IMG/VR virus record: IMGVR_UViG_3300022407_006288
Coordinates: 32,001 to 96,000 of that record
Source of the DNA: a virus
Reading direction: 5' to 3' (one strand)
DNA length: 64,000 nucleotides
In this document: positions 1 to 64,000 of the stretch, piece after piece
Layout of the letters: every line of letters begins with the position of its first letter
Numbering within the stretch: the stretch's first letter is position 1
Notes under the pieces: model-generated
Database searches by the model: none
Told to the model about the DNA's origin: nothing
The model's input: only the letters and a program-made list of their open reading frames with translations
Program-made: the position numbers and the translations under genes

Positions 1-1986
1 TGATGAATATAGTGCTGTAGCAAATACACTAGCAACTCTTGATCTTCCTGCATTACTGTTTCCTTCAATACCGCCAGCTGTTGTAGCCTCTTGCATACTT
101 TCTCTATACGGTATCGGTCTTAGTTTGCCTTTTCTTAATGATTGAGCGGTTTTATCGGCTTCCTGTGCTGTTGGCGAAGCTGTTTTAACATCTGAAATAA
201 ACATTAACTGAATATTATCTCCATTAGCATTAGATCCGCTAATAGGTGCAGCAAGTGATTTTGCTTCTATTCTTTTTGTATCTAATGTGCTGCCGGCACT
301 ACTAATGCCTCCAGCTGCTATTATTCTTTGTGTTTGAGCTTGTCTATCGGGTGCCTCTGCATATTTAAGAATATTTGTATACCTGGCTTCTAGTGTTGGA
401 TTTATATTAGACTCGGCCAATGCCTTTTTAAATTCGTTAATTTTTTTAGTAAGATCTTCCGATTTTTGTGCGCTATTAATAAACTGTAATGTTTCTCTAA
501 GTTGTTGGGTTATATTTTTTTCAGTCTCTGCATTTTTTTGTGCAGTAACGCCTTGGTCTGAAATAGCCGAATCGTAGTAAATACCGCCAAATCTTGATAG
601 TGCAGCAGCAAATGAAAAATTCATGTTTAAGTCTAGATTATAAATTTGATCGTTTAAGCCTGTAAAAATATAATTATACTTTTTTTTCATAATTTTATTT
701 TTAGCATACTCAAGAAACCGTCTTTTTTCTGCAGCTAGCGTCTCGGGAGTTTGCCCGGTTTGTGAAGGGTCCACATCGGTCATACCTAAATCATACTCTA
801 CAATATAAATTGTTATTGCTACAGCGTTATCTTGTCTTAACATATCAAACGCAATTGGTTTGGTTTCTGTAACAACACGCCACAATTTTTTCATTTGATT
901 TGTTTCTTTATTTGACGGATTTGGTTGTCCCGCCGGAGTTTCAGAATTCTGCATTTTCTTTTGGAAATAATCCATGTTTTGACATAATGCGTCTACAATT
1001 TTGTCAATGCTAGTACCGGTATTAAAGGTTGCAGTTTTCTTTTTAAAGTCAACAAAGTCACCACTACGTGATGAATTTTTTGCCAAATCAGCAGGTGTTA
1101 GTAATTCCTTGCTAAAAGCAGGATCTACAACAATTCGATATGTATCGGGTATGCTATAGTTGTCAATTAGTTTTTCAAATTGATCTGCATTAATTTTATT
1201 TTCTAAATCTTTCATTGCACTCTCAAAGTCAGTAAGCTTTTCAAGTACCACATTATGCTGAATACTAAAATAAGAATTTGATTGTGCAAGCTCACTATAC
1301 ATAATTGCGTCAAACTGATATCTTGTGCCTATATGAGTGACATTTGCTTTTGAATTTGTAAGTTTAATAGGCCATACCCACTTTAATGCTGCTAACTCGC
1401 CTGGCGCGCCACCCTCTACAGATTGACCCGTACTAGAGTCTCTGCCTCTAAACTCTAACTGTAAAAATGTAGGCATGACTAGCCAATTACCAATTCCGAG
1501 TGAGACTGCCTGATAATATAGTTGGTCTAATAATCCGGCACCGGACGGTTCTATAATTTCAAATTTTACCAGAGTCTGCGTACCAGTGCCTGTTTCAACC
1601 GACGGTACAGCAATCCCGTGAATTTCAACATTAACTATTGTAAGATCAGATACTCCGCTTTCTGCAATAATTGTCTGGTTGGATAAATCAAGTATATTTC
1701 CGCTACTAGCATCTTCCAGCGATGTTATAAAAAGCTTCCAATGATAAGTATATGTGTCATAATTATCTAGAACATTAGGTTGAAATTGCAATAAGACTTT
1801 TTCTTCTGGTGCTGTTTCTTTATGTACATGTTTTTTATTATTATCTACAACAGTATAAGATGTTTTTACATATGCTCTGTTTTCGTTATATGTTTTTACA
1901 ACTGCTTTTCCGATAGTTGTATTTGCAACAGAATCTACTACCGAATTATAGGTTTCGGTGATACCAGACATAAAATCTTTAGACAT
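1..1986 (-). CDS. Large baseplate hub-like structural protein; 3' end lies outside the window
   Basis: Not in the ORF track. ATG at 1986 reads MSKDFMSGITETYNSVVDSVAN...LQFQPNVLDNYDTYTYHWKLFITS; the frame was read by eye at its start only. The NVLDNYDTYTYHW motif and position downstream of baseplate genes suggest a hub protein. Confidence 0.55.
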   Translation of the reverse strand, partial: MSKDFMSGITETYNSVVDSVANTTIGKAVVKTYNENRAYVKTSYTVVDNNKKHVHKETAPEEKVLLQFQPNVLDNYDTYTYHWKLFITSLEDASSGNILDLSNQTIIAESGVSDLTIVNVEIHGIAVPSVETGTGTQTLVKFEIIEPSGAGLLDQLYYQAVSLGIGNWLVMPTFLQLEFRGRDSSTGQSVEGGAPGELAALKWVWPIKLTNSKANVTHIGTRYQFDAIMYSELAQSNSYFSIQHNVVLEKLTDFESAMKDLENKINADQFEKLIDNYSIPDTYRIVVDPAFSKELLTPADLAKNSSRSGDFVDFKKKTATFNTGTSIDKIVDALCQNMDYFQKKMQNSETPAGQPNPSNKETNQMKKLWRVVTETKPIAFDMLRQDNAVAITIYIVEYDLGMTDVDPSQTGQTPETLAAEKRRFLEYAKNKIMKKKYNYIFTGLNDQIYNLDLNMNFSFAAALSRFGGIYYDSAISDQGVTAQKNAETEKNITQQLRETLQFINSAQKSEDLTKKINEFKKALAESNINPTLEARYTNILKYAEAPDRQAQTQRIIAAGGISSAGSTLDTKRIEAKSLAAPISGSNANGDNIQLMFISDVKTASPTAQEADKTAQSLRKGKLRPIPYRESMQEATTAGGIEGNSNAGRSRVASVFATALYSS

Positions 1987-1987
1987 A

Positions 1988-2275
1988 TTATTGCTTCAAT
2001 ATATTATTAGGAACATAAATTTCTAACCCTGCAACAAAATCGTTAATAGGGTCTATAATTAAATCAGGGTTTCTTACGCAAAATACCCACCATAGTCTCG
2101 GAGTACCGTATTCCTGCTGACTTAATAAATCTGGTCTTTGATTAAATTCAGGAGGAATAATAATAATTTTATCGTAGTCATTTTTTGGAACTATCCGAGG
2201 TACCCATAAATCAAGATACCAGTTTTTAATTGGCGTCAGAGAATAAGGACTTGTATCTTTTGTATTTTGTGCCAT
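1988..2275 (-). CDS. Baseplate wedge protein (gp53/LysM-tail-X-like)
   Basis: IPPEFNQRPDLLSQQEYGTPRLWWVFCVRNPDLI...GLEIYVP is the RPDLLS-YG-LWWV pattern of gp53-like proteins. Confidence 0.75.
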   Translation of the reverse strand: MAQNTKDTSPYSLTPIKNWYLDLWVPRIVPKNDYDKIIIIPPEFNQRPDLLSQQEYGTPRLWWVFCVRNPDLIIDPINDFVAGLEIYVPNNILKQ

Positions 2276-2982
2276 TATATGTATCCCCCACCTAACAGCT
2301 TACCCTGGCGGAATAAATCAAGATTAAAATTATTTCTAAGTGTAATTGGCACATACTGTACATCTAACTCAACTATAGCTGTTATATGTGTAGGCACATA
2401 CGTAAATCCGCTAGGGGATGGGACCGGGGAGCCAGTTACATTATTATTAAATGTAGAAAATGTAGTATTAATTGGTACATAATCAATATCTGCCGGGTAT
2501 GTGTAGTCAAACGACTTTACTATGACAGGTGTATTGTTAAATTGATAATCACCTAAATAATTAAACAATAATACCGGCGGTGGTGTACCGGCTTTGTCAT
2601 AAGGATTCAAACCAAAGTAAGATTTGGTAACTGATCTAAAAAACCAAATTATTGCCAGTAAATATAGTGCTTCTTGTGTGGTTTGTGCAGTAAATTCGGC
2701 TGTAATAGTTATTGGCTTAGGGTACGATCTAATATATGCATTATATCCATAGTTTGAATGTATAAACCCAGACGATTCATACTCGACTGTATTTCCTGTT
2801 GCCACAGACGGTGTATAAGGGAAAAGAACACCCCTAGTAGCCCACAAAGGATGTAAAATATTACTAGGTTCATTCGGCCCTAAGACATCGTTTGTGGCAT
2901 ATGAAACATTATTAATTATTGTAGTTCCAGATAACAACTTTTTAGGTTGTAATCTAGCTCTAAAATCGGCCGGTGAACCCAT
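2275..2982 (-). CDS. Baseplate/tail-tube initiator-like protein (gp48/gp54-like)
   Basis: GVLFPYTPSV...ITITAEFTAQT...PPPVLLFNYLG...PVIVKSFDYTYP is a tube-fold pattern; baseplate context and an upstream late promoter support it. Confidence 0.6.
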   Translation of the reverse strand: MGSPADFRARLQPKKLLSGTTIINNVSYATNDVLGPNEPSNILHPLWATRGVLFPYTPSVATGNTVEYESSGFIHSNYGYNAYIRSYPKPITITAEFTAQTTQEALYLLAIIWFFRSVTKSYFGLNPYDKAGTPPPVLLFNYLGDYQFNNTPVIVKSFDYTYPADIDYVPINTTFSTFNNNVTGSPVPSPSGFTYVPTHITAIVELDVQYVPITLRNNFNLDLFRQGKLLGGGYI

Positions 2983-3001
2983 TGTACTCTCCTATTTTGC
3001 T

Positions 3002-3009
3002 TATTTATC
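3002..3009 (-). promoter_or_regulatory. Late promoter GATAAATA for the baseplate operon
   Basis: TATTTATC on + strand, 20 nt upstream of the 2982 start; the same motif precedes most structural genes. Confidence 0.65.
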
Positions 3010-3043
3010 ACTCTTATAAATTGGTGTTTTTATAGCGAAACGG

Positions 3044-3072
3044 TTGACTTGCCGGTGTCATTTTGTTAAAAT
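3044..3072 (+). promoter_or_regulatory. Sigma70-type promoter for gp55-gp47-gp46
   Basis: TTGACT-17 bp-TAAAAT with an extended -10 TG. Confidence 0.7.
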
Positions 3073-3097
3073 AAGAAAAATTTGCTGAAGGGAAATT

Positions 3098-4009
3098 ATG
3101 AATATAATTATAGAAAATGAAGATGGTATTATGGCTCCAGTAACTATTTCAACCGAGCCGGTTAAAAAAATTAATTACTTAAATAATAAAGATATGTTGA
3201 AGGAAATTCACAGAAGTAAAAATTCTTTTTCCGAATATATAGATCCAAAATACAGTGATTACGATGTTATTGTTGAAGATATTCAAGAAATATTTTTACC
3301 AGAAACACAAGAAAAGGGTAAAATTACTCGTGCAGCAAGAATAGGTGTAACTGCATATGATGCTGCAATAGCAAGTTCGCTAATGTTGCCAAAATCAGAA
3401 AAACCAAAACTATCCGAGTTTAAAGTAAAGCCCGATACAATTTTGGTTGACGACTTGGTATTTAGGGTGCTTACATTTGATCATATCCCTTTATCTCCGG
3501 GCCGTAAAAAGAACCCAAAGAGCGAAGGCGACAAGTATGTTAAGTTAAATTTTTATCCATTTAAGCACTTTATTATTGAAAATGGTGTGGCCAAAGAGGT
3601 AGGAAGATCGCACTCAAAAAAAGGCAAATTTAATATAGAGGTTGGCTCTATTACAAACAAGCTTGCTAAAATGTTTATTCTCATGGTAAACAAATATGCA
3701 CAACGCGGTAACTGGCGAGGATATACTTATCTCGACGAAATGAAAGGGCAAGCATTGCTACAACTTGCGCAGATGGGCCTGCAGTTTGACGAATACAAGT
3801 CTGATAATCCGTTCTCCTATTATACGGCAAGTGTATCAAACAGTTTTACTCGTGTACTTAACTTAGAAAAGAAGAGTCAGGATCTCAGAGATGATTTGCT
3901 AATTGATAGCGGTGCAAGTCCAAGTTTTTCAAGACAACTTGCTGTTGAAGACGAAATCCGTAGGTTAAGAGAAGATGCACAGGAAACTGCCAAAGATGAC
4001 CACGAATAA
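3098..4009 (+). CDS. gp55: Late-transcription sigma factor
   Basis: YAQRGNWRGYTYLDEMKGQALLQL...FDEYKSDNPFSYYT...SFTRVLNLEKK matches T4 gp55-like proteins; upstream of gp47/gp46 as in T4. Confidence 0.88.
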   Translation: MNIIIENEDGIMAPVTISTEPVKKINYLNNKDMLKEIHRSKNSFSEYIDPKYSDYDVIVEDIQEIFLPETQEKGKITRAARIGVTAYDAAIASSLMLPKSEKPKLSEFKVKPDTILVDDLVFRVLTFDHIPLSPGRKKNPKSEGDKYVKLNFYPFKHFIIENGVAKEVGRSHSKKGKFNIEVGSITNKLAKMFILMVNKYAQRGNWRGYTYLDEMKGQALLQLAQMGLQFDEYKSDNPFSYYTASVSNSFTRVLNLEKKSQDLRDDLLIDSGASPSFSRQLAVEDEIRRLREDAQETAKDDHE

Positions 4010-5018
4010 TCAATTATTTCATCGCACTGTGGTTTTCTCTGATATCCACTTTGGTCTTCGACATAACTCAGCTGAACACAATCAAGATTGCCTGGATTTC
4101 ATAGATTGGCTAATTAGTGAAGCAAAGACAAGGGGTGCTGAAACCTGTCTAATGTTGGGCGACTGGCATCATCATAGATCCAATATCAATATTTTAACTT
4201 TAGATTATACAATGCAGGCATTGAGAAAACTTAATGCTGCATTTGATAAAACCTATATCATGGTAGGAAATCACGATCTTTTTTACAGAGAAAAACGTGA
4301 TATTCACTCCATGATTGTGGGTAGCGAATTTAATAATATTGTGTTGATTGATAAGCCGGTGATTGAAGGTAATGTTGCATTAATCCCTTGGCTGGTTGAA
4401 GAGGAGTGGATGCAAGTGTCAAAGATGCAGTCAAAGTATACCTTTGGTCACTTGGAGCTGCCAGGCTTTAAAATGAACGCCATGGTTGAAATGCCTGATC
4501 ACGGCACGCTAAATTCTTCGCATTTTAAGAATCAAGAATTGGTATTTTCGGGCCACTTTCATAAAAGACAAACAAAGGGCAGAATTAGTTACATTGGCAA
4601 TCCGTTTGGTCACAATTATTCAGATGTTTGGGATTTTGAACGTGGTGCCATGTACATGGAGTGGGATAAAGAGCCCGAGTTCTTGGATTATACAACCGGT
4701 CCTAGATTTATTAGTATTAATCTTTCAGCCCTATTAGAAAATCCTGATATTTATTTAAAGCCCAAAACCTATCTGCAAGTTATACTTGACATTGACATCA
4801 CATATGAGGAAGCTGCATTTTTAAGAGAAACTTTTCTGACACAATACAATGTAAGAGAATTTAAACTTATTAAAAATCAAGAAGAAGAAATAACAAAGTC
4901 TTATACAGCAGATAGCAAATTTAAGACAGTAGATCAAATTGTTATTGAAGAGCTAACAAATATTGATAGCGATTCTTTTAATACAAGTAAACTTGTAGAA
5001 ATTTATAATGGACTATAA
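3996..5018 (+). CDS. gp47: Recombination endonuclease subunit (Mre11/SbcD-like)
   Basis: Metallophosphoesterase motifs SDIHFG, GDWHH, GNHD, GHFH. Likely start is the ATG at 3996 (MTTNNQ). Confidence 0.92.
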   Translation: MTTNNQLFHRTVVFSDIHFGLRHNSAEHNQDCLDFIDWLISEAKTRGAETCLMLGDWHHHRSNINILTLDYTMQALRKLNAAFDKTYIMVGNHDLFYREKRDIHSMIVGSEFNNIVLIDKPVIEGNVALIPWLVEEEWMQVSKMQSKYTFGHLELPGFKMNAMVEMPDHGTLNSSHFKNQELVFSGHFHKRQTKGRISYIGNPFGHNYSDVWDFERGAMYMEWDKEPEFLDYTTGPRFISINLSALLENPDIYLKPKTYLQVILDIDITYEEAAFLRETFLTQYNVREFKLIKNQEEEITKSYTADSKFKTVDQIVIEELTNIDSDSFNTSKLVEIYNGL

Positions 5019-5023
5019 CATAC

Positions 5024-6826
5024 ATGTTAAAAATTAAATCATTAACTTTAAAGAATTTTTTATCTGTTGGCAATGTTACCCAATCAATCAGTTTTACCCA
5101 GCAGGATCTTGTGCTTGTACTGGGTGAAAATATTGACCTAGGCGGAAATGATAATAGAAATGGCGTGGGTAAATCGGCGATAGTAAATGCATTATCGTAT
5201 GCGTTGTATGGCGAGGCGTTAACAAAGATTCGTAAGGATAATTTGATTAATGCTACTAATGCTAAAAATATGTTTGTAACTCTTACATTTGAGATTAACG
5301 GCATAAATTATAAAGTTGAGCGCGGTCGCAAACCAGGTATCTTTAGATTTACTAAAGGCGATACCAATAGCGATATTAAAATTAATAGTGAACAAGATGA
5401 TAAAACCGACGAGGATGAATCACAGGGCGAAAGTCGTCTTACACAAATAGAAATTGAGCGCACTATTGGAATTTCCCATGACATGTTCAAGCACATACTT
5501 GCATTAAACACATATGTAGAACCTTTCTTGTCACTAAGAACAAGTGATCAACGTATTATTATTGAACAATTGCTAGGTATCACAAAACTATCTGAAAAGG
5601 CCGATAAGCTCAAGGAAGATAATAAACTAACAAAAGATGATATTAAAGAAGAGGAATTTCGAATATCGGCTGCAACTGAAGCAAATCGTCGAATTGAGCA
5701 GAATATATCCGGCCTTGAGATTAAGTCATCGGCATGGGATAAAGCAAAAGATATTAAGGTAACAAAACTTAGATCTTCAATTGAGAAAATGTTAAATGTA
5801 GAGATTGATGAAGAAATTACGCTCCACAAGTCTAAGAAAGAAGCACACGATCTTAATACAGAATACAAAGCTCTTGCAAAAGAACTAACAGGATTAGAAA
5901 AAGATGTAACAGATTGCGAAAAAATTATTGCAAAGTTAAAAAAGGTTGTATCTAATTCCACCGAGCAGGTTTGCCCGACATGTAGTCAGGCTATGGATCA
6001 GGCTACACATAAAAATGTGCATGATGATTACATTTTGCAATACAACGAAGCACAACTTAAACTTGACTATAAGACTGCTAAAAGAGACGAAGTCAAGTCG
6101 CTTGCTGCATCGGTGCTGTCCTTAATACCCACATTACCTAATACATTCTATGATACCATAGACGAGGCATATGCTCATAAAACCACACTGGATACACTGG
6201 GTAACAGTTTGTCTGCCGAGATTAATTCCGAAAACCCATTTATAGATCAAATTGATACCCTTAGAAAAGATGGTTTACAAGAAGTTGATTTTTCTAATCT
6301 TAACGAATTAGTAAAACTAAAAGATCATCAGGAGTTCTTACTCAAGTTACTGACAAGTAAAGATAGTTTTATACGCAAGAAAATTATTGATCAAAACTTG
6401 TCATTCTTAAATCATCGCTTATCTTACTATATTGAAAATATTGGATTACCTCACAACGTAAAATTTAAGTCAGACCTTGAAGTTGAAATTAGCATGTATG
6501 GTAAAGAGTTTGACTTTGATAATTTAAGTCGAGGCGAACGAACCAGACTTATACTATCACTATCTTGGGCATTTAGGGATGTTTTTGAAAATATGAATAA
6601 CAAGATTAATCTATTATTTATTGATGAATTAGTAGACAACGGGATTGATACAGCAGGCACCGAGTCTGTACTACGAATACTGAAAAATATGAGTCGCACC
6701 AATGGGAAAAATATCTTTTTAATTTCCCATCGGGATGAATTTATTGGCAGGGTAACAAACGTGCTTAAGGTTATAAAAGAAGGCGGTTTTACGTCAATAG
6801 AAAAGATGACAACTTCTGAAGTTTGA
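5024..6826 (+). CDS. gp46: Recombination ATPase subunit (Rad50/SbcC-like)
   Basis: Walker A NGVGKS, zinc hook CPTC, signature LSRGE, Walker B LLFIDE, ISH. Confidence 0.95.
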   Translation: MLKIKSLTLKNFLSVGNVTQSISFTQQDLVLVLGENIDLGGNDNRNGVGKSAIVNALSYALYGEALTKIRKDNLINATNAKNMFVTLTFEINGINYKVERGRKPGIFRFTKGDTNSDIKINSEQDDKTDEDESQGESRLTQIEIERTIGISHDMFKHILALNTYVEPFLSLRTSDQRIIIEQLLGITKLSEKADKLKEDNKLTKDDIKEEEFRISAATEANRRIEQNISGLEIKSSAWDKAKDIKVTKLRSSIEKMLNVEIDEEITLHKSKKEAHDLNTEYKALAKELTGLEKDVTDCEKIIAKLKKVVSNSTEQVCPTCSQAMDQATHKNVHDDYILQYNEAQLKLDYKTAKRDEVKSLAASVLSLIPTLPNTFYDTIDEAYAHKTTLDTLGNSLSAEINSENPFIDQIDTLRKDGLQEVDFSNLNELVKLKDHQEFLLKLLTSKDSFIRKKIIDQNLSFLNHRLSYYIENIGLPHNVKFKSDLEVEISMYGKEFDFDNLSRGERTRLILSLSWAFRDVFENMNNKINLLFIDELVDNGIDTAGTESVLRILKNMSRTNGKNIFLISHRDEFIGRVTNVLKVIKEGGFTSIEKMTTSEV

Positions 6827-6850
6827 CAGTCTACATTATTCTATTATACA
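6823..6850 (+). promoter_or_regulatory. Sigma70-type promoter overlapping the gp46 stop codon
   Basis: TTGACA-16 bp-TATACA upstream of the 6875 ORF. Confidence 0.45.
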
Positions 6851-6874
6851 CTAAATGTAGTTTTAAAGGTATCT

Positions 6875-8071
6875 ATGACTAATGATGAAAAAATAAAACA
6901 ATTTAAAAATATATTTACAAAATTAGCAAGTATTGAACTTGATGCATACACTTTATATTTAAATTCCGGTGAAAATAGGGAATATTTGCCGTTAAACCCG
7001 TATACTGGTCCCAAATCATCTAAGGAATTAGAGGATGCAGGGTGGACTAAATTTTGTATTCGTAAAACAACTAAATTTTATCACCCGGCATTAGACGTGA
7101 CAAATAATCGGGATGCTACTCTCTTTTATAAAGCTGCGCTCTTTGATAAATTTGACCCGGACAACAAGATAGGCAAAAAATGGACAGATCTAGTTTACGT
7201 TTCCGATAAATGGAGTGAAAAACGCGGTATGGAAAATACCGTCTTTGAACCTATATCTCAACTCGAAGTTCACTTTGAATATGTTAGTACGCAAGGTGTT
7301 TATCGAATAAGACACAACGGAAGTAAAGTGGGGTTTGATCTTTTTTCATTATATAATTATGAGGCTAAGGCGATCAATTTAGCCAATAATAAAGAATATT
7401 TAAAACTTATGCAATACGGGCCCAATCATAAAGATAAATTGCTGATATGTCATTTATCAGGGCAAAGTATGTCGCTTATTGAATTAACAAATTTCGAAAC
7501 AGGTTTCAAAGCTGCGCAATCTTCGCATCAGCTACATCATGCACGGTATGATAAAACAGGAAGTATATATAAAATTGTAGAACCAAGTCAGTTAATGGGG
7601 ATGAAAAATTTTAAAAATTTTACCCATGAGGAACACATGGAACTGTTAGGCTGTATTATCTTAAGTGGTGATTCTCATGATGCAATACATAACTCAAATA
7701 AACAAGACGGCATTGATAACTGGTTTAAACGGCTCGAACTAAAAGAGTGCTACTCTTTACCTTATCACTGGGTATCAAGAGAAAACTATAACAATACGCT
7801 CACGTATCTTTCAGAAAATACAGATTATTTTAATAGAGACTTAGCATTATCCTATGATGATTTTATGAAAAAACATAGTGTTTCTACAACAATTACAAAT
7901 TCAGTGTTGGCTGAACTGACTGAGTCGAGTATTGCTGAACCAACGACTGATTTTGTTCTTTTGTCCAAAAGTCATCCCAGTTTACAAATACCCACCCTTT
8001 ATAATTTAGAGATCGATCAACAACAAACTTTAGATTTTGAGGATAAACAACCCACTTATCTTTACGGCTAA
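6875..8071 (+). CDS. Hypothetical protein with a possible degenerate HNH motif
   Basis: 398-aa ORF containing QLHHARY...GCIILSGDSHDAIH; its last 179 nt overlap the resolvase antisense. Confidence 0.45.
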   Translation: MTNDEKIKQFKNIFTKLASIELDAYTLYLNSGENREYLPLNPYTGPKSSKELEDAGWTKFCIRKTTKFYHPALDVTNNRDATLFYKAALFDKFDPDNKIGKKWTDLVYVSDKWSEKRGMENTVFEPISQLEVHFEYVSTQGVYRIRHNGSKVGFDLFSLYNYEAKAINLANNKEYLKLMQYGPNHKDKLLICHLSGQSMSLIELTNFETGFKAAQSSHQLHHARYDKTGSIYKIVEPSQLMGMKNFKNFTHEEHMELLGCIILSGDSHDAIHNSNKQDGIDNWFKRLELKECYSLPYHWVSRENYNNTLTYLSENTDYFNRDLALSYDDFMKKHSVSTTITNSVLAELTESSIAEPTTDFVLLSKSHPSLQIPTLYNLEIDQQQTLDFEDKQPTYLYG

Positions 8072-8417
8072 TTTTAATTAAAATTAAATTTAAATCGCCC
8101 TCATCCTCAACTTCGTGCTGCTGTTGTATCCACGAATCGAGGATCTTTACATCTGTGTACCATAACTGGTGAAACGGGAAGTCTTTGTAACTTTTGCACT
8201 CCACATTAAAATGTGTCCATGCATCTGGAGGATGTATGTCCCCTTTCTTACTTTGTAATTGTGACTGATCTAATGTGGCTTTTCTAAAATTATTTTTGCC
8301 GCCCACAAATGCACCGCTACTGGGTACTCTCAGAAATGATAAATTATAGGTTGATGATAAAAATTTAGCCACCTCTAGTTCCCAACTGTTTCCCTTAGCC
8401 TTTGATTTACTTGGCAT
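7893..8417 (-). CDS. Holliday junction resolvase (Hjc-like PD-(D/E)xK)
   Basis: SKAKGNSWELEVAKFL...RVPSSGA...GDI...VECKSYK. Confidence 0.85.
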   Translation of the reverse strand: MPSKSKAKGNSWELEVAKFLSSTYNLSFLRVPSSGAFVGGKNNFRKATLDQSQLQSKKGDIHPPDAWTHFNVECKSYKDFPFHQLWYTDVKILDSWIQQQHEVEDEGDLNLILIKISRKDKWVVYPQNLKFVVDRSLNYKGWVFVNWDDFWTKEQNQSLVQQYSTQSVQPTLNL

Positions 8418-8480
8418 ATTAAATCCCCTGTTAATGTTACTTATCTATTTTTATAAATAGTTATAACAAGGACGAACACA

Positions 8481-9068
8481 ATGACCTATACACCCGCATT
8501 TGAAAAAGCAGTTGATCATACCATGTTATACGAAGTGGGCGGGTTTTGGAATGTGGCCCATCCGGCTGTAAAAATGGGGCTTATTGATAGCAAAGAAAAT
8601 CGTAGAGCTGTTGGTTATACCAATGATCCAGTTGATGTTGGCGGTGAAACAAAATTCGGTATTGCTAAACGTGCTAATCCCACTGTTGACATAGCTAAAC
8701 TAACATGGGAAGGTGCATTGGCAATATATTACAGTCACTATTGGTTAAAAGGTAAATGTGATAGATTACCTGCTAATATAGCCGTACTGCATTTTGACGG
8801 ATGTGTAAATTTTGGAGTTGGACAAGCAGCTAAATTCTTACAGCGGTCGGTTTCGGTACAAGTTGATGGTGCTATTGGTGAGATTACAATTGATGCTGCT
8901 AGAATGTTAAATCAGATTACCGTATGCAATACAATTTGTGATCAAAGGGACAACTACTACAAGCAAATTGTATTCAATAAGCCCGCTCAAGTAAGATTTT
9001 TAAACGGATGGCTTCGCCGAAACGCCGAAATGAGAGCTTTTAGCACAAATCCCGCTAATAAATTTTAA
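8481..9068 (+). CDS. Endolysin, glycoside hydrolase family 108 with a C-terminal peptidoglycan-binding domain
   Basis: YEVGG...NDPVDVGGETKFGI, LQRSV-VQVDGAIGEIT, FLNGWLRR; TATAAATA late promoter upstream. Confidence 0.88.
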   Translation: MTYTPAFEKAVDHTMLYEVGGFWNVAHPAVKMGLIDSKENRRAVGYTNDPVDVGGETKFGIAKRANPTVDIAKLTWEGALAIYYSHYWLKGKCDRLPANIAVLHFDGCVNFGVGQAAKFLQRSVSVQVDGAIGEITIDAARMLNQITVCNTICDQRDNYYKQIVFNKPAQVRFLNGWLRRNAEMRAFSTNPANKF

Positions 9069-9752
9069 CGTATCAAGAATATTGTTGGTATAGAGTCAGT
9101 GAAGATAAAATAGTACAACAAGTAAAATTGTTCATCAAACCTACAGCATCAAAATATTCTAATCACATCTAATATACCAGCATAATTCTTAAATCAAAAT
9201 TCTATCAAATCAAAACACATCAGAATTTAGTACAATTAAAAGTTAAGTATTTACATGTAGGGTTGACAAGCCCGGTTAGTATTTTGTTGGCGTGTCGTTC
9301 GGAATGGAGCGCAACAGCCAGGTCCTTTGAACATGCAAGGGCAAGACTATAAAAAAGCGGCCTATGTCGCGAGTAAGATAGTCGAGTTTAAGTTTGCGGT
9401 GGGTATGTGAAAACAGGGTATGGCCCGCCGGTTGCGTAATTATTTTCTGAAGAATAATTACATATGCAATGAGTCTGTATGAAGTCACAACTTCTTGGGC
9501 CCCTTCCGAAACGCTATCAAATGCGTGTAGTTGACATAATCAATCCAACACTACAAAAAATATTTCGGTTCAGAATCTGGCGAAACTGTCATGGTTTTTC
9601 CATATCTAGGTTTTAGATACCCTTGATCTGACTCCTCCGTCATGTATTCCTTAAAATATAAAATAAGTGTTTTAAAGAATGTTTTAAACAATATTCTTTA
9701 AAATATTTTTAATTGCGAAGCAATCAGTACGAAAGATATTACGAAGCGAAGT
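9069..9752. other. Non-coding gap between convergent genes; origin-like and/or ncRNA
   Basis: No credible ORF. Contains five ATCAAA copies (9134-9214), a GC-richer core with hairpins, an AT-rich inverted repeat (9671-9702) and an ATTGC-GAA-GCAAT hairpin (9712-9724). Confidence 0.4.
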
Positions 9753-10328
9753 TTACGTAGCGAGTAATTCTTGATGTACTTGGTCTGCAAGACCATTAAT
9801 GATAAGATTAGGCTTTTTGTAAATACGCCTAACAAGTTTAAGTATATCTTGATTGTTCTCGTTGATAATGCCGAGATATGGCCGTAAAAATGCGCCGTAT
9901 ATTTCGTCGGAAATCATCTTTGTAGTAAGTACACCAGTAAATTTCTGGAAGTATAATGACACAAAAGCACTAAGGCGCAGTTCTATGTCGCCGTGTAAAG
10001 TAGATAAATTTGCCCTTGTAACAGGATCAATGTATCTTATTAGTTTAATCTCACCTTTTACAATATACAATTCGGTGATTATAAAATTACTATTGGGTTT
10101 TTGAATGTAAATATATCCAGTATTGCTTATTACCGGAACATTAGATTTAAGAGATATATTTGCTTCTTCATCGGGCAATGAGTCAGTCTTAAATGGACTC
10201 CATTTAATATTTTGTGCATCAAGTAATCTTGACAAATCATACACCCAGCGATGCTTGGGATATCGCTCCCAACATTCGAGATCGTCGCCGGGAATGTTAA
10301 ATTCCTGTGTTTCTAGTTTTTTATTCAC
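9753..10328 (-). CDS. Hypothetical protein
   Basis: 191-aa ORF with GTG start and AGGA RBS. Confidence 0.7.
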   Translation of the reverse strand: MNKKLETQEFNIPGDDLECWERYPKHRWVYDLSRLLDAQNIKWSPFKTDSLPDEEANISLKSNVPVISNTGYIYIQKPNSNFIITELYIVKGEIKLIRYIDPVTRANLSTLHGDIELRLSAFVSLYFQKFTGVLTTKMISDEIYGAFLRPYLGIINENNQDILKLVRRIYKKPNLIINGLADQVHQELLAT

Positions 10329-10340
10329 GATAATATTCCT

Positions 10341-10577
10341 TTACATGTATTCCTTGCCGCCGGCTGGGCTTTGTTCTTTGCGTCTTTTATTAATGACCTT
10401 AATTGATAATTCTCGATCCTCAAAACTCATTGCCCAAGCCGAATCTAATTCAATGCCACCGCCCATAAAGTAACATATATCTAGTATTTGTTCTTTTAAT
10501 GCTCTTGACTCATTGGTGTAAGATTCAATCAGGTCGCTTAATTTCTCTGGTGGGAGTGTAATTAAGGACCTTATGAA
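10341..10577 (-). CDS. Start-less -1 frame extension of the gp26-like gene (gp51/gpGT-like segment)
   Basis: 78 open codons FIRSLITLPPEKLSDLIESY...WAMSFEDRELSIKVINKRRKEQSPAGGKEYM*. The frame opens just upstream of A-AAT-TTT and has no canonical start in its first ~40 codons. Confidence 0.6.
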   Translation of the reverse strand, partial: FIRSLITLPPEKLSDLIESYTNESRALKEQILDICYFMGGGIELDSAWAMSFEDRELSIKVINKRRKEQSPAGGKEYM

Positions 10578-11413
10578 AAATTTACAGGATTGAAGTCAAT
10601 TTCGTTTTCCCATTCGTTGCTACATTTTTCACATGTTGCCATAAACACTCGTTTAATGCCAATTTGATTGATTTCTTTAATTAAGTCGGAAATTTTATCA
10701 ACACTTTTTTTATCAATATTTTGTAAAAATTCTTTAATGTCATCTTTGTTATCTACGTTTATGTCATTGCCTTCATCTACAACTTTAACAATTGAACTAC
10801 ACATGAGAACATAGGTAATTTTTGACATTTCACTAAATGCACTTGCAAATAATTTCATTCTGGCTTCGTCGGTGATTGTTTCGCTTTCGACTGCTCTTCT
10901 AAGCTTGTTTTGTTCAAACTGAGCGCGTAACCCACTTAACAATTCTGGGAATCCGTAAGGTTTAACAAAAATACTAATACCGGATTCTAAATTTACAACG
11001 TATTCCTCATCTAGATAGCTCATGTTATCAAGCGCATATTGAAGATCGAGCTTAAATAAATTTGGATGGCTACATTTATTACATGTAATCTCAGTTTCTA
11101 ATGCATCGTTGTATGTTGCATATCTGATGGCTGTAATAATTGCATCAACATCGTTGGTTAACAAAACCCTGGGATCGCTGACTGCAGGTGCACAACTTTT
11201 AATTATTTCAACAATGGCTTCTCCGTTCAGCAAAGCATCTGGATTCTTAAGAATAAGTTCGTCTTTTCCAGTCATAGCCATGATTCCAATTTCACCAGAA
11301 TCAGTGAAATTTATAGCACCCGGCGCATAGTACGATGTTCCTCCTGGCAATTTTATATAAAGCTTGAATTGTCTAAAATATTGCTTTAGGGGATTTACAC
11401 GAGTTTGTTCCAT
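10571..11413 (-). CDS. Baseplate hub assembly / tail chaperone protein (gp26-like)
   Basis: NPLKQYFRQ...MTGKDELILKNPDALLNG...DVDAIITAIRYATY, with CxxC pairs CNKC and CEKC. Real start is ATG 11413 with AAGGA RBS. Confidence 0.75.
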   Translation of the reverse strand: MEQTRVNPLKQYFRQFKLYIKLPGGTSYYAPGAINFTDSGEIGIMAMTGKDELILKNPDALLNGEAIVEIIKSCAPAVSDPRVLLTNDVDAIITAIRYATYNDALETEITCNKCSHPNLFKLDLQYALDNMSYLDEEYVVNLESGISIFVKPYGFPELLSGLRAQFEQNKLRRAVESETITDEARMKLFASAFSEMSKITYVLMCSSIVKVVDEGNDINVDNKDDIKEFLQNIDKKSVDKISDLIKEINQIGIKRVFMATCEKCSNEWENEIDFNPVNFS

Positions 11414-11435
11414 GAATTTTTCCTTGAAAATATTT

Positions 11436-11471
11436 GATAAATAATATGAAATATGTTTGCTCTTATTTATC
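11436..11471. promoter_or_regulatory. Overlapping divergent late promoters
   Basis: GATAAATA at 11436-11443 (+, tape measure) and TATTTATC at 11464-11471 (-, gp26-like). Confidence 0.65.
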
Positions 11472-11494
11472 ACGGGACTTAACTGAATAATACT

Positions 11495-14029
11495 ATGGCT
11501 GATAATTCTGTTTTTATATCTGGTATTGCCGATGGTGCTCTTGAAAATGAGCTGTCTAAACTACCGGGATGGGCTACCGAGTCAACAGCAAAGAATATTC
11601 AAGGCATACTTGCAAAAACATACGCACTTCAGGCTAAATCATTTGCTGAATTGATTAAGAAAAATGCCACAGGCGGCGGATTATCGCCTGAAGAAATGGC
11701 AGATTTTAACAAACAGATCAAGGATGCAAATAAAGGTCTTAAAAAACAACAAGATAGTGAAGCAACGTGGAGGAAAAAGACTGAAGCCGAACACGGTAAA
11801 GAAGATGCTAGAAGAAAAAAGGATGCCGATTACTTTGATAAAAAGGCAGTCAAAGAACTTGCTATACTTTATCTGCAAACCGAAATTCTTGAAGCTTACA
11901 AACAAAATTTTGCTGTATTCACAAGTCTTAACGAATCAGGTATTAATCTTGTTGATGGGTTTGATAGTGTTCGCGACGGGTTTGACGGAGTAGCCCAATT
12001 ATCGGCACTAACCGGAGTTAGATATACCGAATTAGCAGCATCAATGGAAAAATATAATACAGCAATTAATGCATTTGGTGCAGGTAAATTTGCTAAAACA
12101 GTAGGACAGTCATCGGCATCCTTGGCACAGTTTGGATTTTCTAGTAAAGAAGCAGCAGATTTATTAGGGGCGTACCTTGATTCACAGTCAAATTTTACTA
12201 ATATACAAAACAAAACTCAGTCAGAAACAACACAAGATTTAGAAAAATTTGGTGAAAGAATAATGAAACTTTCAATAGTAACGGGTCAATCTAGGACTGC
12301 TATTTTAGCAAACTTAAAATCGGTTACTGACAGTACTGAAGCTAACATATTGCAAGGACAAGCCGGTGCTGCTGCTGCCGGATCAACACTAGAATTTGTT
12401 TCGTCCTTGAAAAATCAGCAGTTTGGTAGGCAGTTGCTTAAAATGATGACTGATCAGATCAAACCACTAAACCAGACATTCCAGAGCTTTCAAAAGATTG
12501 GGCAGGGTGGTTTTGCTCAAAAGATGACAGCATTTACTGAAAGCATAAAAGGATTAGATCCAACAGAACAGGCACAAGCACTAAAGTCGTTTGAAGAAGC
12601 CAATCGTGCCGAAATTGAACACAATAAACAACAAGCAAACCTATATAGTCAAATACCAGAACTTGCAGGTGAAGCAAATGCAGCATTAGAGACATATAAA
12701 GGGCTACAGCAGTCTGCCAATGCAGTGACTCGATTAAGCGCCGAGGAATTAGAAAAATTAAAGAAGACAAATAAGTCAAGAGCAGATTTTAATACACAAT
12801 ACGAAAAACTTATGTCAACCTTTCAGCGTATATTTTCTCTTAGCACGCCGGTACTAGATGCACTTACCTTAGGACTAACAGGATTAAATTGGGTAATTGA
12901 TAAAACCATAGCATTGTTTAAGTTTTTTGATGATACTATTCTTATGCCCTTTATTGGATCGTTTGGCGATACCGGAAAATATATAGCTGAGATAGGCTCA
13001 CTTAATTGGGCAGGGCTTGCATTTGGTGCCGCAGCGTTAATTAATACTATGCCTAAACTTTTATCATTTACTAAAGGCCTTTTAGGTCTTCTTGGAAGTG
13101 CCGCCGGCGGCGGTGGAGGCGGCGGCGGTGCAGGAAAAGGAAAAGCCGGAAGTGCCGCCGGCGGCGCCGCCGGCGGACTTTTAAGTGGTGTAGGCAAAGG
13201 ACTTGGCGGCATTTTAGAGGGCATTGCCAAAGGCTTATCTGCTCTCGGATCACCTAAGGTATTACTCGGAGTAGTTGCACTAGCAGGTATTGCCGGAGCA
13301 TTATGGGTTACAGGCAAAGCAGTTCAACAATTTGTAGGACTAGACTGGAAAACCCTGGCCCAGGCAGGTGTTGCACTTGTAGGTCTTGGTGTAGCCGGTG
13401 CTGCTGCTGGTTTAGCAGCACCATTAATTGCGCTAGGCGCCGGTGCCCTAGGATTAATGGGCGGGGCACTATGGATTATTGGCCAAGCAATACAGGCAAC
13501 AGGTACTGGTCTGCAAATGTTTGCTACTTCACTTGATACATTAAGCAAGTTAAATGGGGATAATCTTGGCAATGTTGCAAAAGGTCTAGGCGAACTAGGG
13601 GTGTCAATAGTAGCATTTTCCGCATCAAGTTTGTTTTCATCGACTGGTATAGAATCACTCACAACAATTGTAGGACTAATAAACAGTTTAGATTTAGCAA
13701 AAGCAACAGCATTTGCCAGTATAGGTAATGCTAAATCGGTGTCGTTACCTTCACCGTCCACAACCGCAACTTCTCCTTCTACACCCAAATCGTCTACGTT
13801 AAACAGCCCATCGCAGGTATCGTCTTCGCCCGAATCCAATGGTACACAATCAACCACAAAAGAAACAGCAAGTGCCTCTCCGGGCGGGACAGAAAAACCA
13901 GCTACGCCCGGAGATGTATCTACTGCAATAGGATATCAAAGCTCTCTATTAGAGCAACTACTCCAGGCCACAAATAGTGTTTTATCTGTAAATAAAGACA
14001 TCTTAAAATATGCAAAGGTTAACGCATAG
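11495..14029 (+). CDS. Tape-measure-like protein
   Basis: 844 aa, largely helical and Ala/Gly/Leu-rich, with hydrophobic Gly-Ala repeats and a Ser/Pro/Thr-rich tail; adjacent to the hub gene. Confidence 0.65.
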   Translation: MADNSVFISGIADGALENELSKLPGWATESTAKNIQGILAKTYALQAKSFAELIKKNATGGGLSPEEMADFNKQIKDANKGLKKQQDSEATWRKKTEAEHGKEDARRKKDADYFDKKAVKELAILYLQTEILEAYKQNFAVFTSLNESGINLVDGFDSVRDGFDGVAQLSALTGVRYTELAASMEKYNTAINAFGAGKFAKTVGQSSASLAQFGFSSKEAADLLGAYLDSQSNFTNIQNKTQSETTQDLEKFGERIMKLSIVTGQSRTAILANLKSVTDSTEANILQGQAGAAAAGSTLEFVSSLKNQQFGRQLLKMMTDQIKPLNQTFQSFQKIGQGGFAQKMTAFTESIKGLDPTEQAQALKSFEEANRAEIEHNKQQANLYSQIPELAGEANAALETYKGLQQSANAVTRLSAEELEKLKKTNKSRADFNTQYEKLMSTFQRIFSLSTPVLDALTLGLTGLNWVIDKTIALFKFFDDTILMPFIGSFGDTGKYIAEIGSLNWAGLAFGAAALINTMPKLLSFTKGLLGLLGSAAGGGGGGGGAGKGKAGSAAGGAAGGLLSGVGKGLGGILEGIAKGLSALGSPKVLLGVVALAGIAGALWVTGKAVQQFVGLDWKTLAQAGVALVGLGVAGAAAGLAAPLIALGAGALGLMGGALWIIGQAIQATGTGLQMFATSLDTLSKLNGDNLGNVAKGLGELGVSIVAFSASSLFSSTGIESLTTIVGLINSLDLAKATAFASIGNAKSVSLPSPSTTATSPSTPKSSTLNSPSQVSSSPESNGTQSTTKETASASPGGTEKPATPGDVSTAIGYQSSLLEQLLQATNSVLSVNKDILKYAKVNA

Positions 14030-14108
14030 TTGGTGTGATATTAATAAAATATTGCCGATATGCTTTTATAGATAAATAGCAGATAATAAATAATACGAGG
14101 GGCATATT

Positions 14109-15833
14109 TTGACGTGGAAAAAATTCTTTAAGCCGGTAAATTCCGTGTTACCTGCTGCACAAAGGTCGATAGACAGCACATCTGCGTATGCATCGACTGC
14201 AAAATACAGCAACTGGCTTCCCGAAGTATATTCTGGGCCACCTGATCGACTACAGCGATACAGTGTCTATGATCAAATGAATTTTGATCATGAAATTTGT
14301 GCAGCACTGGATACATTAGCTGACTTTGCCACAGAGCCGGATGCAGTTACAAAACTACCTCTAGTCATTCAGTATAATGATGAGCCAACCCCGTCTGAAG
14401 TACAGATTTTAGAAAAATCCCTAGGACAGTGGTGTAGACTTAATAAACTACCGCGTCGCTTGTGGAGAATGTTTAGATCAACACTGGTGTATGGCGATCA
14501 ATTCTTTATACGTGATCCCGAAACATTTAAGCTTTATTGGGTTGATCCTGCTAAAGTTGAAAAAGTTATTGTAAACGAAAGTGATGGCAAAAAAATTGAA
14601 AGCTATTTCATTAAGGATATTGACCTTAATATGAAAAGTTTAGTTGCTACAAATCAACTTAACAAACTTTCAAACGAAGCATTTGGATCTAATAGCATTG
14701 TATTCTCCCCACCTATGCAAGGTAATATGAACTATGTATCAGGCGGCTACGGTGGTGCTGGTACAGCAAACTATCAAGACGGCGGCGCAACAGCAGTTGA
14801 TGCCGAACATATTATACAATTATCGCTAACAGACGGCATGAATGCTGCTTGGCCATTCGGACTCAGCATACTAGAGCAAATTTACAAGGTTTATAAGCAA
14901 AAAGAGCTGTTAGAAGACGCAATTTTAATCTATCGCGTACACCGTGCCCCAGAACGTCGTGTGTTCTTTATTGACGTTGGCACCATGCCGCCAAATAAAG
15001 CACAACAGTATTTAGAGCGGGTTCGCTATGAAGTGCAGCAAAAACGTATACCAAGCCGCACAGGTGGTGGTGCTAACGTAGTTGATAGCACATACAATCC
15101 AATGAGTATTCTTGAGGATTATTTTTTTGCTGTGACAAGCGAAGGACGAGGATCTAAAGTTGACGTATTGCCCGGTGGAGAAAACTTAGGCGACATTGAC
15201 GACTTGCGCTATTTTAATAATAAAATGTTGCGTGCGTTAGGTGTACCCAGCTCGTACTTGCCGTCCGGGCCCGAAGACGGGTCTACATCAGTATCCGACG
15301 GCCGTGTTGGCACAGCATTTATACAAGAGTTTAGATTTGCTAAAGTTGTGACAAGATATCAACAACAAACTATTGAACCAATTGATTTAGAATTTAAATT
15401 ATTCTTAAAACATCGCGGTGTAACAATTGATAATAGTCTATTTGACTTGTCATATACACCGGCACAGTCTTTCTCGGAATACAGGCAACTTGAATTAGAT
15501 TCTGCTAAAATTAATACATTCACAGCATTAACTGATATTTCTTTTGTGTCTAAAAGATTTATTTTAAAGAGATATTTAGGGTGGACTGAAGCAGAACTTG
15601 CAGAAAATGAGCGTATGTGGAAAGAAGAACGCAGCCGCTTGTCTAAGTCGTTCCCAGCAGAACAGGGTGGCGGATCCTCATCAACTGGATTATCTGATAT
15701 AGGTATTACAAGTTCGGGCATTGACAACATGGCACCCGAAGGCGGAGGAGAGATTGACGAATTTGAACCATCTGGAGAAGAAGGAGCACCAGAGGTCACA
15801 GATACCGAAGTTGATAGCTTTGGGGAGGAATAA
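14109..15833 (+). CDS. gp20: Portal vertex protein
   Basis: KQKELLEDAILIYRVHRAPERRVFFIDVG, EDYFF, GGENLGDIDDLRYFNNKMLRALGVP. Confidence 0.95.
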   Translation: MTWKKFFKPVNSVLPAAQRSIDSTSAYASTAKYSNWLPEVYSGPPDRLQRYSVYDQMNFDHEICAALDTLADFATEPDAVTKLPLVIQYNDEPTPSEVQILEKSLGQWCRLNKLPRRLWRMFRSTLVYGDQFFIRDPETFKLYWVDPAKVEKVIVNESDGKKIESYFIKDIDLNMKSLVATNQLNKLSNEAFGSNSIVFSPPMQGNMNYVSGGYGGAGTANYQDGGATAVDAEHIIQLSLTDGMNAAWPFGLSILEQIYKVYKQKELLEDAILIYRVHRAPERRVFFIDVGTMPPNKAQQYLERVRYEVQQKRIPSRTGGGANVVDSTYNPMSILEDYFFAVTSEGRGSKVDVLPGGENLGDIDDLRYFNNKMLRALGVPSSYLPSGPEDGSTSVSDGRVGTAFIQEFRFAKVVTRYQQQTIEPIDLEFKLFLKHRGVTIDNSLFDLSYTPAQSFSEYRQLELDSAKINTFTALTDISFVSKRFILKRYLGWTEAELAENERMWKEERSRLSKSFPAEQGGGSSSTGLSDIGITSSGIDNMAPEGGGEIDEFEPSGEEGAPEVTDTEVDSFGEE

Positions 15834-16271
15834 ATGAAAATACGAGACATTATATTAAATGAAATATTTGATAGCAATGTCTCGGGTAATCTAGTAAGAG
15901 CAACCTCGGACTTGTTTACTACAGAGGCAACTATAGGCGACCGCAAAATTGTATTTAATGCGGCCGAATCCGACGGAAATAAATGGGAAATTGAGTTTTT
16001 TGAAAAACATCGAGGAAGCATGTCTTACGGAAAAACCGGCTCGGGAAGTGAGATACAAGTATTTTCATTTATTATTGAATCTATAAACGAATTAATTTCT
16101 AGATATCACCCGGATGAAATAACATTTAGTTCACATAAAGCAGACGGTAATAGAACAGATTTGTACAAAAAAATAGTAAGTAAAATTAAGATTCGCGGGT
16201 ATCACCTTTCAGACATAGTGGCTGGGCAACATGCTGATATATTTCGTATTGTCCGGGATGATAACAACTAA
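15834..16271 (+). CDS. Putative internal head protein with a capsid-targeting-like N-terminus
   Basis: Starts MKIRDIILNE; located in the head module. Confidence 0.5.
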   Translation: MKIRDIILNEIFDSNVSGNLVRATSDLFTTEATIGDRKIVFNAAESDGNKWEIEFFEKHRGSMSYGKTGSGSEIQVFSFIIESINELISRYHPDEITFSSHKADGNRTDLYKKIVSKIKIRGYHLSDIVAGQHADIFRIVRDDNN

Positions 16272-16319
16272 TACATTTAAAATATAATTGATAAATATAC
16301 TATATTACAGAGGGTGTAT

Positions 16320-16535
16320 ATGCGTGCTGTGGAAATGCTAACTGAATTTTATGATCCTGCCGATGATACATTGGGTCAGGCAAAAATGGATGACACTCGG
16401 CGCCCGAGATTAACTCTGCATCATTTACAGAAGCTACGAAAATCCAGGGATGCCGAAAAGTACGAAAAAGTTCAGCATTTAGAATTTTTACCAGATATGT
16501 ATGATACCGCTGCTCAGAATGAAGGCGGTTTATAA
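16320..16535 (+). CDS. Small prohead-associated protein
   Basis: MRAVEMLTE...RRPRLTLHHLQKLRK; late promoter at 16290. Confidence 0.55.
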   Translation: MRAVEMLTEFYDPADDTLGQAKMDDTRRPRLTLHHLQKLRKSRDAEKYEKVQHLEFLPDMYDTAAQNEGGL

Positions 16536-16574
16536 AGTGGTATTTTATATTGTATGGTATGTAGCTAAATAAAG

Positions 16575-16606
16575 CTATACAACTATACAACTATACAACT
16601 ATACAA
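16575..16606 (+). repeat. Tandem repeat (CTATACAA)x4
   Basis: Four exact 8-bp copies plus a partial copy, intergenic. Confidence 0.9.
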
Positions 16607-16730
16607 CTAAATCACTAAAATAGCCTCTTTTATGGCCATTTACGGCACAAAATCTCTCTATTATGTTAAATACCTAGAATACCATTTAAATGGAATTTTT
16701 GAAATTTAAATAATAAAGGAGAGATTAGGC

Positions 16731-17744
16731 ATGTCACAACAAAAAAAGCTTGAAAAAGTGTTAGATCTTCTATTAAGTGAAGATTCCGACCAAGCAGCCG
16801 AACTTCTCCACCAAGTCATTGTAGAAAAAGCTCGTGTCATATATGAAAGCATTGTTGAAGAAGAAGACAGTGCCGAAGATGATGCAGCGGACGATGTTGT
16901 TGGTGGTGAACCAAATAAAGACTTTACAGACGCTATTTCATCAGATCAAGAAGAAATTGATGCCGATGAACATAATGACGGCAAAGCTAGCGGCGACTTT
17001 GATGATCTTGAAAGCGAAGAGCACGAAGAATATGAAGACTTCAAGTCACAAATTGAAGAACTTCGCGCAAAATTTAGCGAAATAACAGGTGAGTTATTAG
17101 ATACAGTCGATAGTACGGAAGATGAACTTGACGATAACGAATCAGAAGAAGACGAAGAAGAAGGGTACGATGACGAAGCGGATGACGAATTAGATTCCGA
17201 TTTTGATGAAATCGAATCAGATTACGTAGCAGAAGACAGTCATTGTCACGAATGCGATTGCAATCCTTGCGAATGCCCCGAAGAAGAGCATCCAATGTTT
17301 GAAAAGAAGAAATCAGCTAAACTTAAGGTAGCCCCACAAGCAAAGAACATGCCTAAGGGTAAAAAAGTTGCAGAAGAAACTCAATTCTTAAAGAAGACAG
17401 CTGATACTGGACAACGCGGCACAGCCAAGTTTGTTGGTACAGGCAAAGATTCACAGCTTGGTGCCGAACAGGACAGGTCAGTATTTTCAACAGCCCCATC
17501 AAAGCCAAGCTACGGTGGAACACCTGACAATTTACTAGGTAGCAAATCTACCGGCGGCGAGTATGGCAAATTTACAGCAGACAAAGGTAAAGATGACACT
17601 TTATCAGACAACGTAGATGTTAAACCAAAACATTCTAGCATTAAAGCCGATAGTACTGCCAAATACACTGGCGGTAAAGTAGCAGGTGAAGGATTTAATA
17701 AATCTCCTCTAACAAGAGCACCAAGCAAGCCAGGCTCACGGTAA
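16731..17744 (+). CDS. Acidic prohead core/scaffold-like protein
   Basis: Very Asp/Glu-rich with a basic C-terminus; lies between portal and protease; AAGGAG RBS. Confidence 0.65.
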   Translation: MSQQKKLEKVLDLLLSEDSDQAAELLHQVIVEKARVIYESIVEEEDSAEDDAADDVVGGEPNKDFTDAISSDQEEIDADEHNDGKASGDFDDLESEEHEEYEDFKSQIEELRAKFSEITGELLDTVDSTEDELDDNESEEDEEEGYDDEADDELDSDFDEIESDYVAEDSHCHECDCNPCECPEEEHPMFEKKKSAKLKVAPQAKNMPKGKKVAEETQFLKKTADTGQRGTAKFVGTGKDSQLGAEQDRSVFSTAPSKPSYGGTPDNLLGSKSTGGEYGKFTADKGKDDTLSDNVDVKPKHSSIKADSTAKYTGGKVAGEGFNKSPLTRAPSKPGSR

Positions 17745-17767
17745 GAATAATAGGACTAATTTAAGCC

Positions 17768-18403
17768 ATGGCAAATAAACTTTACGAATATCTATCCTTT
17801 GACAAGGCTCATGTAGAGCTTTTAGAAGAAGACGATAAAAAGTCCGGAACTAAAATGCTTTGCATGAAAGGCATTTTTATTCAGGGCGATGTAAGAAATC
17901 AAAATCAGCGTGTATATCCTGCACGCGAGATTGCTCGGGCAGTTAATTCTATTACAGAAAAACTAAGTGGCGGTCAGTCAGTTATGGGAGAGCTCGACCA
18001 TCCGGAAGAGCTTTCTATTAACCTAGATCGTGTCAGTCACCTTATCACAGATATGTGGATAGAAGGTGCAGATGGATACGGAAAGTTAAAGATTGTTTCA
18101 ACTCCGATGGGCAACATTGTAAAAACATTGTTACAGTCGGGTGCAAAGTTGGGCGTCTCTTCCCGTGGTTCCGGTAATGTAAATGACGACGGTAATGTTT
18201 CAGACTTTGAAATTATTACTGTTGACATTGTTGCACAACCAAGTGCTCCAAATGCATTTCCGAGAACTATTTACGAAAGTCTTTATAACATGAAGGGTGG
18301 TTCACGAGTTATTACTACCGCTAAGGAAGCATTAACAGAGGCCGCTGCACAGAAACAGCTTGTTAAAGATCTTCACAGGTTTATTCAAGAGTTAAAAATT
18401 TAG
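17768..18403 (+). CDS. gp21: Prohead protease
   Basis: GIFIQGDVRNQNQRVYP, GELDHP, GVSSRGSG, DIVAQPSAPNA. Confidence 0.95.
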   Translation: MANKLYEYLSFDKAHVELLEEDDKKSGTKMLCMKGIFIQGDVRNQNQRVYPAREIARAVNSITEKLSGGQSVMGELDHPEELSINLDRVSHLITDMWIEGADGYGKLKIVSTPMGNIVKTLLQSGAKLGVSSRGSGNVNDDGNVSDFEIITVDIVAQPSAPNAFPRTIYESLYNMKGGSRVITTAKEALTEAAAQKQLVKDLHRFIQELKI

Positions 18404-18414
18404 GAGAACTCAAG

Positions 18415-19533
18415 ATGGCAAAAAAAATTGATGAGATCTTGAGTGAAAGCGTAGGATTGTCCGAAGAAACCAGAAGCCAAATCGCAGGCTTATGGGAGGC
18501 AAAAATTTCCGAAGCTCGTGATGAAGTTGCTGCAACACTCCGTGAGGAATTTGCACGTAAGTTTGAACACGACAAGGGAGTTCTTGTTGAATCAATGGAC
18601 CGTTTTTTAACAGACAAAATCCGCGTCGAACTCGAAGAATTCGCAGATGACAAGAGAAAACTTGTCACAGAACGTATTGCTTACAAGAGCAAAATTGTTC
18701 AACACACAGGGATGTTAAACAAATTTATCACAGAAACTGTAGCAAAGGAAATGCGAGAGTTTTACTCTGAAAAGAAGACAATGAAAGAAAATTTCAAGAA
18801 ACTTGAAAATTTCCTACTAAAGCAACTTGCCGAAGAAATTCGTGAGTTCCGTTTAGATAAGAAGTCTTTGGTAGAGCAAAAAGTCAAGATGGTTACCGAA
18901 GGTAAGCAAAAGCTACAGGAAACAAAAGTACAATTTATCAAGCGCGCCGCTACTATTATTGAGTCTAACATTGAAAAGACTCTACAAACAGAAATCAATC
19001 AATTCAGGGATGATATTCGTATTGCCCGAGAAAATGACTTCGGTCGTAAGATTTTTGAAAGTGTCGCTGCTGAATTTATGACTTCGCACTTAAACGAAGG
19101 AACCGAACTTAAGAAGCTGCAAAAAGTATTAGAATCAAAAGACATGCAAATTAAACAAATTAACCAATCAGTTAAGAAGAATAAGAGCATTATGGAGAAT
19201 CTTGATACAAAATTAAAAGCCACTCAAGATCTTGTCGAAAGACAAAAAGTTATGAACGAATTATTAGCTCCTTTATCGAAAGATAAAAAGGCAGTAATGA
19301 AAGAGTTACTTGAATCAGTACACACAAAAAGCTTGCAAACTACATACAATAAGTATCTACCAAGCGTTTTAAATGAAGCTATCGAACGTAAACCTGCAGC
19401 TACCAAGCCACAGTTAAACGAAGCAACATTGTCTGCTAGTACAGGTAACAGAGCGAGGGTCGCTCAAAATGGAGATGCTGAAGACTCTTCGGATCTACAG
19501 AAGATTTTGTCCTTAGCCGGAATTAGAAAGTAA
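18415..19533 (+). CDS. gp22: Prohead core scaffold protein
   Basis: Coiled-coil protein between protease and major capsid genes; ENDFGRKIFE motif; C-terminal ILSLAGIRK. Confidence 0.8.
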   Translation: MAKKIDEILSESVGLSEETRSQIAGLWEAKISEARDEVAATLREEFARKFEHDKGVLVESMDRFLTDKIRVELEEFADDKRKLVTERIAYKSKIVQHTGMLNKFITETVAKEMREFYSEKKTMKENFKKLENFLLKQLAEEIREFRLDKKSLVEQKVKMVTEGKQKLQETKVQFIKRAATIIESNIEKTLQTEINQFRDDIRIARENDFGRKIFESVAAEFMTSHLNEGTELKKLQKVLESKDMQIKQINQSVKKNKSIMENLDTKLKATQDLVERQKVMNELLAPLSKDKKAVMKELLESVHTKSLQTTYNKYLPSVLNEAIERKPAATKPQLNEATLSASTGNRARVAQNGDAEDSSDLQKILSLAGIRK

Positions 19534-19549
19534 TTTAGGAGAAATTATA

Positions 19550-20722
19550 ATGGCAACAAAGCTATTTGAATCAAACTGGGGCGCAACAAAAGAAGCCCTT
19601 TTAGAAGGCCTTTCGGGAACCCGCCGTCAATCCATGGACGTAGTGTTTGAGAACACTCGTAGATACTTGGCTGAATCGGCTACCGCTGGTGCCACACAAG
19701 CTGGTAATATTGCAGTACTTAACAAGGTAATGCTACCGCTTATCCGTCGTGTAATGCCAACCGTTATTGCGAACGAAATCATGGGCGTTCAGCCTATGAC
19801 CGGTCCAGTCGGTCAAATTCATACTCTACGTGTTCGTTATGCTAATACTGCTGCTGGTGTTACAGCTGGTACAGAAGCACTTGGTCCATTCGAAATTGCT
19901 AAGGCATATTCGGGTAACGAAGTTGCTGCTGATCCTGCTGCTGCTTCTACAGCACGCTTAGAAGGCGTACCTGGTAACAAGTTAAGTATCCAGATTTTGA
20001 AAGAAACCGTCGAAGCTAAGACACGTAAATTGTCAGCTCGTTGGACTTTTGAAGCTGCACAAGATGCTAATGCTATCCATGGTATCGACATCGAAGCAGA
20101 AATCATGCAAGCTCTTGCACAAGAAATCACAGTTGAAATCGACCAGGAAATGCTATTCAAGTTGGGTAGCCTAGTCCCTGTTGCTCCAACTACATTCAAC
20201 CAAGCTGCTGTATCTGGTACAGCTACATATGTTGGTGACGAAATGGCTGCTCTAGCAGTTATGATTAACCAACAAGCTAACCTTATTGCTGCACGTACAC
20301 GTCGTGGTGCTGCTAACTGGGCAGTTGTTTCGCCAACAGCGTTAACAATTCTTCAGACTGCAACAACATCATCATTTGCACGTACAACAGAAGGTACATT
20401 CGAAGCACCTACAAACACAAAGTTTGTTGGTACATTGAACAGCACAATGCGTGTTTATGTTAATCAATATGCAGGCGACGGCGAAGCAGTTCTAATAGGC
20501 TACAAAGGCCCAACAGAAACTGACGCAGCAGCTTACTATTGCCCATACATTCCGTTGATGAGCGTTGGTCCAGTTATGGATCCACAAACATTCGAACCAG
20601 TCGTTTCATTCATGACACGTTACGGATATTTGGAACTAACTAACACAGCTAACAGCTTCGGTAACGCAGCTGACTACGTGTCTAAGGTTGGAATAGATTC
20701 GGCCACATTGAAGTTCTTTTAA
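19550..20722 (+). CDS. gp23: Major capsid protein
   Basis: LIRRVMPTVIANEIMGVQPMTGPVGQI, VEAKTRKLSARWTFEAAQD, YCPYIPL, FMTRYG. Confidence 0.97.
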   Translation: MATKLFESNWGATKEALLEGLSGTRRQSMDVVFENTRRYLAESATAGATQAGNIAVLNKVMLPLIRRVMPTVIANEIMGVQPMTGPVGQIHTLRVRYANTAAGVTAGTEALGPFEIAKAYSGNEVAADPAAASTARLEGVPGNKLSIQILKETVEAKTRKLSARWTFEAAQDANAIHGIDIEAEIMQALAQEITVEIDQEMLFKLGSLVPVAPTTFNQAAVSGTATYVGDEMAALAVMINQQANLIAARTRRGAANWAVVSPTALTILQTATTSSFARTTEGTFEAPTNTKFVGTLNSTMRVYVNQYAGDGEAVLIGYKGPTETDAAAYYCPYIPLMSVGPVMDPQTFEPVVSFMTRYGYLELTNTANSFGNAADYVSKVGIDSATLKFF

Positions 20723-20746
20723 TTCTAAAACTAGAATTAGTAAAAC

Positions 20747-20772
20747 AAAAACGCCCTCTGGGGCGTTTTTTT
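20747..20772 (+). terminator. Rho-independent terminator after the capsid gene
   Basis: AAAAACGCCC-TCTG-GGGCGTTTTTTT. Confidence 0.85.
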
Positions 20773-20814
20773 ATTGACTTTGATAAATAATATATTATTT
20801 GATGAGGTAAAATC

Positions 20815-21552
20815 ATGTCAGAACCAAACATGAAAAAAATTGACCCTAAAGACATATTATCAAACCCTGATACATATATAACAGACCCGGGTACTTTAAC
20901 TGTAAATTTAGAAACATTTGTGGTATCAGTACACAACGGATATACTCCGGGCGGATTACCCATTGGCGGCGGCACTGTAGTAACACCTGGCGGAACCAGT
21001 GGTGCAGTTCAAATGAATTGGCAAGGCTCTTTTACTGATCAGGGTGGAACTCCAGCTGATACATATTCGACATTAAAGTTTAACGGCGATGGAATACCAA
21101 CTCTCAACGGTACTTTAGCATATCAGCAAAGAGTAAATAATTCTCCCTATTTGCAAATTTTAACACCAAGAGTAGAAAGTGAAGATTTTGGGATACTTGC
21201 CGGGCCCGGCATTGTTGTAATAGGTTACGACGATACCTATAATACTCCTCGTAGTGCATATCTTTCTGTACAGAACAAATCTGATGCAACACAACAGTGG
21301 GATTTTGGTATTATGGGTAACGGGGATAATAGTTTTAGTGTAAGAAATAGAACTACAGATACTGTAGCACTATCCATTGATAATACAAGCGGTAACATAT
21401 CTGGTGGTAATTTAGTTACCTGGACTGCTGTGCCCAGTACCAACATATCATCGGGGACTCCGGGACAGGCAGCATATGATTCTAGTGGAAATTTATATAT
21501 ATGCGTGGCTATAGACACATGGTCAAAGATCGCCGGCACAACTAGCTGGTAA
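20815..21552 (+). CDS. Putative virion structural protein
   Basis: Gly/Thr-rich beta protein; late promoter at 20782; C-terminal VPSTNISSGTPGQAAYD..LYICVAIDTW resembles tail-fibre N-terminal modules. Confidence 0.5.
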   Translation: MSEPNMKKIDPKDILSNPDTYITDPGTLTVNLETFVVSVHNGYTPGGLPIGGGTVVTPGGTSGAVQMNWQGSFTDQGGTPADTYSTLKFNGDGIPTLNGTLAYQQRVNNSPYLQILTPRVESEDFGILAGPGIVVIGYDDTYNTPRSAYLSVQNKSDATQQWDFGIMGNGDNSFSVRNRTTDTVALSIDNTSGNISGGNLVTWTAVPSTNISSGTPGQAAYDSSGNLYICVAIDTWSKIAGTTSW

Positions 21553-21582
21553 GTTAAACATTTAGTAAAGGAAATTTTTAAA

Positions 21583-22554
21583 ATGAAAAAGATAAATTTT
21601 TTAAAGAGGGCTACATTAATAACATTTGGTGCAGTATGTTTACTTGGTAATGCTATTGGTCAAAGCAGTCAAACACCAATTAATATTACCGCAACTACCG
21701 TACAATCATCTCCAGCACAGTTTGGTGGTACCACTGCTACTGTATTAAATAATACATTTACTTTTGAAACACAAAATACACAAAATTTTCAATTTTGTAA
21801 TAGTTCAGACAACTGCACGTTGCCCACAGCAGCATCCGGTCCAAGTGCATATACTGTTTCTAATACACGATGGGGAACATTCAAACTAAATAATCCTAAT
21901 TTTAGTGCAAATTCTTCTACCTGTGCCCCAAAAATTTCATTTAACAGTAATGATTATTGTTTGTTAGAATTCCACTTTCATGGTCCATCAGAGCACTGGG
22001 TTAATAACTCGGCTACAGATTTAGAAGTACACTTTGTTTATGTTAAGTTGAGTGACTTAACACAACCGCGTGGATTATGTAATGCCGACAGTCTTTTAGT
22101 ATTGGGTCAAAGAATGGTCGGTAACGGCTCCACACCAAATGCATCGTGGACCAGTGTGTTCAACGCAATACCTTCAGTTAATAGCACCGGAACATCAACA
22201 GGCGCCACTGTTAGCTTCAATATTAAAAACATGATGGGCATTGCCAATTTTAATACAGCACCATCCTATAGATATAGCGGCGGATTAACTGCACCAATTG
22301 GTAGCGGTACTTTAGGAACTGGCAGTACCTGTATTGCACCTACCGATCCCAATAACGGTAATCCATGGTGGGGTAATCCACAGCGTCAGCTAACTGTTGG
22401 TCAATATCCTCAGATAGTTTCCTGGGTGCTATTCAAGCAGCCAATAACACTATCTACAGCACAAGTACAACAATTTAAGTCTGCGTTTCCCGATGGAAAT
22501 GCTCGCGCAGTTCAGCCAGCAGGAACCACAATTTATTATGCTAATCCAAACTAA
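21583..22554 (+). CDS. Alpha-class carbonic anhydrase with signal peptide
   Basis: QTPINI, zinc ligands in LEFHFH and EVHFV, SEH, YRYSGGLTAP, VSWVLFKQPI, NARAVQP; N-terminal Sec-type leader. Confidence 0.85.
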   Translation: MKKINFLKRATLITFGAVCLLGNAIGQSSQTPINITATTVQSSPAQFGGTTATVLNNTFTFETQNTQNFQFCNSSDNCTLPTAASGPSAYTVSNTRWGTFKLNNPNFSANSSTCAPKISFNSNDYCLLEFHFHGPSEHWVNNSATDLEVHFVYVKLSDLTQPRGLCNADSLLVLGQRMVGNGSTPNASWTSVFNAIPSVNSTGTSTGATVSFNIKNMMGIANFNTAPSYRYSGGLTAPIGSGTLGTGSTCIAPTDPNNGNPWWGNPQRQLTVGQYPQIVSWVLFKQPITLSTAQVQQFKSAFPDGNARAVQPAGTTIYYANPN

Positions 22555-22568
22555 TAAATTATATTAGC

Positions 22569-22592
22569 AAAAACGCCCCGCGGGGCGTTTTT
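22569..22592 (+). terminator. Rho-independent terminator
   Basis: AAAAACGCCCC-GC-GGGGCGTTTTT, nearly identical to the 20747 terminator. Confidence 0.8.
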
Positions 22593-22648
22593 CTTTGGCT
22601 ATATTTTTTCATATTATGATAAATATGTAAAACATTGGAATGTATCTT

Positions 22649-23953
22649 ATGACACAAAAAATTATTGTTCAAGATGGTAATGTTGTTTATACAACTCCCG
22701 GCCTACCAGCAGCAGAAAGTATAAATTTTACTATAGAAGGTCAGTTAAATGTCACCGGGGCCATCAGTGTAAACGGTTCTACTGGTACTGCAGGTCAAGT
22801 TTTAACGTCACAAGGCACCAATCTCCCGGCATATTGGGCTGTAGCCAGCGGCGGTGGTGGCGGAACCGTAACACTGCCCAATACACAAGTTGCATTCGGA
22901 TCAACATCAGATACAGTAACATCAAGTGCTAATCTTGTATACAATTCTTCAAGTAACATTCTGAGCGTAGGTACTACAACCAGCGGGCTTATATCAAGCA
23001 CACCCGGGGGTTCAATAACTATTGCATCTGATACAGCTATATCATTAGATGCAAACGGTATCGAAGTAGTTACAATTAATTCTGATGGTTCACTTGATAT
23101 ATATGGGCCGATTAACGTAAGCAGCTCCAGCGGTACTGCAGGACAAGTTTTAACGTCACAAGGTGCCGGGCTTCCAGCAGTATGGGGTGTAGGTGGAGGC
23201 GGGACCACTACCCTAGCAAATACACAGGTTGCATTTGGATCTACTGCAAATACCATAACGTCAAGTAACAATTTCATATATGATAATTCAACTGATACAT
23301 TAATTGTAGGAGATTTTGGCACATTTGATGGGACCATATCTGCCAACGGATTTTTAAGACTTGAATCTACTTCGTCAATATATCTAAACATTGGTGGTAC
23401 TGATGCAGTTACTATAGACTCTGCAAATACAATAGTTATAGGATCATCAAGTAATAGTGGTGTAGTCTCGGCTAGCAATGGCCAGTCTTTATACCTAGAA
23501 AGCGACGGCGGTAATAATGTTATTGTATTGGGTGCTGCAGGGGATTTATCTGTTAACGGAAGTGTAGGAACAGCCGGACAGGTACTAACATCACAAGGTG
23601 TAGATGCATCACCAACATGGGAATCGCCCACTATACCTCAAAATCTACAAGCGGCTGATTATACATTGGTACTTAGCGATAGCGGCAAACATATTTTTCA
23701 CCCCGGCACAGATGGCCCGTCTCGCACATATACAATTCCGTCAAATGCAAGTGTAGCATTTCCTATTGGCACAGTAGTCACATTTGTAAATCAAAACGGA
23801 GCAGGATCAATACTTATTGCAATCACTTCAGATGTTATGAGATTGGCTGGCGTAGGATCTACCGGTACACGCACACTGGATGCTAACGGCGTAGGTACAG
23901 CATTAAAGATTACTGCAACTGAATGGATTATTAGCGGCACAGGGCTAACATAA
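22649..23953 (+). CDS. Tail fibre-like structural protein
   Basis: Three GTAGQVLTSQG...P-W repeats; C-terminal DYTLVLSDSGK...YTIPSNASVAFPIGT...W domain; late promoter at 22618. Confidence 0.7.
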   Translation: MTQKIIVQDGNVVYTTPGLPAAESINFTIEGQLNVTGAISVNGSTGTAGQVLTSQGTNLPAYWAVASGGGGGTVTLPNTQVAFGSTSDTVTSSANLVYNSSSNILSVGTTTSGLISSTPGGSITIASDTAISLDANGIEVVTINSDGSLDIYGPINVSSSSGTAGQVLTSQGAGLPAVWGVGGGGTTTLANTQVAFGSTANTITSSNNFIYDNSTDTLIVGDFGTFDGTISANGFLRLESTSSIYLNIGGTDAVTIDSANTIVIGSSSNSGVVSASNGQSLYLESDGGNNVIVLGAAGDLSVNGSVGTAGQVLTSQGVDASPTWESPTIPQNLQAADYTLVLSDSGKHIFHPGTDGPSRTYTIPSNASVAFPIGTVVTFVNQNGAGSILIAITSDVMRLAGVGSTGTRTLDANGVGTALKITATEWIISGTGLT

Positions 23954-23956
23954 TTT

Positions 23957-24400
23957 TCATCTATGCTGTGATAATATCATTTTTATACGATCTTCTGCTT
24001 TTTTGTTACAAAAACTTATCTTAGCACCCTGATGCATGGGCCTAGGCCATTGTCCCAGATCAATCCAACAATATCCACAACTTTCGTTGTTTAATACGGG
24101 TATAAATTCGTCTTCTACGATACATACAAAACTATAATATTTGAAATGTTTATCCTTACTTTGATAAACATCAAAAGGATATATTTTTTCAATATCAGGA
24201 ACCGAATCCATTTCTTCTCTTAATTCTCGAAGTAATGCTTCCTTGGGTTGTTCACCATCCTCTATCATGCCACCCCATAAAGACCACTGCTGTGCATGTG
24301 TCTTATGGGGTGCACGAAGATTTAATAATATCCTGCTTGTTTTAACAGATACAAAGATTGTACCAACAGCAGTTTTATTTGCCAACATGAGATCGTTCAT
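23957..24400 (-). CDS. NUDIX hydrolase
   Basis: Nudix box GGMIEDGEQPKEALLRELREE. Confidence 0.9.
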   Translation of the reverse strand: MNDLMLANKTAVGTIFVSVKTSRILLNLRAPHKTHAQQWSLWGGMIEDGEQPKEALLRELREEMDSVPDIEKIYPFDVYQSKDKHFKYYSFVCIVEDEFIPVLNNESCGYCWIDLGQWPRPMHQGAKISFCNKKAEDRIKMILSQHR

Positions 24401-24446
24401 AAAAGCTATTTATAACAAAATTTTAAATTAGCAAATTATAAATTAT

Positions 24447-25891
24447 TTACTCATATTGATTTACCGTGGTACCGTTGGGTGCTGATATAATATTGTCAAT
24501 GCGCCAATATCCTGGATTAAATATTCCGTAGTAGGTATATGCCCATTCTTGTGTGGTAGAATCAAACATGTATTGACTGGAATTTGTATTATTAACAACA
24601 TAATTTTTACCACTTGAGCTTCGAGAATCAAACGACACTATCCAATCTATGCCATTAAATTCTATAATATCATTTGGGTATGCAATTAACATTTGACCCC
24701 ATGGACTATTTGGCACATTTGGCGGAATTGCAGGTTCTTCACCACCGCTTGAGTTTGATGTAAGCAAGTATCTTTGCCCGGGTGCCGCAACAGGCAATCC
24801 GTTACCCGGCGTTACTTCTGTTGGATCAATAATCTCAGCTATAGGCAGCAGTGTGTTGGCAGGTAGTGTATCAACATCTGGTGTAAAAAATAGCACACTT
24901 TGATCTTGCTGATCTTGAGCAATACCCCCAATAATATCTGAAGTATCAACCTCTAAATTGGGATCAAGTTTTAGTCTAATTTTTGTAATATTGGGTGTGA
25001 TTTGCCCATATTTTTGTATTAAACTTTGCCAACTCAATAAAGGATCAGCTTGACCATACTCGTTTAAGAGTGTGATTGTATCAACCTCACCTGTCTTAGA
25101 TACCGAAATTCTATAATTGCCCTCTGTAGTAACAATTTGTATAGGTATGCTACCAAACGACGAAAAAGGATCATATGTACCATCAATTTGTCCTTTAATA
25201 TTCTGTATATCAGCATCAAACACTTGAGTAACAATTTCTGCAATAAGCCCGCTTCTTTTGAGCTTTGCAGGCGGGTTAATCCACCCCTGTATTTTAAACT
25301 TAAAACTCATTATATCTCTATCGTCATTAGCACCTTGAGGTATATTTTTACTTGACCAAACAACATCTTCGAGCCACACTTCAAAAATACTTGTCCAATC
25401 TAGCAAATTGCTATTTTGTTGAAGTTGTATAGAAGGATTAAAAATGGTACAAATTTGCTCCATAATTTGTAATTTAGTTGTTACATTGGTGGTCCACACA
25501 TCAAGCCTAAAAAAGAAATCATAAGGCACAGGCATGTACCTTTCAACATCCTGTCTTACACCGGGCCCAGAACCGTATGTTTGTGTAGCTGCATCAAACT
25601 GTCTTTCTATAGTAGACACTTTACCAACATACTGCGTGGCCTGCCGTCTATCCGGAACCATCTTGATATTTTCAATCCAAGCACTAAACATCGGTGCTGG
25701 CAGCATGGTATTTTCACTTGCACCTTTAATAAGTTGTGCAACCATCCAGGATGGGTCTCCGTAAAGTATGGGCACTTGCTGAATAGTATAAAGTCCGTTG
25801 GCATCTGGGCCTATGCGAATCTTAATATCTGAAAAAATCCGCATGAATTGTAAGAGATATCGTCTTACTTGACTATCGTAAAAAAATCCAT
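24447..25891 (-). CDS. gp15: Tail sheath stabiliser / tail terminator (gp15-like); first 16 codons require a -1 shift
   Basis: VPILYGD, MPVPYD...LDVWTTN...QIMEQICTIFNP. The SD-associated ATG at 25891 is one base out of frame at a T7 run; the in-frame ORF starts at 25844. Confidence 0.75.
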
Positions 25892-25927
25892 TCCTCTCCC
25901 CCTTATTATTCTTTCTTTAACAAGATG

Positions 25928-27181
25928 TTAGTTGCCCTTTTTTGCAGCTCTGTCATCTGCAATTTTACTTCTAGCAGCTTCGGCTTTAGTAGTTTTCTTT
26001 TTTCTTTCCGAGTAAAGATCCACTTTTTGTTTTACTACTTGACTTACTGCTTGTTTTTCCGGAACAACGGTACCATCAGGTAAAATAGTATCGTTAATAT
26101 TGTCAATAAATTGGTCGAGGACACGATTGTAGGCCGTCCAATTCTTTAACACATTTACCTCTATAAGTTTAAATGTCGGCCCTTGTTTTTGGAATAGTCT
26201 TTCCGGATAATAATCTATTCGTAAATAATATTGCCCATCTGTCATTCCTGGCGGGAAACTAACGCCAGCACCAACAAGCGGTCCGCTTGGTTCTAAGTTA
26301 TCTGCATTATCTGTTGATAGGTTAGGCGGAGCACCGTCCCCACTAAAATAATTACTCCCAATTATGGGGTATCCTGTATTCGGATCAAGGTATATGTATA
26401 AGTTTGCACTTTCAAAAAACTTAGGATCAAAAAATGCATTACATTCTGCTTCAGCAACTATTGCATCAGACAAGCCAATAATTTGGCAAAATAGATTTAG
26501 TGTATTAGTAATATTGGGGTTAGCTCCTGTTCCTGGATTACCGTTGGCATCTGCGGTATCGGTGAATCCCTCTGGCATAACACCAATACCCTGTCCAACA
26601 CCGCCTGCTGTTTGTCCTGTCGCCGCTTGATCAAGTATTTGATTATATTCTTGTGATGCTTGAAGCATTTTGGCTCTGACTAACCAAATATGCGGAAACC
26701 ATTTTTGCCCATATCCGGCTGCTGCATAAAGCGCATCTTGAACAACATAATAACGATTGATACCTACAGCATTATCAAAGATTGGCACATCCCTCATATT
26801 TGGAAATTCTAAAACATCACCTGCAATAAGTTTTCTGCCCAAGCAGTCTACCATGTCGTTGTAATGAAACTGAATACGTATAACATCCGAACTTAGAAAA
26901 ATACCAAACTGCGACAAATCGTAGTTTACGTCCTGTGGAGTATAGTGTCCCTTTAGTTCAATTACATTTGGATTATATTTTCTATTATTGTTAGTTAAGA
27001 ATAGCACATCTTGAATAGTTGTTAATGAAGTATCTGTACTACCAGCAGCATCAGTGGTTGGCCCTTCATACATGTGTACCAAAATGCCGTCGCCTGCAAT
27101 AAAAAAGTTTTCACCTATTGAGCGATCGATGAAGTTGTAATCTGCGCCCTTAACGGGATTCCACAAACTAATTTTAGGCAT
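25928..27181 (-). CDS. gp14: Neck / head-completion protein (gp14-like)
   Basis: MPKISLW...DYNFIDRSI, IQDVLFL-NNNRKY, YDLSQFGIFL, GRKLIAGDVLEFP; upstream of gp15. Confidence 0.75.
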   Translation of the reverse strand: MPKISLWNPVKGADYNFIDRSIGENFFIAGDGILVHMYEGPTTDAAGSTDTSLTTIQDVLFLTNNNRKYNPNVIELKGHYTPQDVNYDLSQFGIFLSSDVIRIQFHYNDMVDCLGRKLIAGDVLEFPNMRDVPIFDNAVGINRYYVVQDALYAAAGYGQKWFPHIWLVRAKMLQASQEYNQILDQAATGQTAGGVGQGIGVMPEGFTDTADANGNPGTGANPNITNTLNLFCQIIGLSDAIVAEAECNAFFDPKFFESANLYIYLDPNTGYPIIGSNYFSGDGAPPNLSTDNADNLEPSGPLVGAGVSFPPGMTDGQYYLRIDYYPERLFQKQGPTFKLIEVNVLKNWTAYNRVLDQFIDNINDTILPDGTVVPEKQAVSQVVKQKVDLYSERKKKTTKAEAARSKIADDRAAKKGN

Positions 27182-27378
27182 TTTTAGATCTCCAACACTG
27201 TGAAAAATTATTTAATTTTGTTTTTACTATTTATCAATAAAATTTAATTTTAAACAATGTATATCGTAAAATCTAAAAAGTTATATAGTTGCATTTAATA
27301 GATAAATACAAATGAAATTTTATAACTAGTAAGTACTACCTTACTAGACAGGTCCGCAACCTGAATAAAGGGAAAAAA

Positions 27379-29463
27379 ATGTCAGTAACAATAAATGCCA
27401 AAGGCACAAGCACGCCGTATTTCAAGATCGGCAAAGGCGGTACTACTCTTTTTCAAGGGAGTATTGATCCTAGAACATTATATGAGCCGGTTGACGGCGA
27501 TATGTGGATTAATAATGATACGAATTCACTTAGCATCAAAAGTGCCAATAACTGGATTGCTCCCGTATTAGGCGTCACAAATCCTTTAATATTTCCAGCC
27601 AGTTCAGGCGATAGTGGACAAGTTTTGTCCACAGACGGGCAAGGTAATCTAACCTGGATATCATCATCGGGAAGCGGAACAGTAACATCCGCATCAGTAG
27701 TTTCTGCTAATGGCTTTGCTGGTACTGTTGCCAATTCAACAACTACTCCCGCAATTACTATTTCAACATCTGTAACAGGGCTAGTTAAAGGTAATGGTAC
27801 TGCTATATCTGCTGCCTTGGCAGGAACAGATTATTCAACAGGTACTGCATCATTAGATACTGGTATATTAAAAACAACCACCAGTACTGGAAATTTAACC
27901 ATTGCAGTAGCAAGTGATTTCCCCACATTAAACCAAAATACAACCGGTACTGCCAATAACGTTACAGGTATTGTATCAACGGATCATGGTGGCACTGGAC
28001 TAACATCATTTGTTGCTAACAGAATATTTTATGCAGGAGATGCAAATACAGTTTCTCAAAGTGCTGGACTTACATATAATGGTGCAAATACACTAGTCAT
28101 TGGATCATCGGGCAATGCTACAGTCTTTGCTGGCGCCGGAGAAGCATTACGTCTGGGCAGCAACAGTGGTAATAACATTATTGTATTAGGTGCTGCGGGA
28201 GATTTATCCTTTGCCAGTAGTGTAGGCACAGCCGGACAGGTATTGACATCACAGGGTGCAAATACATCACCTACTTGGACAACAATAACAAGTGGAGTAT
28301 CAAGTTTTAGTGGTAACAGCACTGGACTAACACCAAATACTGCAACAACCGGGGCTATTGTACTTGATGGCACACTAAACATATCACACGGTGGAACTGG
28401 TGCTATCACTGCCAACGAAGCATTTAATAATCTTGTACCATCACAAGTTACAAACAACGGAAAATACTTGACAACTGATGGCGCTAACACATCTTGGTCA
28501 ACTGTTACCGCCGGTACACTGACTGGTACAACACTAAATGCAACTGTAGTTAATTCATCACTTACCAGTGTTGGCACTGTCACCGCCGGTACCTGGTCGG
28601 GGCTGTTTGGTGCAGTGAGTGGTGCCAACCTAACCAATATAACAGCAGCCAATTTAAGCGGCACAATTCCAAGTGCTACATTAGGTAATAGTACACTTTA
28701 CATTGGTACAACAGCAGTTACCCTAAATAGAGCAAGTGCCAATCAAGGCCTAACTGGTATTACCAGTGTTGCCATGCCTGGTGCAACAAGTGGTACAATC
28801 ACATTAACACCGGCAGCAACTGCGGGTACTACTGCTATTACAATTCCTGCGACAGCGGGTACATTGGTTACAACGGGTGATACAGGCACGGTTACAAACG
28901 CAATGTTGGCCGGGTCTATTGCCAATGCCAATTTGGCAAACAGTTCTGTAACAGTCAATGGAACAGCAATTTCACTTGGCTCAAGCGGCACAGTAACTGC
29001 CGCAGCAGGTACATTAACTGGTGCTACCCTAGCTTCCGGAGTAACAGCATCTAGCTTGACCAGTATTGGAACATTATCAAGTCTTACTGTAAGTGGTACA
29101 ACATCATTGACCGGCGCAACTACGTTTGTTGGAAGTGCTGCAACTACACCAGCTGCAGTCGCTTTTAGTGCTACAGCAATGACGATTCCATGCGCAAGTT
29201 CAAACGTATTCACAACAACATTTACTGCCAACGTCACTGTTGCACCGGCATTCTCAAACTTAAAAGACGGACAAACTATCAACTGGTTTATTACACAAGA
29301 TGCTACAGGTTCAAGAACAATGACATGGCCATCCAGCTTCAAGTGGCCGGGAGGTTCAGCAGGTGTATTAAGTACCGCAGCCAACTCAGTTGATTTACTA
29401 GTTGCTACATATAGATCGGCAACTGGGTTTTGGTATGCAACACTATCAAAGGGATTTGCATAA
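27379..29463 (+). CDS. Long tail fibre-like protein
   Basis: Thr/Gly/Ala-rich repeats including GTAGQVLTSQG; C-terminal FSNLKDGQTINWFITQDATGSRTMTWPSSFKW domain. Confidence 0.72.
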   Translation: MSVTINAKGTSTPYFKIGKGGTTLFQGSIDPRTLYEPVDGDMWINNDTNSLSIKSANNWIAPVLGVTNPLIFPASSGDSGQVLSTDGQGNLTWISSSGSGTVTSASVVSANGFAGTVANSTTTPAITISTSVTGLVKGNGTAISAALAGTDYSTGTASLDTGILKTTTSTGNLTIAVASDFPTLNQNTTGTANNVTGIVSTDHGGTGLTSFVANRIFYAGDANTVSQSAGLTYNGANTLVIGSSGNATVFAGAGEALRLGSNSGNNIIVLGAAGDLSFASSVGTAGQVLTSQGANTSPTWTTITSGVSSFSGNSTGLTPNTATTGAIVLDGTLNISHGGTGAITANEAFNNLVPSQVTNNGKYLTTDGANTSWSTVTAGTLTGTTLNATVVNSSLTSVGTVTAGTWSGLFGAVSGANLTNITAANLSGTIPSATLGNSTLYIGTTAVTLNRASANQGLTGITSVAMPGATSGTITLTPAATAGTTAITIPATAGTLVTTGDTGTVTNAMLAGSIANANLANSSVTVNGTAISLGSSGTVTAAAGTLTGATLASGVTASSLTSIGTLSSLTVSGTTSLTGATTFVGSAATTPAAVAFSATAMTIPCASSNVFTTTFTANVTVAPAFSNLKDGQTINWFITQDATGSRTMTWPSSFKWPGGSAGVLSTAANSVDLLVATYRSATGFWYATLSKGFA

Positions 29464-30470
29464 TGTCTTTTGCTGCAAGAAATGCACCTTTCCCTGCTGT
29501 GGCTCCTACTAGATCCACTGTTACTTATGTGGTCAGCGCAAATGCTGACAGACAGGTCATTACACTAGGCTCAACTGCTCCTACCACCGGTACATATGTA
29601 GCAGGGCTATCTAACGTAACTGTAACAATCAATAGCAGTGTATATGTTTATTCAACAGTACGAACTACTCCGGCACTAACTATTGCAGGGGGTTCTGCTG
29701 GTGACACGATGGTTATCAACAATAATGGTTACATCCTTGGATGCGGCGGCGGTGGCGGCGGCGCCAATGACGGGTCTATATCTAGTGGTAGTAATGGTGG
29801 CAACGGGCTGTCAATAACTGCTACAGTTACAGGAGCCATTACACTTAACAACAATTCGGGCGCGTATATTGCCGGCGGCGGCGGCGGTGGCGGCGGCGCT
29901 TCTGGTTCTACTACATCCCCAACAGTTGGAGGCGGCGGCGGCGGCGGCGGCGCCGGCGGCGGTACTGGCGGTCCAGCTTCTGCTACATTTAGTACAGGCT
30001 TTACTGCTGTTTCGGGCGGCAGCGCCGGCGGATTAGGGGCGGTTGGTGGTACTGGCGGGTTTGCTGGAGATCCTAACGGTAACACTGCTAGAAATATCTA
30101 TGGCGGAGGCGGCGGCGGCAGGCGGCCTACTAACGCAACAGGTGGTGCAACTGCTCCCACTAGATCAACCGGCGGTGTAGGTGGTGGCGCAGGTGGAGGA
30201 GGCTCGTCGGGTCTGTATAATACTACTGCATCTAATATTTTTGCTGGTGGTGGCGGCGGTTTTGGTGCAGCTGGCGCACAAGGTGGTACTACAGGAACAA
30301 CAGCACCCGGTAGCGCCACAGGCGGGTCAAACAACAGCAATGCCACTGCTTCTACAGGAACCTTATCAGCACAAACCAGTGGTGGTACAGGCGGGTATTC
30401 AATTACCAAAGGCGGAAAAACTGTTAGTGTCGGCGGTGCAGGAACAATTTGGGGGAGTCAGTTAGCATGA
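29463..30470 (+). CDS. Glycine-rich adhesin / fibre tip protein
   Basis: Multiple poly-Gly runs (GGGGGGG, GGAGGG) as in gp38-type adhesins; ATG overlaps the upstream stop. Confidence 0.65.
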   Translation: MSFAARNAPFPAVAPTRSTVTYVVSANADRQVITLGSTAPTTGTYVAGLSNVTVTINSSVYVYSTVRTTPALTIAGGSAGDTMVINNNGYILGCGGGGGGANDGSISSGSNGGNGLSITATVTGAITLNNNSGAYIAGGGGGGGGASGSTTSPTVGGGGGGGGAGGGTGGPASATFSTGFTAVSGGSAGGLGAVGGTGGFAGDPNGNTARNIYGGGGGGRRPTNATGGATAPTRSTGGVGGGAGGGGSSGLYNTTASNIFAGGGGGFGAAGAQGGTTGTTAPGSATGGSNNSNATASTGTLSAQTSGGTGGYSITKGGKTVSVGGAGTIWGSQLA

Positions 30471-31093
30471 ATGTTACAAGAGAGCTTTTAGTGCATTTGG
30501 GGGCGTGTCAAGAAGCCATGGATTGGTTTGACACGCAGAGTATTCACGGACTATCTCGCCTTGCATTTATACGTGCCTTAAAAGACCGGGACTGCCCGTC
30601 TTATTATGCAGACTGGGCAGCATCCAAGGAAGGCCTATTTTCAGCAGCAGCAGTAGAGTTTGCAGGAACAGGTGTGCGTCTCAATATATGGCGAGTGCAA
30701 GGAGAAGGTATTGACGGTACTGTTGAATACACAGACTTGGCTATAATTAAGTCATTGATTGATGCACAAGTAGAACCAAAAATTACTGCGGAAGCAGACC
30801 ATTTTCATGTTTATGCTCAATACCTACATAATGGCGGTTATATCTCAATACCGTGTGATCTTGATTCTGATATAGCCCCCGAAGCCATACACTATGTTTC
30901 ATCTAATATGTTCACAGGTGTTTATGAGCAGTTTGATAATTTCCCGGACGCAAAACATCGCTGCTTGGAGATCAAACAGCAGCGACGTGATCAATACGCT
31001 TCTACATATCATGTGTTGCAAAAGATTGAAGAAACAGGCAGCAGTGAAGGCGAGATTGGTGAACTACTGGTTTACACAGGCGTAACCCTTTGA
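30467..31093 (+). CDS. Hypothetical protein, possibly for fibre assembly
   Basis: ATGA overlap with the adhesin stop codon; starts MNVTRELLVHLGACQEAMDWF. Confidence 0.55.
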   Translation: MNVTRELLVHLGACQEAMDWFDTQSIHGLSRLAFIRALKDRDCPSYYADWAASKEGLFSAAAVEFAGTGVRLNIWRVQGEGIDGTVEYTDLAIIKSLIDAQVEPKITAEADHFHVYAQYLHNGGYISIPCDLDSDIAPEAIHYVSSNMFTGVYEQFDNFPDAKHRCLEIKQQRRDQYASTYHVLQKIEETGSSEGEIGELLVYTGVTL

Positions 31094-31141
31094 GATCTTG
31101 ATAAATAGGTTGATCAAACGTGTTGCTGCTATTTTTATAAT

Positions 31142-31504
31142 GTGTTTCTAAATAAATTTATAAGGAATACTATGCTTTATTTAACAATATACACTGACTT
31201 AATGCCTGATCGGTTTAGCGGATATACAATAGGTCCTTTTATTCTTATTAGGCCTAAATATCGCCACGATCAAGGCTTACTTGAACACGAAAAGATACAT
31301 GTTAGGCAATTTTGGCGCAGTTTTGGTTTATTTGGTGTTGCATACTATCTATCTAAAAAGAAAAGATTTGAGTACGAAGTAGAAGCATATCGTGAACAAC
31401 TCAAGTATTCATCCGGACTAGAACAAAAGTTTGCTCGATTTCTAACCAACAACTACAACTTAGATATTACAGAATATGAAGCCTTGCAGGAATTGATAAG
31501 ATAA
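31142..31504 (+). CDS. Small HExxH metallopeptidase-like protein
   Basis: GYTIGPFILI...LLEHEKIHVRQ...FEYEVEAY. Confidence 0.55.
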   Translation: MFLNKFIRNTMLYLTIYTDLMPDRFSGYTIGPFILIRPKYRHDQGLLEHEKIHVRQFWRSFGLFGVAYYLSKKKRFEYEVEAYREQLKYSSGLEQKFARFLTNNYNLDITEYEALQELIR

Positions 31505-31765
31505 CAACTTATTATTACCTATCTTTACTATTATTGCAATTAATAATGGTAAATACTTGTACAGTAAGCAATATATTGGGCCTTAAGAAGATAACTTAAC
31601 TGACTTGGCAGATCACTATCACTTGTTACACTTACTGCACAATTAAATTGTGACTATTTTGCAGTAATCACAATATCTAGTTCGATATAAATTCGTGTTC
31701 TGTAATGGAGATCGGTTTTATTGATTGATATTTTTAAATATATAACTAATTTTAAATAAAATTCA

Positions 31766-32005
31766 ATGGAATTAATAGGCTGGATTGGAAGTGCATTGCT
31801 TGCTTTGTGCGGTGTGCCATTAGCATGGCAAACTATCAAACAAAAACATGCTCGCTATATGTCAAATACATTTTTGGCCATGTGGTTAATTGGCGAAATA
31901 TTGACCTTTGCCTATATTTTACCTAAAAGGGATTACCCTTTACTGCTAAATTACAGTCTAAACATTGTGTGTCTTATGATTGTGGTTAGGTATAAATTTA
32001 AATAA
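31766..32005 (+). CDS. PQ-loop / SemiSWEET-like three-helix membrane protein
   Basis: IGWIGSALLALCGVPLAW...PLLLNY; three hydrophobic segments; PQ appears as PL. Confidence 0.65.
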   Translation: MELIGWIGSALLALCGVPLAWQTIKQKHARYMSNTFLAMWLIGEILTFAYILPKRDYPLLLNYSLNIVCLMIVVRYKFK

Positions 32006-32034
32006 TTTTTAATATAACAGGAAAACTTAGCATA

Positions 32035-32613
32035 TTAATTTTTAGGGGGCTGAATATTGTAAGATAGCCAGCCTGTTACAATATACTTGTTGCTAGCAGG
32101 TGTTTTCCCCCTGTGCATAAATGTCCATGTTGCCGGAAATATCAGCATACGACCTTGCACTGGCTTAATCAAAGTCCCATCGTGGAATTCTGTTTCCCCG
32201 CCCTCTGGAACGTCGTTTAGATACCAAATGTAAGTAAGAGATCGAGCATAGTTATTTTTTACGCGACCATCGTGATGCCATACATATCCTCCTCCCGGAA
32301 CAGTTTTTTGTATTTGATAACCCTCATCTTGAATATCTGTGGAATTAAAGATGCGAATATTTGGCAAAATCTGATCTATGTGCTTTTTATATTCTGGAAA
32401 ATATTTATATAAAGTATCAAAGAACACTGTATCCTCCTGTTGCCAGTCCTCTAATCTACTTATATTTAAGTCAGTACTACTTTTTATATCTGGTAGATAC
32501 CCGCCACTTGTCTTGCCTACACAACTCCGTGAATCTGAATCAAATCTTCTAATTACATGTTGACAAAAATCTGAAGATAGTACATTATCACATACCCAAA
32601 TAAACGGGTTCAT
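32035..32613 (-). CDS. 2OG-Fe(II) oxygenase (prolyl-hydroxylase-like)
   Basis: WHHD, LTYIWYLND-EGGETEF, LIFPATWTFMHRG, KYIVTGW. Confidence 0.9.
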   Translation of the reverse strand: MNPFIWVCDNVLSSDFCQHVIRRFDSDSRSCVGKTSGGYLPDIKSSTDLNISRLEDWQQEDTVFFDTLYKYFPEYKKHIDQILPNIRIFNSTDIQDEGYQIQKTVPGGGYVWHHDGRVKNNYARSLTYIWYLNDVPEGGETEFHDGTLIKPVQGRMLIFPATWTFMHRGKTPASNKYIVTGWLSYNIQPPKN

Positions 32614-32616
32614 ACT

Positions 32617-34443
32617 TTACCCAGTCCTCTTCCACATAAACACTGTAATAGACGGTTGATAGTTAAGGTTTGTACCTGCAACACCATTAGTGGCATTATT
32701 GACAGTAACAGTACCAGCAGGGGTTCCTGCGCCTGCACCGTTAACGGTAACAGTACCTGATATACTACCAGCATTATATAAGTTACCACTTGTTAACCAT
32801 GCTTCATTATCGTTGTCTGTGGCTTTCGAGCCGCCCACATTGGTTCTCCCAGAAAGTCCAAACGGACCGTTCCCTCCCACCCTAAAATCCTCCCCCCAAC
32901 TAGAATCATGCTGGTGATTAGGGAGGGTGACATTACTAAATGATGCACTGTGGGTGTGTGACCCAAGCGCAGAACCACCAAATGATGCTGTATGGCCATG
33001 AGTCACAATTGGGCTATTTGCAGAACCATACACTTTTTCTCCTGCATTAAATAATGGATTTGTTAAATCATATCCAATAGGTACATAACCCGCACCAAAT
33101 GCCACCCATGTTCCAAATCCCAGGAGCGTGGCGGGATTTGTGTTGTTCACAGCATTGATATATATTGACCCTAGCGGGTATAAAGCACTGAGTGCTGCCT
33201 GCACAAATGCTGTGGTAGCAATTTTTGTTGTGTTATTTCCCAGCGGTTGAGTCACAGCAGTTACTGCGCTGGGTATTGCACCAACTAAATTTTCTGCCGG
33301 CACTGCACCCCCTAATGCCGAAGCCCAGGTCAATGTTCCTGACCCGTCGTTTATAAGCGATAAATATGATCCCCCCGCGGGAACTGAACTGGGGAATGTA
33401 TATGTCTGCCCGTTGAGTGTTACTGTACCAGACACCTTAAAAGTACCAGTAACATCCAGTGTATTGGTTGGTGCGCCACCAATGCCAACATTACCGTTGG
33501 CATCAATTCTCATTCTCTCTGCGCTTTGTGTACCAAATACCAAGGGATAAGATTCAAGTGTAAAAACAGCACCAGCACCTCCAGCATCAAATGCATTTCC
33601 GCTACCCATGGCTAGTACAGCCGGACCGCTTGAGCGAACATTAATATATCCATTTCCAGATCCGGATGTGTCTAAAATATCCAGCATTGATTCAGGAGAA
33701 TTAGTGCCAATACCCACTTGTCCGGTATTTTTGATTGTTAGTCTTGGTGTATTTGTTACTGCTAAATCTTTAGTTCCAAATAAGGAATTAGAAAATTGCC
33801 AATCACCGGTTGTTTTATCAAATCCCAGCTGACCAGCAAATCCAGTTGTTGAGTATCTGTTTGTACCATCGTTATATCTGTTTGCCCACAATAACATTTG
33901 ATTAGTATTACCGGTATACCAATTTACCTGGTTGGGCTGCGTACTTGATCCAATGGCAACACCGGGCCCATATGTTTCAAAGTTAGTAGGTGCAGGTGGT
34001 ATATCAACCCAGCTGCTATTATTCCAGTAGCTTATTTTGTTTTTGGTCAAGTCATAAAAAGTTTGACCAGCAGCCGGGGAAGCTGGCACAGAGTTCTTGG
34101 GCTGAAAAGTAACACTGCCAAAGGCAACATCCATTTCAACACCGGAGCCTGCCACAGTGACCCACTCTGGCGGATCTTCCTTGAGACTGGTCACATTATA
34201 ACTTAAGAAGTTACTGCCAATACCAGGCTGAAACCATATTTGGCCCAAAATAGCATTAGTAGGCCCAGTTGCGCTTGATGCAAAATTTTCCAACAAATCT
34301 ACCAAACTCTGATCAACAGGTGATCCGTAACCGGAAAAATTTCTTCCCGGTAGTAATAGACTAGTATCTGTATTTAGGCTATTTTCATAAACCGTAATAG
34401 TTCCACCAGAATAGGTGAGCGTATAATCATTTACATTTGACAT
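32617..34443 (-). CDS. Tail fibre paralog B
   Basis: N-terminal ~370 aa closely similar to 34603-36354; distinct C-terminus LYPLGSIYI...LLGFGTW...NYQPSITVFMWKRTG. Confidence 0.75.
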   Translation of the reverse strand: MSNVNDYTLTYSGGTITVYENSLNTDTSLLLPGRNFSGYGSPVDQSLVDLLENFASSATGPTNAILGQIWFQPGIGSNFLSYNVTSLKEDPPEWVTVAGSGVEMDVAFGSVTFQPKNSVPASPAAGQTFYDLTKNKISYWNNSSWVDIPPAPTNFETYGPGVAIGSSTQPNQVNWYTGNTNQMLLWANRYNDGTNRYSTTGFAGQLGFDKTTGDWQFSNSLFGTKDLAVTNTPRLTIKNTGQVGIGTNSPESMLDILDTSGSGNGYINVRSSGPAVLAMGSGNAFDAGGAGAVFTLESYPLVFGTQSAERMRIDANGNVGIGGAPTNTLDVTGTFKVSGTVTLNGQTYTFPSSVPAGGSYLSLINDGSGTLTWASALGGAVPAENLVGAIPSAVTAVTQPLGNNTTKIATTAFVQAALSALYPLGSIYINAVNNTNPATLLGFGTWVAFGAGYVPIGYDLTNPLFNAGEKVYGSANSPIVTHGHTASFGGSALGSHTHSASFSNVTLPNHQHDSSWGEDFRVGGNGPFGLSGRTNVGGSKATDNDNEAWLTSGNLYNAGSISGTVTVNGAGAGTPAGTVTVNNATNGVAGTNLNYQPSITVFMWKRTG

Positions 34444-34513
34444 AGAAATTTTCCTCTATTTTATTTATTTATCGGCTCGTTATATCTAATATCCAATAAA
34501 GCTTTTATACTTT

Positions 34514-34594
34514 TTACGATGCTGTGTAGAAAGAAATAGACACATAGCCATTTCTGCTACCACCGTTTCCTGCACCTTGACTGGGATGAAACAT
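34514..34594 (-). pseudogene. Remnant C-terminus of a Gly-rich fibre/adhesin gene
   Basis: MFHPSQGAGNGGSRNGYVSISFYTAS*, located between the two fibre paralogs. Confidence 0.35.
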
Positions 34595-34602
34595 TAGTAC
34601 AC

Positions 34603-36354
34603 TCAGGCGCCGGTAGTCTTCATGATGTAGCAGAGTGCATAGTATGCTGGTACATTTTTACCAGTACCTGATACCCCACTATTAGTGATAGTATGATTGT
34701 GTCCTCCTGCTGCACTAGTTCCTAAATTGGGAGCAGAAACACCTCCGACCCAGCCTTGGGTGTAAGATCCACCATTATCAACACTAAATAAAAAATTAGC
34801 ACCAGATGAAAGGTGAGTGTGATTACCAACAGCACCTAGGGTGTGCGTATGGTCAACAATCACAGCATCATCACTACCACCCGAAGTTAACGCAGTAGCC
34901 GCATTTGCCCCTCTTATAAACATGCCCACCAGGTTGGGTGTGCTATTGGTACCATCACACAACGCCCAACCTGTGGGAATGGTAGCAGCAGTACCATTCC
35001 ACATGATGATTGCACCGTAAGGTAAAACGTTATGAACAAATGCAGTGGTGGCCAGTGCAGTGCTCTTAGTGTTTGCTGCCATTGTGGCGCCGGTGTTGGC
35101 GCTGCCGTCAATACTAACTCCTGTTAAGGTCTGAGATGCACTTACACGAGTCAAAGAAATATCTGTAGTGCCAATATATAGACTGGAGTTACCTAAAACT
35201 GTTCTTGGTATTGTGCCTATTAAATTTTCTGCCGGTAAAATTGCATATGCCGGCGCCCAGGTCAATGTTCCTGACCCGTTAGTGGTAAGAACATTCCCGT
35301 TTGCACCACCAGTTGCCGGGAATGTATAAGTTTGTGCGTTAAGTGTTACAGCACCAGACACTTTAAAAGTACCAGTAACATCCAGTGTATTGGTTGCAGT
35401 ACCACCAATACCAACATTACCGCTAGCATCAATACGCATACGTTGTGTATTATTTGTACCAAATACCAAAGGAAATGCTCCGGGTGTAAACACCGCACCA
35501 GCACCACCAGCATCAAACAACACACCACTATTTAATGATAATATAGAACTACCGTTATTGCTAATATTAGCATATGCGTTTCCAGATCCGGATGTGTTTA
35601 CAATATCTAAATTGGCCTGCGGTGTAGAAGTCCCAATACCAACTTGTCCGTTACTTTTAATTGTTAATCTTGGTATATTTGTTAAAGCAGAATCTTTAGT
35701 TCCAGATACGGAATTAGAAAATTGCCAATCGCCGGTTGTTTTATCAAACCCCAGCTGCCCGGCAAATCCGGTTGATGAATATTTATTGGCACCATCGTTA
35801 TATCTATTTGCCCATAGCAGTATTTGGTTAACATTACCAGTATACCAATTTACCTGATTTGCTTGAGTACTTGACCCAATAGCAACTCCGGGCCCATATA
35901 TTTCAAACTCAGCGCTTGTAGGTGGCAAATCAATCCACTGATTACTATCCCAATAACTTATTTTTTCTTTAGTTGAGTCATAATATGTTTGACCATCTGC
36001 GGGTGCAGTTGGTGCAGTTGCCCTTGGTTCAAAAGTAACACTGCCAAAGGCCACATCCATCCCAACACCAGAACCCGCTACCTTAACCCATGTGGGGCTT
36101 CCCTTAACATCACTTGTGTTATAATTTAAAAAATTATTATTGGTACCAGGCTGAAACCATATTTGGCCCTTGATGGTATTAGCAGGACTAGTTGTGCTTG
36201 ATGCAAAATTTTCTAACAAATCTACTAAATCCTGATCAACTGGTGATCCATATCCGGAGTAATGTCTTCCCGGAAGTGACAGACTAGTTTCGGTATTTAG
36301 GCTATTATCGAGAACTATAATAGAACCACCGGAATAGTTAATTGTGTATGACAT
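34603..36354 (-). CDS. Tail fibre paralog A with a collar-type C-terminus
   Basis: Shared N-terminus; C-terminal LPYGAIIMWNG...PTGWALCDGTNSTPNL...NVPAYYALCYIMKT. Confidence 0.78.
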   Translation of the reverse strand: MSYTINYSGGSIIVLDNSLNTETSLSLPGRHYSGYGSPVDQDLVDLLENFASSTTSPANTIKGQIWFQPGTNNNFLNYNTSDVKGSPTWVKVAGSGVGMDVAFGSVTFEPRATAPTAPADGQTYYDSTKEKISYWDSNQWIDLPPTSAEFEIYGPGVAIGSSTQANQVNWYTGNVNQILLWANRYNDGANKYSSTGFAGQLGFDKTTGDWQFSNSVSGTKDSALTNIPRLTIKSNGQVGIGTSTPQANLDIVNTSGSGNAYANISNNGSSILSLNSGVLFDAGGAGAVFTPGAFPLVFGTNNTQRMRIDASGNVGIGGTATNTLDVTGTFKVSGAVTLNAQTYTFPATGGANGNVLTTNGSGTLTWAPAYAILPAENLIGTIPRTVLGNSSLYIGTTDISLTRVSASQTLTGVSIDGSANTGATMAANTKSTALATTAFVHNVLPYGAIIMWNGTAATIPTGWALCDGTNSTPNLVGMFIRGANAATALTSGGSDDAVIVDHTHTLGAVGNHTHLSSGANFLFSVDNGGSYTQGWVGGVSAPNLGTSAAGGHNHTITNSGVSGTGKNVPAYYALCYIMKTTGA

Positions 36355-36450
36355 AGCAAGTTTTCTCCATTTTGCTTATTTATCATTTAGTACAAGGATA
36401 ATAATTTATTAATGTTTGTAGATAAATACTTTTTTAATCAAGGATACGTT

Positions 36451-36840
36451 ATGAGATTAGATGAAATTATTAATGAAGCCGGCGAGGTTATTGATCGGCC
36501 GCCAGTAAAACAGCAAGAAGAAGTTCCACTTTATGTGCCAGGTGGTGCAACTGTTATGATTTTAAATGATGATGTAACTCCTGCCGAAGTTGTTGTTGCA
36601 GCCGTAATGTACGGAACAGGACTCAGCGCCGGTGAAGCTGTTCGCAGAATGGAACAGGCACATCAAGGTGGATGGGCAGCAGTTGCCAGTTATGCCAATC
36701 GCGATGTTGCTGAAACAGTTGCATCAAAAATTGAAAATCATGCACGCAATAATACCAACTATGATCACTATAGACGTTTTGTAAATTTTCATGGACCTTG
36801 GCCGCTAGCAGCAGAAGTTATGGATGCAGATCAAACATAA
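36451..36840 (+). CDS. clpS: ClpS-family N-degron adaptor
   Basis: VMILNDDVTPAEVV...M..AH (Asn-to-His spacing 32 as in E. coli ClpS), DVAET; AAGGA RBS; late promoter at 36421. Confidence 0.8.
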   Translation: MRLDEIINEAGEVIDRPPVKQQEEVPLYVPGGATVMILNDDVTPAEVVVAAVMYGTGLSAGEAVRRMEQAHQGGWAAVASYANRDVAETVASKIENHARNNTNYDHYRRFVNFHGPWPLAAEVMDADQT

Positions 36841-36849
36841 AATCCATAA

Positions 36850-36877
36850 TTGACAAAGACAACAGTTACTGTATACT
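36850..36877 (+). promoter_or_regulatory. Sigma70-type promoter for tRNA-Ser
   Basis: TTGACA-16 bp-TATACT, ending 9 nt before the tRNA start. Confidence 0.7.
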
Positions 36878-36885
36878 AGCAGAAC

Positions 36886-36973
36886 GGAGCAATGCGTGAA
36901 GGGTTAAACGAACAGATTGCTAATCTGTGACTGCGCAAGCGGTCTGTAGGTTCGAGTCCTACTTGCTCCGCCA
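36886..36973 (+). tRNA. tRNA-Ser(GCT)
   Basis: Acceptor GGAGCAA/TTGCTCC; anticodon arm ACAGA-TT-GCT-AA-TCTGT; long variable arm; GGTTCGAGTCC; CCA encoded. Confidence 0.93.
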
Positions 36974-36991
36974 ACCATTTATACTTAATAT

Positions 36992-37261
36992 ATGCAACAG
37001 AATAACGATTCATTAAAAGCACACATTACCAATATTCAAAATCACCTTGAGTATGCACTTGATGTTGCAAAGCGAATGCAGGATGAAGTGCAAACTAGCG
37101 AAGGGGATAGCGAATTATTTCGTAAAATTTCTTATTATTTAGCCCCAAATCTCAATCACTGGATCAATGGTGCACAATCGGGTAGCATCAAGGATCTTGA
37201 GTCTCTACTTAAAAGTAGAGACAACCCGACGCCTGATAAAAAGAAAAGCAAAGATAAATAA
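36992..37261 (+). CDS. Hypothetical protein
   Basis: 89-aa ORF following the tRNA. Confidence 0.6.
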   Translation: MQQNNDSLKAHITNIQNHLEYALDVAKRMQDEVQTSEGDSELFRKISYYLAPNLNHWINGAQSGSIKDLESLLKSRDNPTPDKKKSKDK

Positions 37262-37281
37262 CCATATAAACAAGGCATTTT

Positions 37282-37689
37282 ATGCAATTCTTAGCATTTT
37301 TAATAAAGTATAAAAATTTTGCAATTACAGGCATTGTGCTATTGTGCACATGCTTGTGCTTTTTGTATGTAAATCACCTTTATACACAAAATAAAACACT
37401 ATCGGCAGAAAATACCGTACTAACACTAAAGTTAGAAACATCAAATGCATCAGTGCAGGTATTACAAACTGCCATCGACGAGCAAAATACTGCAATAGAT
37501 AAATTTAAATCAGCAGCAGATGATAGAGTAGCAGCCCATGCAGCCGAAATTGCAGCAGCACATGCAACAGCAGAAACATATAAGAAAAAAGCATCAGTTA
37601 TTATGCGCAGTTTGCCCAGTGATGCAAATAAGTGCAAGGCTGCTAATGATTTGATCAATCAGGAGATTTTGAAAAATGTTAAAAAGTAG
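37282..37689 (+). CDS. Inner-membrane spanin (Rz-like)
   Basis: N-terminal TM segment followed by an Ala-rich coiled coil; overlaps a lipoprotein gene. Confidence 0.75.
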   Translation: MQFLAFLIKYKNFAITGIVLLCTCLCFLYVNHLYTQNKTLSAENTVLTLKLETSNASVQVLQTAIDEQNTAIDKFKSAADDRVAAHAAEIAAAHATAETYKKKASVIMRSLPSDANKCKAANDLINQEILKNVKK

Positions 37690-37948
37690 TTTTTCTCTCG
37701 TGCTTGTATTAGTATTATCGGCCTGCGCAACTCCCGCACCGGGAATTAAAGTTGTTGTACAAAAAGTAGAAGTGCCCATTGCAACACCGTGCAAAGCAGC
37801 CGTACCCGGCCTACCTAAGTATAATTTTGATTCATTAACAGTGGATGATGATATTTTTATTAAAAATAAAGCATTGCTTGCAGACAGATTATTGCATTTG
37901 GGGTATGAAAATGAACTTTTGGTTGCTTTAATTTCCTGTATTGAGTGA
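37676..37948 (+). CDS. Outer-membrane spanin lipoprotein (Rz1-like)
   Basis: Lipobox VLSAC followed by a Pro-rich region (VEVPIATPCK). Confidence 0.78.
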   Translation: MLKSSFSLVLVLVLSACATPAPGIKVVVQKVEVPIATPCKAAVPGLPKYNFDSLTVDDDIFIKNKALLADRLLHLGYENELLVALISCIE

Positions 37949-38126
37949 ATTAGTTTCACAAACATCAAATATGAATAAACATTTGCAAGAAAACAACCAA
38001 ACATATATTGAACATTTGGTATTTTCGTGGAAAATAGCACTAGCATTAATTGTTCACGGATTAATGCCTTGGTCATTGACCACATATGCCTCAGATAAAT
38101 TATGCAACAAAACTGATACAGAGTAA
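37941..38126 (+). CDS. Small hypothetical protein
   Basis: HLQENNQTYIEHL...LIVHGLMPW; the real start may be the ATG at 37968. Confidence 0.55.
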   Translation: MSELVSQTSNMNKHLQENNQTYIEHLVFSWKIALALIVHGLMPWSLTTYASDKLCNKTDTE

Positions 38127-38138
38127 AAGGAGATACAC

Positions 38139-38369
38139 ATGCTTCACGAATCAATTGCACACACTAGAAAAGAAGTCACAATCAAGGAAAGTCAAAGTTT
38201 TAGACTAAGAATGGTAAAGCACGAAGTTGTCAGTCCTAAAGGACTGTTCAATGTTGATATAATTCAGGAAGAATTAAAGCAAGACGGCACAATTATTCAG
38301 TCCAATACATACAATTTCTTTATGACTGCGCAAGAATTGCAAACATTGTCAACTGGTCTAACAGTATAA
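38139..38369 (+). CDS. Hypothetical protein
   Basis: AAGGAG RBS; 76 aa. Confidence 0.65.
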   Translation: MLHESIAHTRKEVTIKESQSFRLRMVKHEVVSPKGLFNVDIIQEELKQDGTIIQSNTYNFFMTAQELQTLSTGLTV

Positions 38370-38402
38370 ATCAAGTTTCTTAAAATTTTTATATAATAAT
38401 CA

Positions 38403-38900
38403 ATGAATTCTGAGCGCGACGAAAAATCCAACCTGGCCAAAGGCCAAAATAGTTACGATGCCAATATTGATGGCGCTATGGTAGAATTCTTTAACAAAAA
38501 TGTCAGCCCTTACCCCACCGATATAGGCAGTCCTGCATTTGATTTAGTACCTGTTACTAAACAAAAAGACATTATGTTAAATGTTGCTAGACTGTATGCA
38601 CAGCAAGAGTACACTAGAATAATGGACATGGTGCGTGTTTTAGAAAAACAAGCTCTTCAAATTAAGCGACGTTTATCTATCACAGATCAAGTACACGCTG
38701 CCGAGTACCAGTTTCAGGTATACCACGGTCAAATATATTGGTTGGTATTTGATTCTAGAAAAAATATTACTAGACTGGTACGTACTGGGCCAACTGCTTG
38801 GTTTTGTGGAAAACCCGAAGAGTACGAGTACATAGCACAGGTTAAATGGCTAGGTGACTACACTTGGATTGAACTTGACAATGACGGAAATCCAGTATAA
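38403..38900 (+). CDS. Conserved hypothetical protein (DUF2452-like)
   Basis: YPTDIGSPAF...LEKQA..IKRRL...GQIYWL...EYIAQVK. Confidence 0.55.
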   Translation: MNSERDEKSNLAKGQNSYDANIDGAMVEFFNKNVSPYPTDIGSPAFDLVPVTKQKDIMLNVARLYAQQEYTRIMDMVRVLEKQALQIKRRLSITDQVHAAEYQFQVYHGQIYWLVFDSRKNITRLVRTGPTAWFCGKPEEYEYIAQVKWLGDYTWIELDNDGNPV

Positions 38901-38930
38901 ACTGTATAAATACTTGAATAGGATAATATC

Positions 38931-39029
38931 ATAGCAATAAAAGGACCAAAATTAACCAAGACACGAGCCAAAAAAGTTAAAACTATGGCAACACGTGCCG
39001 CAAAGAAATCTCTTCGTATGAAGAAGTAA
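38931..39029 (+). CDS. Basic micro-peptide with a putative AUA start
   Basis: (M)AIKGPKLTKTRAKKVKTMATRAAKKSLRMKK*; AGGA 7 nt before ATA; TATAAATA promoter upstream. Confidence 0.45.
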   Translation: MAIKGPKLTKTRAKKVKTMATRAAKKSLRMKK

Positions 39030-39273
39030 GGAATTGTTGTAATTCCGGCAAAACAAAGGCGGGCAAGACGGCGGTTCGATTCCGCCCAGCTCCACCAAAA
39101 GCATATTGTAGAAACACACGAGCAGGTTTCACACTACCGCTGGTTACGTATAGAATCGTAAGTGGGTGTAGGCAGTATGCTTTTGATGGGGCTGACCAGG
39201 TTTTCGATTGCGCGAGATAGTGGAGCAGGCAACACAGTAGGCGATGACTGTCAATCAAGCAAAACTCGTAAAT

Positions 39274-39354
39274 GCAAACGCAAATACAACCGAGTCTCGC
39301 GTCGTGTTAGATCTTTCAGCTTTGGAAGACTCTGATATGATGATCGCTGCTTAA
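39274..39354 (+). other. tmRNA tag reading frame ANANTTESRVVLDLSALEDSDMMIAA*
   Basis: Translated from the GCA resume codon. Confidence 0.8.
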
Positions 39355-39402
39355 GAACCAGCAACTCTGAGGTTTGATCTAACCTTATAACCAAACTAGA
39401 TC

Positions 39403-39428
39403 AAGCAGGAGCTTCGGCTCCTGCTTTT
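39403..39428 (+). terminator. Terminator with UUCG loop ending the tmRNA
   Basis: AAGCAGGAGC-TTCG-GCTCCTGCTTTT. Confidence 0.85.
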
Positions 39429-39460
39429 ATGATAAATACAAAATAATAACGGGGGTAGGA

Positions 39461-39619
39461 ATGAAACAACGTAAATTAATTGCAAAAGTTTATCAGGCCT
39501 GTATTGAACACAACGATCACAAACTTGCAGAGCTACAGCGCAAAGAATTTGAAAAGATTTTTAAGCGTAAAGTCGAGGGCAAGCCATTTACTACCCGATG
39601 GATGATGATTAATTTGTAA
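39461..39619 (+). CDS. Small hypothetical protein (52 aa), not in the ORF track
   Basis: MKQRKLIAKVYQACIEHND...RWMMINL*; GATAAATA at 39431 and GGGGTAGGA RBS. Confidence 0.6.
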   Translation: MKQRKLIAKVYQACIEHNDHKLAELQRKEFEKIFKRKVEGKPFTTRWMMINL

Positions 39620-39721
39620 AATTTATCATGCTTGGCTAGTTGACAAATTGTAAAAACTTTATTAAACTAGTATAGATAGGTAAATAAGTACCTAATCTTT
39701 TATAACTAATAAGGAAATATT

Positions 39722-40165
39722 ATGAAGAAACTAGCAATTATTGCTGCTCTAATGGCGGTTACCGGAGTTGCATCAGCAACTGATCTAGGCGTTCGTGGCG
39801 GTCGTAACTTTGGAAGCGACACCAACAACTTTGGCGTTATTCTTGGCCAACAATTTGGTAAGTTTGGCGCCGAGCTTGCATTTGATCGTGGTACTTCCCC
39901 TGTTTCGGGTAACCGTTACAGTCTCGTTGGTTCATATGATGTTGTCAAGTATCGCAACGTGACATTTACTGTTAAGGCAGGTGCTGCAATTGTTGAGCCA
40001 TCAGACACAGAAAGCAGCTATGCAGGCATTGTGGGTGTTGGTATTTCTTATCCAATATACAAGAATGTCAGCCTTGTTGCTGACTACTCATACCAACATG
40101 GTCAGAATCGCGTAAGTCAATTTGACGGCAATGCACTGACTGCAGGTATCAAGTATTCATTCTAA
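39722..40165 (+). CDS. Outer-membrane beta-barrel protein (OmpA-TM/Ail/Lom-like)
   Basis: Signal peptide MKKLAIIAALMAVTGVASA, amphipathic strands, C-terminal GIKYSF; TTGACA-17-TAAACT promoter at 39640. Confidence 0.8.
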   Translation: MKKLAIIAALMAVTGVASATDLGVRGGRNFGSDTNNFGVILGQQFGKFGAELAFDRGTSPVSGNRYSLVGSYDVVKYRNVTFTVKAGAAIVEPSDTESSYAGIVGVGISYPIYKNVSLVADYSYQHGQNRVSQFDGNALTAGIKYSF

Positions 40166-40221
40166 AAAGTAGATAAACATAAAAGGGGTACATGCCCCTT
40201 TTATTTTGCATGGAGCATTAC

Positions 40222-40407
40222 ATGACAGATAAATGGACTGTGTTGACCGAAGAAGATCCCGAAACGGGTGATGTTATCTTGCCTTTTCCCGATGACATGA
40301 TGGAACAACTGGGTTGGCTAGAAGGCGATGTACTGGACTTCGACATCAAGGATGACTGTGTCACAGTAATTAACATTAGCCACAACAAAAGAACAAATAA
40401 CTTGTAA
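40222..40407 (+). CDS. AbrB/MazE-like DNA-binding protein
   Basis: GDVILPFPDDMMEQLGWLEGDVLDF. Confidence 0.65.
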   Translation: MTDKWTVLTEEDPETGDVILPFPDDMMEQLGWLEGDVLDFDIKDDCVTVINISHNKRTNNL

Positions 40408-40453
40408 ATTTATGAAAATTTACAAGTTATTATAACAACAAGACAAGTAATCA

Positions 40454-41158
40454 ATGCTAACAGCACTATATATCCTTTTAATGACGCACGTAACAATTGT
40501 GTGTGTAACACTCTTTTTACATAGAGGACAAGCTCATCGAGGGATAGTATTTCACCCTGTTCTTTCTCACTTTATGAGATTTTGGTTGTGGCTTACAACA
40601 GGTATGGTTACTAAACAATGGGTTGCAATTCATAGAAAACATCATCAAAAAACCGATGTCAAAGGTGACCCGCATAGTCCGCACATATTTGGCATATGGA
40701 CAGTACTTTTTAAAGGTGCTTTTTTGTACACATCGGCCGCCAAAGATGCAAACTTAATTAAACAGTACGGTGCCGGTACGCCCGATGACTGGATTGAACG
40801 CAAGATATATACTCCTTATAATTTTGCCGGTATCATACTCATGCTGACTATAGATCTATTGCTATTTGGCGCATTTGGACTCGCAGTCTGGGCGATACAA
40901 ATGATTTGGATACCGTTTTGGGCAGCTGGCGTTGTGAACGGTGTAGGGCATTGGGCCGGATATCGTAATAGTGAAACAAAAGATCGTAGCACAAATATAG
41001 TGCCGTGGGGTATCCTAATTGGCGGAGAAGAGCTTCACAATAATCACCACGACATGCCATCAAGGGTCAAGTTGAGTGTAAAGTGGTTTGAGTTTGATTT
41101 GGGTTGGGCATGGTTTAAACTTTTTAATTTCACAAAATTAGCCAGCCTAACAAAATAA
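40454..41158 (+). CDS. Fatty acid (delta-9-type) desaturase
   Basis: His boxes HRGQAH, HRKHH and HNNHH; TM segments. Confidence 0.92.
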   Translation: MLTALYILLMTHVTIVCVTLFLHRGQAHRGIVFHPVLSHFMRFWLWLTTGMVTKQWVAIHRKHHQKTDVKGDPHSPHIFGIWTVLFKGAFLYTSAAKDANLIKQYGAGTPDDWIERKIYTPYNFAGIILMLTIDLLLFGAFGLAVWAIQMIWIPFWAAGVVNGVGHWAGYRNSETKDRSTNIVPWGILIGGEELHNNHHDMPSRVKLSVKWFEFDLGWAWFKLFNFTKLASLTK

Positions 41159-41191
41159 CATAAATATTTAAAACATAAACAGGGGAACATA

Positions 41192-41983
41192 ATGGATCTT
41201 TCAGTTAAAATTGAAGAACTTCAAAAGAAAAGCATATTCATAGCAACACCCATGTATGGTGGTATGAATCACGGATCATATATGCGTGCATGCCTTGATC
41301 TACAACAAGTGTGTATGCAGCACGGGATTAAGATTAAGTTTTCTTTTCTCTTTAACGAGTCCTTGATTACTCGTGCTAGAAATTATCTAGTTGACGACTT
41401 TTTAAAGTCAGATTTTACACACATGCTGTTTTTAGATTCCGATATTAGTTTTAACGCAATGGATGTGCTTACACTATTGGCTTTAGATTACGATATCGTG
41501 GGTGGCCCATATCCCAAGAAAGCAATCAAGTGGGGTGCTGTAAAACTTGCTGTTGAAAAAAATCCAGATGTTGATCCACAACTACTAGAAACAGTTGCCG
41601 GCGATTATGTTTTTAACATGGTAGAAAATACCAAACAGTTTCAAGTTGGTGAACCACTTGAAGTTAGAGAAATTGGTACCGGATACATGATGATCAAACG
41701 AGATGTATTTGATCGGTTTAGAGAAGCATATCCCAATACAAGATATAAGCCCGATCATGCACTTTACAACAAAGACGGCAATACATATATTCATGCATAT
41801 TTTGATACCATTATTGATCCGGAAACTGAAAGATACTTGTCAGAAGATTATATGTTTTGTCAAAGCTGGAGAAAAATTGGCGGCAAGATTTATCTGTGTC
41901 CGTGGATGCAAACAGAGCACGTGGGTACATATGCATTCAAGGGTGATATGTCATCTACAGCAAAGTTGGTTGGCACACTATAA
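41192..41983 (+). CDS. GT-A fold glycosyltransferase-like protein
   Basis: IFIATPMYGG, ESLITRARN, FLDSDI (DxD), IGTGYMMIKR, LSEDYMFC. Confidence 0.7.
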   Translation: MDLSVKIEELQKKSIFIATPMYGGMNHGSYMRACLDLQQVCMQHGIKIKFSFLFNESLITRARNYLVDDFLKSDFTHMLFLDSDISFNAMDVLTLLALDYDIVGGPYPKKAIKWGAVKLAVEKNPDVDPQLLETVAGDYVFNMVENTKQFQVGEPLEVREIGTGYMMIKRDVFDRFREAYPNTRYKPDHALYNKDGNTYIHAYFDTIIDPETERYLSEDYMFCQSWRKIGGKIYLCPWMQTEHVGTYAFKGDMSSTAKLVGTL

Positions 41984-41997
41984 ATACGAATACAAAT

Positions 41998-42074
41998 GCG
42001 GGAGTGGCGAAATTGGTAAACGCAGCGGTCTTAGAAGCCGTAAGCTGAGAGTTCGAGTCTCTCCTTCCGCACCA
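41998..42074 (+). tRNA. tRNA-Leu(TAG) with a short variable loop
   Basis: GCGGGAG/CTTCCGC; Leu-type D-loop AAATTGGTAAA; anticodon loop CT-TAG-AA; 5-nt variable region; ACCA. Confidence 0.85.
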
Positions 42075-42105
42075 TAAAACAAATAAATTTTTATAAAGAG
42101 TAAAT

Positions 42106-42642
42106 ATGTCCCATCCACAACAGTTAGCTTTTATTCGATCAGTAAAAGATCAATTTCCCAGTAATTTTACTGATGTAAAGGTATTAGAAGTGGGCAGTTT
42201 AGATATTAATGGTTCAATTAGGCAGTTTTTTAATAATTGTGATTATTTGGGCATTGATGTTGGTGCAGGCCGACATGTTGATGTGGTTTGTGCAGGACAA
42301 GATCTAGATCATGCCGATGCCACATATGATACTGTGGCATCCTGTGAGTGTTTTGAGCATAATCCCGAGTGGCTTAAAACATTCAGCAACATGCATCGGC
42401 TTGCTAAACCAGGGGGCCTTGTTTTTGTAACATGTGCTACCACAGGCCGCCCGGAACACGGCACAACTAAGACATCTCCAAACGACAGTCCATTGACAAT
42501 TGGTATAGGATGGGATTATTATAAGAACCTAACAGAGCATGATTTTAAAACCGCGTTTGAGTTAGATGAAATGTTCAGTTTGTGGAATATAAGAACAGAT
42601 ATGTCACATCGTGATCTATACTTTTATGGAGTGAAACGATAA
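42106..42642 (+). CDS. Class I SAM-dependent methyltransferase
   Basis: VLEVGSLDING, GIDVGAG, ECFEH, LAKPGGLV. Confidence 0.85.
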   Translation: MSHPQQLAFIRSVKDQFPSNFTDVKVLEVGSLDINGSIRQFFNNCDYLGIDVGAGRHVDVVCAGQDLDHADATYDTVASCECFEHNPEWLKTFSNMHRLAKPGGLVFVTCATTGRPEHGTTKTSPNDSPLTIGIGWDYYKNLTEHDFKTAFELDEMFSLWNIRTDMSHRDLYFYGVKR

Positions 42643-42930
42643 TATTTTAAAGTTTCTTGAATGACAGCTTACGGCGGCTACCGATACCAAGAGCATATTG
42701 TAATACCTTCTACCCAAAATAATATCGGTTATCGACCGAGGTAGATATTGCATAGTGAATAATTTGTCTTTTTCTTGTCTGTACAAAAGAATAAACAATT
42801 AGAATGAGGGAATAATTGGCCCTTAATTAACGGGTAGAATTTATGCGTACATCATAAAGTCCTAAGATGCCTGTTAAATTATCAGTTTGGTGAAAAAGCG
42901 GTTTAAGTCATTCATTTTTATTTGATAGAC

Positions 42931-43006
42931 GCCTGGGTGCGTAGAGAGGTCATACGTCTCCTTTACACGGAGAGCGATACTGGTTCGAGTCCAGTCCCAG
43001 GTACCA
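42931..43006 (+). tRNA. tRNA-Val(TAC)
   Basis: TCTCC-TT-TAC-AC-GGAGA; GGTTCGAGTCC; ACCA. Confidence 0.9.
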
Positions 43007-43058
43007 GTTTTAATCATGTAGAGATATTATTAGATAAATATAGTTTTAAATATATATG

Positions 43059-43134
43059 GGGGGATTAGCTCAGTTGGGAGAGCGTATGCTTTGCAAGCAT
43101 AATGTCGTCGGTTCGATCCCGTCATCCTCCACCA
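43059..43134 (+). tRNA. tRNA-Ala(TGC)
   Basis: G3-U70 acceptor pair; TATGC-TT-TGC-AA-GCATA; ACCA. Confidence 0.93.
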
Positions 43135-43149
43135 TAGTTAGAAAACAAT

Positions 43150-43225
43150 TCCTCAATAGCTCAGTCGGTAGAGTAGGTGACTGTTAATCACTTGGTCGGA
43201 GGTTCAAGTCCTTCTTGAGGAGCCA
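43150..43225 (+). tRNA. tRNA-Asn(GTT)
   Basis: TCCTCAA/TTGAGGA; GGTGA-CT-GTT-AA-TCACT; GCCA. Confidence 0.93.
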
Positions 43226-43247
43226 CCTTATATGGTAGAACAACAAA

Positions 43248-43583
43248 ATGAAAATATACTATCAAGATGAATACGGTGTTGTTATATATACTGCCACAGC
43301 TACATTAGTTCCACAAGCAGGCAACACAGTAATTTTTCAACAAGATACTTATCGTGTTAGTTCTGTTGCCTGGGCAATTGAACTTGATCAAATAATAGTA
43401 TCCGTAACACAAAATCAAACAAAATTATCCGAAAAGGATAACACCAGCAATAGACTTCAGGACATAAACACAGCTATAATTGCTGTAGGTAGAAGAGTTG
43501 ATCAACAAGAAAAGAAAGGTCGATTACTTTCCGAACAACTTGTTTCAGTTAGAACTCAATTAAAGCAAAAGGCACAAAAATGA
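43248..43583 (+). CDS. Hypothetical protein
   Basis: 111 aa with a C-terminal coiled coil. Confidence 0.6.
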   Translation: MKIYYQDEYGVVIYTATATLVPQAGNTVIFQQDTYRVSSVAWAIELDQIIVSVTQNQTKLSEKDNTSNRLQDINTAIIAVGRRVDQQEKKGRLLSEQLVSVRTQLKQKAQK

Positions 43584-43783
43584 TAATGATACCAGATAAA
43601 AACTTTAGGATGAAGAGAAGCACCAAGTGCATGATAGCACTAATGCGAGGAGAATCTCAACAAGGTCGAAATCAATTTAAGAAAATGATGATTCAGGCAG
43701 AAATTCACGAAGAAGCAGCAAAACGCGCCGCACTCAAATCACGAGATAATGCACCTGGTAAAACAGCCAAAGATCCAGAATAA
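43580..43783 (+). CDS. Hypothetical basic protein
   Basis: 67 aa; ATGA overlap with the upstream stop. Confidence 0.55.
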   Translation: MIMIPDKNFRMKRSTKCMIALMRGESQQGRNQFKKMMIQAEIHEEAAKRAALKSRDNAPGKTAKDPE

Positions 43784-43804
43784 CTATATTAGCCCTGTAC
43801 TATC

Positions 43805-43842
43805 AATCCGCAATTGTGTGCATCGCAGTTGCGGATTTTTTT
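43805..43842 (+). terminator. Terminator-like hairpin
   Basis: AATCCGCAA...TTGCGGATT followed by a T-run. Confidence 0.6.
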
Positions 43843-43943
43843 ATTTATAGTATCTTGATTAAACATACTTATTTAGAATCCAATTTAAGTAATAAATAAT
43901 ATCTAGTAATAGGACTAGGCCAAACTATTTTATTTGAGGTACT

Positions 43944-44603
43944 ATGGATTCTTTTATAGAAAGACTATCAGAATTACAACAATTTCTATCTAAACTGTCA
44001 TGGAAGAAAATTTTTCAGTTATTTGCGCTCCTGTTAATAATTTCAGTTGCATGGTTTTCCTATGCAATTAGCGATCAATTGTTCACTTATATAAGAACAG
44101 AAAAAATACAGCACATAGTTTCTCCAACCAAGCAGTTGTCCCAAACAACAATAGAGAAAATAACCGCAGCAACCAGCAGATCTGATCTTGTGTTGGGATC
44201 AGGCGTTACCATATTTAACTTTCAAAAAAATGTTAGGCATGTTATATATCTAGGTGCAAATTCGTATGATTTAAACGCTGATTTTAACAAGTATAATCAT
44301 CTATTGAATACAGAATCCCCCATATTTGGACAGAATGATTTTTATAATCGCAAAATAGTTGACATTATCAATGGCGATTTTATATGCGTACCTTATGAAA
44401 ATACACCATTTGCACAAGAAATGCCCGATTCAATACGTCATGCACAAACACTTTGCGTACATGGTATGCCACCGGTTTTTGGAAAACTTACCGGTACTGT
44501 TATGTTTTTCTTAAACAAGCCGCCCTCACTGGCAGAAACAGATCAGTTAAGAATCATAGCCAGAGATTTGTCTACATACATCTATGATCGTGAATTAAAA
44601 TAA
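43944..44603 (+). CDS. T4-type holin-like protein (single TM plus periplasmic GAF-like domain)
   Basis: TM at about aa 24-42; 219 aa; C-terminal LCVHGMPPVFGKLTGTVMFFL parallels T4 T YSCPYFNLDNIYAGTITMYW. Confidence 0.5.
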   Translation: MDSFIERLSELQQFLSKLSWKKIFQLFALLLIISVAWFSYAISDQLFTYIRTEKIQHIVSPTKQLSQTTIEKITAATSRSDLVLGSGVTIFNFQKNVRHVIYLGANSYDLNADFNKYNHLLNTESPIFGQNDFYNRKIVDIINGDFICVPYENTPFAQEMPDSIRHAQTLCVHGMPPVFGKLTGTVMFFLNKPPSLAETDQLRIIARDLSTYIYDRELK

Positions 44604-44615
44604 ATTAGGGCATTA

Positions 44616-45245
44616 TTGAAGCATAATGGAAGCACACACTCGCAGGATAGCAGCATGACTAAATTTAGATTTACTACTAGTAAAATTCTTATAATTACGA
44701 TTATATGTTTACTTTTACTGTTTGTGAGGTTATATTTTTCTCATGCTGCTAACGATCAATCTCGTGTTATTATAAAGCCGGAATTGTCGGAATATGTTGT
44801 CAACAATGTGCAGAGAATTCCCGATTTGGTTGGTGTACAGATTATTTCTATTAATCTACAAAAAAACACAAGATATGTAATGTACAGCTATTTTAAAGAT
44901 AGCAATGTTGACAAAATGTATTCGAATTTTTTTGAAAAAAGTCTCAGTGACGACATTCCTTTTTTCACCCGAGACAATGATAAAGTAAATTCATATCTTG
45001 TTAAATTAATTAATCATGAGTTTACATGTGTGCCTTATACAAGCACAGTCATGCACGAGTATGTTCCGGCAGCAGAAAAAAATATCAAATCAGTGTGTGC
45101 TGTTGCAATACCTCCGTCATATGGTTCTTTAACCGGCGCAATAGAGATATATCTAAGTAAAGAACCCGAAAATAAAGATGTACTAATAACAATTTCTAAA
45201 AATATTTCTAATCGCCTTATTACCGAAATAAACATCCGCCCCTGA
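44616..45245 (+). CDS. Paralog of 43944 (TM plus GAF-like domain)
   Basis: Shared INLQKNTRYV/FNFQKNVRHV, CVPY and CAVAIPPSYGSLTG motifs; start may be 44655. Confidence 0.5.
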   Translation: MKHNGSTHSQDSSMTKFRFTTSKILIITIICLLLLFVRLYFSHAANDQSRVIIKPELSEYVVNNVQRIPDLVGVQIISINLQKNTRYVMYSYFKDSNVDKMYSNFFEKSLSDDIPFFTRDNDKVNSYLVKLINHEFTCVPYTSTVMHEYVPAAEKNIKSVCAVAIPPSYGSLTGAIEIYLSKEPENKDVLITISKNISNRLITEINIRP

Positions 45246-45263
45246 GTCTATCACTCATACCAG

Positions 45264-45292
45264 TTGACATTTTTTTAAGATTTTTGTATAAT
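45264..45292 (+). promoter_or_regulatory. Consensus sigma70 promoter for the RNA ligase
   Basis: TTGACA-17 bp-TATAAT. Confidence 0.85.
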
Positions 45293-45317
45293 AGCAAAAA
45301 TCTACCACACGTGTCTT

Positions 45318-46388
45318 ATGCGAAAACTGGCCACTATTCGTCAAGTTAAAGAAATACTGCCAATTGCTGATGCAGATGCCATTGTCTTGGTCAAAATTGA
45401 TGGATGGAATTGTGTAGCACTAAAGGACGAATTTTCGATAGGCGACCGGTGTGTTTATTTTGAAATTGATAGTTTTATTCCCTTATGCCCACAAGTTGAG
45501 CACATTCGTGCCCGTGCATACAAACGTATGGGAGAAAAAGAAGGTGTGCGTATTAAAACTATTAAATTGCGTGGCGTTATTAGTCAAGGACTGGCACTGC
45601 CTTTAAGTAAATTTCCCAATGCTGTAGATGCGTATAATAATACCGCTCATGATTCGCAAGATGGCTATTTTGATGTATCGGACATACTGGGTGTGGAAAA
45701 GTATGAAATACCCGTTCCTGCATCCTTAAACGGTCAAATTTTTGGTAATTTCCCCACTTGTATTAAAAAGACTGATCAAGAGCGTTGTCAAAATCTGGGT
45801 GCGGATATTTTTGTTAAAAATCAAGATTCCCGATACGAAGTTACCATGAAACTTGATGGCACTTCCTTTACTGCATTTTACGTTAACGGAGATAGCGGAG
45901 TTTGTGGTCGCAACTGGCAATTGCAAATAAACGAAGAAAATCAACACAATAGCTTAATTCGTATGTACGTTGACAGTGATTTGCAACAAGTTTTAAGCAA
46001 ATTTGACAGAAATTTTGCACTACAGGGCGAGCTAATGGGTCCGGCTATACAAAAAAATCGTGAAGGCCTATCCGCACATAAACTGTTTATCTTTGACATC
46101 TATGACATTGATCGTGGTTGTTATTTAACGCCTGTTGATAGACACAGTGTCATGACTGAACTATGGCATCTTGGACTAAAGAAAAATATGGTACAACATG
46201 TGCCTGTACTACACGCTGATACAACACTTGGCAGTTTAGGCATCCACACAGTAGACGAACTTTTAAGGTTTGCAGAAGGCGTCAGTATTAATCATCCCGT
46301 ACGTGAAGGGCTGGTATTTAAGCGTGTCGATGGCGCTTTTAGTTTCAAAGCCATATCCAACATATTCTTGCTTAAATTTGAAGATTAA
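45318..46388 (+). CDS. RNA ligase (Rnl2/DRB0094-like)
   Basis: MRKLATIR...VYFEIDS N-terminal domain; KLDGTS, LQGELMG, REGLVFK, FKAIS. Confidence 0.9.
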   Translation: MRKLATIRQVKEILPIADADAIVLVKIDGWNCVALKDEFSIGDRCVYFEIDSFIPLCPQVEHIRARAYKRMGEKEGVRIKTIKLRGVISQGLALPLSKFPNAVDAYNNTAHDSQDGYFDVSDILGVEKYEIPVPASLNGQIFGNFPTCIKKTDQERCQNLGADIFVKNQDSRYEVTMKLDGTSFTAFYVNGDSGVCGRNWQLQINEENQHNSLIRMYVDSDLQQVLSKFDRNFALQGELMGPAIQKNREGLSAHKLFIFDIYDIDRGCYLTPVDRHSVMTELWHLGLKKNMVQHVPVLHADTTLGSLGIHTVDELLRFAEGVSINHPVREGLVFKRVDGAFSFKAISNIFLLKFED

Positions 46389-46429
46389 TTTTAAAAATTT
46401 CTTGATAAATAGTATATGGAACATATACT

Positions 46430-47263
46430 ATGAAATTATTTGAACTATTTTTAACGGAAACTACAGAGGAAGAAAGAGCAATACTTTCTTTATCTTCTGC
46501 TATTTCTAATCATATCAACAAGTATAAGGATATTGAGCCCGAACAGCTCAATTACGATGATTATGACTCCGATTACGACGACGATTTGGATATACACGGG
46601 GATGAAGATCAGCCACAAGATATAGGTACAATTGGTCAGTTATTTGACACACCTTTAGATATATTAAATCCCGTCAGACTTGAATTACAATCCGATTATG
46701 GAATTAGACAACGCATAAAAAGAGAAGACGAATCAGACAAGCAAATACTAAAACCTGGGTCAGATGATATATTGGGACTATGGTATTCTGATGGCAAGAC
46801 CATTGTGCTTAATAAAGATTATTTAGGATCACCGTCTTTAAAGTCAGCAGTATCCCATGAACTGAGACATGCTTTAGATGACTTTAAGTCTGATTTTAGA
46901 GCAAACACGCCCAATACCAAATATACAAAGTCCAAGATTAAATCTATTCGCAAGTTATCTGACAAGGATGATCCGCACGGGTTAAAAATATTATCTGAAC
47001 CTGCAGAAATAAATGCTAGATTTTCACAAGTACTTCATGCCATGACACCTGTTATAGCAAGATCAGTTAAACTTGAACCATACTATGCAGATAGACTTAT
47101 TAAAAATCAATTAAACAATGAGCTTGAACGTTATTTAATTGCAGATTTTTTCCCGCATAAACAAAATTCAAGAGAATATAAAAGATTTATAAAACGTGCA
47201 ATGGATTTTGTACAAAAAGAAAAGAAATATCAAGAAGACTTGTTAAAGTCAAAAAAAGATTAA
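46430..47263 (+). CDS. Putative internal virion protein with a zincin HExxH motif
   Basis: Starts MKLFELFLTE; SHELRHALD...EPAEINAR; GATAAATA at 46404. Confidence 0.55.
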   Translation: MKLFELFLTETTEEERAILSLSSAISNHINKYKDIEPEQLNYDDYDSDYDDDLDIHGDEDQPQDIGTIGQLFDTPLDILNPVRLELQSDYGIRQRIKREDESDKQILKPGSDDILGLWYSDGKTIVLNKDYLGSPSLKSAVSHELRHALDDFKSDFRANTPNTKYTKSKIKSIRKLSDKDDPHGLKILSEPAEINARFSQVLHAMTPVIARSVKLEPYYADRLIKNQLNNELERYLIADFFPHKQNSREYKRFIKRAMDFVQKEKKYQEDLLKSKKD

Positions 47264-47277
47264 ACAAAAGGCATGGT

Positions 47278-47706
47278 ATGTGGATTGAAAATGTAGCTGC
47301 CGCCGATGTTTTGTCGAGAAATCATCGAGATGCCGGGCACAACAGTATGCTGATTAGTATTGCTGACCCAGGCGGGTGGCATCCTACGCCCTCGCATAAT
47401 TTTAAAGAAATTCACGATTTTGAATTTTCCGATTTGGAAAAAGATCAGAAAATTATGGGTTCTGCAGTTAAGATTTTGGATGAAGATGCAGAAAGACTTG
47501 TGCGTTTATTGCAGCGTGCTTTTGAAAATCAAATGAATGTTGTGGTACATTGTGTGGCAGGTATATGCAGGTCAGGTGCAGTTTGCGAAGTAGGCATCAT
47601 GATGGGCTTTGAAGATACAGGCAGATTTCGTAATCCAAATCTACTGGTCAAACACAAAATGATGCAAGTGCTAGGGTGGAGTTACAACGAGGAAAACAAT
47701 GCATAA
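47278..47706 (+). CDS. Cys-dependent phosphatase (PTP/DSP-like)
   Basis: VVHCVAGICRSGAV (HCxxGxxR). Confidence 0.85.
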   Translation: MWIENVAAADVLSRNHRDAGHNSMLISIADPGGWHPTPSHNFKEIHDFEFSDLEKDQKIMGSAVKILDEDAERLVRLLQRAFENQMNVVVHCVAGICRSGAVCEVGIMMGFEDTGRFRNPNLLVKHKMMQVLGWSYNEENNA

Positions 47707-48124
47707 TATGAAAAAGTTTTTATTTATTGCACTACTATTTACAAATATTTGCTGTTATGCTGCAGAGATGACGTTGCCTATTCGCGGAGTGGCCGATGGC
47801 GACACAATTAAAACTAAATTAGATTTACCGTGCCCGTTGTGTTATGTGTCCATTAGAATTTTGGGAATAGATACCCCCGAATCAACCCGCCTGGCCAAAT
47901 GTCCGGCAGAATTGGCAAAAGGACTTGAAGCAAAGGCATTCCTTACCAATTTAGTCAAAGGACATGGTACCATGACAGTACGACATGTCAAGTGGGATAA
48001 ATATGGTGGCAGAATTGATGCAACCGTAGAAATTGATAATAAGAATGTTGCCGATTTGTTACTTGCAGCAGGTCTTGCAAAACCATATACCGGTCAAGGA
48101 CCAAAACCCAATTGGTGCTCTTAA
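47699..48124 (+). CDS. Thermonuclease (SNase-like), probably secreted
   Basis: DGDTI, IRILGIDTPE, DKYGGRI, LLLAAGLA; hydrophobic leader. Confidence 0.85.
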   Translation: MHNMKKFLFIALLFTNICCYAAEMTLPIRGVADGDTIKTKLDLPCPLCYVSIRILGIDTPESTRLAKCPAELAKGLEAKAFLTNLVKGHGTMTVRHVKWDKYGGRIDATVEIDNKNVADLLLAAGLAKPYTGQGPKPNWCS

Positions 48125-48183
48125 CCAGAATTACAATTGATATTATAATAAGACTACTAAATAAGTACGTAATAAAAAAATTT

Positions 48184-48258
48184 GCCCCTTTAGCATAGTG
48201 GTACTGCACCCGCCTTGTAAGCGGAAGATCGTCTGTTCGATTCAGACAAGGGGCACCA
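48184..48258 (+). tRNA. tRNA-Thr(TGT)
   Basis: GCCCCTT/AAGGGGC; anticodon loop CT-TGT-AA; ACCA. Confidence 0.9.
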
Positions 48259-48298
48259 ATAAAACATGTAAAGGATAATTAAAATAATAAAAAGCAAT

Positions 48299-48700
48299 AT
48301 GCATAAAAATTTTAATTGTCTAAATTGTGATAAAGAACATAACTTTAAAGGTTATAGTTATACTAATAAGTATTGCAATAATCAGTGTCAACAAGATTTC
48401 GAATATAAGGCAGCAATAAAAAATTGGGAAATTATTACACCCGGTAAAAGTAGAATTAAAAGATATCTTGCAGAATTATTTGGCAACAAATGTTCAATAT
48501 GTAATATTCAAACATGGTGTAATAAAGAAATTATTTTTGAATTAGAACATAGAGATGGTAATAGCGAAAATAATAATGCGGATAATTTGTGTTTAATTTG
48601 TCCAAATTGCCATAGTCAAACAAGTACATATAAAAATAAAAATATGGGCAATGGACGGCATATTAGGCGGCAGAGATACGCAGAAGGTAAAAGTTTTTAG
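48299..48700 (+). mobile_element. Free-standing HNH endonuclease within the tRNA array
   Basis: CSIC...ELEHRDGNSENNNADNLCLICPNCHSQT; N-terminal CLNC...YCNNQC; inserted between two tRNAs. Confidence 0.85.
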
Positions 48701-48728
48701 CAGTATATAAGTAATAAAGATATATTTG

Positions 48729-48802
48729 GCGAAATTAGTTTAATGGTAAAACCGTAGATTTCCAATCTTCTGTCATCAGTTCGATTCTGATATTTCGCTC
48801 CA
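48729..48802 (+). tRNA. tRNA-Gly(TCC)
   Basis: GCGAAAT/ATTTCGC; anticodon loop TT-TCC-AA; TCCA; one mismatch in the anticodon stem. Confidence 0.88.
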
Positions 48803-48834
48803 TCTAATACACAACAAAAAACAAGGACTCAATT

Positions 48835-49395
48835 ATGTCATTACGTGAATTTGCAAAAAATCATCATCCCAGGACTGACAAGTACGATCTAGGATACATA
48901 GAAACATTTTACGATGAATTGTTTACTCCTAGGTCTGCCGACGTAAAAAATTTACTCGAGATTGGTATTTACAAAGGTGATTCTATTTTGCTATGGAGAG
49001 ACTTTTTTCCTAACGCTATAATCACTGGTGCTGATATTACCCAGTGCCCACGTCTCCACTCAGAATCTCGTGTAGAAGTTTTTTATGAAAATGCATACAC
49101 ACACAATTTTGTGGACAAGTTCCCCAAGAATCACTTTGATATCATTATTGATGATGGCCCGCATACGTTTGAATCCATGCAGTTTTTCTTAAAGAATTAT
49201 TTAGAATTGGTGCAGCCCGGAGGTCTTTTAATTCTCGAGGATATTATTAACCCTGCGTGGACTCCGGAATTGGTAAAATTAATCGACCCTGCTGTCAGCA
49301 AGATAACTGCAGTGGACCTGCGAGGCAAACAACACACTGATAAATTATTACAAGATTGGAAAAACGGACTAGATGTGATCATTGTAGAAAAGTAA
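48835..49395 (+). CDS. Class I SAM-dependent methyltransferase
   Basis: LLEIGIYKGDS, ITGADI, DIIIDDGPH, PGGLLILED. Confidence 0.85.
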   Translation: MSLREFAKNHHPRTDKYDLGYIETFYDELFTPRSADVKNLLEIGIYKGDSILLWRDFFPNAIITGADITQCPRLHSESRVEVFYENAYTHNFVDKFPKNHFDIIIDDGPHTFESMQFFLKNYLELVQPGGLLILEDIINPAWTPELVKLIDPAVSKITAVDLRGKQHTDKLLQDWKNGLDVIIVEK

Positions 49396-49421
49396 TCAAC
49401 TGTTTGATTTGTTTTTAAAAT

Positions 49422-49607
49422 ATGAGTAATTGCACATGTGGCAGAACAACTCGTAAGCCCATGTGCGATAAGAGCTGCAGCCTAACCGAAGCCGAGTATG
49501 TTGCACGTACAGCAAGACTGTCTCAACTACAAGCTAATTCTAAAATTCAAAATACCATAGTTCCCCCAATTGCCAATACTGCTAGTTCTGATAACAATAA
49601 AGCATAA
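49422..49607 (+). CDS. CDGSH-like Fe-S/zinc finger protein
   Basis: CTCGRTTRKPMCDKSC matches C-x-C-x2-(S/T)-x3-P-x-C-D-x-S, with Cys at the His position. Confidence 0.6.
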   Translation: MSNCTCGRTTRKPMCDKSCSLTEAEYVARTARLSQLQANSKIQNTIVPPIANTASSDNNKA

Positions 49608-49645
49608 ATACTGTTCTAGCACATTCAAGTGCACAAGGAGAAAAC

Positions 49646-49765
49646 ATGGACTTAATCAGCATAGTACTTGGTATTGCAATCGGCGCCGCATTTTCACCAT
49701 TTTGGGTGTCAGTTTGGGCTAAAATTAAAAAGTCAATTAAATCAGCTACACCGCCTGCACCCTAA
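49646..49765 (+). CDS. Small membrane peptide (39 aa), not in the ORF track
   Basis: MDLISIVLGIAIGAAFSPFWVSVWAKIKK...; AAGGAG RBS. Confidence 0.65.
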   Translation: MDLISIVLGIAIGAAFSPFWVSVWAKIKKSIKSATPPAP

Positions 49766-49827
49766 GCAGTACGTGATCTTTATATGATAACCGCCTGAAC
49801 TATACTAATATAGTTCGGGTCAATAAT

Positions 49828-49915
49828 GGAAGATTGGCAGAGTGGCCGATTGCGTCAGTCTTGAAAACTGAAGGCCCGAAAGGGTCCGTGAGTTCGAATC
49901 TCACATCTTCCTCCA
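49828..49915 (+). tRNA. tRNA-Ser(TGA)
   Basis: GGAAGAT/ATCTTCC; TCAGT-CT-TGA-AA-ACTGA; long arm GGCCC-GAAA-GGGTC; CCA. Confidence 0.93.
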
Positions 49916-49983
49916 TCAAATCTCTTCAACACAATCAAGATCCTTTTGCAAATTATAATAGTTTTATAATTTGGTAAATCCGC

Positions 49984-50012
49984 TTGACAACTTGATAATA
50001 TCTCTATACACT
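49984..50012 (+). promoter_or_regulatory. Sigma70-type promoter upstream of the LuxR-type gene
   Basis: TTGACA-17 bp-TACACT. Confidence 0.65.
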
Positions 50013-50156
50013 GCGTATTGTGGTAAATAAATAATTTAACACACATCAAAAACTATAGGTGAAGCAGTATTACTATAAAGTACTAGTACAGCTGATTATT
50101 TAAATAATTAGCAGTAGTACCATGTAAATAAACTTATAATAATATGCGAGGAATCT

Positions 50157-51305
50157 ATGATACACACAGACTTGGAAACAGACTCACTCGGTACTAAGTT
50201 ACCCACAATTGTTTATTTCAGTTATGATCATTCACACTCAACTGAGTGTACCGACCGAATAAGTAGCACAGCCACTTGTACATTTAAATTTCCCAGCACA
50301 TGGAGTGAACTGGCAACCCATTTAGAGTCGGGTGAACATATAGTTGCAATTCATATCAGCATGATAAAAAGATCTGATTCATCTATTTTGAATTTTTTAG
50401 GTGCAATTAGGGGATTATGCAAATGCATGCCTGTATCTGACAGCTTAAAAATTGCAGTGATCATTGATCAAGATACCGCTCAACATGAAATTGCCGAATT
50501 ACACAAACACAAAGTATTTGGTTTACTGCTAGATATTGAATGCTATCCCATTGATGACGTGTGTGCATCAATTGACTCGCTGATAGCAGGCATACCCCAT
50601 TGGCCCGAGCATATTACTAGTCAGCTGCCCAATCCACTGGCCACACTGGTAACTGTGTATTTTCGAAAAGATTGGGCTAAACATATAACTCCTCTCATGG
50701 CAGAAACTCTCAGTGGACAGATAACTTTAAATGTACGTTACTGTACCAGCTGGGAGGACTTGGATACAGCACTTTTGGAAAATCCTCATCAGCTGATAAT
50801 ACACGCTGATACCATCCGAGAGTTAAGTACCACCATACCAGAAATTATTTCAATGATCGAAACACGGTTAAGACTTTATGGACCACGTATACCCGTAGCA
50901 ATTGAAATTGAACCCACTACTGCCTTGCATGTCATAAAAGAATTAAAAAAATGCGGAGTATTTGGTATTGTGCCCAGTACAGCCACATGGGGAATTAATG
51001 AAACAATTACTGCTATTCGCGCACTGGTCAAACGTGTTCCCTATTGGCCCAAGCATATTATTGATCAGCTGCCCGGCAACAAACTGGTTATAAAAAACAA
51101 AAAATCCGGAATTAGTGTAACACCACGACAACGTCAAGTTTTGGATCTTATATGCAATCGCGGATTAAGCAATAAACAAATTGCCAAATCATTAAGTATT
51201 TCCGAAAGTACTGTAAAAATACATATTGGGTGCATACTCAAAGAGTACGGTGTAAGAAATAGAACACAGCTGGTTTTGGCTGCAGCTTGTCTCCTGAAAG
51301 CATAA
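50157..51305 (+). CDS. LuxR/NarL-type regulator with two tandem atypical receiver-like domains
   Basis: C-terminal TPRQRQVLDLI..GLSNKQIAKSLSISESTVKIHI; internal duplication (…FGL…GIPHWPEHI / …FGI…RVPYWPKHI). Confidence 0.85.
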   Translation: MIHTDLETDSLGTKLPTIVYFSYDHSHSTECTDRISSTATCTFKFPSTWSELATHLESGEHIVAIHISMIKRSDSSILNFLGAIRGLCKCMPVSDSLKIAVIIDQDTAQHEIAELHKHKVFGLLLDIECYPIDDVCASIDSLIAGIPHWPEHITSQLPNPLATLVTVYFRKDWAKHITPLMAETLSGQITLNVRYCTSWEDLDTALLENPHQLIIHADTIRELSTTIPEIISMIETRLRLYGPRIPVAIEIEPTTALHVIKELKKCGVFGIVPSTATWGINETITAIRALVKRVPYWPKHIIDQLPGNKLVIKNKKSGISVTPRQRQVLDLICNRGLSNKQIAKSLSISESTVKIHIGCILKEYGVRNRTQLVLAAACLLKA

Positions 51306-51402
51306 TAGCCCACGCCCTCGTGGCATATTTTTTTAAATAAAAATCTATAACGCTGAAGTGCTATTCCTGCTAAAGTACTTGGTATAATACCTGTTTAATC
51401 TT

Positions 51403-51446
51403 TAAATAAATGCATACTACAAATGGAAATTGGTTCTGTCTGTAGT
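51403..51446 (+). repeat. Conserved promoter/leader copy 1
   Basis: TAAATAAATGCATACTACAAATGGAAATTGGTT...TGTAGT; the ACTACA/TGTAGT arms can pair. Confidence 0.8.
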
Positions 51447-51514
51447 ACAAGATCGACTAAACTGTGTTTGCGTAATTTATGCAGTTAGTCTTATTTAATT
51501 AAGGAATTATTATC

Positions 51515-52078
51515 ATGGCCGATATGACAGGACTAACAACTGATCCATTTTTCTCATTACTTGCTCAAGTGCAAGACGTCAAGACCAAAGTTTCAGACAG
51601 CATTTTTGAAAACTACAAGCTACAAATAGCACAATCAAACGACATCAACAACCGTGCAATGCAAGTTGCATTGCATGACACAGCCGCATTTGCTGATTTG
51701 AAAAATGCGGTTTCTAATGGTACATTGCAGACCATGCTTGCTGCTGCACGCACTGATGCTGCTATTGCCGCAACTGCAATGAGCACACAACGTGTTGTCA
51801 TGGAACAGGGCGAAGCTACTCGTGGATTAATTGCTGCACTAAACACACAAAACTTGAATACTGCATTGATCAACACAAACACAGCTCTTTACAGTCTAAA
51901 CGGACAGTATTCCGGATTAGGTCTTGCATATGGCGGCGCTGTTGCTGCTGTTCAAAGCGCAAATTCTGTTAGCTCAGTGAATGCACTACACAGTGCTGTA
52001 TCCGGTCAGAGATTGATCAATACAGGTAGCATGGCTTCTACATCACAGACATCTACACCGACATCTATTGGCGGCTAA
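51515..52078 (+). CDS. Ala/Asn/Gln/Thr-rich hypothetical protein, paralog 1
   Basis: First 37 aa identical to 52296; AAGGA RBS; no Cys or Trp. Confidence 0.8.
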   Translation: MADMTGLTTDPFFSLLAQVQDVKTKVSDSIFENYKLQIAQSNDINNRAMQVALHDTAAFADLKNAVSNGTLQTMLAAARTDAAIAATAMSTQRVVMEQGEATRGLIAALNTQNLNTALINTNTALYSLNGQYSGLGLAYGGAVAAVQSANSVSSVNALHSAVSGQRLINTGSMASTSQTSTPTSIGG

Positions 52079-52097
52079 AAGTACACTTGTACTTTAC

Positions 52098-52126
52098 AAA
52101 ATACCTTCCTTCCGGGAGGTATTTTT
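52098..52126 (+). terminator. Rho-independent terminator
   Basis: AAAATACCTTCC-TTCC-GGGAGGTATTTTT. Confidence 0.75.
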
Positions 52127-52197
52127 ATGGCTAAAATTTACATAATATTGAAGTTGTAGTTGTACTAATGCATGTATTAAATCCCCAGTCTATCCAT

Positions 52198-52241
52198 TAA
52201 ATAAATGCATACTACAAATAGAAATTGGTTTTACTTGTAGT
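52198..52241 (+). repeat. Conserved promoter/leader copy 2
   Basis: TAAATAAATGCATACTACAAATAGAAATTGGTT...TGTAGT. Confidence 0.8.
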
Positions 52242-52295
52242 TATTATAACTGAAGCTACAAAAGTTTTGGTATTTTTAATTAAGGAATTATTATC

Positions 52296-52856
52296 ATGGC
52301 CGATATGACAGGACTAACAACTGATCCATTCTTTTCATTACTTGCCCAAGTGCAAGATGTCAAGACCAAAGTTTCAGACAGCATTTTTGAAAACTACAAG
52401 CTACAAGTAGCACAAGCAAATGACATCAACAATCGCGCAATGCAAGTAGCATTAAGCAACGCAACTGCACTCACCGACTTGAAGCAGGCAACTACTGAAA
52501 GCACACTACAAACCATGCTTGCTGCTGCACGCACTGATGCTGCTATTGGCGCAACTGCAATGAGCACACAAAGTGTTATTATGCAGCAAGGTGAAGCAAC
52601 TCGTGGATTAGTTGGCGGATTGAACACACAAAACTTGAATACCGCATTGATCAACACAAACACAGCTCTTTCTAGCCTAAACGGTCAATACTCTGGCTTA
52701 GGTCTTGCATATGGCGGCGCTGTTGCTGCTGTTCAAAGCGCAAATTCTGTTAACGCAGTAAATGCTCTTAATAGCGCAATTGCAACACAAGGCCTGGTTA
52801 ACACAGGTACTATGACTGGAACTACACAAACCGCAACACCAACATCTATTCGTTAA
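52296..52856 (+). CDS. Ala/Asn/Gln/Thr-rich hypothetical protein, paralog 2
   Basis: Tandem duplicate of 51515. Confidence 0.8.
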   Translation: MADMTGLTTDPFFSLLAQVQDVKTKVSDSIFENYKLQVAQANDINNRAMQVALSNATALTDLKQATTESTLQTMLAAARTDAAIGATAMSTQSVIMQQGEATRGLVGGLNTQNLNTALINTNTALSSLNGQYSGLGLAYGGAVAAVQSANSVNAVNALNSAIATQGLVNTGTMTGTTQTATPTSIR

Positions 52857-52873
52857 TAGATAAGGAGGTTATT

Positions 52874-53047
52874 ATGTTTGGATCTAACATTGGATACGGG
52901 GCCTGGTCGCCACGTGGATATTTAGGTGCCGGCATAGGATATCCATATTATGGATATTCTGGATGTGGATACCCGTACGGCGGATGCCCATACGGTGGAT
53001 ATCCAGGATGGGGATTTTACAATTCTCCCTATCTTCCGTTAATTTAA
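52874..53047 (+). CDS. Tyr/Gly/Pro-rich peptide (57 aa), not in the ORF track
   Basis: MFGSNIGYGAWSPRGYLGAGIGYPYYGYSGCGYPYGGCPYGGYPGWGFYNSPYLPLI*; AAGGAGG RBS. Confidence 0.75.
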   Translation: MFGSNIGYGAWSPRGYLGAGIGYPYYGYSGCGYPYGGCPYGGYPGWGFYNSPYLPLI

Positions 53048-53065
53048 GTTATAGATAAGTGGATC

Positions 53066-53093
53066 ATAGACTGACTCACGTGAGTCAGTCTAT
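53066..53093. repeat. Perfect 28-bp palindrome
   Basis: ATAGACTGACTCACGTGAGTCAGTCTAT. Confidence 0.9.
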
Positions 53094-53110
53094 TTTAAAG
53101 GAGAACAAAA

Positions 53111-53314
53111 ATGTACCCAGGATACTTATATCCCTATTACAGAAGCTATGCATATCCTTACCCAAGTTGGGTGTATGGTGGTTATACAGGTTATGGTGGC
53201 TACGGTGGTTATGGATCAAATATTATAGGCAGCGCAATTGCCAATCAAAGTGTTATAAACACCGGCAACATTGCAGGATTTACACAAACAGCCACACCCA
53301 CAGTTATTTGGTAA
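53111..53314 (+). CDS. Tyr/Gly/Pro-rich peptide sharing the C-terminal motif of 51515/52296
   Basis: MYPGYLYPYYRSYAYPYP...GYGGYGGYG...SAIANQSVINTGNIAGFTQTATPT; AAGGAG RBS. Confidence 0.75.
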   Translation: MYPGYLYPYYRSYAYPYPSWVYGGYTGYGGYGGYGSNIIGSAIANQSVINTGNIAGFTQTATPTVIW

Positions 53315-53331
53315 TAACAGAAAGGTCTTAT

Positions 53332-53514
53332 ATGTATAAAAAAATATCACATAACATATTAAAAGAACACTTTGATAGTCCGGCATTTATGCCAACATCT
53401 AGTTTACCTAAATTAGGTGATAATTTTATACATCCCGGTAATGGATCGTTATCTATTAACAATCCATTACTTTATTATGTGATAAATGAAGACATTATGC
53501 AATTTAGGAAATAA
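53332..53514 (+). CDS. Small hypothetical protein (60 aa)
   Basis: MYKKISHNILKEHFD...; AAGG RBS; likely the real part of track ORF 53059-53514. Confidence 0.55.
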   Translation: MYKKISHNILKEHFDSPAFMPTSSLPKLGDNFIHPGNGSLSINNPLLYYVINEDIMQFRK

Positions 53515-53515
53515 T

Positions 53516-54022
53516 ATGACTGATTTTGAAGATAACAAACATAGGTTAGAATTAATTAAAATGTCAAGGGAACTGCTTAATGAGGAATACATTAATCGAC
53601 GTGCTCAAGATCATAATAGATGGTTGGCAGAAAGTGACGTAATGTGGAAAGCAAAGCGAGTAAAACTTCCATATCCGCCCTTTGCTGCATATCCTACAGA
53701 TGAAGAAATTGTTGCAAAAGCAACTGTTCTTTATAATTTTGTAAACACAAAACCTGCGGTTGAGCCCGCTCCTGCACCAATTGATGTGATACCAACCCCG
53801 GTGGAGATAGCAGCAACTAACAAAATTTTATCAACACCTATAGCAGAGCCCTTGCAATCTCCATGGGACAAATATTTAACACCCGAACAAGAGCCTATAT
53901 TGAACGAACCAGTTGCTGACATATCAGTCCCTCAAACACCGGTCGAAGAAACTCAATCAACACAGTCGTCGTTAGTACAGAATTTATTACCGGGCTGGAT
54001 TAGAAGAAATCAATCAGCCTAA
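53516..54022 (+). CDS. Hypothetical protein with a Pro-rich tail
   Basis: RLELIKMSRELL...YPTDEEIVAKATVLYNFV; AGGA RBS. Confidence 0.65.
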   Translation: MTDFEDNKHRLELIKMSRELLNEEYINRRAQDHNRWLAESDVMWKAKRVKLPYPPFAAYPTDEEIVAKATVLYNFVNTKPAVEPAPAPIDVIPTPVEIAATNKILSTPIAEPLQSPWDKYLTPEQEPILNEPVADISVPQTPVEETQSTQSSLVQNLLPGWIRRNQSA

Positions 54023-54030
54023 GGAGTGTT

Positions 54031-54522
54031 ATGTTTAACAATTTAGGTATATTTAGCAATAATTTAATCACCCCTATTATACTTCGTGGTGCCACATCGC
54101 CGTGTCTAGCACCACGTATTCCTGTATGTCCGAGTCCGGCTTCCGATGCCATAGAAATCGGCGGCATTGGTAACGATATTATTAACATCGGCGGCGGGGG
54201 TGTAGGACCACCCGGCCCCCCAGGACCACCCGGTACTATTGGACTGGTACCAGTGACTGATGTAGCAACACCCACATACACGGCATTAAGCACTGACTAT
54301 TTTTTATGTGTATTAACCAATGGATTAGTTACTATTACATTACCAACAGGTATATTAGGGACAGTATACATTGTTAAAGATTGTTTTGGTGATGCAGCAA
54401 ACAACCCAATTACTATTCAGGGTACAGGCGGGCAGTTAGTCGATGGCAGTACAGCCACTATTAACACCAATTTTGGTAGCTTACAATTCGTATTCAATGG
54501 ATTTGATTGGAGCATAGTATGA
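54031..54522 (+). CDS. Short collagen-like protein with a C-terminal beta domain
   Basis: GVGPPGPPGPPGTIG; C-terminal domain TITLP...YIVKD...ITI...VDG...GSLQFVFNGFDW. Confidence 0.75.
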   Translation: MFNNLGIFSNNLITPIILRGATSPCLAPRIPVCPSPASDAIEIGGIGNDIINIGGGGVGPPGPPGPPGTIGLVPVTDVATPTYTALSTDYFLCVLTNGLVTITLPTGILGTVYIVKDCFGDAANNPITIQGTGGQLVDGSTATINTNFGSLQFVFNGFDWSIV

Positions 54523-54564
54523 TTTATTTGATAAAATTAACAATAGACTTTAAGGAGAATTAAT

Positions 54565-55722
54565 ATGTTAGGTATATTTTCAGCAAACTTTCCTCAAGGA
54601 CCTCTGCGTCCGGGAATTAACTTACGTAGACCGGTTCGGGTGTTTGCAGGACAAATTGCAAATTATAACCGCGGATATGGTTCAGTAAACACCAACTCAA
54701 TGAGTGGTACAAATCTACTTCGTTTAACTGTTACTAGTACAACACCGCAAACAATTCCTCAAGGACCCGGTATTGTGCCTCTTAATGACATGTTATTGAC
54801 CAGTACAATTAATGGAAACTTTGTGTCAACATTTGACGCTGACTACGGTATTGTCGGCGACTTAATCGATATTACTGCCGCAGGTGCCGCCGCTAATACA
54901 GCGTTAGCTGCACAGTTAGCCGCATTACCCGGTGGCGTTCCACACGGTGCTGTATTTGGCAACGGCGAAGTTTTAACACCCGGTATTTACGATGTAGTAA
55001 CTCCTGCTGCTATTCAAGGCATTTTGACATTGAACGGTGGCGGTGATCCCAATGCATTGTTTGTGATCAGAGTTGCCGGCGCATTAACCAGTGTGGCCGC
55101 AAGTCAGGTGTTATTAACAAATGGTGCCACAGCCAACAATGTGTTCTGGGTAAGTCAAGGTGCCACAGCACTAGGTGCTAATACCATCTTTCGTGGCACA
55201 GCATTGGCAGTAGGGGGAGCCGCTGGCATAGGTGCCGGCAGCATAGTTAATGGTAGATTGTTATCGACACTTGGCGCAGTTACTACTGACACCAGTATAG
55301 TAACACAACCAGGTGCTACAACAACTGCTATTGCATTGGGTGTGCTTGAAAACTTTGCTCTATTCACCAATAGCGGTGCGGTAGCCAATACAGGGACAAG
55401 CATCATAACTGGGAACATTGGAACCAATCTAGGACTTATTACTGGATACGGACTCCCAACTATAGTAAATGGCAACGTATATATTCCGGGAAGTTTGGCT
55501 GCTGGTCCAGTAGCCGCTGACTTTGGTATCTATAAGAATGGAGTATTGATTCCGGGTACATTAGTTTCAGTATCCGGTCCAACAACAATTACTGCCGCTC
55601 ACGTGACATCAACGGGTCCTGTGGTATTGTTAGTGGGTGATGTAGTTACTGCTAGAGCAACTGCTGTACTAGGCACATTAACAGTGAATACAAGAACATT
55701 AACTTTACAACAGGTACCGTAA
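54565..55722 (+). CDS. Ice-binding protein (DUF3494), circularly permuted, inside a BclA-CTD-like domain
   Basis: LTPGIY...LTLNGGGDPNALFVI...LTSVAASQVLLTNGATANNVFW...GRLL, followed by LGVLENFALFTNSGAVANTGTSIITGNIG. Confidence 0.8.
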   Translation: MLGIFSANFPQGPLRPGINLRRPVRVFAGQIANYNRGYGSVNTNSMSGTNLLRLTVTSTTPQTIPQGPGIVPLNDMLLTSTINGNFVSTFDADYGIVGDLIDITAAGAAANTALAAQLAALPGGVPHGAVFGNGEVLTPGIYDVVTPAAIQGILTLNGGGDPNALFVIRVAGALTSVAASQVLLTNGATANNVFWVSQGATALGANTIFRGTALAVGGAAGIGAGSIVNGRLLSTLGAVTTDTSIVTQPGATTTAIALGVLENFALFTNSGAVANTGTSIITGNIGTNLGLITGYGLPTIVNGNVYIPGSLAAGPVAADFGIYKNGVLIPGTLVSVSGPTTITAAHVTSTGPVVLLVGDVVTARATAVLGTLTVNTRTLTLQQVP

Positions 55723-55797
55723 TATAGTTTATTTATAGAGCCTACCCGAATTAAAGAGAGACAAAATTTAACTAACAACATCACAAGGAAAATTAAA

Positions 55798-56199
55798 ATG
55801 TCATATACAAACAATCCAACTTCGATACTTGCCGGACCAGGTATCACCGTTGTACCAACAACAGGTACCGGTGCAGAAGTAGTTACCATCAGTGCTAGCG
55901 GCGGCGGATTCGTAGATATTAGAACTGCTGTTGCAACTCCTGTTACGGTAGTGGCTGCAACTGATAATATCATTGATGTAGCTGTTCCAGGTCCAGTTGC
56001 CGTAGCAGTAACATTACCTGCTGGTGTACTAGGCCAAGAGTTCACAATCAAAGATGGATTAGGTTTAGCAGCACCTGCAACTCCAATCACTATCACACCA
56101 ACTGCTGGTACAATTGATGGTGCAGCAACTGCAGTTATCGATGCACCATATGGTTCATTAACATTTGTGTACAATGGTACGCAATGGTTGATTCTATAA
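55798..56199 (+). CDS. Beta-domain protein paralogous to the C-terminus of 54031
   Basis: VTLPAG..G.EFTIKD...PITI...TIDG...YGSLTFVYNGTQW. Confidence 0.75.
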   Translation: MSYTNNPTSILAGPGITVVPTTGTGAEVVTISASGGGFVDIRTAVATPVTVVAATDNIIDVAVPGPVAVAVTLPAGVLGQEFTIKDGLGLAAPATPITITPTAGTIDGAATAVIDAPYGSLTFVYNGTQWLIL

Positions 56200-56217
56200 A
56201 TTTAATAAGGCAATATC

Positions 56218-56748
56218 ATGTACACACGAGTAAATGTATATCCAAACGGGGCACCGATTCCTTCGGTGCTCCCTGATAGTTATCAATCTTCAATGTATGG
56301 TAATACCCCAGCCGGCCAGAGTTGTTCCAACTGTAAAAATTTTAATACAACTAACTTCTATTGCGAAGCATGGAAAGCCCCGGTTAAACCGCGCTGGTGG
56401 TGCGCTGGCTGGGCTCCCGTAGCCAAACTAACACGCCACGGTACAGTAGCTGTGCTATCAAAAAAGATAACAACTAGCATGGTAGAAGAGCACTTTGCCG
56501 AGGTCCCGAAATTGGCATCAAGTCAATTAAGTTATGGTAACGAAAACGAAGAAGATGTTATCAGGCTTAATGTTCCCCTAATGATTCGTTTGTTAGAGTG
56601 GGCTAGAGAAGGCGCCAGCAAAGATGCCGAATTGCACATTATTGCCGAACGATTAATTGATCTCAGCGATGAGGGCGACACACTCACAATGAGTGATTAT
56701 CCTGATATAGTTGTCCAAGAGACTACAGTAGATAGAAAGGAAAATTAA
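56218..56748 (+). CDS. HiPIP-like 4-Cys domain fused to a helical domain
   Basis: Y...GQSCSNC-x9-C...V.P.WWCAGW. Confidence 0.6.
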   Translation: MYTRVNVYPNGAPIPSVLPDSYQSSMYGNTPAGQSCSNCKNFNTTNFYCEAWKAPVKPRWWCAGWAPVAKLTRHGTVAVLSKKITTSMVEEHFAEVPKLASSQLSYGNENEEDVIRLNVPLMIRLLEWAREGASKDAELHIIAERLIDLSDEGDTLTMSDYPDIVVQETTVDRKEN

Positions 56749-56751
56749 ATC

Positions 56752-57360
56752 ATGAATAAAGTGATTATAATACATTACGAAGAAGATCCTGAAGCAATCT
56801 CAAAATTTAAAATTTTGTCACAGCGATTATGGAGCGAACATAATAGTTATACAAGAAATGGCATAATTAGTGCATTAGCAGGATTGCCCGATCTTGGCGA
56901 TGTAATGAATAGATTAATGAGAAATCAAGAAGATATTGGTCAATTTATTGCTCCGTATTATGGTGCGGAAGCTGCTACTTCATTAACTAATTTGCTAAAA
57001 GAACATATTAATATTGCAGCTAACATAGTTGTTGCAGCAAGTCAAAATAAAAGTACGGCTGATCTCGAAGCCACATGGCAGGCTAATGCAGTGTCTATAG
57101 CTGATCTCTTAGCTTCGCTTGATCCAGTCTATTGGTCTAAAAATATTGTACTGCCTGTGCTTCAACAACATTTAGCATGTACATTAAAAGAAATTGTATC
57201 TAGGTCAAAAAAAGATTGGTTAACAGATATTGCTGCCTATGATGACTGTTCTGCAGTAGTTGCAGTCCTTGCTGAAGTAATAGCCTACGGTATTGTGTAT
57301 AACTTTCCGGAAGAATTTATTATACAATATAAATCAAAGTCTTTTAAAAAAGTATACTAA
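56752..57360 (+). CDS. His-containing helical-bundle protein of a family typical of spore-formers
   Basis: LWSEHNSYTR, LPDL...RLMRNQEDIG...YYG, LLKEHINIA, WQANA..IA.LL, LQQHL, DIAAYD. Confidence 0.6.
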   Translation: MNKVIIIHYEEDPEAISKFKILSQRLWSEHNSYTRNGIISALAGLPDLGDVMNRLMRNQEDIGQFIAPYYGAEAATSLTNLLKEHINIAANIVVAASQNKSTADLEATWQANAVSIADLLASLDPVYWSKNIVLPVLQQHLACTLKEIVSRSKKDWLTDIAAYDDCSAVVAVLAEVIAYGIVYNFPEEFIIQYKSKSFKKVY

Positions 57361-58112
57361 AAGCAAAGCCCTTTTGGTCGGGCTATAAATTACAAAAGGA
57401 TGTCAGCGATGATCGAGATTTTGTATATACGCCCACCAATAAGCCCCTACGGGATGTTGTTGACCTGCGAAAATGGGCAAGCCCCATTGAAGATCAAAAA
57501 TATCTAGGAAGTTGTACAGCAAATGCAATTGTGGGTGCACATGAGTTATTGACAATTAAAGAATTTCCAAAACAATTTGTTGACCTCAGTAGACTATTTG
57601 TGTACTATAACGAGCGATTAATAGAAGGCACAATTAGCGAAGATTCCGGTGCATACCTAAGAACAGGAATTAAAGCAGTAAAGACTTATGGAATATCTAC
57701 TGAAGCACTGTGGCCTTATAATATAAGTAAGTTTTCAACTACACCATCTCCAGAAAGTTACCAAGATGCAAAGTATAGAAACATTAAAAATTATTATCGT
57801 GTAGATAGCAATGATAAAATGCTTGATGCACTAAATAATGATATACCTGTGGTTGTAGGCGTGTTGCTTTATGAAGCATTTGATTCACTGGATAAAAATA
57901 ATTACGTACTTGGTTTACCAGCTGACACAGAATCATTTACAGGAGGGCATGCCATGGTGCTAGTTGGATATGATTTACCAAAAAAATTATTTTTAGTTAG
58001 AAATAGTTTTGGCATTGATTGGTGTATTGATGGATATTGCTGGATTACATTTGCATACATGGAAGAAAAATTATTAGATGCTTGGATATTTGATATTGAT
58101 TTAATTACTTAA
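57354..58112 (+). CDS. Papain-like C1 cysteine peptidase; start non-canonical or frameshifted
   Basis: Frame open from 57348: DRDFVY...VDLRKWASPIEDQKYLGSCTANA, GGHAM, VRNSFG..W. No ATG/GTG/TTG precedes the catalytic Cys. Confidence 0.8.
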   Translation: MLKAKPFWSGYKLQKDVSDDRDFVYTPTNKPLRDVVDLRKWASPIEDQKYLGSCTANAIVGAHELLTIKEFPKQFVDLSRLFVYYNERLIEGTISEDSGAYLRTGIKAVKTYGISTEALWPYNISKFSTTPSPESYQDAKYRNIKNYYRVDSNDKMLDALNNDIPVVVGVLLYEAFDSLDKNNYVLGLPADTESFTGGHAMVLVGYDLPKKLFLVRNSFGIDWCIDGYCWITFAYMEEKLLDAWIFDIDLIT

Positions 58113-58180
58113 ATAAGGGCCATTTTCGTCCATATTACTGATCGTATAGATAAATAAGTGTTAATACTAGTGAGATTACT

Positions 58181-58411
58181 ATGCGTGCCGCAGAATTTCT
58201 TATTGAAAAAGCAGTTGAGTCAAGTTGGATTACAGACCTTGTCTATAATCGACCAAATAGAGTGCTAACAATGAGAATGTCGGATGGTAAATCATATTCG
58301 GTACCCGGTATTACTCGCACACTATTTGAAAGATGGCTTAATTCCCCGTCAAAGGGTGAGTTTTTTCATAAATATATAAAAGATATATATCAAGTTAAAC
58401 GAATATCCTAG
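58181..58411 (+). CDS. KTSC-domain protein with a capsid-targeting-like N-terminus
   Basis: VESSWITDLVYN...Y.VPG...F..WLNSPSKGEFF; starts MRAAEFLIE; GATAAATA at 58149. Confidence 0.8.
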   Translation: MRAAEFLIEKAVESSWITDLVYNRPNRVLTMRMSDGKSYSVPGITRTLFERWLNSPSKGEFFHKYIKDIYQVKRIS

Positions 58412-58422
58412 GTGTACCAAAT

Positions 58423-58635
58423 ATGCACTTTAATAAACTTAATTCTGATGATAGTTGTAACATTATAGAAATGTCTAGGTTCTGTGAAGTTGCGGCTCCA
58501 CAAGATAAAGAATTAATGAATCAATTACTTGCCGAAAATAAAGTCAATGAGGCATGGGAATTATTAAAAACAGTATCAAAGAAAATATATAGTAAAAAAT
58601 CTACTAAAACTATTTATAATGCGAAGCTTTTATAA
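58423..58635 (+). CDS. Hypothetical protein
   Basis: 70-aa ORF in a co-oriented run. Confidence 0.5.
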   Translation: MHFNKLNSDDSCNIIEMSRFCEVAAPQDKELMNQLLAENKVNEAWELLKTVSKKIYSKKSTKTIYNAKLL

Positions 58636-58864
58636 TACTGATAAATTTTTTCAAAAAATGAAAAAAAAGCCTGCATTACAACAGGTATTGGATAATTTGA
58701 CACAGTATACCGCAGACGATATTGAAGCCTTAACAGGTCCTCATTTTCCTCTCTGGATAAAAGATCAGTTGTTAGAATTAAAAAAACGAAACGGAAAAAC
58801 ATCTGAAGATATAGCAAACGAACTTGCAGAAAAAATGATAGCTGCAAGTCAACGGAGCAAATAA
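58619..58864 (+). CDS. Hypothetical protein
   Basis: 81-aa ORF coupled to its neighbours. Confidence 0.5.
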   Translation: MRSFYNTDKFFQKMKKKPALQQVLDNLTQYTADDIEALTGPHFPLWIKDQLLELKKRNGKTSEDIANELAEKMIAASQRSK

Positions 58865-59118
58865 TGACTTGGAATTATAGACTGTGTAAACAAACATATA
58901 AAAACGATATCGGGTATGATGAGTGCTTTTATGAAATAAAAGAAGCATACTACAATAAAAATGGCGAGATTTGGGCAGTTACAGAAAGAGCACAATCTGT
59001 ATACAGCGAAACAGTTGACGGTGTTAAATATTGTCTCGAAAGGATGCAATTAGCACTTCAAAAAGACATAGTTGATCTAGACACATTTGTTTTTGCAAAA
59101 CAAGATCCGCCAAATTAA
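58864..59118 (+). CDS. Hypothetical protein
   Basis: MTWNYRL...YEIKEAYY; start overlaps the upstream stop. Confidence 0.6.
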   Translation: MTWNYRLCKQTYKNDIGYDECFYEIKEAYYNKNGEIWAVTERAQSVYSETVDGVKYCLERMQLALQKDIVDLDTFVFAKQDPPN

Positions 59119-59395
59119 AAATAAAATTACCACAACTAGTGGTGCAGTGAGTTTTAAATCACTGATTAATGGCAAAACAATTATGGCATCATTTTTTAAA
59201 GAAGGTAATAAACTTAACTTTAACGGCTTCAAGGGCACAATTATTAAAATAACAGAAACATATAGAAAAAATGTTCTTGTTTTAAAAGTTACAGAATCAC
59301 CCAAAAAAAATTCTTACACGCACGGCAAGGTAGACACAATTGGTATTTTTGAATATCCAGACGGAACTTTAGAATTTATGTCGGTGATTGATTAG
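59087..59395 (+). CDS. Hypothetical protein; start uncertain, possibly 59183
   Basis: ORF in a co-oriented run. Confidence 0.45.
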   Translation: MFLQNKIRQIKNKITTTSGAVSFKSLINGKTIMASFFKEGNKLNFNGFKGTIIKITETYRKNVLVLKVTESPKKNSYTHGKVDTIGIFEYPDGTLEFMSVID

Positions 59396-59467
59396 ACTAA
59401 TTTTAACATATTTGTAACACAATCGTACAGAAGTATGATAAGTAACATTACTCAAAGGAGTAATGCA

Positions 59468-59701
59468 ATGACAGTTGAAATTTTTGGAGCCGAATGGTGT
59501 ACTTTTTGTAAACAAGCAGTTATACTCTGTGAAAGTAAAAATATGCAATATGATTATATTGACATAGACGAAACTTCAAATTTGAAAATTTTAGAAGAAA
59601 AACTCGGAAATAAAGTTAAATCCATACCACAAATTTTCATAAATGGCACACTTATTCCGGGCGGATATAGTGGACTTAAACAGGAATTAGAAAAAGATTG
59701 A
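59468..59701 (+). CDS. Glutaredoxin
   Basis: WCTFC, SIPQIFING..IPGG; AAGGAG RBS. Confidence 0.9.
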   Translation: MTVEIFGAEWCTFCKQAVILCESKNMQYDYIDIDETSNLKILEEKLGNKVKSIPQIFINGTLIPGGYSGLKQELEKD

Positions 59702-59710
59702 GAGTGTTAT

Positions 59711-59881
59711 ATGCCAAGAAAACCAAGTAACGAAGATCACCACGATGCTGACGATTCTTACGAAGATGTAAAACGTGGCGATTATCAATATAAACCTTCA
59801 CCCGAAGTAGAAAAAAAGAAAAGTTGGGATCGTGAAACCATGTACGATAATAGTAGCGACGATTACGACGACTACAGGTAA
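59711..59881 (+). CDS. Small acidic hypothetical protein (56 aa), not in the ORF track
   Basis: MPRKPSNEDHHDADDSYEDVKRG...DDYDDYR*. Confidence 0.5.
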   Translation: MPRKPSNEDHHDADDSYEDVKRGDYQYKPSPEVEKKKSWDRETMYDNSSDDYDDYR

Positions 59882-59896
59882 AATGTTTTACCAAAT

Positions 59897-59924
59897 AAAA
59901 AGGAGCCCTAGGGCTCCTTTTTTT
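59897..59924. terminator. Bidirectional terminator
   Basis: AAAAAGGAGCCC-TA-GGGCTCCTTTTTTT between convergent genes. Confidence 0.85.
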
Positions 59925-59938
59925 CTTGCTTGTAACTT

Positions 59939-60805
59939 TTAAGAAACAATTGGTATAGCTGTTGCTGTTACACTTGCAGGAGGTGCTGCAAAAGTAATTG
60001 TAGCTGATACATAACCAGTACCGCCAACTATGTTGGTAATTCCTGTTACTGCTCCGCTGGCGTTTATTACTGCTGTAGCAGAAGCACCTGTACCCGGACC
60101 ACCAATAGTCACTATTGGTGCAACTGAGTAATAGTTGCCGCCAACAAGACTGGTAATACTAGTAAATGCTCCAGCATTAACGACAGCAGTAGCTGTTGCT
60201 GTAACCGCTGCGGCTGGCGCAGCAATTGTGGCTGTTGCGTTTGTTGCATATCCCGAACCTGGATTTCCAACAGTGATAGCAGTTACAACGCCACCAACAA
60301 CTGTTGTTGTCAATATAGCACCTGTACCCGGCGGGCTTGAAATAGTAATTGATGGTACAGATGTATATCCGCGACCGCCATTAGTAATTTGAAAGCTAAG
60401 AATTTGTCCAGCCACACCCATATTAATTAGGTCAGCTTGCCCCAATGCAACAGCCGGCCGTGTTGACCAGGTATAGCTGACAACTGTACCATTTTCAAAA
60501 ACATCAACACGATATTGTGCTATCTTTGAGCAAGGTACTGGTGAACCTCCAAACGGAGTTGCAAGAATAAAACATTCTCCCGTATTTAGCGCACTAATAC
60601 TTGATGCATTAACCATGAATACAATTTCAGGTGCATGTATTTGTGCTGAATCTTGAACCATATAAGCACTTGAACCTGTTTGTTTTACAATGAATGCATC
60701 CGAGTATGATACGCCATCAGCAAATTTAACACCGTTTACTCTTATATGATTTGATCCAGGACCAACTGGTTCTCCGAACCATTTTTTCTGAATTGGTTTT
60801 CCCAT
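59939..60805 (-). CDS. Virion structural protein with GxGY beta repeats
   Basis: MGKPIQKKWFG N-terminus; ITNGGRGYTS, GNPGSGY and VGGTGY repeats; late promoter at 60885-60892. Confidence 0.6.
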   Translation of the reverse strand: MGKPIQKKWFGEPVGPGSNHIRVNGVKFADGVSYSDAFIVKQTGSSAYMVQDSAQIHAPEIVFMVNASSISALNTGECFILATPFGGSPVPCSKIAQYRVDVFENGTVVSYTWSTRPAVALGQADLINMGVAGQILSFQITNGGRGYTSVPSITISSPPGTGAILTTTVVGGVVTAITVGNPGSGYATNATATIAAPAAAVTATATAVVNAGAFTSITSLVGGNYYSVAPIVTIGGPGTGASATAVINASGAVTGITNIVGGTGYVSATITFAAPPASVTATAIPIVS

Positions 60806-60969
60806 GTTATTTTCCTTTTGAATGGGTACTCCTCGATTGAGGGATCTCCATCATTCAGGGTGGAACTATTTCCACCATGTACGTTATTTATCAAATAATT
60901 TCCACTTGACACACTTTACTAGCCACAATACAATGAATGTACATTTTTAAACTATAGAAAGACTTTAAA

Positions 60970-63099
60970 ATGAAACTTGATGTCGCAGTAAAAGAAGTTA
61001 CACTTTCAAATGTGGGAACGACTGGCGAATTTCGTATTCGCAATTCAGCAAAGGCATTTTCAATTCTTAGTTCGGGACTGTATTCTAACAAGATACGGGC
61101 AATTGTTAGGGAACTATCGTGCAATGCAGTCGATAGTCATGTTGCTGCCGGTAAAAAAGATCTGCCCTTTGAGGTACACCTGCCATCCATGTTTGAACCA
61201 TGGTTTTCTGTAAAAGATTTTGGAACCGGACTTAGCGGTGATCAAATTGTGGGCATTTACACTACCTACTTTGAATCCTCAAAAACTGATTCCAATGACT
61301 TTATTGGCGCACTTGGACTTGGATCAAAGTCTCCATTTAGTTACACAGATAATTTTACTGTAACAGCAGTTAAAAATAACATTAAGGTTATTTATAGTGC
61401 CTACATTAATGATGCGGGCATTCCGTGTGTTGCCGAAATGGGTGCAGAAACTACTGATGAACCAAACGGTGTAGAAGTTAAATTTGCTGTTACCAATCGC
61501 AATGATTATTATAGTTTTCAACGCGAAGCAGCTTATGTTTTTACATGGTTTAAAAATAAACCCACTATCACGGGTATAACTGATTTTGTTCACAGTTCAC
61601 CGGAATACAGCGAAGAAAATATTATTCCCGGAGTACATGTAAAGAAACAAGAAGGATATTATTCGCATTGTGCTGTGTTGATGGGCAACATTTGTTATCC
61701 ATTGTCTGCCATGCCGCACCCAGAAAAAACGCTAGGAGATCTTGCACATTTGCTTGATTGCAACCTAGTCATGGAGTTTGGCATTGGCGAACTTGATTTT
61801 GCAGCTTCTCGGGAAGAGCTAAGTTATGTACCGCTGACAATTAACAGCATTAAGGCCAAACTTGAGCAGTTAAATGAAAATTTGGCAGCACACTTGGCAA
61901 CACAAGCAAGTGCCATTACAGGTGATTGGCAACGTGCATTTTTCCTGCATGAACGTGCCCAGACCAAACTATATAAATCTGCCGTTAAAAAGTATGTGCT
62001 TGATACAAATTTTAAATTATTTGATACAACTTCTGCATACGGTAAGACCGGTTTTAAATTTACCGAGTCCAACTTAATTTCTCGCAAGCTTGATATTAAG
62101 GCATTTCGTGTTCGCACAAATACCACAAGTAATGTTGATGGTTCAATTAGTTATGTTGGTAATGTCAGTCACTACACAATAGAAATTCCTGTTGAAAAAG
62201 ATGTTGTCATTGTTCTAAATGATTTGAAGACTGGATGCTTGTCACGCGCTCGCCGGCATATGATTGCCAACCATAAAAGCGGTGCACTTGTATTTTGCAT
62301 TTCTCATGCGAACACAGATCCTGCTGTTCGATCTGCCGAATATGACAAGTTGATCAAAGAACTGGCTCATCCACCCATTGTTATCAAGGCAAGTGAACTA
62401 GACAATGCGCCACGTGCTAAAAATGGCCCTGTATCCGGTGTTATGGAACTCGAATACGACTCCAGCAGAAAACGATCGGGGCAACCCAACTATCGTTGGG
62501 TAACACACTCACAAGATATTGACGAAGATCAAATTTACTATTATGTATCTTTGAATGGTAATACAGCAAGCGATCAGTCATGTAATATCATTGATATCAT
62601 TGATATCAATAACACAATGAACAAATGCAAAATTTCTGCTATTTCTAATATTAAAATCTTTGGTGTTAGGAAAGCCTGTTACAAGCAAATTAAAGATCTA
62701 GAAAATTGGATACCGCTTGAAGACAAACTCAAAGAAGAAACTACTAAAATTATAGATCATGACATTATGTCGTATGTTGCAGCGGAGGAACTTGACTCTT
62801 ATTACAATCGAGTTTACACTAATGCAGATGTTGCATCACTTGTGGGCACTAATTCAAACTACTATAAATATGTCACTGAAATGGCAAAAATTAAAAAAGC
62901 AACAGGTGATGTAAATGCAATTGTAAAACTTTGCAGTATGTATGGTAATGTTGTTTCGGTTGATGCAGCAAAACGTAAGTTAACTAATGCAACAGCCTTT
63001 ATAAAGAAGCAATACCCGTTGTTAAAGTATCTGCATAACGCCCCTGAAGCAGATGCAGCTGAATATATTAAACTAATTGATAACCAGGAGAAAATTTAA
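60970..63099 (+). CDS. rIIA: rIIA protein
   Basis: GHKL motifs LYSNKIRAIVRELSCNAVDSH, VKDFGTGL, GALGLGSKSPF; followed by rIIB. Confidence 0.9.
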   Translation: MKLDVAVKEVTLSNVGTTGEFRIRNSAKAFSILSSGLYSNKIRAIVRELSCNAVDSHVAAGKKDLPFEVHLPSMFEPWFSVKDFGTGLSGDQIVGIYTTYFESSKTDSNDFIGALGLGSKSPFSYTDNFTVTAVKNNIKVIYSAYINDAGIPCVAEMGAETTDEPNGVEVKFAVTNRNDYYSFQREAAYVFTWFKNKPTITGITDFVHSSPEYSEENIIPGVHVKKQEGYYSHCAVLMGNICYPLSAMPHPEKTLGDLAHLLDCNLVMEFGIGELDFAASREELSYVPLTINSIKAKLEQLNENLAAHLATQASAITGDWQRAFFLHERAQTKLYKSAVKKYVLDTNFKLFDTTSAYGKTGFKFTESNLISRKLDIKAFRVRTNTTSNVDGSISYVGNVSHYTIEIPVEKDVVIVLNDLKTGCLSRARRHMIANHKSGALVFCISHANTDPAVRSAEYDKLIKELAHPPIVIKASELDNAPRAKNGPVSGVMELEYDSSRKRSGQPNYRWVTHSQDIDEDQIYYYVSLNGNTASDQSCNIIDIIDINNTMNKCKISAISNIKIFGVRKACYKQIKDLENWIPLEDKLKEETTKIIDHDIMSYVAAEELDSYYNRVYTNADVASLVGTNSNYYKYVTEMAKIKKATGDVNAIVKLCSMYGNVVSVDAAKRKLTNATAFIKKQYPLLKYLHNAPEADAAEYIKLIDNQEKI

Positions 63100-64000
63100 T
63101 GACTAAGGCAATTCCGTATATTAAGCAGGGTGATAACATTACCCTTGTTGTTGATAGCAAAAGTTATACTGTCAACAAAAGCACCCATATCGGTTACAAT
63201 AAAATTGTAGATGCACTAAAAGCCGGCGAATGGGAATCAGTTCGAGATCTACTTGATCCAAAAACAACACTTGAATTTTATGGTTCTGGTTATGTATCCA
63301 TTAAAGGCAATCAGGTATTTTGGAATAACAAACCATTTCATAATGCATTGGCACACCGTATGGTTGAAATGCTTCAAGAAGGATTTTCAATTGATCCCAT
63401 GGTTGCATTTATGGAAAATTTGATGGAAAATCCCTCAAAGCGATCAGTAGATCAAGTTTATACTTTTCTAGAAAAGAACAACTTGCCTATTACCGAAGAC
63501 GGGCATTTTCTTGCATATAAGCGTGTTACTGAAGATTATATGGATTGTCATACCAGAAGCATTGACAATAGCATTGGGCAGACAGTGGAAATGAATCGCA
63601 ACATGGTGGATGATAATCCAAACTCATATTGTTCTTCTGGACTACATTTTTGCAGCGAAAGTTATCTAGAGCACTTTGGCGGTAACAATCAGCCTGTTAT
63701 GATTTTAAAAATTAATCCAGCTGATGTTGTCAGTGTACCAACAGACTACAATGGCGCCAAAGGTCGCTGCTGTAAGTACACCGTGATTGCACAGGTGGAA
63801 GGTGATCCAAAGAATGCATTTTCGGAAGCAGTAGATCAGACTTATGATCCGGTACGTACCAAGCTTCAAGAATCAGCACCCTGGCCGTTTGATACAAAAA
63901 CTGATGATTATACAACCGACTACAGTTTTAATGCAGATTCATTGATTGAAGATGATGACTTTGATGATATCGACGAAGATGATGAAGATGATCTTATTGA
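63099..64000 (+). CDS. rIIB: rIIB protein; 3' end lies outside the window
   Basis: Not in the ORF track. FMENLMENPS...LPITEDGHFLAYKRV...VDDN...CSSGLHFCS...KINPADVVSVPTDYNGAKGRCCKY. Confidence 0.92.
   Translation, partial: MTKAIPYIKQGDNITLVVDSKSYTVNKSTHIGYNKIVDALKAGEWESVRDLLDPKTTLEFYGSGYVSIKGNQVFWNNKPFHNALAHRMVEMLQEGFSIDPMVAFMENLMENPSKRSVDQVYTFLEKNNLPITEDGHFLAYKRVTEDYMDCHTRSIDNSIGQTVEMNRNMVDDNPNSYCSSGLHFCSESYLEHFGGNNQPVMILKINPADVVSVPTDYNGAKGRCCKYTVIAQVEGDPKNAFSEAVDQTYDPVRTKLQESAPWPFDTKTDDYTTDYSFNADSLIEDDDFDDIDEDDEDDLI

Follow-up and report, generated by a model that had tools for sequence, protein, structure and literature searches.

A gene at positions 36451-36840 of the window (the whole stretch of DNA that was analysed, 64,000 nucleotides corresponding to positions 32,001 to 96,000 of IMG/VR virus record IMGVR_UViG_3300022407_006288) encodes a divergent ClpS-family protein in which the gatekeeper methionine of E. 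coli ClpS is replaced by alanine. The preferred reading, given a probability of roughly 60% on sequence evidence, is that the product is made late and works as an adaptor or modulator of ClpS type, with an altered specificity pocket, for an unfoldase of ClpA type. Such a protein would dock on the unfoldase, either that of the host or the phage's own (as encoded by relatives), and would redirect or block its choice of substrates, with a selectivity that may be widened to beta-branched or other N-terminal residues. The virus record comprises 130,872 bp (GC 38.5%) and is judged to be 33% complete, which corresponds to a genome of ~390 kb. It encodes a T4-type head module (Portal_T4, 339 bits; Peptidase_S77, ~91 bits; Gp23, 319 bits), and 2.1 kb downstream of the ClpS gene lies a two-piece tmRNA matching the betaproteobacterial tmRNA family, which suggests a betaproteobacterial host. 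The virus is an uncultured T4-type jumbo phage, probably of a betaproteobacterium. The features of the ClpS locus are as follows.

36377-36384, minus strand: divergent GATAAATA, serving by its position a tail-fibre-like gene at 34603-36354 (minus strand)
36421-36428, plus strand: GATAAATA, late-type promoter motif 22 nt before the ClpS start codon, assigned from motif enrichment and position
36440-36444, plus strand: Shine-Dalgarno-like AAGGA read in the sequence, 7 nt ahead of ATG 36451
36451-36840, plus strand: ClpS-family gene, 129 amino acids plus stop
36451-36477, plus strand: leader, residues 1-9 (MRLDEIINE), I-x-E followed by Ala, resembling the capsid-targeting (CTS) propeptides of T4 (sequence; rules of PMC9026906)
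36478-36546, plus strand: remainder of the N-terminal extension (residues 10-32), V-I-D-R-P-P and P-G-G being conserved in the family alignment
36547-36825, plus strand: ClpS core domain, residues 33-125, from AlphaFold secondary structure and Foldseek TM-score
36565-36585, plus strand: N-D-D-V-T-P-A motif, residues 39-45, from sequence and alignments; gcc at 36583-36585 encodes the Ala gatekeeper
36661-36663, plus strand: His71, equivalent to E. coli His66, an alpha-amino ligand invariant in 87 of 87 relatives
36703-36720, plus strand: beginning of helix 3 (D-V-A-E-T-V, residues 85-90), which corresponds to the motif that contacts the ClpA N-domain (alignments; PMC12493166)
36754-36801, plus strand: family-specific insert, residues 102-117, with a predicted short helix at 105-111 (alignments, AlphaFold model)

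Membership of the product in the ClpS family, at the level of the domain, is close to certain. The protein matches the Pfam profile PF02617 with 46.5 bits, twice the cut-off of 23. The NCBIfam ClpS equivalog models score it at only 21-36 bits against cut-offs of 107-159, which makes it a divergent ClpS rather than an equivalog. The AlphaFold model, for which 38 relatives were used, has a mean pLDDT of 81; residues 1-18 are disordered (pLDDT < 50), residues 10-32 have no predicted secondary structure, and the core from residue 33 to 125 forms secondary structure with a pLDDT of about 84-96. Foldseek matches of this model at E <= 0.01 are all ClpS-annotated chains except for one titled 'malarial protein', and the TM-score to the matched ClpS chains is ~0.8. 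Identity to E. coli ClpS is 26%, and the top sequence match across the whole PDB (HMMER) is an engineered mutant, Caulobacter ClpS M53A (3g1b). The reading frame, its start and its identity as a phage ClpS, as proposed in the initial annotation, are thus real. An upstream ATG at 36412 was considered as the start codon and rejected in favour of 36451, since 36412 precedes the promoter motif, AAGGA stands 7 nt before 36451, and the starts of the homologues, all at the equivalent Met with the pattern M-[RK]-[LI]-x-E, agree with 36451.

Individual residues were mapped by HMMER alignments to solved ClpS chains and by MAFFT alignment with the ClpS proteins of E. coli K-12 and Caulobacter, with results that agree. 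Phage N39, D40, D41, T43 and P44 correspond to E. coli N34, D35, D36, T38 and P39, while M67 and H71 correspond to Met62 and His66. The distances from the Asn to this Met (28) and to the His (32) are identical in the two proteins, so the exact spacing of N34/D35/D36, M62 and H66 reported initially is borne out by both alignments. Phage A45 aligns on the gatekeeper Met40 and V90 on Lys84, again as first described; D85 and E88 align on Glu79 and Glu82. Met40 is the residue that keeps out beta-branched side chains, according to secondary accounts in two sources (PMC12493166; bioRxiv 2024.06.12.598358). When the specificity-pocket residues of Caulobacter ClpS are taken as listed in PMC12493166, nine of the 11 are kept or conservatively replaced in the phage protein. 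Both of the altered ones have become Ala, namely the gatekeeper Met40 and Caulobacter Val78, the equivalent of E. coli Val65, and by their positions these two changes are predicted to enlarge the entrance of the pocket.

The phage protein belongs to a family that allows these positions to be judged. A word-indexed search recovered 86 relatives at 50-95% identity, all of them metagenomic, so that the family comprises at least 87 proteins including the phage ClpS described here; several of the relatives lie on contigs of 250-370 kb. In a full scan of 1.84 billion cluster representatives 46 clusters matched at E <= 0.001 and 11 at E <= 1e-10, and these low numbers indicate a small, well-separated ClpS subfamily. 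The positions equivalent to N34, D35, T38, P39 and H66 are invariant in all 87 family sequences. Asp36, present in the phage ClpS, is variable across the family. The gatekeeper is Ala in 42 sequences, Phe in 33, Gly in five and Tyr in three, with Trp, Met, Val and His found once each. At the position of Val43, Ala occurs in 19 of the 33 sequences with a Phe gatekeeper versus three of the 42 with an Ala gatekeeper (the sequences are not independent of one another). This covariation suggests compensation within the pocket, and hence a pocket under functional constraint. All members also carry an insert of 14-24 residues between helix 3 and the last strand, which bears the pocket residue Leu99 (conserved in 83 of 87), and within the insert residues Y104, D105, Y107, G115, P116 and W117 are conserved.

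Because the residues that bind the alpha-amino group are invariant in 87 relatives, binding of N-terminal residues is very probably retained in the phage ClpS, with an altered side-chain selectivity. The earlier proposal of an altered-specificity adaptor holds in so far as the Met-to-Ala gatekeeper is natural and the alpha-amino ligands are invariant; its corollary, that the phenotype of M40A can be read across, does not, because the second pocket change (Val65 to Ala) and the 14-24-residue insert make that phenotype not simply transferable. Either feature may alter the shape of the pocket in ways that are hard to foresee.

Contact with ClpA is the second function expected of a ClpS adaptor. 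The contacts of ClpS with the ClpA N-domain are Glu79, Glu82 and Lys84 (PMC12493166), and in actinobacterial ClpS only the two acidic ones are conserved among the contact residues, according to bioRxiv 2024.06.12.598358. The phage helix has Asp for Glu79, keeps Glu82 and has Val for Lys84; both acidic contacts are thus kept despite the loss of the lysine. In the family the Asp is present in 87 of 87 sequences, the Glu in 85 of 87, and the A-E-T motif of helix 3 is nearly invariant, while the Lys84 position is occupied by Val in 67 members, Ile in 17 and Lys in three. The initial annotation noted the Val at Lys84 and considered a decoy; the change itself is no evidence for a decoy, as Leptospira ClpS1 has the same change and still inhibits the ATPase activity of ClpA in a manner dependent on the N-domain (PMC12493166). 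A related explanation is that the protein is an N-terminus shield or decoy, which would bind N-termini without handing them to ClpA and so protect phage proteins whose N-termini, newly made by the prohead protease, would act as N-degrons if left bare, or compete with the host ClpS. The loss of Lys84 in 84 of 87 members would fit such a role, as would the position of the insert, which adjoins the last strand with its pocket residue Leu99. The near-invariant Asp, Glu and A-E-T of helix 3, however, are difficult to account for unless an N-domain is bound, Leptospira ClpS1 tolerates the Val, and a long extension with Pro-Pro is kept (32 residues precede the first strand, with the Pro-Pro at 17-18), as in ClpS proteins competent for delivery (PMC9663308). 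A shield or decoy is accordingly considered unlikely.

The context of the gene bears on the time of its expression. In the 131-kb record, GATAAATA occurs 29 times on the plus and 10 times on the minus strand, versus ~6.5 copies expected per strand from base composition. This is an enrichment of about 3-fold that follows gene orientation, and nearly all copies lie 5-50 nt before ORF starts, including those of the portal gene, both tail-fibre-like genes and other large ORFs. The canonical T4 TATAAATA is present in 6 and 7 copies on the two strands. The late promoter initially noted for the ClpS gene is therefore upheld as a late-type motif, GATAAATA, that differs from the canonical T4 TATAAATA. 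G001, a complete relative, likewise shows an enrichment of GATAAATA (15 and 49 copies), and there AATAAATA stands 21 nt upstream of the ClpS gene. In 16 relatives the strict form [GT]ATAAATA is absent within 70 nt upstream of ClpS, with an ATAAATA core present upstream in three of the 16. In four other relatives an upstream structural gene ends 2-4 nt before the ClpS start, and ClpS there lies inside a block with a putative sheath-like gene. From the late-type motif, the tail-fibre-like neighbours and the tail module of the relatives we infer that the phage ClpS is made late.

The N-terminus, MRLDEIINE as read from the translation, may point to a further property of the protein. In T4 the first ten residues suffice for capsid targeting, for which positions 4 and 7 are important, whereas processing depends on positions 8 and 10; the prohead protease gp21 cuts after L/I-X-E, and the propeptides are 10-19 residues long (PMC9026906). 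The internal proteins IPII and IPIII of T4 start with M-K-T-Y-Q-E-F-I-A-E followed by Ala, as read from the T4 record. With one gap allowed, the ClpS leader agrees with them at positions 4, 7, 8 and 10 as well as in the residue that follows the cut, and some ClpS relatives start with M-K-T-L-R-E-Y-I, nearer still to IPII and IPIII. The description of the leader as capsid-targeting-like is hence supported at the functional positions. The following genes of the head module are relevant here.

15834-16535, plus strand: two small ORFs with the leader (15834-16271 and 16320-16535), between portal and protease, in the position of T4 core genes 67/68
17768-18403, plus strand: gp21-type prohead protease, Peptidase_S77, which would cut off the leader
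18415-19533, plus strand: head gene in the T4 scaffold-gene position, between protease and capsid genes; its role is assigned from position and it matches no named family

The protein in the scaffold position starts with M-A-K-K-I-D-E-I-L-S-E, close to the ClpS leader, and the protease, scaffold-position and capsid proteins begin with a common K-[LI]-x-E theme. A strict leader pattern has five matches in the six-frame translation of the 131-kb record, all of them at ORF starts and four of them preceded by GATAAATA; the two small ORFs in the position of genes 67/68 are among the five. For the four strict matches inside called genes, all at the ORF start, the probability of such placement by chance is ~1e-3, calculated on a crude gene set. 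In G001 a regular expression for the long style of leader has no match, and a looser six-residue leader motif is found at 20 dispersed ORF starts, mostly without the late motif. The leader codons are AT-rich, and the signal could thus partly reflect expression bias and not a targeting signal. Packaging of the phage ClpS in the prohead, with cleavage by the gp21-type protease, is plausible on these data, if somewhat short of an even chance. In this scenario the protein would enter the core of the prohead, be shortened by the protease and reach the next cell together with the DNA, so that it could act on ClpA as soon as infection begins. The complete form of this idea, in which ClpS is one of several leader-tagged capsid cargo proteins that are trimmed and injected and in which it re-programs or blunts ClpA-dependent proteolysis of the host from the first second, is put forward only tentatively. 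Cleavage behind the leader is predicted to leave the product of the 16320 ORF with an N-terminal Phe and that of the 15834 ORF with an N-terminal Ile, which would give the shield discussed above proteins to protect; if the injection model is true, ClpS could likewise shield other injected proteins whose processed N-termini, predicted to be Phe and Ile, are degrons.

Leader and context can also be read in terms of a ClpS fold co-opted outside Clp proteolysis, for instance as a protein inside the head, where it would bind the termini of peptides in the core of the prohead. More distant clusters (P0098 and P0100) have lost the N-degron residues Asn34, Asp35 and His66 and yet keep the leader, and together with the late or structural gene context this speaks for such a co-option. 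The N-degron and ClpA-contact residues are strongly conserved in the 87 closer members, however, and for the protein described here co-option is quite improbable.

The partners available to the phage ClpS were sought in the same genomes. Clp_N, AAA_2 and ClpP profiles have no match in the 131-kb record, which is uninformative since the record is 33% complete. Among five large relatives the outcome is as follows.

G001 and G004: ClpA of 739-757 amino acids, an AAA_2 ClpX-like protein of 415-418 amino acids, and ClpP (230-261 bits)
G005 (80%-complete record): ClpA and the ClpX-like protein as in G001 and G004, without a match to ClpP
G002 (complete, 368 kb): ClpS without ClpA, and only a weak ClpP-like protein
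G003 (82% complete): no ClpA, no ClpP

Against the ClpA equivalog model TIGR02639 these phage ClpA proteins reach 759-869 bits, short of the curated cut-off of 993; their identity to E. coli ClpA is 40-45%. They contain the two Walker A motifs, the pore loops and a ClpP-docking loop of the IGF type, and in the N-domain the ClpS-contact residues E23, E28, T81 and R86 are all kept. A compensation of the Lys84-to-Val change within the phage ClpA N-domain was considered and rejected, these four residues being canonical. Since relatives have their own ClpA, ClpX-like ATPase and ClpP, the partner of the phage ClpS need not be that of the host; the protein may serve phage-encoded ClpA where this is present and host ClpA otherwise. 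The rewiring of host proteolysis proposed initially is accordingly one option among others, three of the five large relatives encoding ClpA and the ClpX-like ATPase. The suggestion that defence proteins are the targets of the phage ClpS is pure conjecture.

These partners lend themselves to a simpler account, in which the protein is an ordinary intracellular adaptor of phage-encoded ClpAP(X) that is never packaged and provides N-degron selectivity late in infection, for example for clearing processed or misfolded proteins during assembly. The leader would then be no more than the front end of the N-terminal extension on which ClpA pulls. The ClpP, the ClpX-like ATPase and the full-length ClpA of relatives, the last with its ClpS-binding N-domain intact, are in keeping with this account; so are the entry of the ClpS N-terminal extension into the ClpA pore as a degron mimic (PMC9663308), the wide occurrence of the short N-terminal motif in G001, and the placement of cultured jumbo-phage ClpS genes among proteostasis and translation genes. 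Against it, none of the relatives examined has clpS next to clpA (in G001 the two lie at about 205 kb and about 28 kb), and the complete G002 has ClpS without ClpA. The leader, moreover, is conserved, matches the N-termini of head proteins and the T4 CTS, and ends in a protease motif, whereas cultured jumbo-phage ClpS proteins have no leader. The N-terminal extensions of bacterial ClpS proteins are not known to be well conserved in sequence, and in the alignment those of E. coli, Acinetobacter and cultured-phage ClpS differ freely. An unpackaged intracellular adaptor is considered less likely than not.

Set against the ClpS proteins of E. coli and Caulobacter, the phage protein has the same fold, the same Asn34, Asp35, Thr38 and His66, the acidic ClpA contacts and most of the hydrophobic pocket residues, and it shares with bacterial ClpS a disordered N-terminal extension with Pro-Pro. 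It differs from them in the gatekeeper (Ala, in relatives Phe), in the changes of Val65 to Ala and Lys84 to Val, and, as a family, in the 14-24-residue insert, the conserved leader, the lack of a clpS-clpA operon and the late-gene context. The Ala gatekeeper engineered in Caulobacter M53A (PDB 3g1b/3g3p) is natural in the phage ClpS. Other natural gatekeepers include the Tyr of Leptospira ClpS1, which is combined with the Lys84-to-Val change (PMC12493166), and the Arg of Arabidopsis ClpS1; cyanobacterial ClpS2 binds Val and Ile besides Leu, Phe and Tyr. Such cellular paralogues are second copies that work with the ClpA or ClpC of the cell, and none has been reported with an Ala gatekeeper, an insert or a capsid-type leader.

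To our knowledge, phage ClpS proteins are known as annotations only and have never been studied experimentally. ClpS genes in jumbo phages are mentioned in a review (PMC7824862), and that of Atu_ph07 in PMC6102473. A tblastn search with E. coli ClpS finds ClpS in PA5oct-like phages, Atu_ph07, Phosso, GAP32, fHe-Yen9-04 and a Vibrio phage; with the phage ClpS protein as query at E <= 1e-3 the ClpS of cultured jumbo phages was not found. A megablast of the ClpS locus against 50,697 phage records gave no match, and the only tblastn match in the same records, 'Acinetobacter phage MD-2021a', was not counted as a phage relative because it lies in a clpS-clpA operon, between argC and aroF, on a contig of bacterial appearance. 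As in the phage described here, the ClpS domain of PA5oct, Atu_ph07, GAP32 and Vibrio phage 2.275.O is encoded in very large genomes, and cultured jumbo phages with ClpS often carry ClpX, ClpA, ClpP, FtsH and heat-shock genes. Their ClpS proteins, in contrast, lack the leader and the insert and are encoded among translation and proteostasis genes, not structural ones. His66 is lost in three of the four inspected, and the gatekeeper of PA5oct ClpS is Met. In the record of PA5oct, which represents a different lineage, ClpS bears no virion mass spectrometry flag. What was already known is the annotation of ClpS in jumbo phages; new are this subfamily, its leader and its late or structural context.

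The internal proteins IPI-III and Alt of T4 offer the closest parallel to the proposed cargo, with a short propeptide, hydrophobic targeting positions and I-x-E before Ala, as in the phage ClpS. T4 and this phage are also alike in late expression, in a gp21-type protease and in unrelated proteins that bear a common leader. The leader of the phage ClpS is one residue shorter than the T4 CTS, and a proteolysis adaptor as cargo is not known among T4-type internal proteins. The phage ClpS is thus a candidate for the first proteolysis adaptor delivered inside a virion, and if this is true the idea of T4 internal proteins would extend from anti-restriction and ADP-ribosylation to the turnover of host proteins. 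The split between Ala and Phe gatekeepers would in that case represent diversified N-terminal specificity between phage lineages. Irrespective of packaging, the family offers a set of natural N-recognins that share invariant alpha-amino ligands but have Ala, Phe, Gly or Tyr as gatekeeper, and that should be useful for the study of N-degron specificity and for engineering binders of N-terminal amino acids. Some giant phages carry an entire kit of ClpA, ClpX-like protein, ClpP and ClpS, and in the window a phage tmRNA lies near ClpS, a combination that points to a deliberate take-over of protein quality control.

The ClpS gene lies upstream of a tRNA array that includes a two-piece (permuted) tmRNA, which matches the Rfam models beta_tmRNA (111 bits) and tmRNA_permuted (115 bits) and for which ARAGORN predicts a tag of 26 residues with I-A-A at its end. 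A near-consensus sigma-70-type promoter (TTGACA, 16 nt, TATACT; 11/12 positions) may drive the tRNA/tmRNA array via host RNA polymerase.

Window 36850-36877, + strand: sigma-70-type promoter
Window 36886-36973: tRNA-Ser, immediately after this promoter
Window 38934-39429, + strand: two-piece tmRNA

Three ClpS-encoding relatives, the uncultured phage records G001, G004 and G005 (266-363 kb), also encode full-length ClpA proteins comprising an N-domain with canonical ClpS contacts and an IGF-type ClpP loop. A ClpX-like ATPase of ~415 aa is present in all three, and ClpP is encoded by G001 and G004.

G001:C1:27155-29374, - strand: full-length ClpA
G004:C1:240171-242444, + strand: full-length ClpA
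G005:C1:1550-3769, - strand: full-length ClpA

Together with ClpS and these ClpA, ClpX-like and ClpP genes of relatives, the tmRNA suggests a phage protein quality control toolkit and, through its beta_tmRNA match, a betaproteobacterial host. A phage-collection record labeled 'Acinetobacter phage MD-2021a' (CAKLQF020000008.1) contains a clpS-clpA operon flanked by argC and aroF and is probably mislabeled, since it resembles a bacterial chromosome and not a phage. The phage ClpS family to which the window protein belongs occurs in fused form too, as the C-terminal domain (53% identity) of a 397-aa protein, P0091, whose first 280 residues have no Pfam family match.

The enriched promoter-like octamer is GATAAATA, rather than the T4 late motif TATAAATA, with 39 copies in the whole record vs ~13 expected, and relative G001 is likewise enriched in it. 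Copies precede ORF starts, including those of structural genes, by 5-50 nt.

Window 11436, 14071, 22618, 27301 and 36421, + strand: GATAAATA examples
Window 36384, 34473 and 27235, - strand: GATAAATA examples

Leaders of the ClpS type, ending [LI]-x-E, are found on further ORFs. Two of these are small ORFs located where T4 has genes 67/68, and another encodes a protein of 277 aa that gave no family matches. A KTSC-domain protein also has such a leader, which is kept in G001.

Window 15834, 16320, 46430 and 58181, + strand: leader-bearing ORFs
Record position 96802: leader-bearing ORF

In relatives, ClpS sits within a cluster of small genes, nearly all starting with the same leader type (locus L016, 3448-9922, from G004; locus L009, 5631-6387). 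Such clusters recall the variable loci at which T4-like phages encode their internal proteins.

Follow-up and report, generated by a model that had tools for sequence, protein, structure and literature searches.

In Bacillus, the exosporium nap (BclA) and the GerE-controlled late genes of the spore coat combine a GerE/LuxR-type HTH regulator beside structural genes, collagen-like proteins that end in a globular domain, short N-terminal motifs common to several structural proteins, small proteins rich in Tyr and Gly, and a protease of their own. Features of the same kind meet at positions 50157-58112 of the window, as we call the whole analysed stretch of 64,000 nucleotides of viral DNA, in about 13 genes of one orientation headed by a LuxR gene. 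The initial annotation placed these co-oriented genes correctly and regarded the locus as spore-coat or exosporium-like. According to our analysis the resemblance is one of composition and homology is not established: BclA_C is matched below threshold, in a relative (E 0.0056), the phage collagen protein has only five triplets and ends in a tailspike-type beta sandwich instead of BclA_C, and the basal-layer, ExsY/CotY and Tgl families were not found in the module. Its carrier, a T4-type phage with a genome of 131 kb and probably a Gram-negative host, belongs to an uncultured freshwater clade of large phages in the T4 superfamily.

Other parallels are known from T4 itself. The whiskers made of fibritin (wac), and further fibres of phage heads or necks, share with the Par proteins of the locus a parallel in-register coiled-coil rod, modelled in the case of Par, and a short conserved C-terminal element; fibritin is also an accessory, non-essential-looking virion fibre of a T4-type phage, as is proposed here for Par. 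However, Par has no sequence similarity to fibritin and no PHROG or Pfam match, is a protein of 187 aa, uncharged, Ala/Asn/Thr-rich and often duplicated, and appears to depend on a regulator and a promoter class of its own, not on the general late promoter. The T4 internal proteins, which have a capsid-targeting sequence in common (PMC3012670), are comparable as diverse, fast-evolving proteins of a T4-superfamily phage with one short conserved N-terminal peptide that includes an (L/I)xE-type site. The MYKK tag of our locus is, however, unrelated to theirs in sequence and confined to the module, which also has fibre-type proteins and a peptidase of its own.

Matrix regulators of the CsgD/VpsT type and phage-encoded LuxR-type receptors resemble the head gene in their LuxR-family HTH and non-canonical receiver-like N-terminal part, and the former also in heading an operon of self-assembling structural proteins, a property that modelling predicts for Par in the phage module. 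CsgD (NCBIfam, 1.5e-10) and VpsT (PDB 3kln, 1.4e-05) are among the matches of the phage protein, but these cover essentially the HTH only, and it differs further in having two tandem receiver-like repeats and no autoinducer-binding domain that we could find. The best solved relative of the phage C1 peptidase is Xylellain, a papain-family peptidase of Xylella fastidiosa (PDB 3ois, E 6.6e-36 over residues 4-247, catalytic motifs aligned); unlike it, the phage enzyme lacks a signal peptide, a long propeptide and, in the window, a canonical start codon.

Gene content and conservation of the module

The module comprises LuxR, ParA/ParB, YG1/YG2, a short collagen protein, an ice-binding protein, a beta-sandwich paralog, a Cys4 protein, a helical bundle and a papain-type protease (Table 1), and it adjoins tRNA genes and an HNH-motif ORF. 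Its gene order is shared by 41 distinct uncultured viral contigs, a recurrence far beyond chance: LuxR, one or two Par genes, YG1/YG2, p202, p178, collagen, beta-sandwich paralogs, p176 and the C1 peptidase. LuxR lies directly upstream in 32 of the 41, and synteny of the module is kept with genes on its flanks varying between contigs. The ice-binding gene, p176 and YG1 are optional members, and the fibre paralogs vary among phages in number and kind. The module genes are one functional unit, travelling together behind a LuxR-type gene, as had been supposed; had they occurred separately and shuffled in relatives, this would have spoken otherwise, and the order kept in 41 contigs favours the first reading.

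Linkage of LuxR and Par persists even in distant Par relatives (230-450 aa), which are matched by profile search only (E 1e-11 to 1e-15). In four genomic contexts of these that we read, a GerE/LuxR gene stands at most two genes away in three, collagen-like genes follow downstream in two and a Peptidase_C1 gene is present in one. Among 50,697 deposited phage records there was no match to the five module proteins tested, nor to the module DNA, and no cultured phage carrying the module was found.

Table 1. Features of the module and its promoters (window positions)
Feature	Position	Strand	Description
Composite promoter element before LuxR	50060-50132	+	TGAAGC, then GTACTAGTAC, then box TAAATAAA at 50125-50132
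LuxR/GerE-type regulator, 382 aa	50157-51305	+	GerE HTH, E 5e-15
Terminator-like hairpin after LuxR	51310-51323	+	
parA promoter element and 5' leader hairpin	51354-51447	+	TGAAGT..GTACT..TAAATAAA, box 51403-51410; hairpin 51415-51447
ParA, 187 aa	51515-52078	+	Uncharged Ala/Thr/Ser/Asn-rich long helix (11-163) and conserved C-terminal tail (..NTG..Q[TS].[TS]P[TS].I)
Terminator-like hairpin after parA	52105-52119	+	
parB promoter element and 5' leader hairpin	52149-52241	+	Box 52198-52205; hairpin 52211-52241
ParB, 186 aa	52296-52856	+	81% identical to ParA
YG1, 57 aa	52874-53047	+	Gly 28%, Tyr 21%, Pro 12%
YG2, 67 aa	53111-53314	+	Tyr/Gly-rich N-terminal half and ParA/B-type C-terminal tail
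60-aa ORF	53333-53514	+	N-terminal tag MYKKISHNILKEHF..; truncated copy of a p202-type gene
p178	53516-54022	+	Conserved N-terminal helical domain of ~85 aa and Pro-rich tail; true start probably 53516
coll163	54031-54522	+	N-terminal tag MFNNLGIFS, 5 G-X-Y triplets, C-terminal beta-sandwich domain; phrog_20556 at 1.6e-4
IBP385, accessory member	54565-55722	+	N-terminal MLGIFS tag and ice-binding-like beta-helix domain
beta133, small fibre-like protein	55798-56199	+	Beta-sandwich domain as in coll163; phrog_15797, 8e-08; Phage_depo_C, 0.044
p176	56218-56748	+	Cys4 (possibly HiPIP-like) domain fused to a helical domain
p202, six-helix bundle	56752-57360	+	AF2 pLDDT 94.7
C1 (papain-family) cysteine peptidase, stop-to-stop frame	57348-58112	+	Cys/His/Asn motifs present

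Regulator and dedicated promoters

The assignment of the first gene to LuxR-type regulators is borne out by its GerE HTH and by a NarL-type HTH match (2.9e-08). It also contains two internal receiver-like repeats (repeat E 6e-17), and neither Response_reg nor an autoinducer-binding domain was matched. A search of both strands of the 131-kb genome gives only three copies of a composite element, TGAAG[TC]..GTAC..TAAATAA[AT], one each before LuxR, parA and parB, and relatives show a matching layout before their own LuxR and par genes. The blocks upstream of parA and parB are near-identical (79% column identity), in agreement with the duplicated promoter-leader noticed earlier, and since a terminator-like hairpin follows both LuxR and parA, each par unit starts past a terminator; both par genes also have a promoter of their own and a strong Shine-Dalgarno sequence.

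In relatives the TAA[ACG]TAA box occurs 29 times inside the module versus 7 outside, and the T4-type late box [GT]ATAAATA 5 times inside versus 14 outside. The ordinary late box of the phage, GATAAATA, has 39 occurrences in the window, where it precedes portal and other structural genes. The promoter type of LuxR, parA and parB is thus a dedicated one, distinct from the ordinary late promoter. Leader hairpins 3' of the box recur in 34 distinct relatives with a mean z of -2.59 versus shuffles (26 of the 34 below -2). The LuxR-type gene probably controls the module; its co-occurrence with the composite element suggests that it may bind there, and the promoters and leaders suggest that the par genes are heavily expressed.

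Proteins of the module and their shared tags

ParA and ParB, recognised from the start as tandem paralogs, are helical, with 10-11% charged residues; their family counts 750 members, every one of metagenomic or viral origin. AF2 predicts ParA as a single helix (residues 11-163; pLDDT 77), and four copies were modelled as a coiled coil with an ipSAE of 0.61 versus 0.00 for the best control, at least 58% of contacts being common to the runs and partner pLDDT being at least 57. Contacts in these models run i-to-i, hence the helices of the coil lie parallel and in register. In the calibration of the tool, 20 of 30 proteins solved as pairs attained the ipSAE mark, as did 1 of 23 solved as single chains; these counts apply only roughly to ParA since an alignment of our own and four copies were used. 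Par proteins are thereby modelled as long helices forming parallel coiled coils, which makes the self-assembly postulated for the locus plausible.

Both small peptides are indeed Tyr/Gly-rich (YG2 with 19% Tyr and 18% Gly), with homologs of YG1 in 14 locus ORFs and of YG2 in 33. As the initial annotation had noticed, short terminal motifs are common to otherwise unrelated module proteins, and we distinguish three tags. One is the C-terminal tail of Par and YG2, supported by tail-to-tail tblastn matches in several loci; the others are N-terminal, MYKKITH.I.EEHF and MFNNLG. MYKK[IVL][ST]H starts 39 ORFs from at least four unrelated families and is near-identical over 17 N-terminal residues; third-codon positions vary freely, so it is the peptide that is under selection. 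In the whole 131-kb genome the tag occurs once, within the module.

The coll163 protein is collagen-like, but what was described as a (GPP)n collagen protein has a stretch of only five G-X-Y triplets (5-22 in relatives), and these repeats match collagen-like tail-fibre PHROGs. Its C-terminal domain has a paralog in beta133, as had been stated, and recurs in Pectate_lyase_3 and Beta_helix proteins and in a 'baseplate' PHROG. By these sequence matches the repeated beta domains are of the tailspike/depolymerase C-terminal type, as found at the C-terminal end of pectate-lyase/beta-helix proteins, and sequence searches therefore go some way towards assigning the module to ordinary fibre roles. Residues 93-246 of IBP385 confirm an ice-binding protein (PF11999, E 1.6e-28), though sequence support for a BclA-CTD-like shell around this domain was not found. 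The ice-binding gene is present in only one other contig among the relatives (entries L014 and L042 are the same contig), hence the core function cannot lie in survival of freezing, as once suggested.

The p178 protein is conserved in 35 locus ORFs, and L048, a distant module, has it as well; its Atlas structural neighbours are phage proteins of ~90 aa without known function. The two halves of p176 align to separate genes in relatives, and a relic of the MYKK tag lies inside it at 56461-56508. All homologs that have the Cys domain retain Cys36, 39, 49 and 62. The case for a HiPIP-like protein is weak, the Pfam HIPIP match being in a relative and below its cutoff (E 0.017), and none of the redox enzymes presumed in the module could be established. 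For p202 the helical nature stands as a confident six-helix bundle, but it is not His-rich because only 4 of its 202 residues are His. Structure comparison gave no convincing fold match for p202; its homologs include P0138 and P0129, bacterial ones carry signal peptides, and a p202-type gene takes the place of the 60-aa ORF in relatives. That the last gene encodes a C1 protease is well supported (PF00112, E 7.7e-11, besides the Xylellain match); its frame is open from 57348, catalytic Cys included, with no ATG, GTG or TTG before 57531. On the whole, the initial observations largely hold with several protein descriptions corrected, and their interpretation is supported in part: for the unit and plausible self-assembly, but not for a surrounding shell or matrix, redox enzymes, a freezing role or spore-coat homology.

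Possible function of the module

Our leading explanation, which we hold tentatively and at somewhat less than even confidence, is a gene kit that regulates itself and supplies the virion with accessory fibres or a coat. The LuxR-type protein would activate its own gene and the par genes, which would be heavily expressed, coiled coils of Par would build a fibrous scaffold, and the common tags would dock onto it the Tyr/Gly peptides, the helical-bundle and Cys4 proteins and the short collagen/beta-sandwich fibres, with the papain-type peptidase trimming or maturing the docked proteins. Most likely this would give the surface of the virion, on its head or its tail, an accessory layer of fibres or 'hair', which the phage would add to the particle as an option under separate control.

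Several observations speak against fibres: a Cys4 protein, tagged helical bundles and Tyr/Gly-rich peptides are not what fibres are normally made of, no module protein has a known means of attachment to the head or the tail, and the peptidase in the window lacks a canonical start codon. The module may not even be a part of the virion, because ordinary virion genes use GATAAATA and not the module promoter. Instead of forming separate particle fibres, the products might be cross-linked into a protective shell or matrix that encloses virions, released progeny or the infected cell in the manner of a spore coat, exosporium or occlusion body. As a bulk product, such a matrix would suit the very strong dedicated promoter class, and the uncharged Par composition would suit dense packing. 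The GerE-type regulator with Tyr/Gly-rich small proteins, the collagen-like proteins with common N-terminal tags beside their own cysteine peptidase and the sub-threshold BclA_C match parallel coat and exosporium kits as well. We nevertheless consider a shell rather unlikely: this likeness is compositional, no coat or exosporium family reaching threshold in family searches; no oxidase, peroxidase or transglutaminase family for cross-linking was found among the module proteins; and the repeated beta domain is of tailspike/depolymerase type. Any shell would need cytoplasmic assembly because no signal peptide was seen in the module proteins on inspection. The same feature, the self-associating coiled coil modelled for Par, a promoter class unlike that of virion genes and a regulator whose receiver-like domains could time or gate expression would also agree with a cytoskeleton-like or scaffolding structure on which replication or assembly is organised during infection and which is absent from the released particle. 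This is improbable in our opinion, as a tailspike-type beta sandwich, collagen repeats and an ice-binding-type beta-helix typify exposed surface proteins, and fibre paralogs varying in number and kind between phages suit surface or host-facing parts.

Prohead proteases of T4-type phages cut (L/I)xE-type sites, and T4 internal-protein genes have a setting similar to the tRNA and HNH neighbourhood of the module. It could be imagined that MYKK-tagged proteins, perhaps with Par, are loaded into the prohead for delivery together with the DNA, the tag being a capsid-targeting sequence removed by the prohead protease: it is near-identical on at least four unrelated families and contains I-x-E, a gp21-type protease is encoded (phrog_207, 5e-58) and the N-terminus of the capsid protein has LxE-type sites. 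But the tag is restricted to the module and absent from the Par, YG, collagen and beta-sandwich proteins, of which the fibre-type ones would be unexpected within a capsid, and T4 internal-protein genes have no peptidase and regulator of their own, so that such cargo seems to us as improbable as the intracellular assembly. Finally, most module members have no assigned function and the ice-binding gene, p176 and YG1 are optional, as would be expected if unrelated accessory genes (morons) without joint function were neighbours by chance. This is effectively excluded on present evidence by content and order kept in 41 contigs, and partly in distant relatives, despite changing flanks, by the peptide tags that module members have in common and by the promoter element common to LuxR and the par genes. 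The module, which is kept as a unit by dozens of uncultured relatives, would most likely encode an undescribed fibrous structure.

Conservation, spread and carrier of the cassette

Every gene listed in the initial annotation was confirmed to be present and co-oriented. A scan of IMG/VR based on ParA, one of two tandem helical paralogs (ParA and ParB, together Par), returned 41 distinct viral loci. According to tblastn and ORF-level comparison these keep one order: a LuxR-type regulator gene (directly upstream in 32 of the 41), one or two Par genes, the Tyr/Gly-rich peptides YG1 and YG2, one or more genes of the type of p202 (a six-helix bundle), p178, a collagen protein, several beta-sandwich paralogs, sometimes p176 (Cys4 and helical domains), and then a C1 peptidase. 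The genes flanking the module in relatives are mostly not in common with the window genome, and those in common map elsewhere in it, for instance, beside terminase, gp32, UvsX and UvsY in the related contig L001; the cassette thus persists in changing surroundings, and the synteny across related large phages, proposed earlier as a check, was borne out. Identity within the module is 60-87%, which is unusual among phage accessory proteins. An 80-aa XhlA-like membrane protein (Pfam, 8e-06), with a coiled coil and a C-terminal membrane helix, is an extra member in relatives (L011, L001 and L034), encoded between the p202-type gene and p178; it has no window counterpart.

The Par family comprises 750 clusters at 90% identity, all of them metagenomic or labelled uncultured Caudovirales, on contigs of up to 357 kb. 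Neither megablast of the whole region nor tblastn of ParA, the ice-binding-type protein IBP385, the beta-sandwich paralog beta133 and the N-terminal domain of p178 found a match among 50,697 deposited phage records, and a scan of 185,579 species genomes gave one match only, a 10-kb contig in a Chitinophagales MAG. A Par profile searched against 1.84 billion representatives retrieved 107 proteins, about 80 of which are longer (230-450 aa) and match the C-terminal two thirds of Par up to its C-terminal tail. Of four distant contexts that were read, three have a GerE/LuxR gene no more than two genes from the Par relative, two continue with a collagen-like gene and one with a Peptidase_C1 gene; the distant contig L048 further encodes a p178-like protein and two fibre proteins of the beta-sandwich type. 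Such neighbours, kept by distant relatives, suggest that the linkage of regulator, Par and fibre genes is old. Hamiltonella phage APSE was considered as a carrier of a Par relative and rejected as too weak, the distant Par relative matching only an 11-mer-repeat stretch, annotated as DUF1640 and 'putative tail fibre'. In another distant module (L051) glycosyltransferases of families GT8 and GT25 and a sugar-nucleotide enzyme are encoded just upstream of the GerE, Par and collagen genes; since GT25 includes collagen galactosyltransferases, the collagen-like fibres of this module may be glycosylated.

The window covers bases 32001-96000 of one contig of 130,872 bp. The carrier is a T4-superfamily phage, with a portal 55% identical to that of Pseudomonas phage PA5oct and with a gp21-type prohead protease, a major head protein, rIIA and SbcC-like genes on the contig. 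The Chitinophagales contig was not taken as a pointer to the host, given that several early promoters of the window resemble canonical TTGACA/TATAAT. A Gram-negative host is plausible. The window holds nine RNA genes, eight for tRNAs and one tmRNA-like; three of the tRNAs, interleaved with an HNH-motif ORF and a methyltransferase gene, lie immediately upstream of the module. Between the module and rIIA lies the gene of a 288-aa Ala/Thr/Gly-rich repeat protein, whose matches are to repeats in large proteins of the PHROGs 'virion structural protein', 'baseplate wedge' and 'head closure'.

Coordinates of the features discussed (window positions, except the last two rows, which refer to their own contigs)
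Feature	Position	Remark
tRNA genes	36886-49915	eight, spread over this range (ARAGORN)
tmRNA-like gene	39005-39445	ARAGORN; unusual predicted tag, 26 residues, ending MMIAA
Module	50157-58112
LuxR	50157-51305	GerE HTH PF00196, E 5e-15, 55 bits (cutoff 23.5)
parA	51515-52078
parB	52296-52856
Stretch ahead of YG2	53048-53110	GATAAGTG box, then perfect 10-bp hairpin AGACTGACTC/GAGTCAGTCT
60-aa ORF	53333-53514	good Shine-Dalgarno; perfect MYKKISHNILKEHF tag
p178	53516 (probable start)
IBP385	54565-55722
p176 domain junction	56461-56508	internal relic of N-terminal tag, KKITTSMVEEHFAEVP
C1 peptidase frame	open from 57348	includes catalytic Cys; ATG, GTG and TTG absent before 57531
Hairpin near p202/peptidase junction	57367-57384
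288-aa repeat protein	59939-60805	minus strand
XhlA-like gene	L011 12585-12827
Distant module	L051 574-7406

The regulator and the promoters of the module

The module is headed by a LuxR-type regulator, as had been read from the sequence and as its GerE helix-turn-helix (HTH) match shows; the NarL DNA-binding domain is matched at 2.9e-08 as well. The protein contains two internal receiver-like repeats of about 120 aa each (E 6e-17), the canonical Response_reg profile gives no match to it, and positions 72-203 of the ErdR model align with it. By eye, a His occupies the expected place of the phospho-acceptor Asp. Quorum-sensing LuxR proteins have been described in some phages. Here the Autoind_bind profile has no match at E 0.1 and alignments to RhlR and CviR are confined to the HTH; because the autoinducer domain is missing, the protein classifies by sequence as a LuxR-family HTH protein, not as a quorum-sensing LuxR.

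Upstream of LuxR, parA and parB lies a composite element, in which TGAAG[TC] is followed 5-30 nt on by GTAC(T) and, some 15-50 nt beyond that, by the box TAAATAAA; across both strands of the whole genome the combination has exactly three copies, one at each of these genes. Ordinary late promoters of the genome use the box GATAAATA, which was counted 39 times, among other places ahead of the portal gene and further structural genes. In relatives, LuxR and the par genes are preceded by the same arrangement, with TAAGTAAT or TAACTAAT as the box, and the par box is TATAAATA in the three most divergent loci. Near start codons of the relatives the module box was counted 29 times inside the module versus 7 outside, and the T4-type box [GT]ATAAATA 5 times inside versus 14 outside. 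We propose that the LuxR-type protein would activate its own gene and the par genes.

The two par paralogs had been credited with a duplicated promoter-leader, and indeed both genes have a terminator-like hairpin ahead of them, together with upstream blocks that are nearly identical. A hairpin is possible directly after the box in every par leader (mean MFE -11.2 kcal/mol; mean z -2.59 against shuffles, with 26 of 34 below -2); it was scored by per-sequence folds with shuffles, because RNAalifold gave no consensus on these leaders, whose stem registers differ between loci. As the stem sequences also differ between loci and include G-U pairs (40 of 463), the leader would be a 5' RNA structure rather than a protein operator, and on the same grounds we rejected the palindrome after the box as a LuxR operator. 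A strong Shine-Dalgarno on each par gene, the leader hairpins and the terminator-like hairpins, one after LuxR and one after parA, together form what looks like a signature of very high par expression. The stretch ahead of YG2 resembles a promoter of the late type followed by a leader hairpin, distinct from the par-type element.

Proteins of the module

ParA and ParB, annotated from the start as tandem paralogs, are 81% identical, rich in Ala, Thr, Ser and Asn, with 10-11% of charged residues, and have no relatives in Pfam, PHROG, PDB or fold searches. AF2 models ParA as a single helix over residues 11-163 with a disordered yet conserved tail. Four copies modelled together reached an ipSAE of 0.61 versus 0.00 for the best control, with at least 58% of contacts in common between the runs, a partner pLDDT of at least 57 and closest contacts i-to-i over residues 11-117. 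Among the calibration proteins, 20 of the 30 solved as pairs and 1 of the 23 solved as single chains reached the tool's mark; for Par, modelled in four copies and from an alignment of our own, these counts are only roughly valid. The models support, rather than prove, self-association of Par as a parallel in-register coiled coil. For ParA, the candidates R-body (RebB), flagellin and curli were dropped, since no Pfam match appeared at E up to 10, the PDB sequence search had no match, Foldseek was empty, and AF2 gives a straight helix, not a hairpin.

Short terminal motifs had been said to join the module proteins, and three peptides do link otherwise unrelated members. The C-terminal tail of Par, ..NTG..Q[TS].[TS]P[TS].I, where conservation across the wider Par superfamily is highest, also ends YG2. 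The peptide MYKK[IVL][ST]H.I.EEHF.HP begins 39 ORFs in the loci, from at least four families (p202-type, p176-type, 215-aa helical and a His-rich peptide), and its third-codon positions vary freely, therefore selection acts on the peptide. Finally, MFNNLG[IL][FY]S, followed by an Arg-rich stretch, starts the collagen proteins and IBP385. These tags could serve as docking or processing signals within an assembly. In this genome the MYKK tag is intact in the 60-aa ORF, left as an internal relic in p176 and degenerate at the start of p202. The 60-aa ORF had not been listed initially; it overlaps the annotated start of p178 and represents a truncated version of the p202-type gene which occupies that position in relatives.

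The two Tyr/Gly-rich peptides were found as described, with 21% Tyr and 28% Gly in YG1 and 19% Tyr and 18% Gly in YG2. The supposed (GPP)n collagen protein, coll163, does have a G-X-Y region, of five triplets (5-22 in relatives), and Pfam Collagen matches were found in distant modules. Its C-terminal part is the same domain as beta133, in agreement with the proposed second beta-domain paralog. Homologs of this beta sandwich, 39-55% identical, recur in proteins of 725-1879 aa with Pectate_lyase_3 or Beta_helix, and together with weak matches to Phage_depo_C (PF25692, E 0.044, below cutoff) and to a 'baseplate' PHROG this points to an ordinary C-terminal domain of tailspike/depolymerase-type proteins. 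IBP385 had been described as an ice-binding protein in a BclA-CTD-like shell: the shell found no support, IBP385 having no similarity to the BclA_C family, and the ice-binding domain stands (PF11999, DUF3494, residues 93-246, E 1.6e-28, 100 bits versus a cutoff of 28.7), making the protein a member of the ice-binding-like family, with ice binding itself as a putative activity. The match spans profile positions 56-207, a later stretch at about residues 258-296 resembles the usual N-terminal start of such domains, and the domain could be permuted or duplicated. The gene is accessory, being present in only one other contig.

The protein first described as His-rich and helical, p202, is indeed a six-helix bundle (model pLDDT 94.7) and is not His-rich (4 of 202 residues). 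Neither Foldseek (best E 0.1) nor VIA-align (best Z 9.8, to designed bundles and rhodopsins, under the meaningful level for helical bundles) assigned it a fold. Bacterial homologs of p202-type bundles bear signal peptides, and the gene neighbourhood of a Paenibacillus homolog is uninformative. The likeness of p176 to HiPIP is weak: all homologs with its Cys domain keep four Cys, PF01355 does not match p176, and the match in a relative (L021) is below the cutoff (E 0.017, 15.8 bits versus 22). The tag relic at its domain junction marks p176 as a fusion of two genes, one for the Cys4 and one for the helical domain, and these are separate genes in some relatives, for example, L014 and L021.

The last gene encodes the predicted C1 protease, with a papain-family profile match (PF00112, 42.9 bits, cutoff 20.7), a Cys-His-Asn catalytic set and PDB 3ois as the closest solved structure (6.6e-36; GSC, GGHA and NS.G motifs aligned). 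Free-standing peptidase genes of relatives start with ATG or GTG near the point where the window reads ATA for ATG. The missing start could reflect initiation at a non-canonical codon, fusion by frameshift, an error in the assembly or decay of the gene. We considered a -1 frameshift on TTT AAA AAA G, as the peptidase frame is -1 relative to p202, which ends TTT AAA AAA GTA TAT TAA; however, this heptamer is not canonical, and the genes of relatives stand alone with their own starts. A hairpin was seen near the junction.

What the cassette may build

In composition the module resembles an exosporium nap or coat kit, as was proposed initially, but its matches to exosporium and coat families stay below threshold. 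The G-X-Y region of coll163 is shared with BclA and other exosporium collagen-like proteins, while BclA_C (PF18573) matches no protein of the window and reaches only a sub-threshold value in 183-189-aa proteins that are extra members in relatives (E 0.0056, 17 bits versus a cutoff of 38, for the 183-aa protein of L034). ExsY/CotY and ExsFA/BxpB were not found among the module proteins in Pfam or NCBIfam, and the carrier is a T4-superfamily phage. To T4 fibritin-type whiskers the likeness lies in the parallel coiled-coil rod of Par, as modelled; no sequence relation of Par to fibritin was found.

The reading we favour, tentatively, is an accessory, separately regulated layer of fibres or 'hairs' on the virion, in which Par would provide the scaffold, and other members would be docked onto it through the tags and matured by the C1 peptidase. 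Exposed phage fibres typically contain parts such as those recognised here (coiled-coil rods as modelled, collagen repeats, tailspike-type beta sandwiches and a beta helix of the ice-binding type), and phages differ in how many fibre paralogs they have, as in surface parts; these two points underlie our preference. Three features fit a fibre layer less neatly, namely a promoter class of its own, the Tyr/Gly peptides and those tagged proteins that are not fibres, and three rivals are kept for this reason. Along the lines of the shell or matrix first proposed, the separately switched kit of these large freshwater T4-type phages, under a conditional LuxR pseudo-receiver regulator, might instead lay a proteinaceous coat or matrix round finished particles, in which coiled-coil filaments would be combined with a filler rich in Tyr and Gly, with cargo proteins that bear the tags and with a nap of collagen-like proteins, one phage giving 'bare' or 'coated' progeny by host state; taken as a whole we hold this to be unlikely.

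Less likely again is cargo inside the capsid. T4 internal proteins are diverse and have only a capsid-targeting sequence in common (PMC3012670), and the module likewise has a short N-terminal peptide with an (L/I)xE site on unrelated proteins, which is an analogy only. An intracellular structure, formed during infection only, we consider equally improbable, and a chance neighbourhood of genes whose order is kept across the loci is effectively excluded.

The cassette is real, widespread and undescribed, its regulatory and assembly logic is clear, and we class it as a phage accessory structural module. With 750 Par clusters, 60-87% identity and no occurrence in any of the cultured phage records that were searched, it represents a feature that is common among large environmental phages and has gone unseen. 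Its compact regulon of three promoters includes a candidate operator for a LuxR-type regulator of phage origin, and its small proteins, which are predicted to self-assemble, are amenable to expression and imaging; protein-materials work may take an interest in the coiled-coil, Tyr/Gly and collagen parts. A regulated coat or matrix around particles, if true, would be categorically new, a phage counterpart of the spore exosporium or of the baculovirus occlusion body. If the cassette builds an optional virion coat, phages can regulate their particle surface apart from core morphogenesis, and persistence, adsorption and host range in lakes would be affected.

What the first reader, a model, noticed from the sequence alone, without database searches (positions are those of the whole stretch)
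54565..55722. Circularly permuted DUF3494 ice-binding domain inserted in a BclA-like beta-sandwich
Seen: the usual middle and C-terminal DUF3494 segments (LTPGIY, GDPNALFVI, NGATANNVFW, GRLL) come first. The usual N-terminal segment (LGVLENFALFTNSGAVANTGTSIITGNIG) comes after them. The flanks (TTPQTIPQG...; FGIYKNGVLIPGT...TRTLTLQQV) look like two halves of a BclA/C1q-type jelly roll. Known: in DUF3494 beta-solenoids the N-terminal coil packs beside the C-terminal coil, so this permutation is structurally feasible. Inference: a trimer-displayed antifreeze or ice-adhesion domain encoded by a phage, probably derived from the junction of a tandem-DUF3494 gene.
Basis: partly seen in the sequence, partly recalled or inferred. 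Interest (0 to 1): 0.85.

Follow-up and report, generated by a model that had tools for sequence, protein, structure and literature searches.

The report
Permuted ice-binding domain on phage fibre
A jumbo-phage gene encodes a probably three-fold fibre head in which an ice-binding-type beta-helix, with its first coil moved to the end, is spliced into a TNF/C1q-like jelly roll; the same module tips many phage tail fibres and secreted proteins of cold-loving Flavobacteria, so virions may stick to ice or to another unchanging surface.

Summary
ORF 54565-55722 (+, 385 aa) matches Pfam Ice_binding/DUF3494 in swapped order: residues 103-246 match profile 63-207, and residues 271-307 match profile 5-52.

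An AlphaFold2 model (pLDDT 89) shows two nested domains:

The cut lies at the coil-1/helix junction, so the insert's ends are neighbours. The five-Ala row that mutagenesis defined as IBPv's ice-binding face is conserved, including the Ala in the relocated coil.

The window comes from a 131-kb fragment of a jumbo myophage. About 100 metagenomic homologues share the architecture. In other phages the same head ends collagen-like and other tail-fibre shafts. Antarctic and glacier Flavobacteria carry it in tandem gene arrays, behind a signal peptide and a region assigned to Pfam's phage-tail-like trimerisation family.

The structural reading is supported. A virion fibre head is well supported by context. 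Ice binding is plausible but untested, and host-receptor binding is the main rival. I found no paper describing this permuted, nested form.

The parts
54552..54557 (+). Shine-Dalgarno-like AAGGAG, 7 nt before the ATG
   Evidence: Read directly from the sequence.
54565..55722 (+). Whole gene, 385 codons plus stop: fibre-head protein with a nested, permuted DUF3494 domain
   Evidence: ORF list and translation. About 100 full-length homologues at 39-94% identity.
54565..54708 (+). Residues 1-48: low-confidence N-terminal peptide with the motif LGIFS..FPQGP.RPG; proposed virion-anchor or adaptor segment
   Evidence: pLDDT below 50. The LGIFS motif occurs in this genome only at the starts of this gene and of the upstream collagen-like gene 54031. 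It is replaced by another shared N-terminal type (MSY..PLATTT.PGIV) in other family members. No Sec-type hydrophobic stretch, by inspection.
54709..54861 (+). Residues 49-99: N-terminal half of the TNF/C1q/BclA-like jelly roll (strands 53-58, 62-64, 71-79, 84-97)
54862..55323 (+). Residues 100-253: DUF3494 long alpha-helix (103-120) and coils 2-6 of the beta-helix ('BODY')
55330..55500 (+). Residues 256-312: relocated first coil of DUF3494 ('COIL'), now following the last coil
   Evidence: Pfam profile 5-52. Aligns to the N-terminal coils of both IBPv domains. An HMM built from this segment finds the N-terminal coil in front of BODY in canonical and tandem proteins. Ten unrelated beta-helix structures align through to model residues 308-312.
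55501..55719 (+). Residues 313-385: C-terminal half of the jelly roll (strands 316-324, 334-338, 342-355, 360-369, 371-384)
   Evidence: Same VIA alignments as the N-terminal half. Foldseek matches to BxpB/ExsF over about 79 aa at 2.5-2.9 A.
54031..54522 (+). Upstream neighbour (163 aa): same MFNNLGIFS start, (GPP)3 collagen-like run, C-terminal virion-appendage beta-sandwich
55798..56199 (+). Downstream neighbour (133 aa) with the same appendage beta-sandwich as 54031 and a different N-terminus
   Evidence: 43% identity to the C-domain of 54031. phrog_15797 and baseplate phrog_20556. 91% identical copy in the same position in L004.

Best explanation
The gene encodes a small virion fibre or decoration protein made of three parts. 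(1) A flexible N-terminal peptide of about 48 residues docks it to the particle (inferred). (2) A TNF/C1q/BclA-type jelly roll trimerises, as such heads do on collagen stalks (fold shown, trimer inferred). (3) A complete DUF3494 beta-helix is inserted in a loop of the jelly roll between strands 84-97 and 316-324 (shown by the model). The DUF3494 domain is circularly permuted. The chain enters at the long alpha-helix, runs through coils 2-6, then forms what is normally coil 1. In the canonical fold coil 1 stacks on the last coil. The old coil-1/helix junction is the new pair of termini, so both ends of the insert lie side by side. That is what insertion into a loop needs. The trimer would present three copies of the flat Ala/Thr face that is the ice-binding site in IBPv. 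The insert is the most conserved part of the family, and the same head is used by phage fibres and by secreted flavobacterial proteins. The ligand is therefore probably an invariant surface. Ice is the most likely candidate, tethering virions in the ice-associated habitat of their hosts. The permutation most likely arose from a tandem DUF3494 gene by loss of the first coil and of everything after the second coil (inferred).
For: Architecture:
- The Pfam order is swapped, with the whole profile covered once.
- The sequence is collinear with IBPv residues 48-278.
- The AF2 model has pLDDT 89, and above 90 for residues 50-385.
- Canonical topology, 'final coil next to the initial coil': PMC11645318. 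IBPv's ice-binding row Ala41-Ala212-Ala193-Leu174-Ala147 joins coil 1 to the last coil (PMC5673226).

Ligand face:
- These five positions map to A272, A238, A219, A200 and A173. They are Ala in 23, 30, 28, 28 and 28 of 30 family members.
- Mean pairwise identity is 0.67-0.68 in the insert, 0.42-0.49 in the jelly roll and 0.35 at the N-terminus.

Virion and trimer:
- The same head ends a 650-aa collagen-like tail fibre (L011; phrog_6320 2.8e-32) and an 898-aa one (P0276; Collagen 6e-40, tail-fibre phrogs 4e-46). It also ends other tail-fibre or minor-tail shafts (P0250, P0259, P0254, P0291).
- In L009 and L010 the gene lies between the portal and the head protease, decoration and capsid genes.
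- Here it lies between two genes carrying a domain otherwise seen in tailspike, baseplate and capsid-spike proteins. It shares its N-terminal motif with the collagen-like one.
- Bacterial homologues carry a signal peptide plus a region assigned to PF26696, 'phage tail like trimerisation region' (precomputed Pfam; Atlas; N-termini).

Habitat:
- The best genomic matches with the full architecture are in Aequorivita antarctica, Flavobacterium weaverense, F. xueshanense and related isolates.

Origin:
- The closest canonical relatives are tandem DUF3494 proteins of Bacteroidota.
- All permuted forms group together in a quick tree (SH-aLRT 83).
Against: - No ice-binding, trimer or virion data exist for this protein, and the models are monomers.
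- Ice-binding sites cannot be predicted reliably from sequence. DUF3494 proteins also occur in organisms from non-icy habitats (PMC11645318).
- In this phage the protein has no shaft. The gene lies among genes of unknown or non-structural function (RNA ligase, methyltransferase, sigma-like protein, peptidase, rIIA/B), not in the main tail module.
- C-terminal heads of tail fibres are usually host-receptor binders.
- The aligners used are sequential and no coordinates were available. The placement of residues 256-312 on the canonical coil-1 site is therefore inferred from homology and solenoid continuity, not from direct superposition.
- The tree support for a single origin is modest, and the careful tree search did not finish.
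Confidence: 0.55

Rival explanations
1. Host receptor-binding head. The trimeric jelly roll with its DUF3494 beta-helices is the distal tip of a phage fibre and recognises a cell-surface glycan or exopolysaccharide of the host, probably a member of the Bacteroidota. DUF3494 would act as a general carbohydrate or surface adhesin with no role for ice.
Against: The inserted domain is the most conserved part of the protein (0.67-0.68 against 0.42-0.49 for the scaffold), whereas receptor-binding tips usually diversify. The Ala row at the IBPv ice-binding positions is nearly invariant across phage lineages with different anchors. The same head occurs on signal-peptide proteins of Flavobacteria in arrays of 2-5 genes, where host recognition by a phage is not the function.
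Confidence: 0.28
2. Auxiliary cryoprotection gene. The protein is not part of the virion. It is made in the infected cell and released at lysis or exported, and acts as a soluble ice-binding protein that protects host or progeny from freeze damage, as proposed for viral PF11999 genes in Arctic viromes.
For: Viral 'ice-binding-like' PF11999 genes have been read as cryoprotective auxiliary genes (PMC11515562). In this phage the gene lies outside the recognisable tail module. The closest solved relative, IBPv, has measured thermal hysteresis (PMC5673226).
Against: The phage protein has no signal peptide, while its bacterial homologues all have one. It shares an N-terminal motif with a collagen-like appendage protein next door. 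Homologous heads are covalently fused to tail-fibre shafts or encoded inside head modules.
Confidence: 0.12
3. Decayed remnant. The gene is a fragment of a tandem DUF3494 gene fused by accident to unrelated sequence, with two incomplete solenoid pieces and no function.
For: The sequence is collinear with the junction of a tandem protein.
Against: Each part of the Pfam profile is present exactly once. The model is confident and compact. About 100 homologues down to 39% identity keep the same length and order, with many invariant Gly, Ala and Asn residues. At least 30 clusters at 50% identity carry the architecture.
Confidence: 0.02

Closest known systems
DUF3494 / IBP-1 fold ice-binding proteins (IBPv 5UYT, AnpIBP 7BWX, SfIBP_1 6BG8, ColAFP 3WP9, TisAFP 3VN3, FfIBP 4NU2)
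   Same: Right-handed triangular beta-helix with a long alpha-helix alongside. 28-38% identity and rmsd 1.2-1.8 A over about 150 residues. Passes the Pfam PF11999 threshold. The row of small residues at the IBPv ice-binding site is conserved.
   Different: Chain order is helix, coils 2-6, then coil 1, instead of coil 1, helix, coils 2-6. The domain is nested inside another domain. There is no signal peptide. It is encoded by a phage. Raymond (PMC11645318) states that the solved DUF3494 structures all followed the same pattern, differing only in their capping regions.
Tandem (multi-domain) DUF3494 proteins of Bacteroidota, e.g. IBPv and T9SS-sorted 'ice-binding family proteins'
   Same: Closest canonical sequence relatives (41-48% identity). 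The query aligns in one piece across a domain A to domain B junction.
   Different: They keep whole COIL-BODY units in series and carry T9SS sorting tails. In the crystal structure the second coil 1 belongs to domain B. Forcing the collinear 213-column alignment onto 5UYT gives rmsd 17.5 A, as expected if that coil folds back here.
Collagen-stalked TNF/C1q-like trimeric heads: BclA C-terminal domain, ExsFA/BxpB, C1q globular heads, PLTL and BC2L-CN lectins, cyanophage A-1(L) and A4 fibre tips
   Different: No sequence-level match to any such family. The jelly roll is interrupted by an insert of about 215 residues, larger than itself. Whether it binds anything on its own is unknown.
Non-canonical DUF3494 proteins (ncDUF3494, Raymond 2024, PMC11645318)
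   Same: Another natural variation of the DUF3494 solenoid, found in bacteria of icy habitats. One member shows ice binding.
   Different: That variation changes the number of coils and keeps the chain order. Here the coil number is normal and the order is permuted.
Viral 'ice-binding-like' PF11999 genes reported as auxiliary genes in Arctic viromes (PMC11515562)
   Same: Phage-encoded members of the same Pfam family, linked to Flavobacteriales and to cold surface waters.
   Different: They are described only at the level of a Pfam hit and read as host cryoprotection. No permutation, nesting or fibre context is reported. P0001 has no tblastn match in 50,697 deposited phage genomes and matches no PHROG.
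MpIBP, the ice adhesin of Marinomonas primoryensis (from my own knowledge, not tested here)
   Same: Works-like analogue for the proposed mechanism: an ice-binding domain at the tip of a long surface fibre holds the organism to ice.
   Different: Unrelated fold (Ca-dependent RTX-like solenoid), a giant bacterial adhesin, not trimeric and not viral.

Membership tests
Pfam PF11999 Ice_binding (DUF3494) | Whole-protein score above the curated gathering threshold | tested here: met
   100.2 bits against a cut-off of 28.7, E 1.6e-28. Same in the genome scan.
Pfam PF11999 Ice_binding (DUF3494) | Canonical chain order: initial coil, long alpha-helix, then the remaining coils | tested here: not met
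   Residues 103-246 match profile 63-207 and residues 271-307 match profile 5-52. The order is reversed in all 99 full-length family members scored with segment HMMs.
IBP-1 fold | Triangular right-handed beta-helix with a long parallel alpha-helix | tested here: met
   [not shown]
IBP-1 fold | Coil 1 stacked on the last coil, completing the solenoid and the flat face | tested here: inconclusive
   Ten generic beta-helix structures align continuously to model residues 308-312, and the segment is homologous to coil 1. Only sequential aligners were available and no coordinates, so no direct permuted superposition was made.
Ice-binding proteins (function) | Flat face with a row of small residues at the mutagenesis-defined IBPv site | tested here: met
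   IBPv A41, A212, A193, L174 and A147 (PMC5673226) map to A272, A238, A219, A200 and A173. These are Ala in 23-30 of 30 homologues.
Ice-binding proteins (function) | Measured ice shaping, recrystallisation inhibition or thermal hysteresis | not testable with these tools
   Needs recombinant protein.
NCBIfam NF045625 IBP_CFB (equivalog) | Score above the equivalog cut-off | tested here: not met
   56 bits against a cut-off of 400, partial match 126-246.
TNF/C1q/BclA-like jelly-roll heads | Jelly-roll beta-sandwich formed by one chain | tested here: met
   [not shown]
TNF/C1q/BclA-like jelly-roll heads | Sequence match to a curated family model (C1q, TNF, BclA C-terminal domain) | tested here: not met
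   No Pfam hit for either flank at E up to 10. phmmer against PDB finds only ice-binding proteins.
TNF/C1q/BclA-like jelly-roll heads | Homotrimer | not testable with these tools
   Only monomer prediction was available. Indirect support: collagen-like shafts on homologues and a region assigned to PF26696 on bacterial homologues (precomputed Pfam; Atlas leads; the family is not in the local Pfam copy).
Circular permutant (general definition) | Every segment of the parent domain present once, order rotated about a single cut | tested here: met
   Profile positions 5-52 and 56/63-207 are each covered once. The cut lies between profile positions about 52 and 56.
Phage tail-fibre or virion-appendage proteins | Presence in the virion | not testable with these tools
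   No isolate or proteome. Context only: fusions to tail-fibre shafts, location in head modules, appendage-domain neighbours.

The most novel reading that the evidence does not exclude
Phage particles, here a jumbo myophage and elsewhere phages with collagen-like tail fibres, carry trimeric fibre tips that bind ice through three permuted DUF3494 faces. Virions would then be held on ice surfaces and in brine veins alongside their ice-associated flavobacterial hosts. This would be the first virion-borne ice adhesin, and a natural trimeric scaffold for multivalent ice binding.
Probability: 0.3. Interest if true: 0.85.

Novelty: new variant of a known kind. Interest (0 to 1): 0.66.

Why it matters
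- **Fold variation.** The solved DUF3494 structures all followed one chain topology (PMC11645318). This is a natural circular permutant nested in a trimerising jelly roll, and it forms a large family rather than a single oddity. That widens what counts as an ice-binding-type protein in annotation, since current models see it only as two disordered hits.
- **Protein design.** Cutting at the coil-1/helix junction brings the two ends together, so the domain can be spliced into a loop of another protein. It also offers a ready trimeric display. From my own knowledge, joining several ice-binding units is known to raise antifreeze activity.
- **Phage biology.** Viral PF11999 genes would shift from 'host cryoprotection genes' to structural fibre heads. 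This raises a testable idea: some virions adhere to ice, or to another invariant surface, rather than only to cells.

Tried and rejected
2. tblastn of the protein against 50,697 deposited phage genomes gave no match, and PHROGs gave no family. In BFVD no viral protein matched the whole architecture; the best was a giant-virus DUF3494 over 154 columns, plus C1q-like half-matches.
3. I first took PF26696 'PTL_trimer' to be the PLTL-lectin jelly roll. The Atlas names it 'phage tail like trimerisation region' and places it on residues 22-95 of the bacterial homologues, not on the jelly roll. The family is absent from the local Pfam copy. I dropped that reading.
4. The T4-type late promoter TATAAATA is not enriched (10 sites against 8.7 expected) and none precedes the gene on the + strand. 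The sigma-70 and terminator scans were uninformative.
5. I tried to decide by strand parity whether the insert sits at the apex of the jelly roll. The C-terminal five strands suggest the end opposite the C-terminus, but the N-terminal strand count is ambiguous, so I leave it open.
6. The careful maximum-likelihood search did not finish. Only the quick tree is reported, and every third jelly-roll member was kept.
7. Literature: no paper holds 'DUF3494' with 'circular permutation' or 'ice-binding' with 'TNF-like'. 'DUF3494' with 'phage' gave one unrelated preprint.
8. Earlier scan notes on this genome concern other genes and did not bear on this one. A look-up by sequence found nothing.

Full report
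**1. The observation**

The window has an ORF at 54565..55722 on the + strand (385 aa). It is preceded by AAGGAG seven bases upstream.

Pfam PF11999 (Ice_binding, DUF3494) matches at E 1.6e-28 (100.2 bits, cut-off 28.7) in two stretches. Scanning the pieces separately gives two matches:
- Residues 103-246 match profile positions 63-207.
- Residues 271-307 match profile positions 5-52.

A six-frame scan of the phage record gives the same two pieces in the same order. So the whole profile is present once, rotated about a cut between profile positions about 52 and 56.

Against PDB sequences the best hit is the two-domain protein IBPv (5uyt_A, E 2.5e-53). Residues 95-319 align in one piece with chain residues 48-278. 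That stretch is domain A after its first coil, the inter-domain linker, and the first coil of domain B. Residues 256-296 also align with the first coil of domain A.

**2. Structure**

I aligned 30 homologues (39-88% identical to the query, A1) and ran AlphaFold2.
- Mean pLDDT is 89 and pTM 0.73. Residues 50-385 are almost all above 90, and residues 1-47 are below 50.
- Ten unrelated beta-helix proteins (two-partner-secretion domains, pectate lyase, autotransporter passengers) align continuously from about residue 120 to residues 308-312. The relocated coil therefore continues the same solenoid after the last DUF3494 coil.
- Forcing the collinear alignment onto the IBPv crystal gives rmsd 17.5 A over 213 columns. 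This is expected if the coil folds back onto its own domain instead of starting a second one.

**3. Why the permutation is feasible**

The IBPv paper lists the first row of the ice-binding site of domain A as Ala41-Ala212-Ala193-Leu174-Ala147 (PMC5673226). That puts a coil-1 residue directly beside the last coil.

In this protein the last coil is simply joined to coil 1 by an eight-residue linker. The chain is opened where coil 1 used to enter the helix. The new N- and C-termini of the insert are thus residues that are three positions apart in the parent chain. This explains how a 215-residue domain can be spliced into a loop of the jelly roll between strands 84-97 and 316-324.

I could not superpose coil 1 directly. 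The aligners are sequential and coordinates are not exposed, so this last step rests on homology and solenoid continuity.

**4. The putative binding face**

I mapped the IBPv row onto the query using the alignment, with the numbering offset checked against Cys165.
- The five positions map to A272, A238, A219, A200 and A173. All are Ala, including the position where IBPv domain A has the activity-lowering Leu174.
- In the 30-member alignment they are Ala in 23, 30, 28, 28 and 28 sequences.
- Thr214, whose mutation lowers IBPv_a activity, maps to T240.
- Mean pairwise identity by segment: 0.67 for the coils, 0.68 for the relocated coil, 0.54 for the helix, 0.42 and 0.49 for the two jelly-roll halves, and 0.35 for the N-terminus.

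The inserted domain is therefore the most constrained part of the protein.

**5. The genome**

- The window is bases 32001-96000 of a 130,872-base IMG/VR virus record, rated 33% complete by CheckV.
- It encodes a portal (phrog_213, 2e-101), tail sheath, baseplate and tail-fibre proteins, gp46-like SbcC, and rIIA and rIIB.
- The portal is 55% identical to those of jumbo phages such as PA5oct and 49-52% to Atu_ph07 and Phosso.

It is therefore a fragment of a jumbo myophage. The host is unknown.

**6. Family and architectures**

A word-indexed search found about 90 full-length homologues of 360-391 aa, nearly all unnamed metagenomic proteins. I built segment HMMs from A1 (JN, BODY, COIL, JC) and scored the 151 retrieved proteins.

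| Architecture | Count |
|---|---|
| JN-BODY-COIL-JC | 99 |
| BODY-COIL-JC | 11 |
| BODY-COIL followed by other domains | 5 |
| Canonical or tandem COIL-BODY units, mostly with T9SS sorting tails | rest |

A full HMMER search of 1.84 billion cluster representatives gave 12,455 hits at E up to 1e-3. Among the best 150, about 30 representatives carry the whole permuted, nested head in one stretch. Nearly all have it at the very C-terminus of proteins 348-966 aa long. One of them (P0239) has BODY-COIL-BODY-COIL.

In a quick tree of BODY segments, all permuted forms fall in one group (SH-aLRT 83). A clade of cellular Bacteroidota forms (97) is sister to the phage-type clade (99). The careful search did not finish.

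**7. Evidence for a virion fibre head and a trimer**

- In IMG/VR contig L011 the head ends a 650-aa protein whose N-terminal 340 residues are collagen-like tail-fibre repeats (phrog_6320 2.8e-32). BLASTP aligns query residues 78-329 to its residues 350-592 at 37% identity.
- P0276 (898 aa) has Collagen at 6e-40 and tail-fibre phrogs at 4e-46. P0250, P0259, P0254 and P0291 have other tail-fibre, minor-tail or tailspike N-terminal parts.
- In L009 and L010 the gene lies between the portal and the head protease, decoration and major capsid genes. L013 is similar.
- The product of 54031 has a (GPP)3 run and begins MFNNLGIFS. That is the same motif that opens this protein and its orthologues, and it is found nowhere else in the genome at a gene start.
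- Other family members carry a different N-terminus (MSY..PLATTT.PGIV..). In their contigs it is again shared with genes bearing other head types.
- The gene order is conserved in related contigs, and one contig has two tandem copies of the DUF3494 gene.
- The phage proteins have no signal peptide.

Interchangeable N-terminal adaptors with interchangeable heads are the usual pattern of phage fibre genes.

**8. Cellular relatives**

In one-genome-per-species contigs, the best matches that include the C-terminal jelly-roll half are in:
- Aequorivita antarctica SW49
- Flavobacterium weaverense
- F. xueshanense
- Flavobacterium spp. ZT3R17 and LB3P6
- a Flavobacteriaceae isolate, GE-10
- a MAG labelled Chryseobacterium gleum

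In several of these the genes form tandem arrays of two to five paralogues. Nearly all of these proteins begin with a typical signal peptide followed by a conserved region of about 70 residues (VGIGT..P..S..L....KG.L.PRMT..ER..I..P..GL.IYNT). Precomputed Pfam annotation and the protein atlas assign that region to PF26696, 'phage tail like trimerisation region'. This is a lead: the atlas score is 0.88 and the family is not in the local Pfam copy.

Many of the named isolates come from Antarctic or glacier habitats. That statement rests on my own knowledge of these species. It suggests, but does not prove, a link with cold habitats.

**9. Function**

What is shown:
- a complete, permuted DUF3494 solenoid nested in a TNF/C1q-like jelly roll;
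- strong purifying selection on the insert and on the positions equivalent to the IBPv ice-binding row;
- use of the module as the C-terminal head of phage fibres and of secreted flavobacterial proteins.

What is inferred:
- trimerisation;
- incorporation in the virion of this particular phage through the N-terminal peptide;
- the ligand.

I favour an invariant ligand, most likely ice. The binding domain is the most conserved part, the same head serves both phages and bacteria, the closest solved relative has measured thermal hysteresis, and the nearest cellular carriers are psychrophiles.

The main rival is ordinary host-receptor binding by a fibre tip. It fits the position of the module and the lectin-like scaffold, but fits the conservation pattern and the bacterial arrays less well.

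A soluble cryoprotectant role has been proposed for viral PF11999 genes (PMC11515562). It fits poorly with the missing signal peptide and the fibre fusions.

**10. Origin**

The closest canonical relatives are tandem DUF3494 proteins of Bacteroidota. The query is collinear with one domain-length window across their repeat junction, and a BODY-COIL-BODY-COIL form exists. This fits permutation by duplication followed by loss of both ends. The steps themselves are not shown.

**11. Novelty**

Phage-encoded PF11999 genes have been reported, but only as Pfam hits. Coil-number variants of DUF3494 have been described.

In the library I could search I found:
- no paper combining DUF3494 with circular permutation;
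- no paper combining ice binding with TNF-like domains;
- no match in deposited phage genomes;
- no PHROG family;
- no whole-architecture match among predicted viral structures.

The proteins exist in public databases, where sources that name them use 'hypothetical protein' or 'Ice-binding-like'. I rate this a new variant of a known kind, well supported structurally and open functionally.

Noticed in passing
[not shown]
   Followed up: partly
window 51515-52078 and 52296-52856: Two adjacent paralogous genes (187 and 186 aa) have identical first 37 residues (MADMTGLTTDPFF...) and Ala/Thr/Ser/Asn-rich tails. Neither matches Pfam, and the one scanned against PHROGs (51515) has no match. A homologue lies upstream of the same cluster in L004.
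   Followed up: no
window 52874-53047 and 53111-53314: Two short ORFs (57 and 67 aa) are made largely of Gly/Tyr/Pro repeats (GYPYGG, YGGYGGYG). The second ends with a tail resembling the ends of the 51515 and 52296 paralogues. They may be low-complexity structural or glue-like peptides, or non-coding.
   Followed up: no
window 57531-58112: A papain-family cysteine peptidase (PF00112 7.7e-11, phrog_16701) is encoded just downstream of the fibre-like cluster. A 52% identical copy sits in the same place in L004.
   Followed up: no
window 59939-60805 (- strand): A 287-aa protein has repeated matches to Ig-like segments of virion structural, baseplate and tail-fibre PHROGs (phrog_460 2.5e-15 and 13 others). 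A homologue again lies near the DUF3494 gene in L006. It may be a further decoration protein.
   Followed up: no
L064 (Flavobacteriaceae GE-10) 70-6567; L069 (Flavobacterium sp. LB3P6) 96-5274; L065; L063: Cold-habitat Flavobacteria carry head-to-tail arrays of two to five paralogues: signal peptide, PF26696-like 'phage tail like trimerisation' region, then the permuted nested DUF3494 head. This is a secreted trimeric ice-binding-type family that seems undescribed.
   Followed up: partly
P0239 (696 aa, metagenomic): Segment HMMs give BODY-COIL-BODY-COIL, and the profile match runs on into the C-terminal jelly-roll half. This is a two-unit version of the permuted insert and a possible intermediate between tandem and single permuted forms.
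   Followed up: no
P0093, P0094, P0096, P0098, P0103: These are permuted DUF3494 units (BODY-COIL) with no jelly-roll half after them. P0093 and P0103 instead carry an ILEI domain (PF15711). They nest inside the phage-type clade in the quick tree. Some may be truncated at contig ends.
   Followed up: no
L005 3869-4987 and 4989-6089: One viral contig has two tandem copies of the DUF3494 head gene. They are 53% and 42% identical to the query, and both have the MSY..PLA..-type N-terminus.
   Followed up: no
window 55155-55475 and 55599-56174 (- strand): Long antisense ORFs overlap the gene. They also appear 'conserved' in related contigs, but only as shadows of the conserved + strand frame. They should not be taken as genes.
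   Followed up: partly
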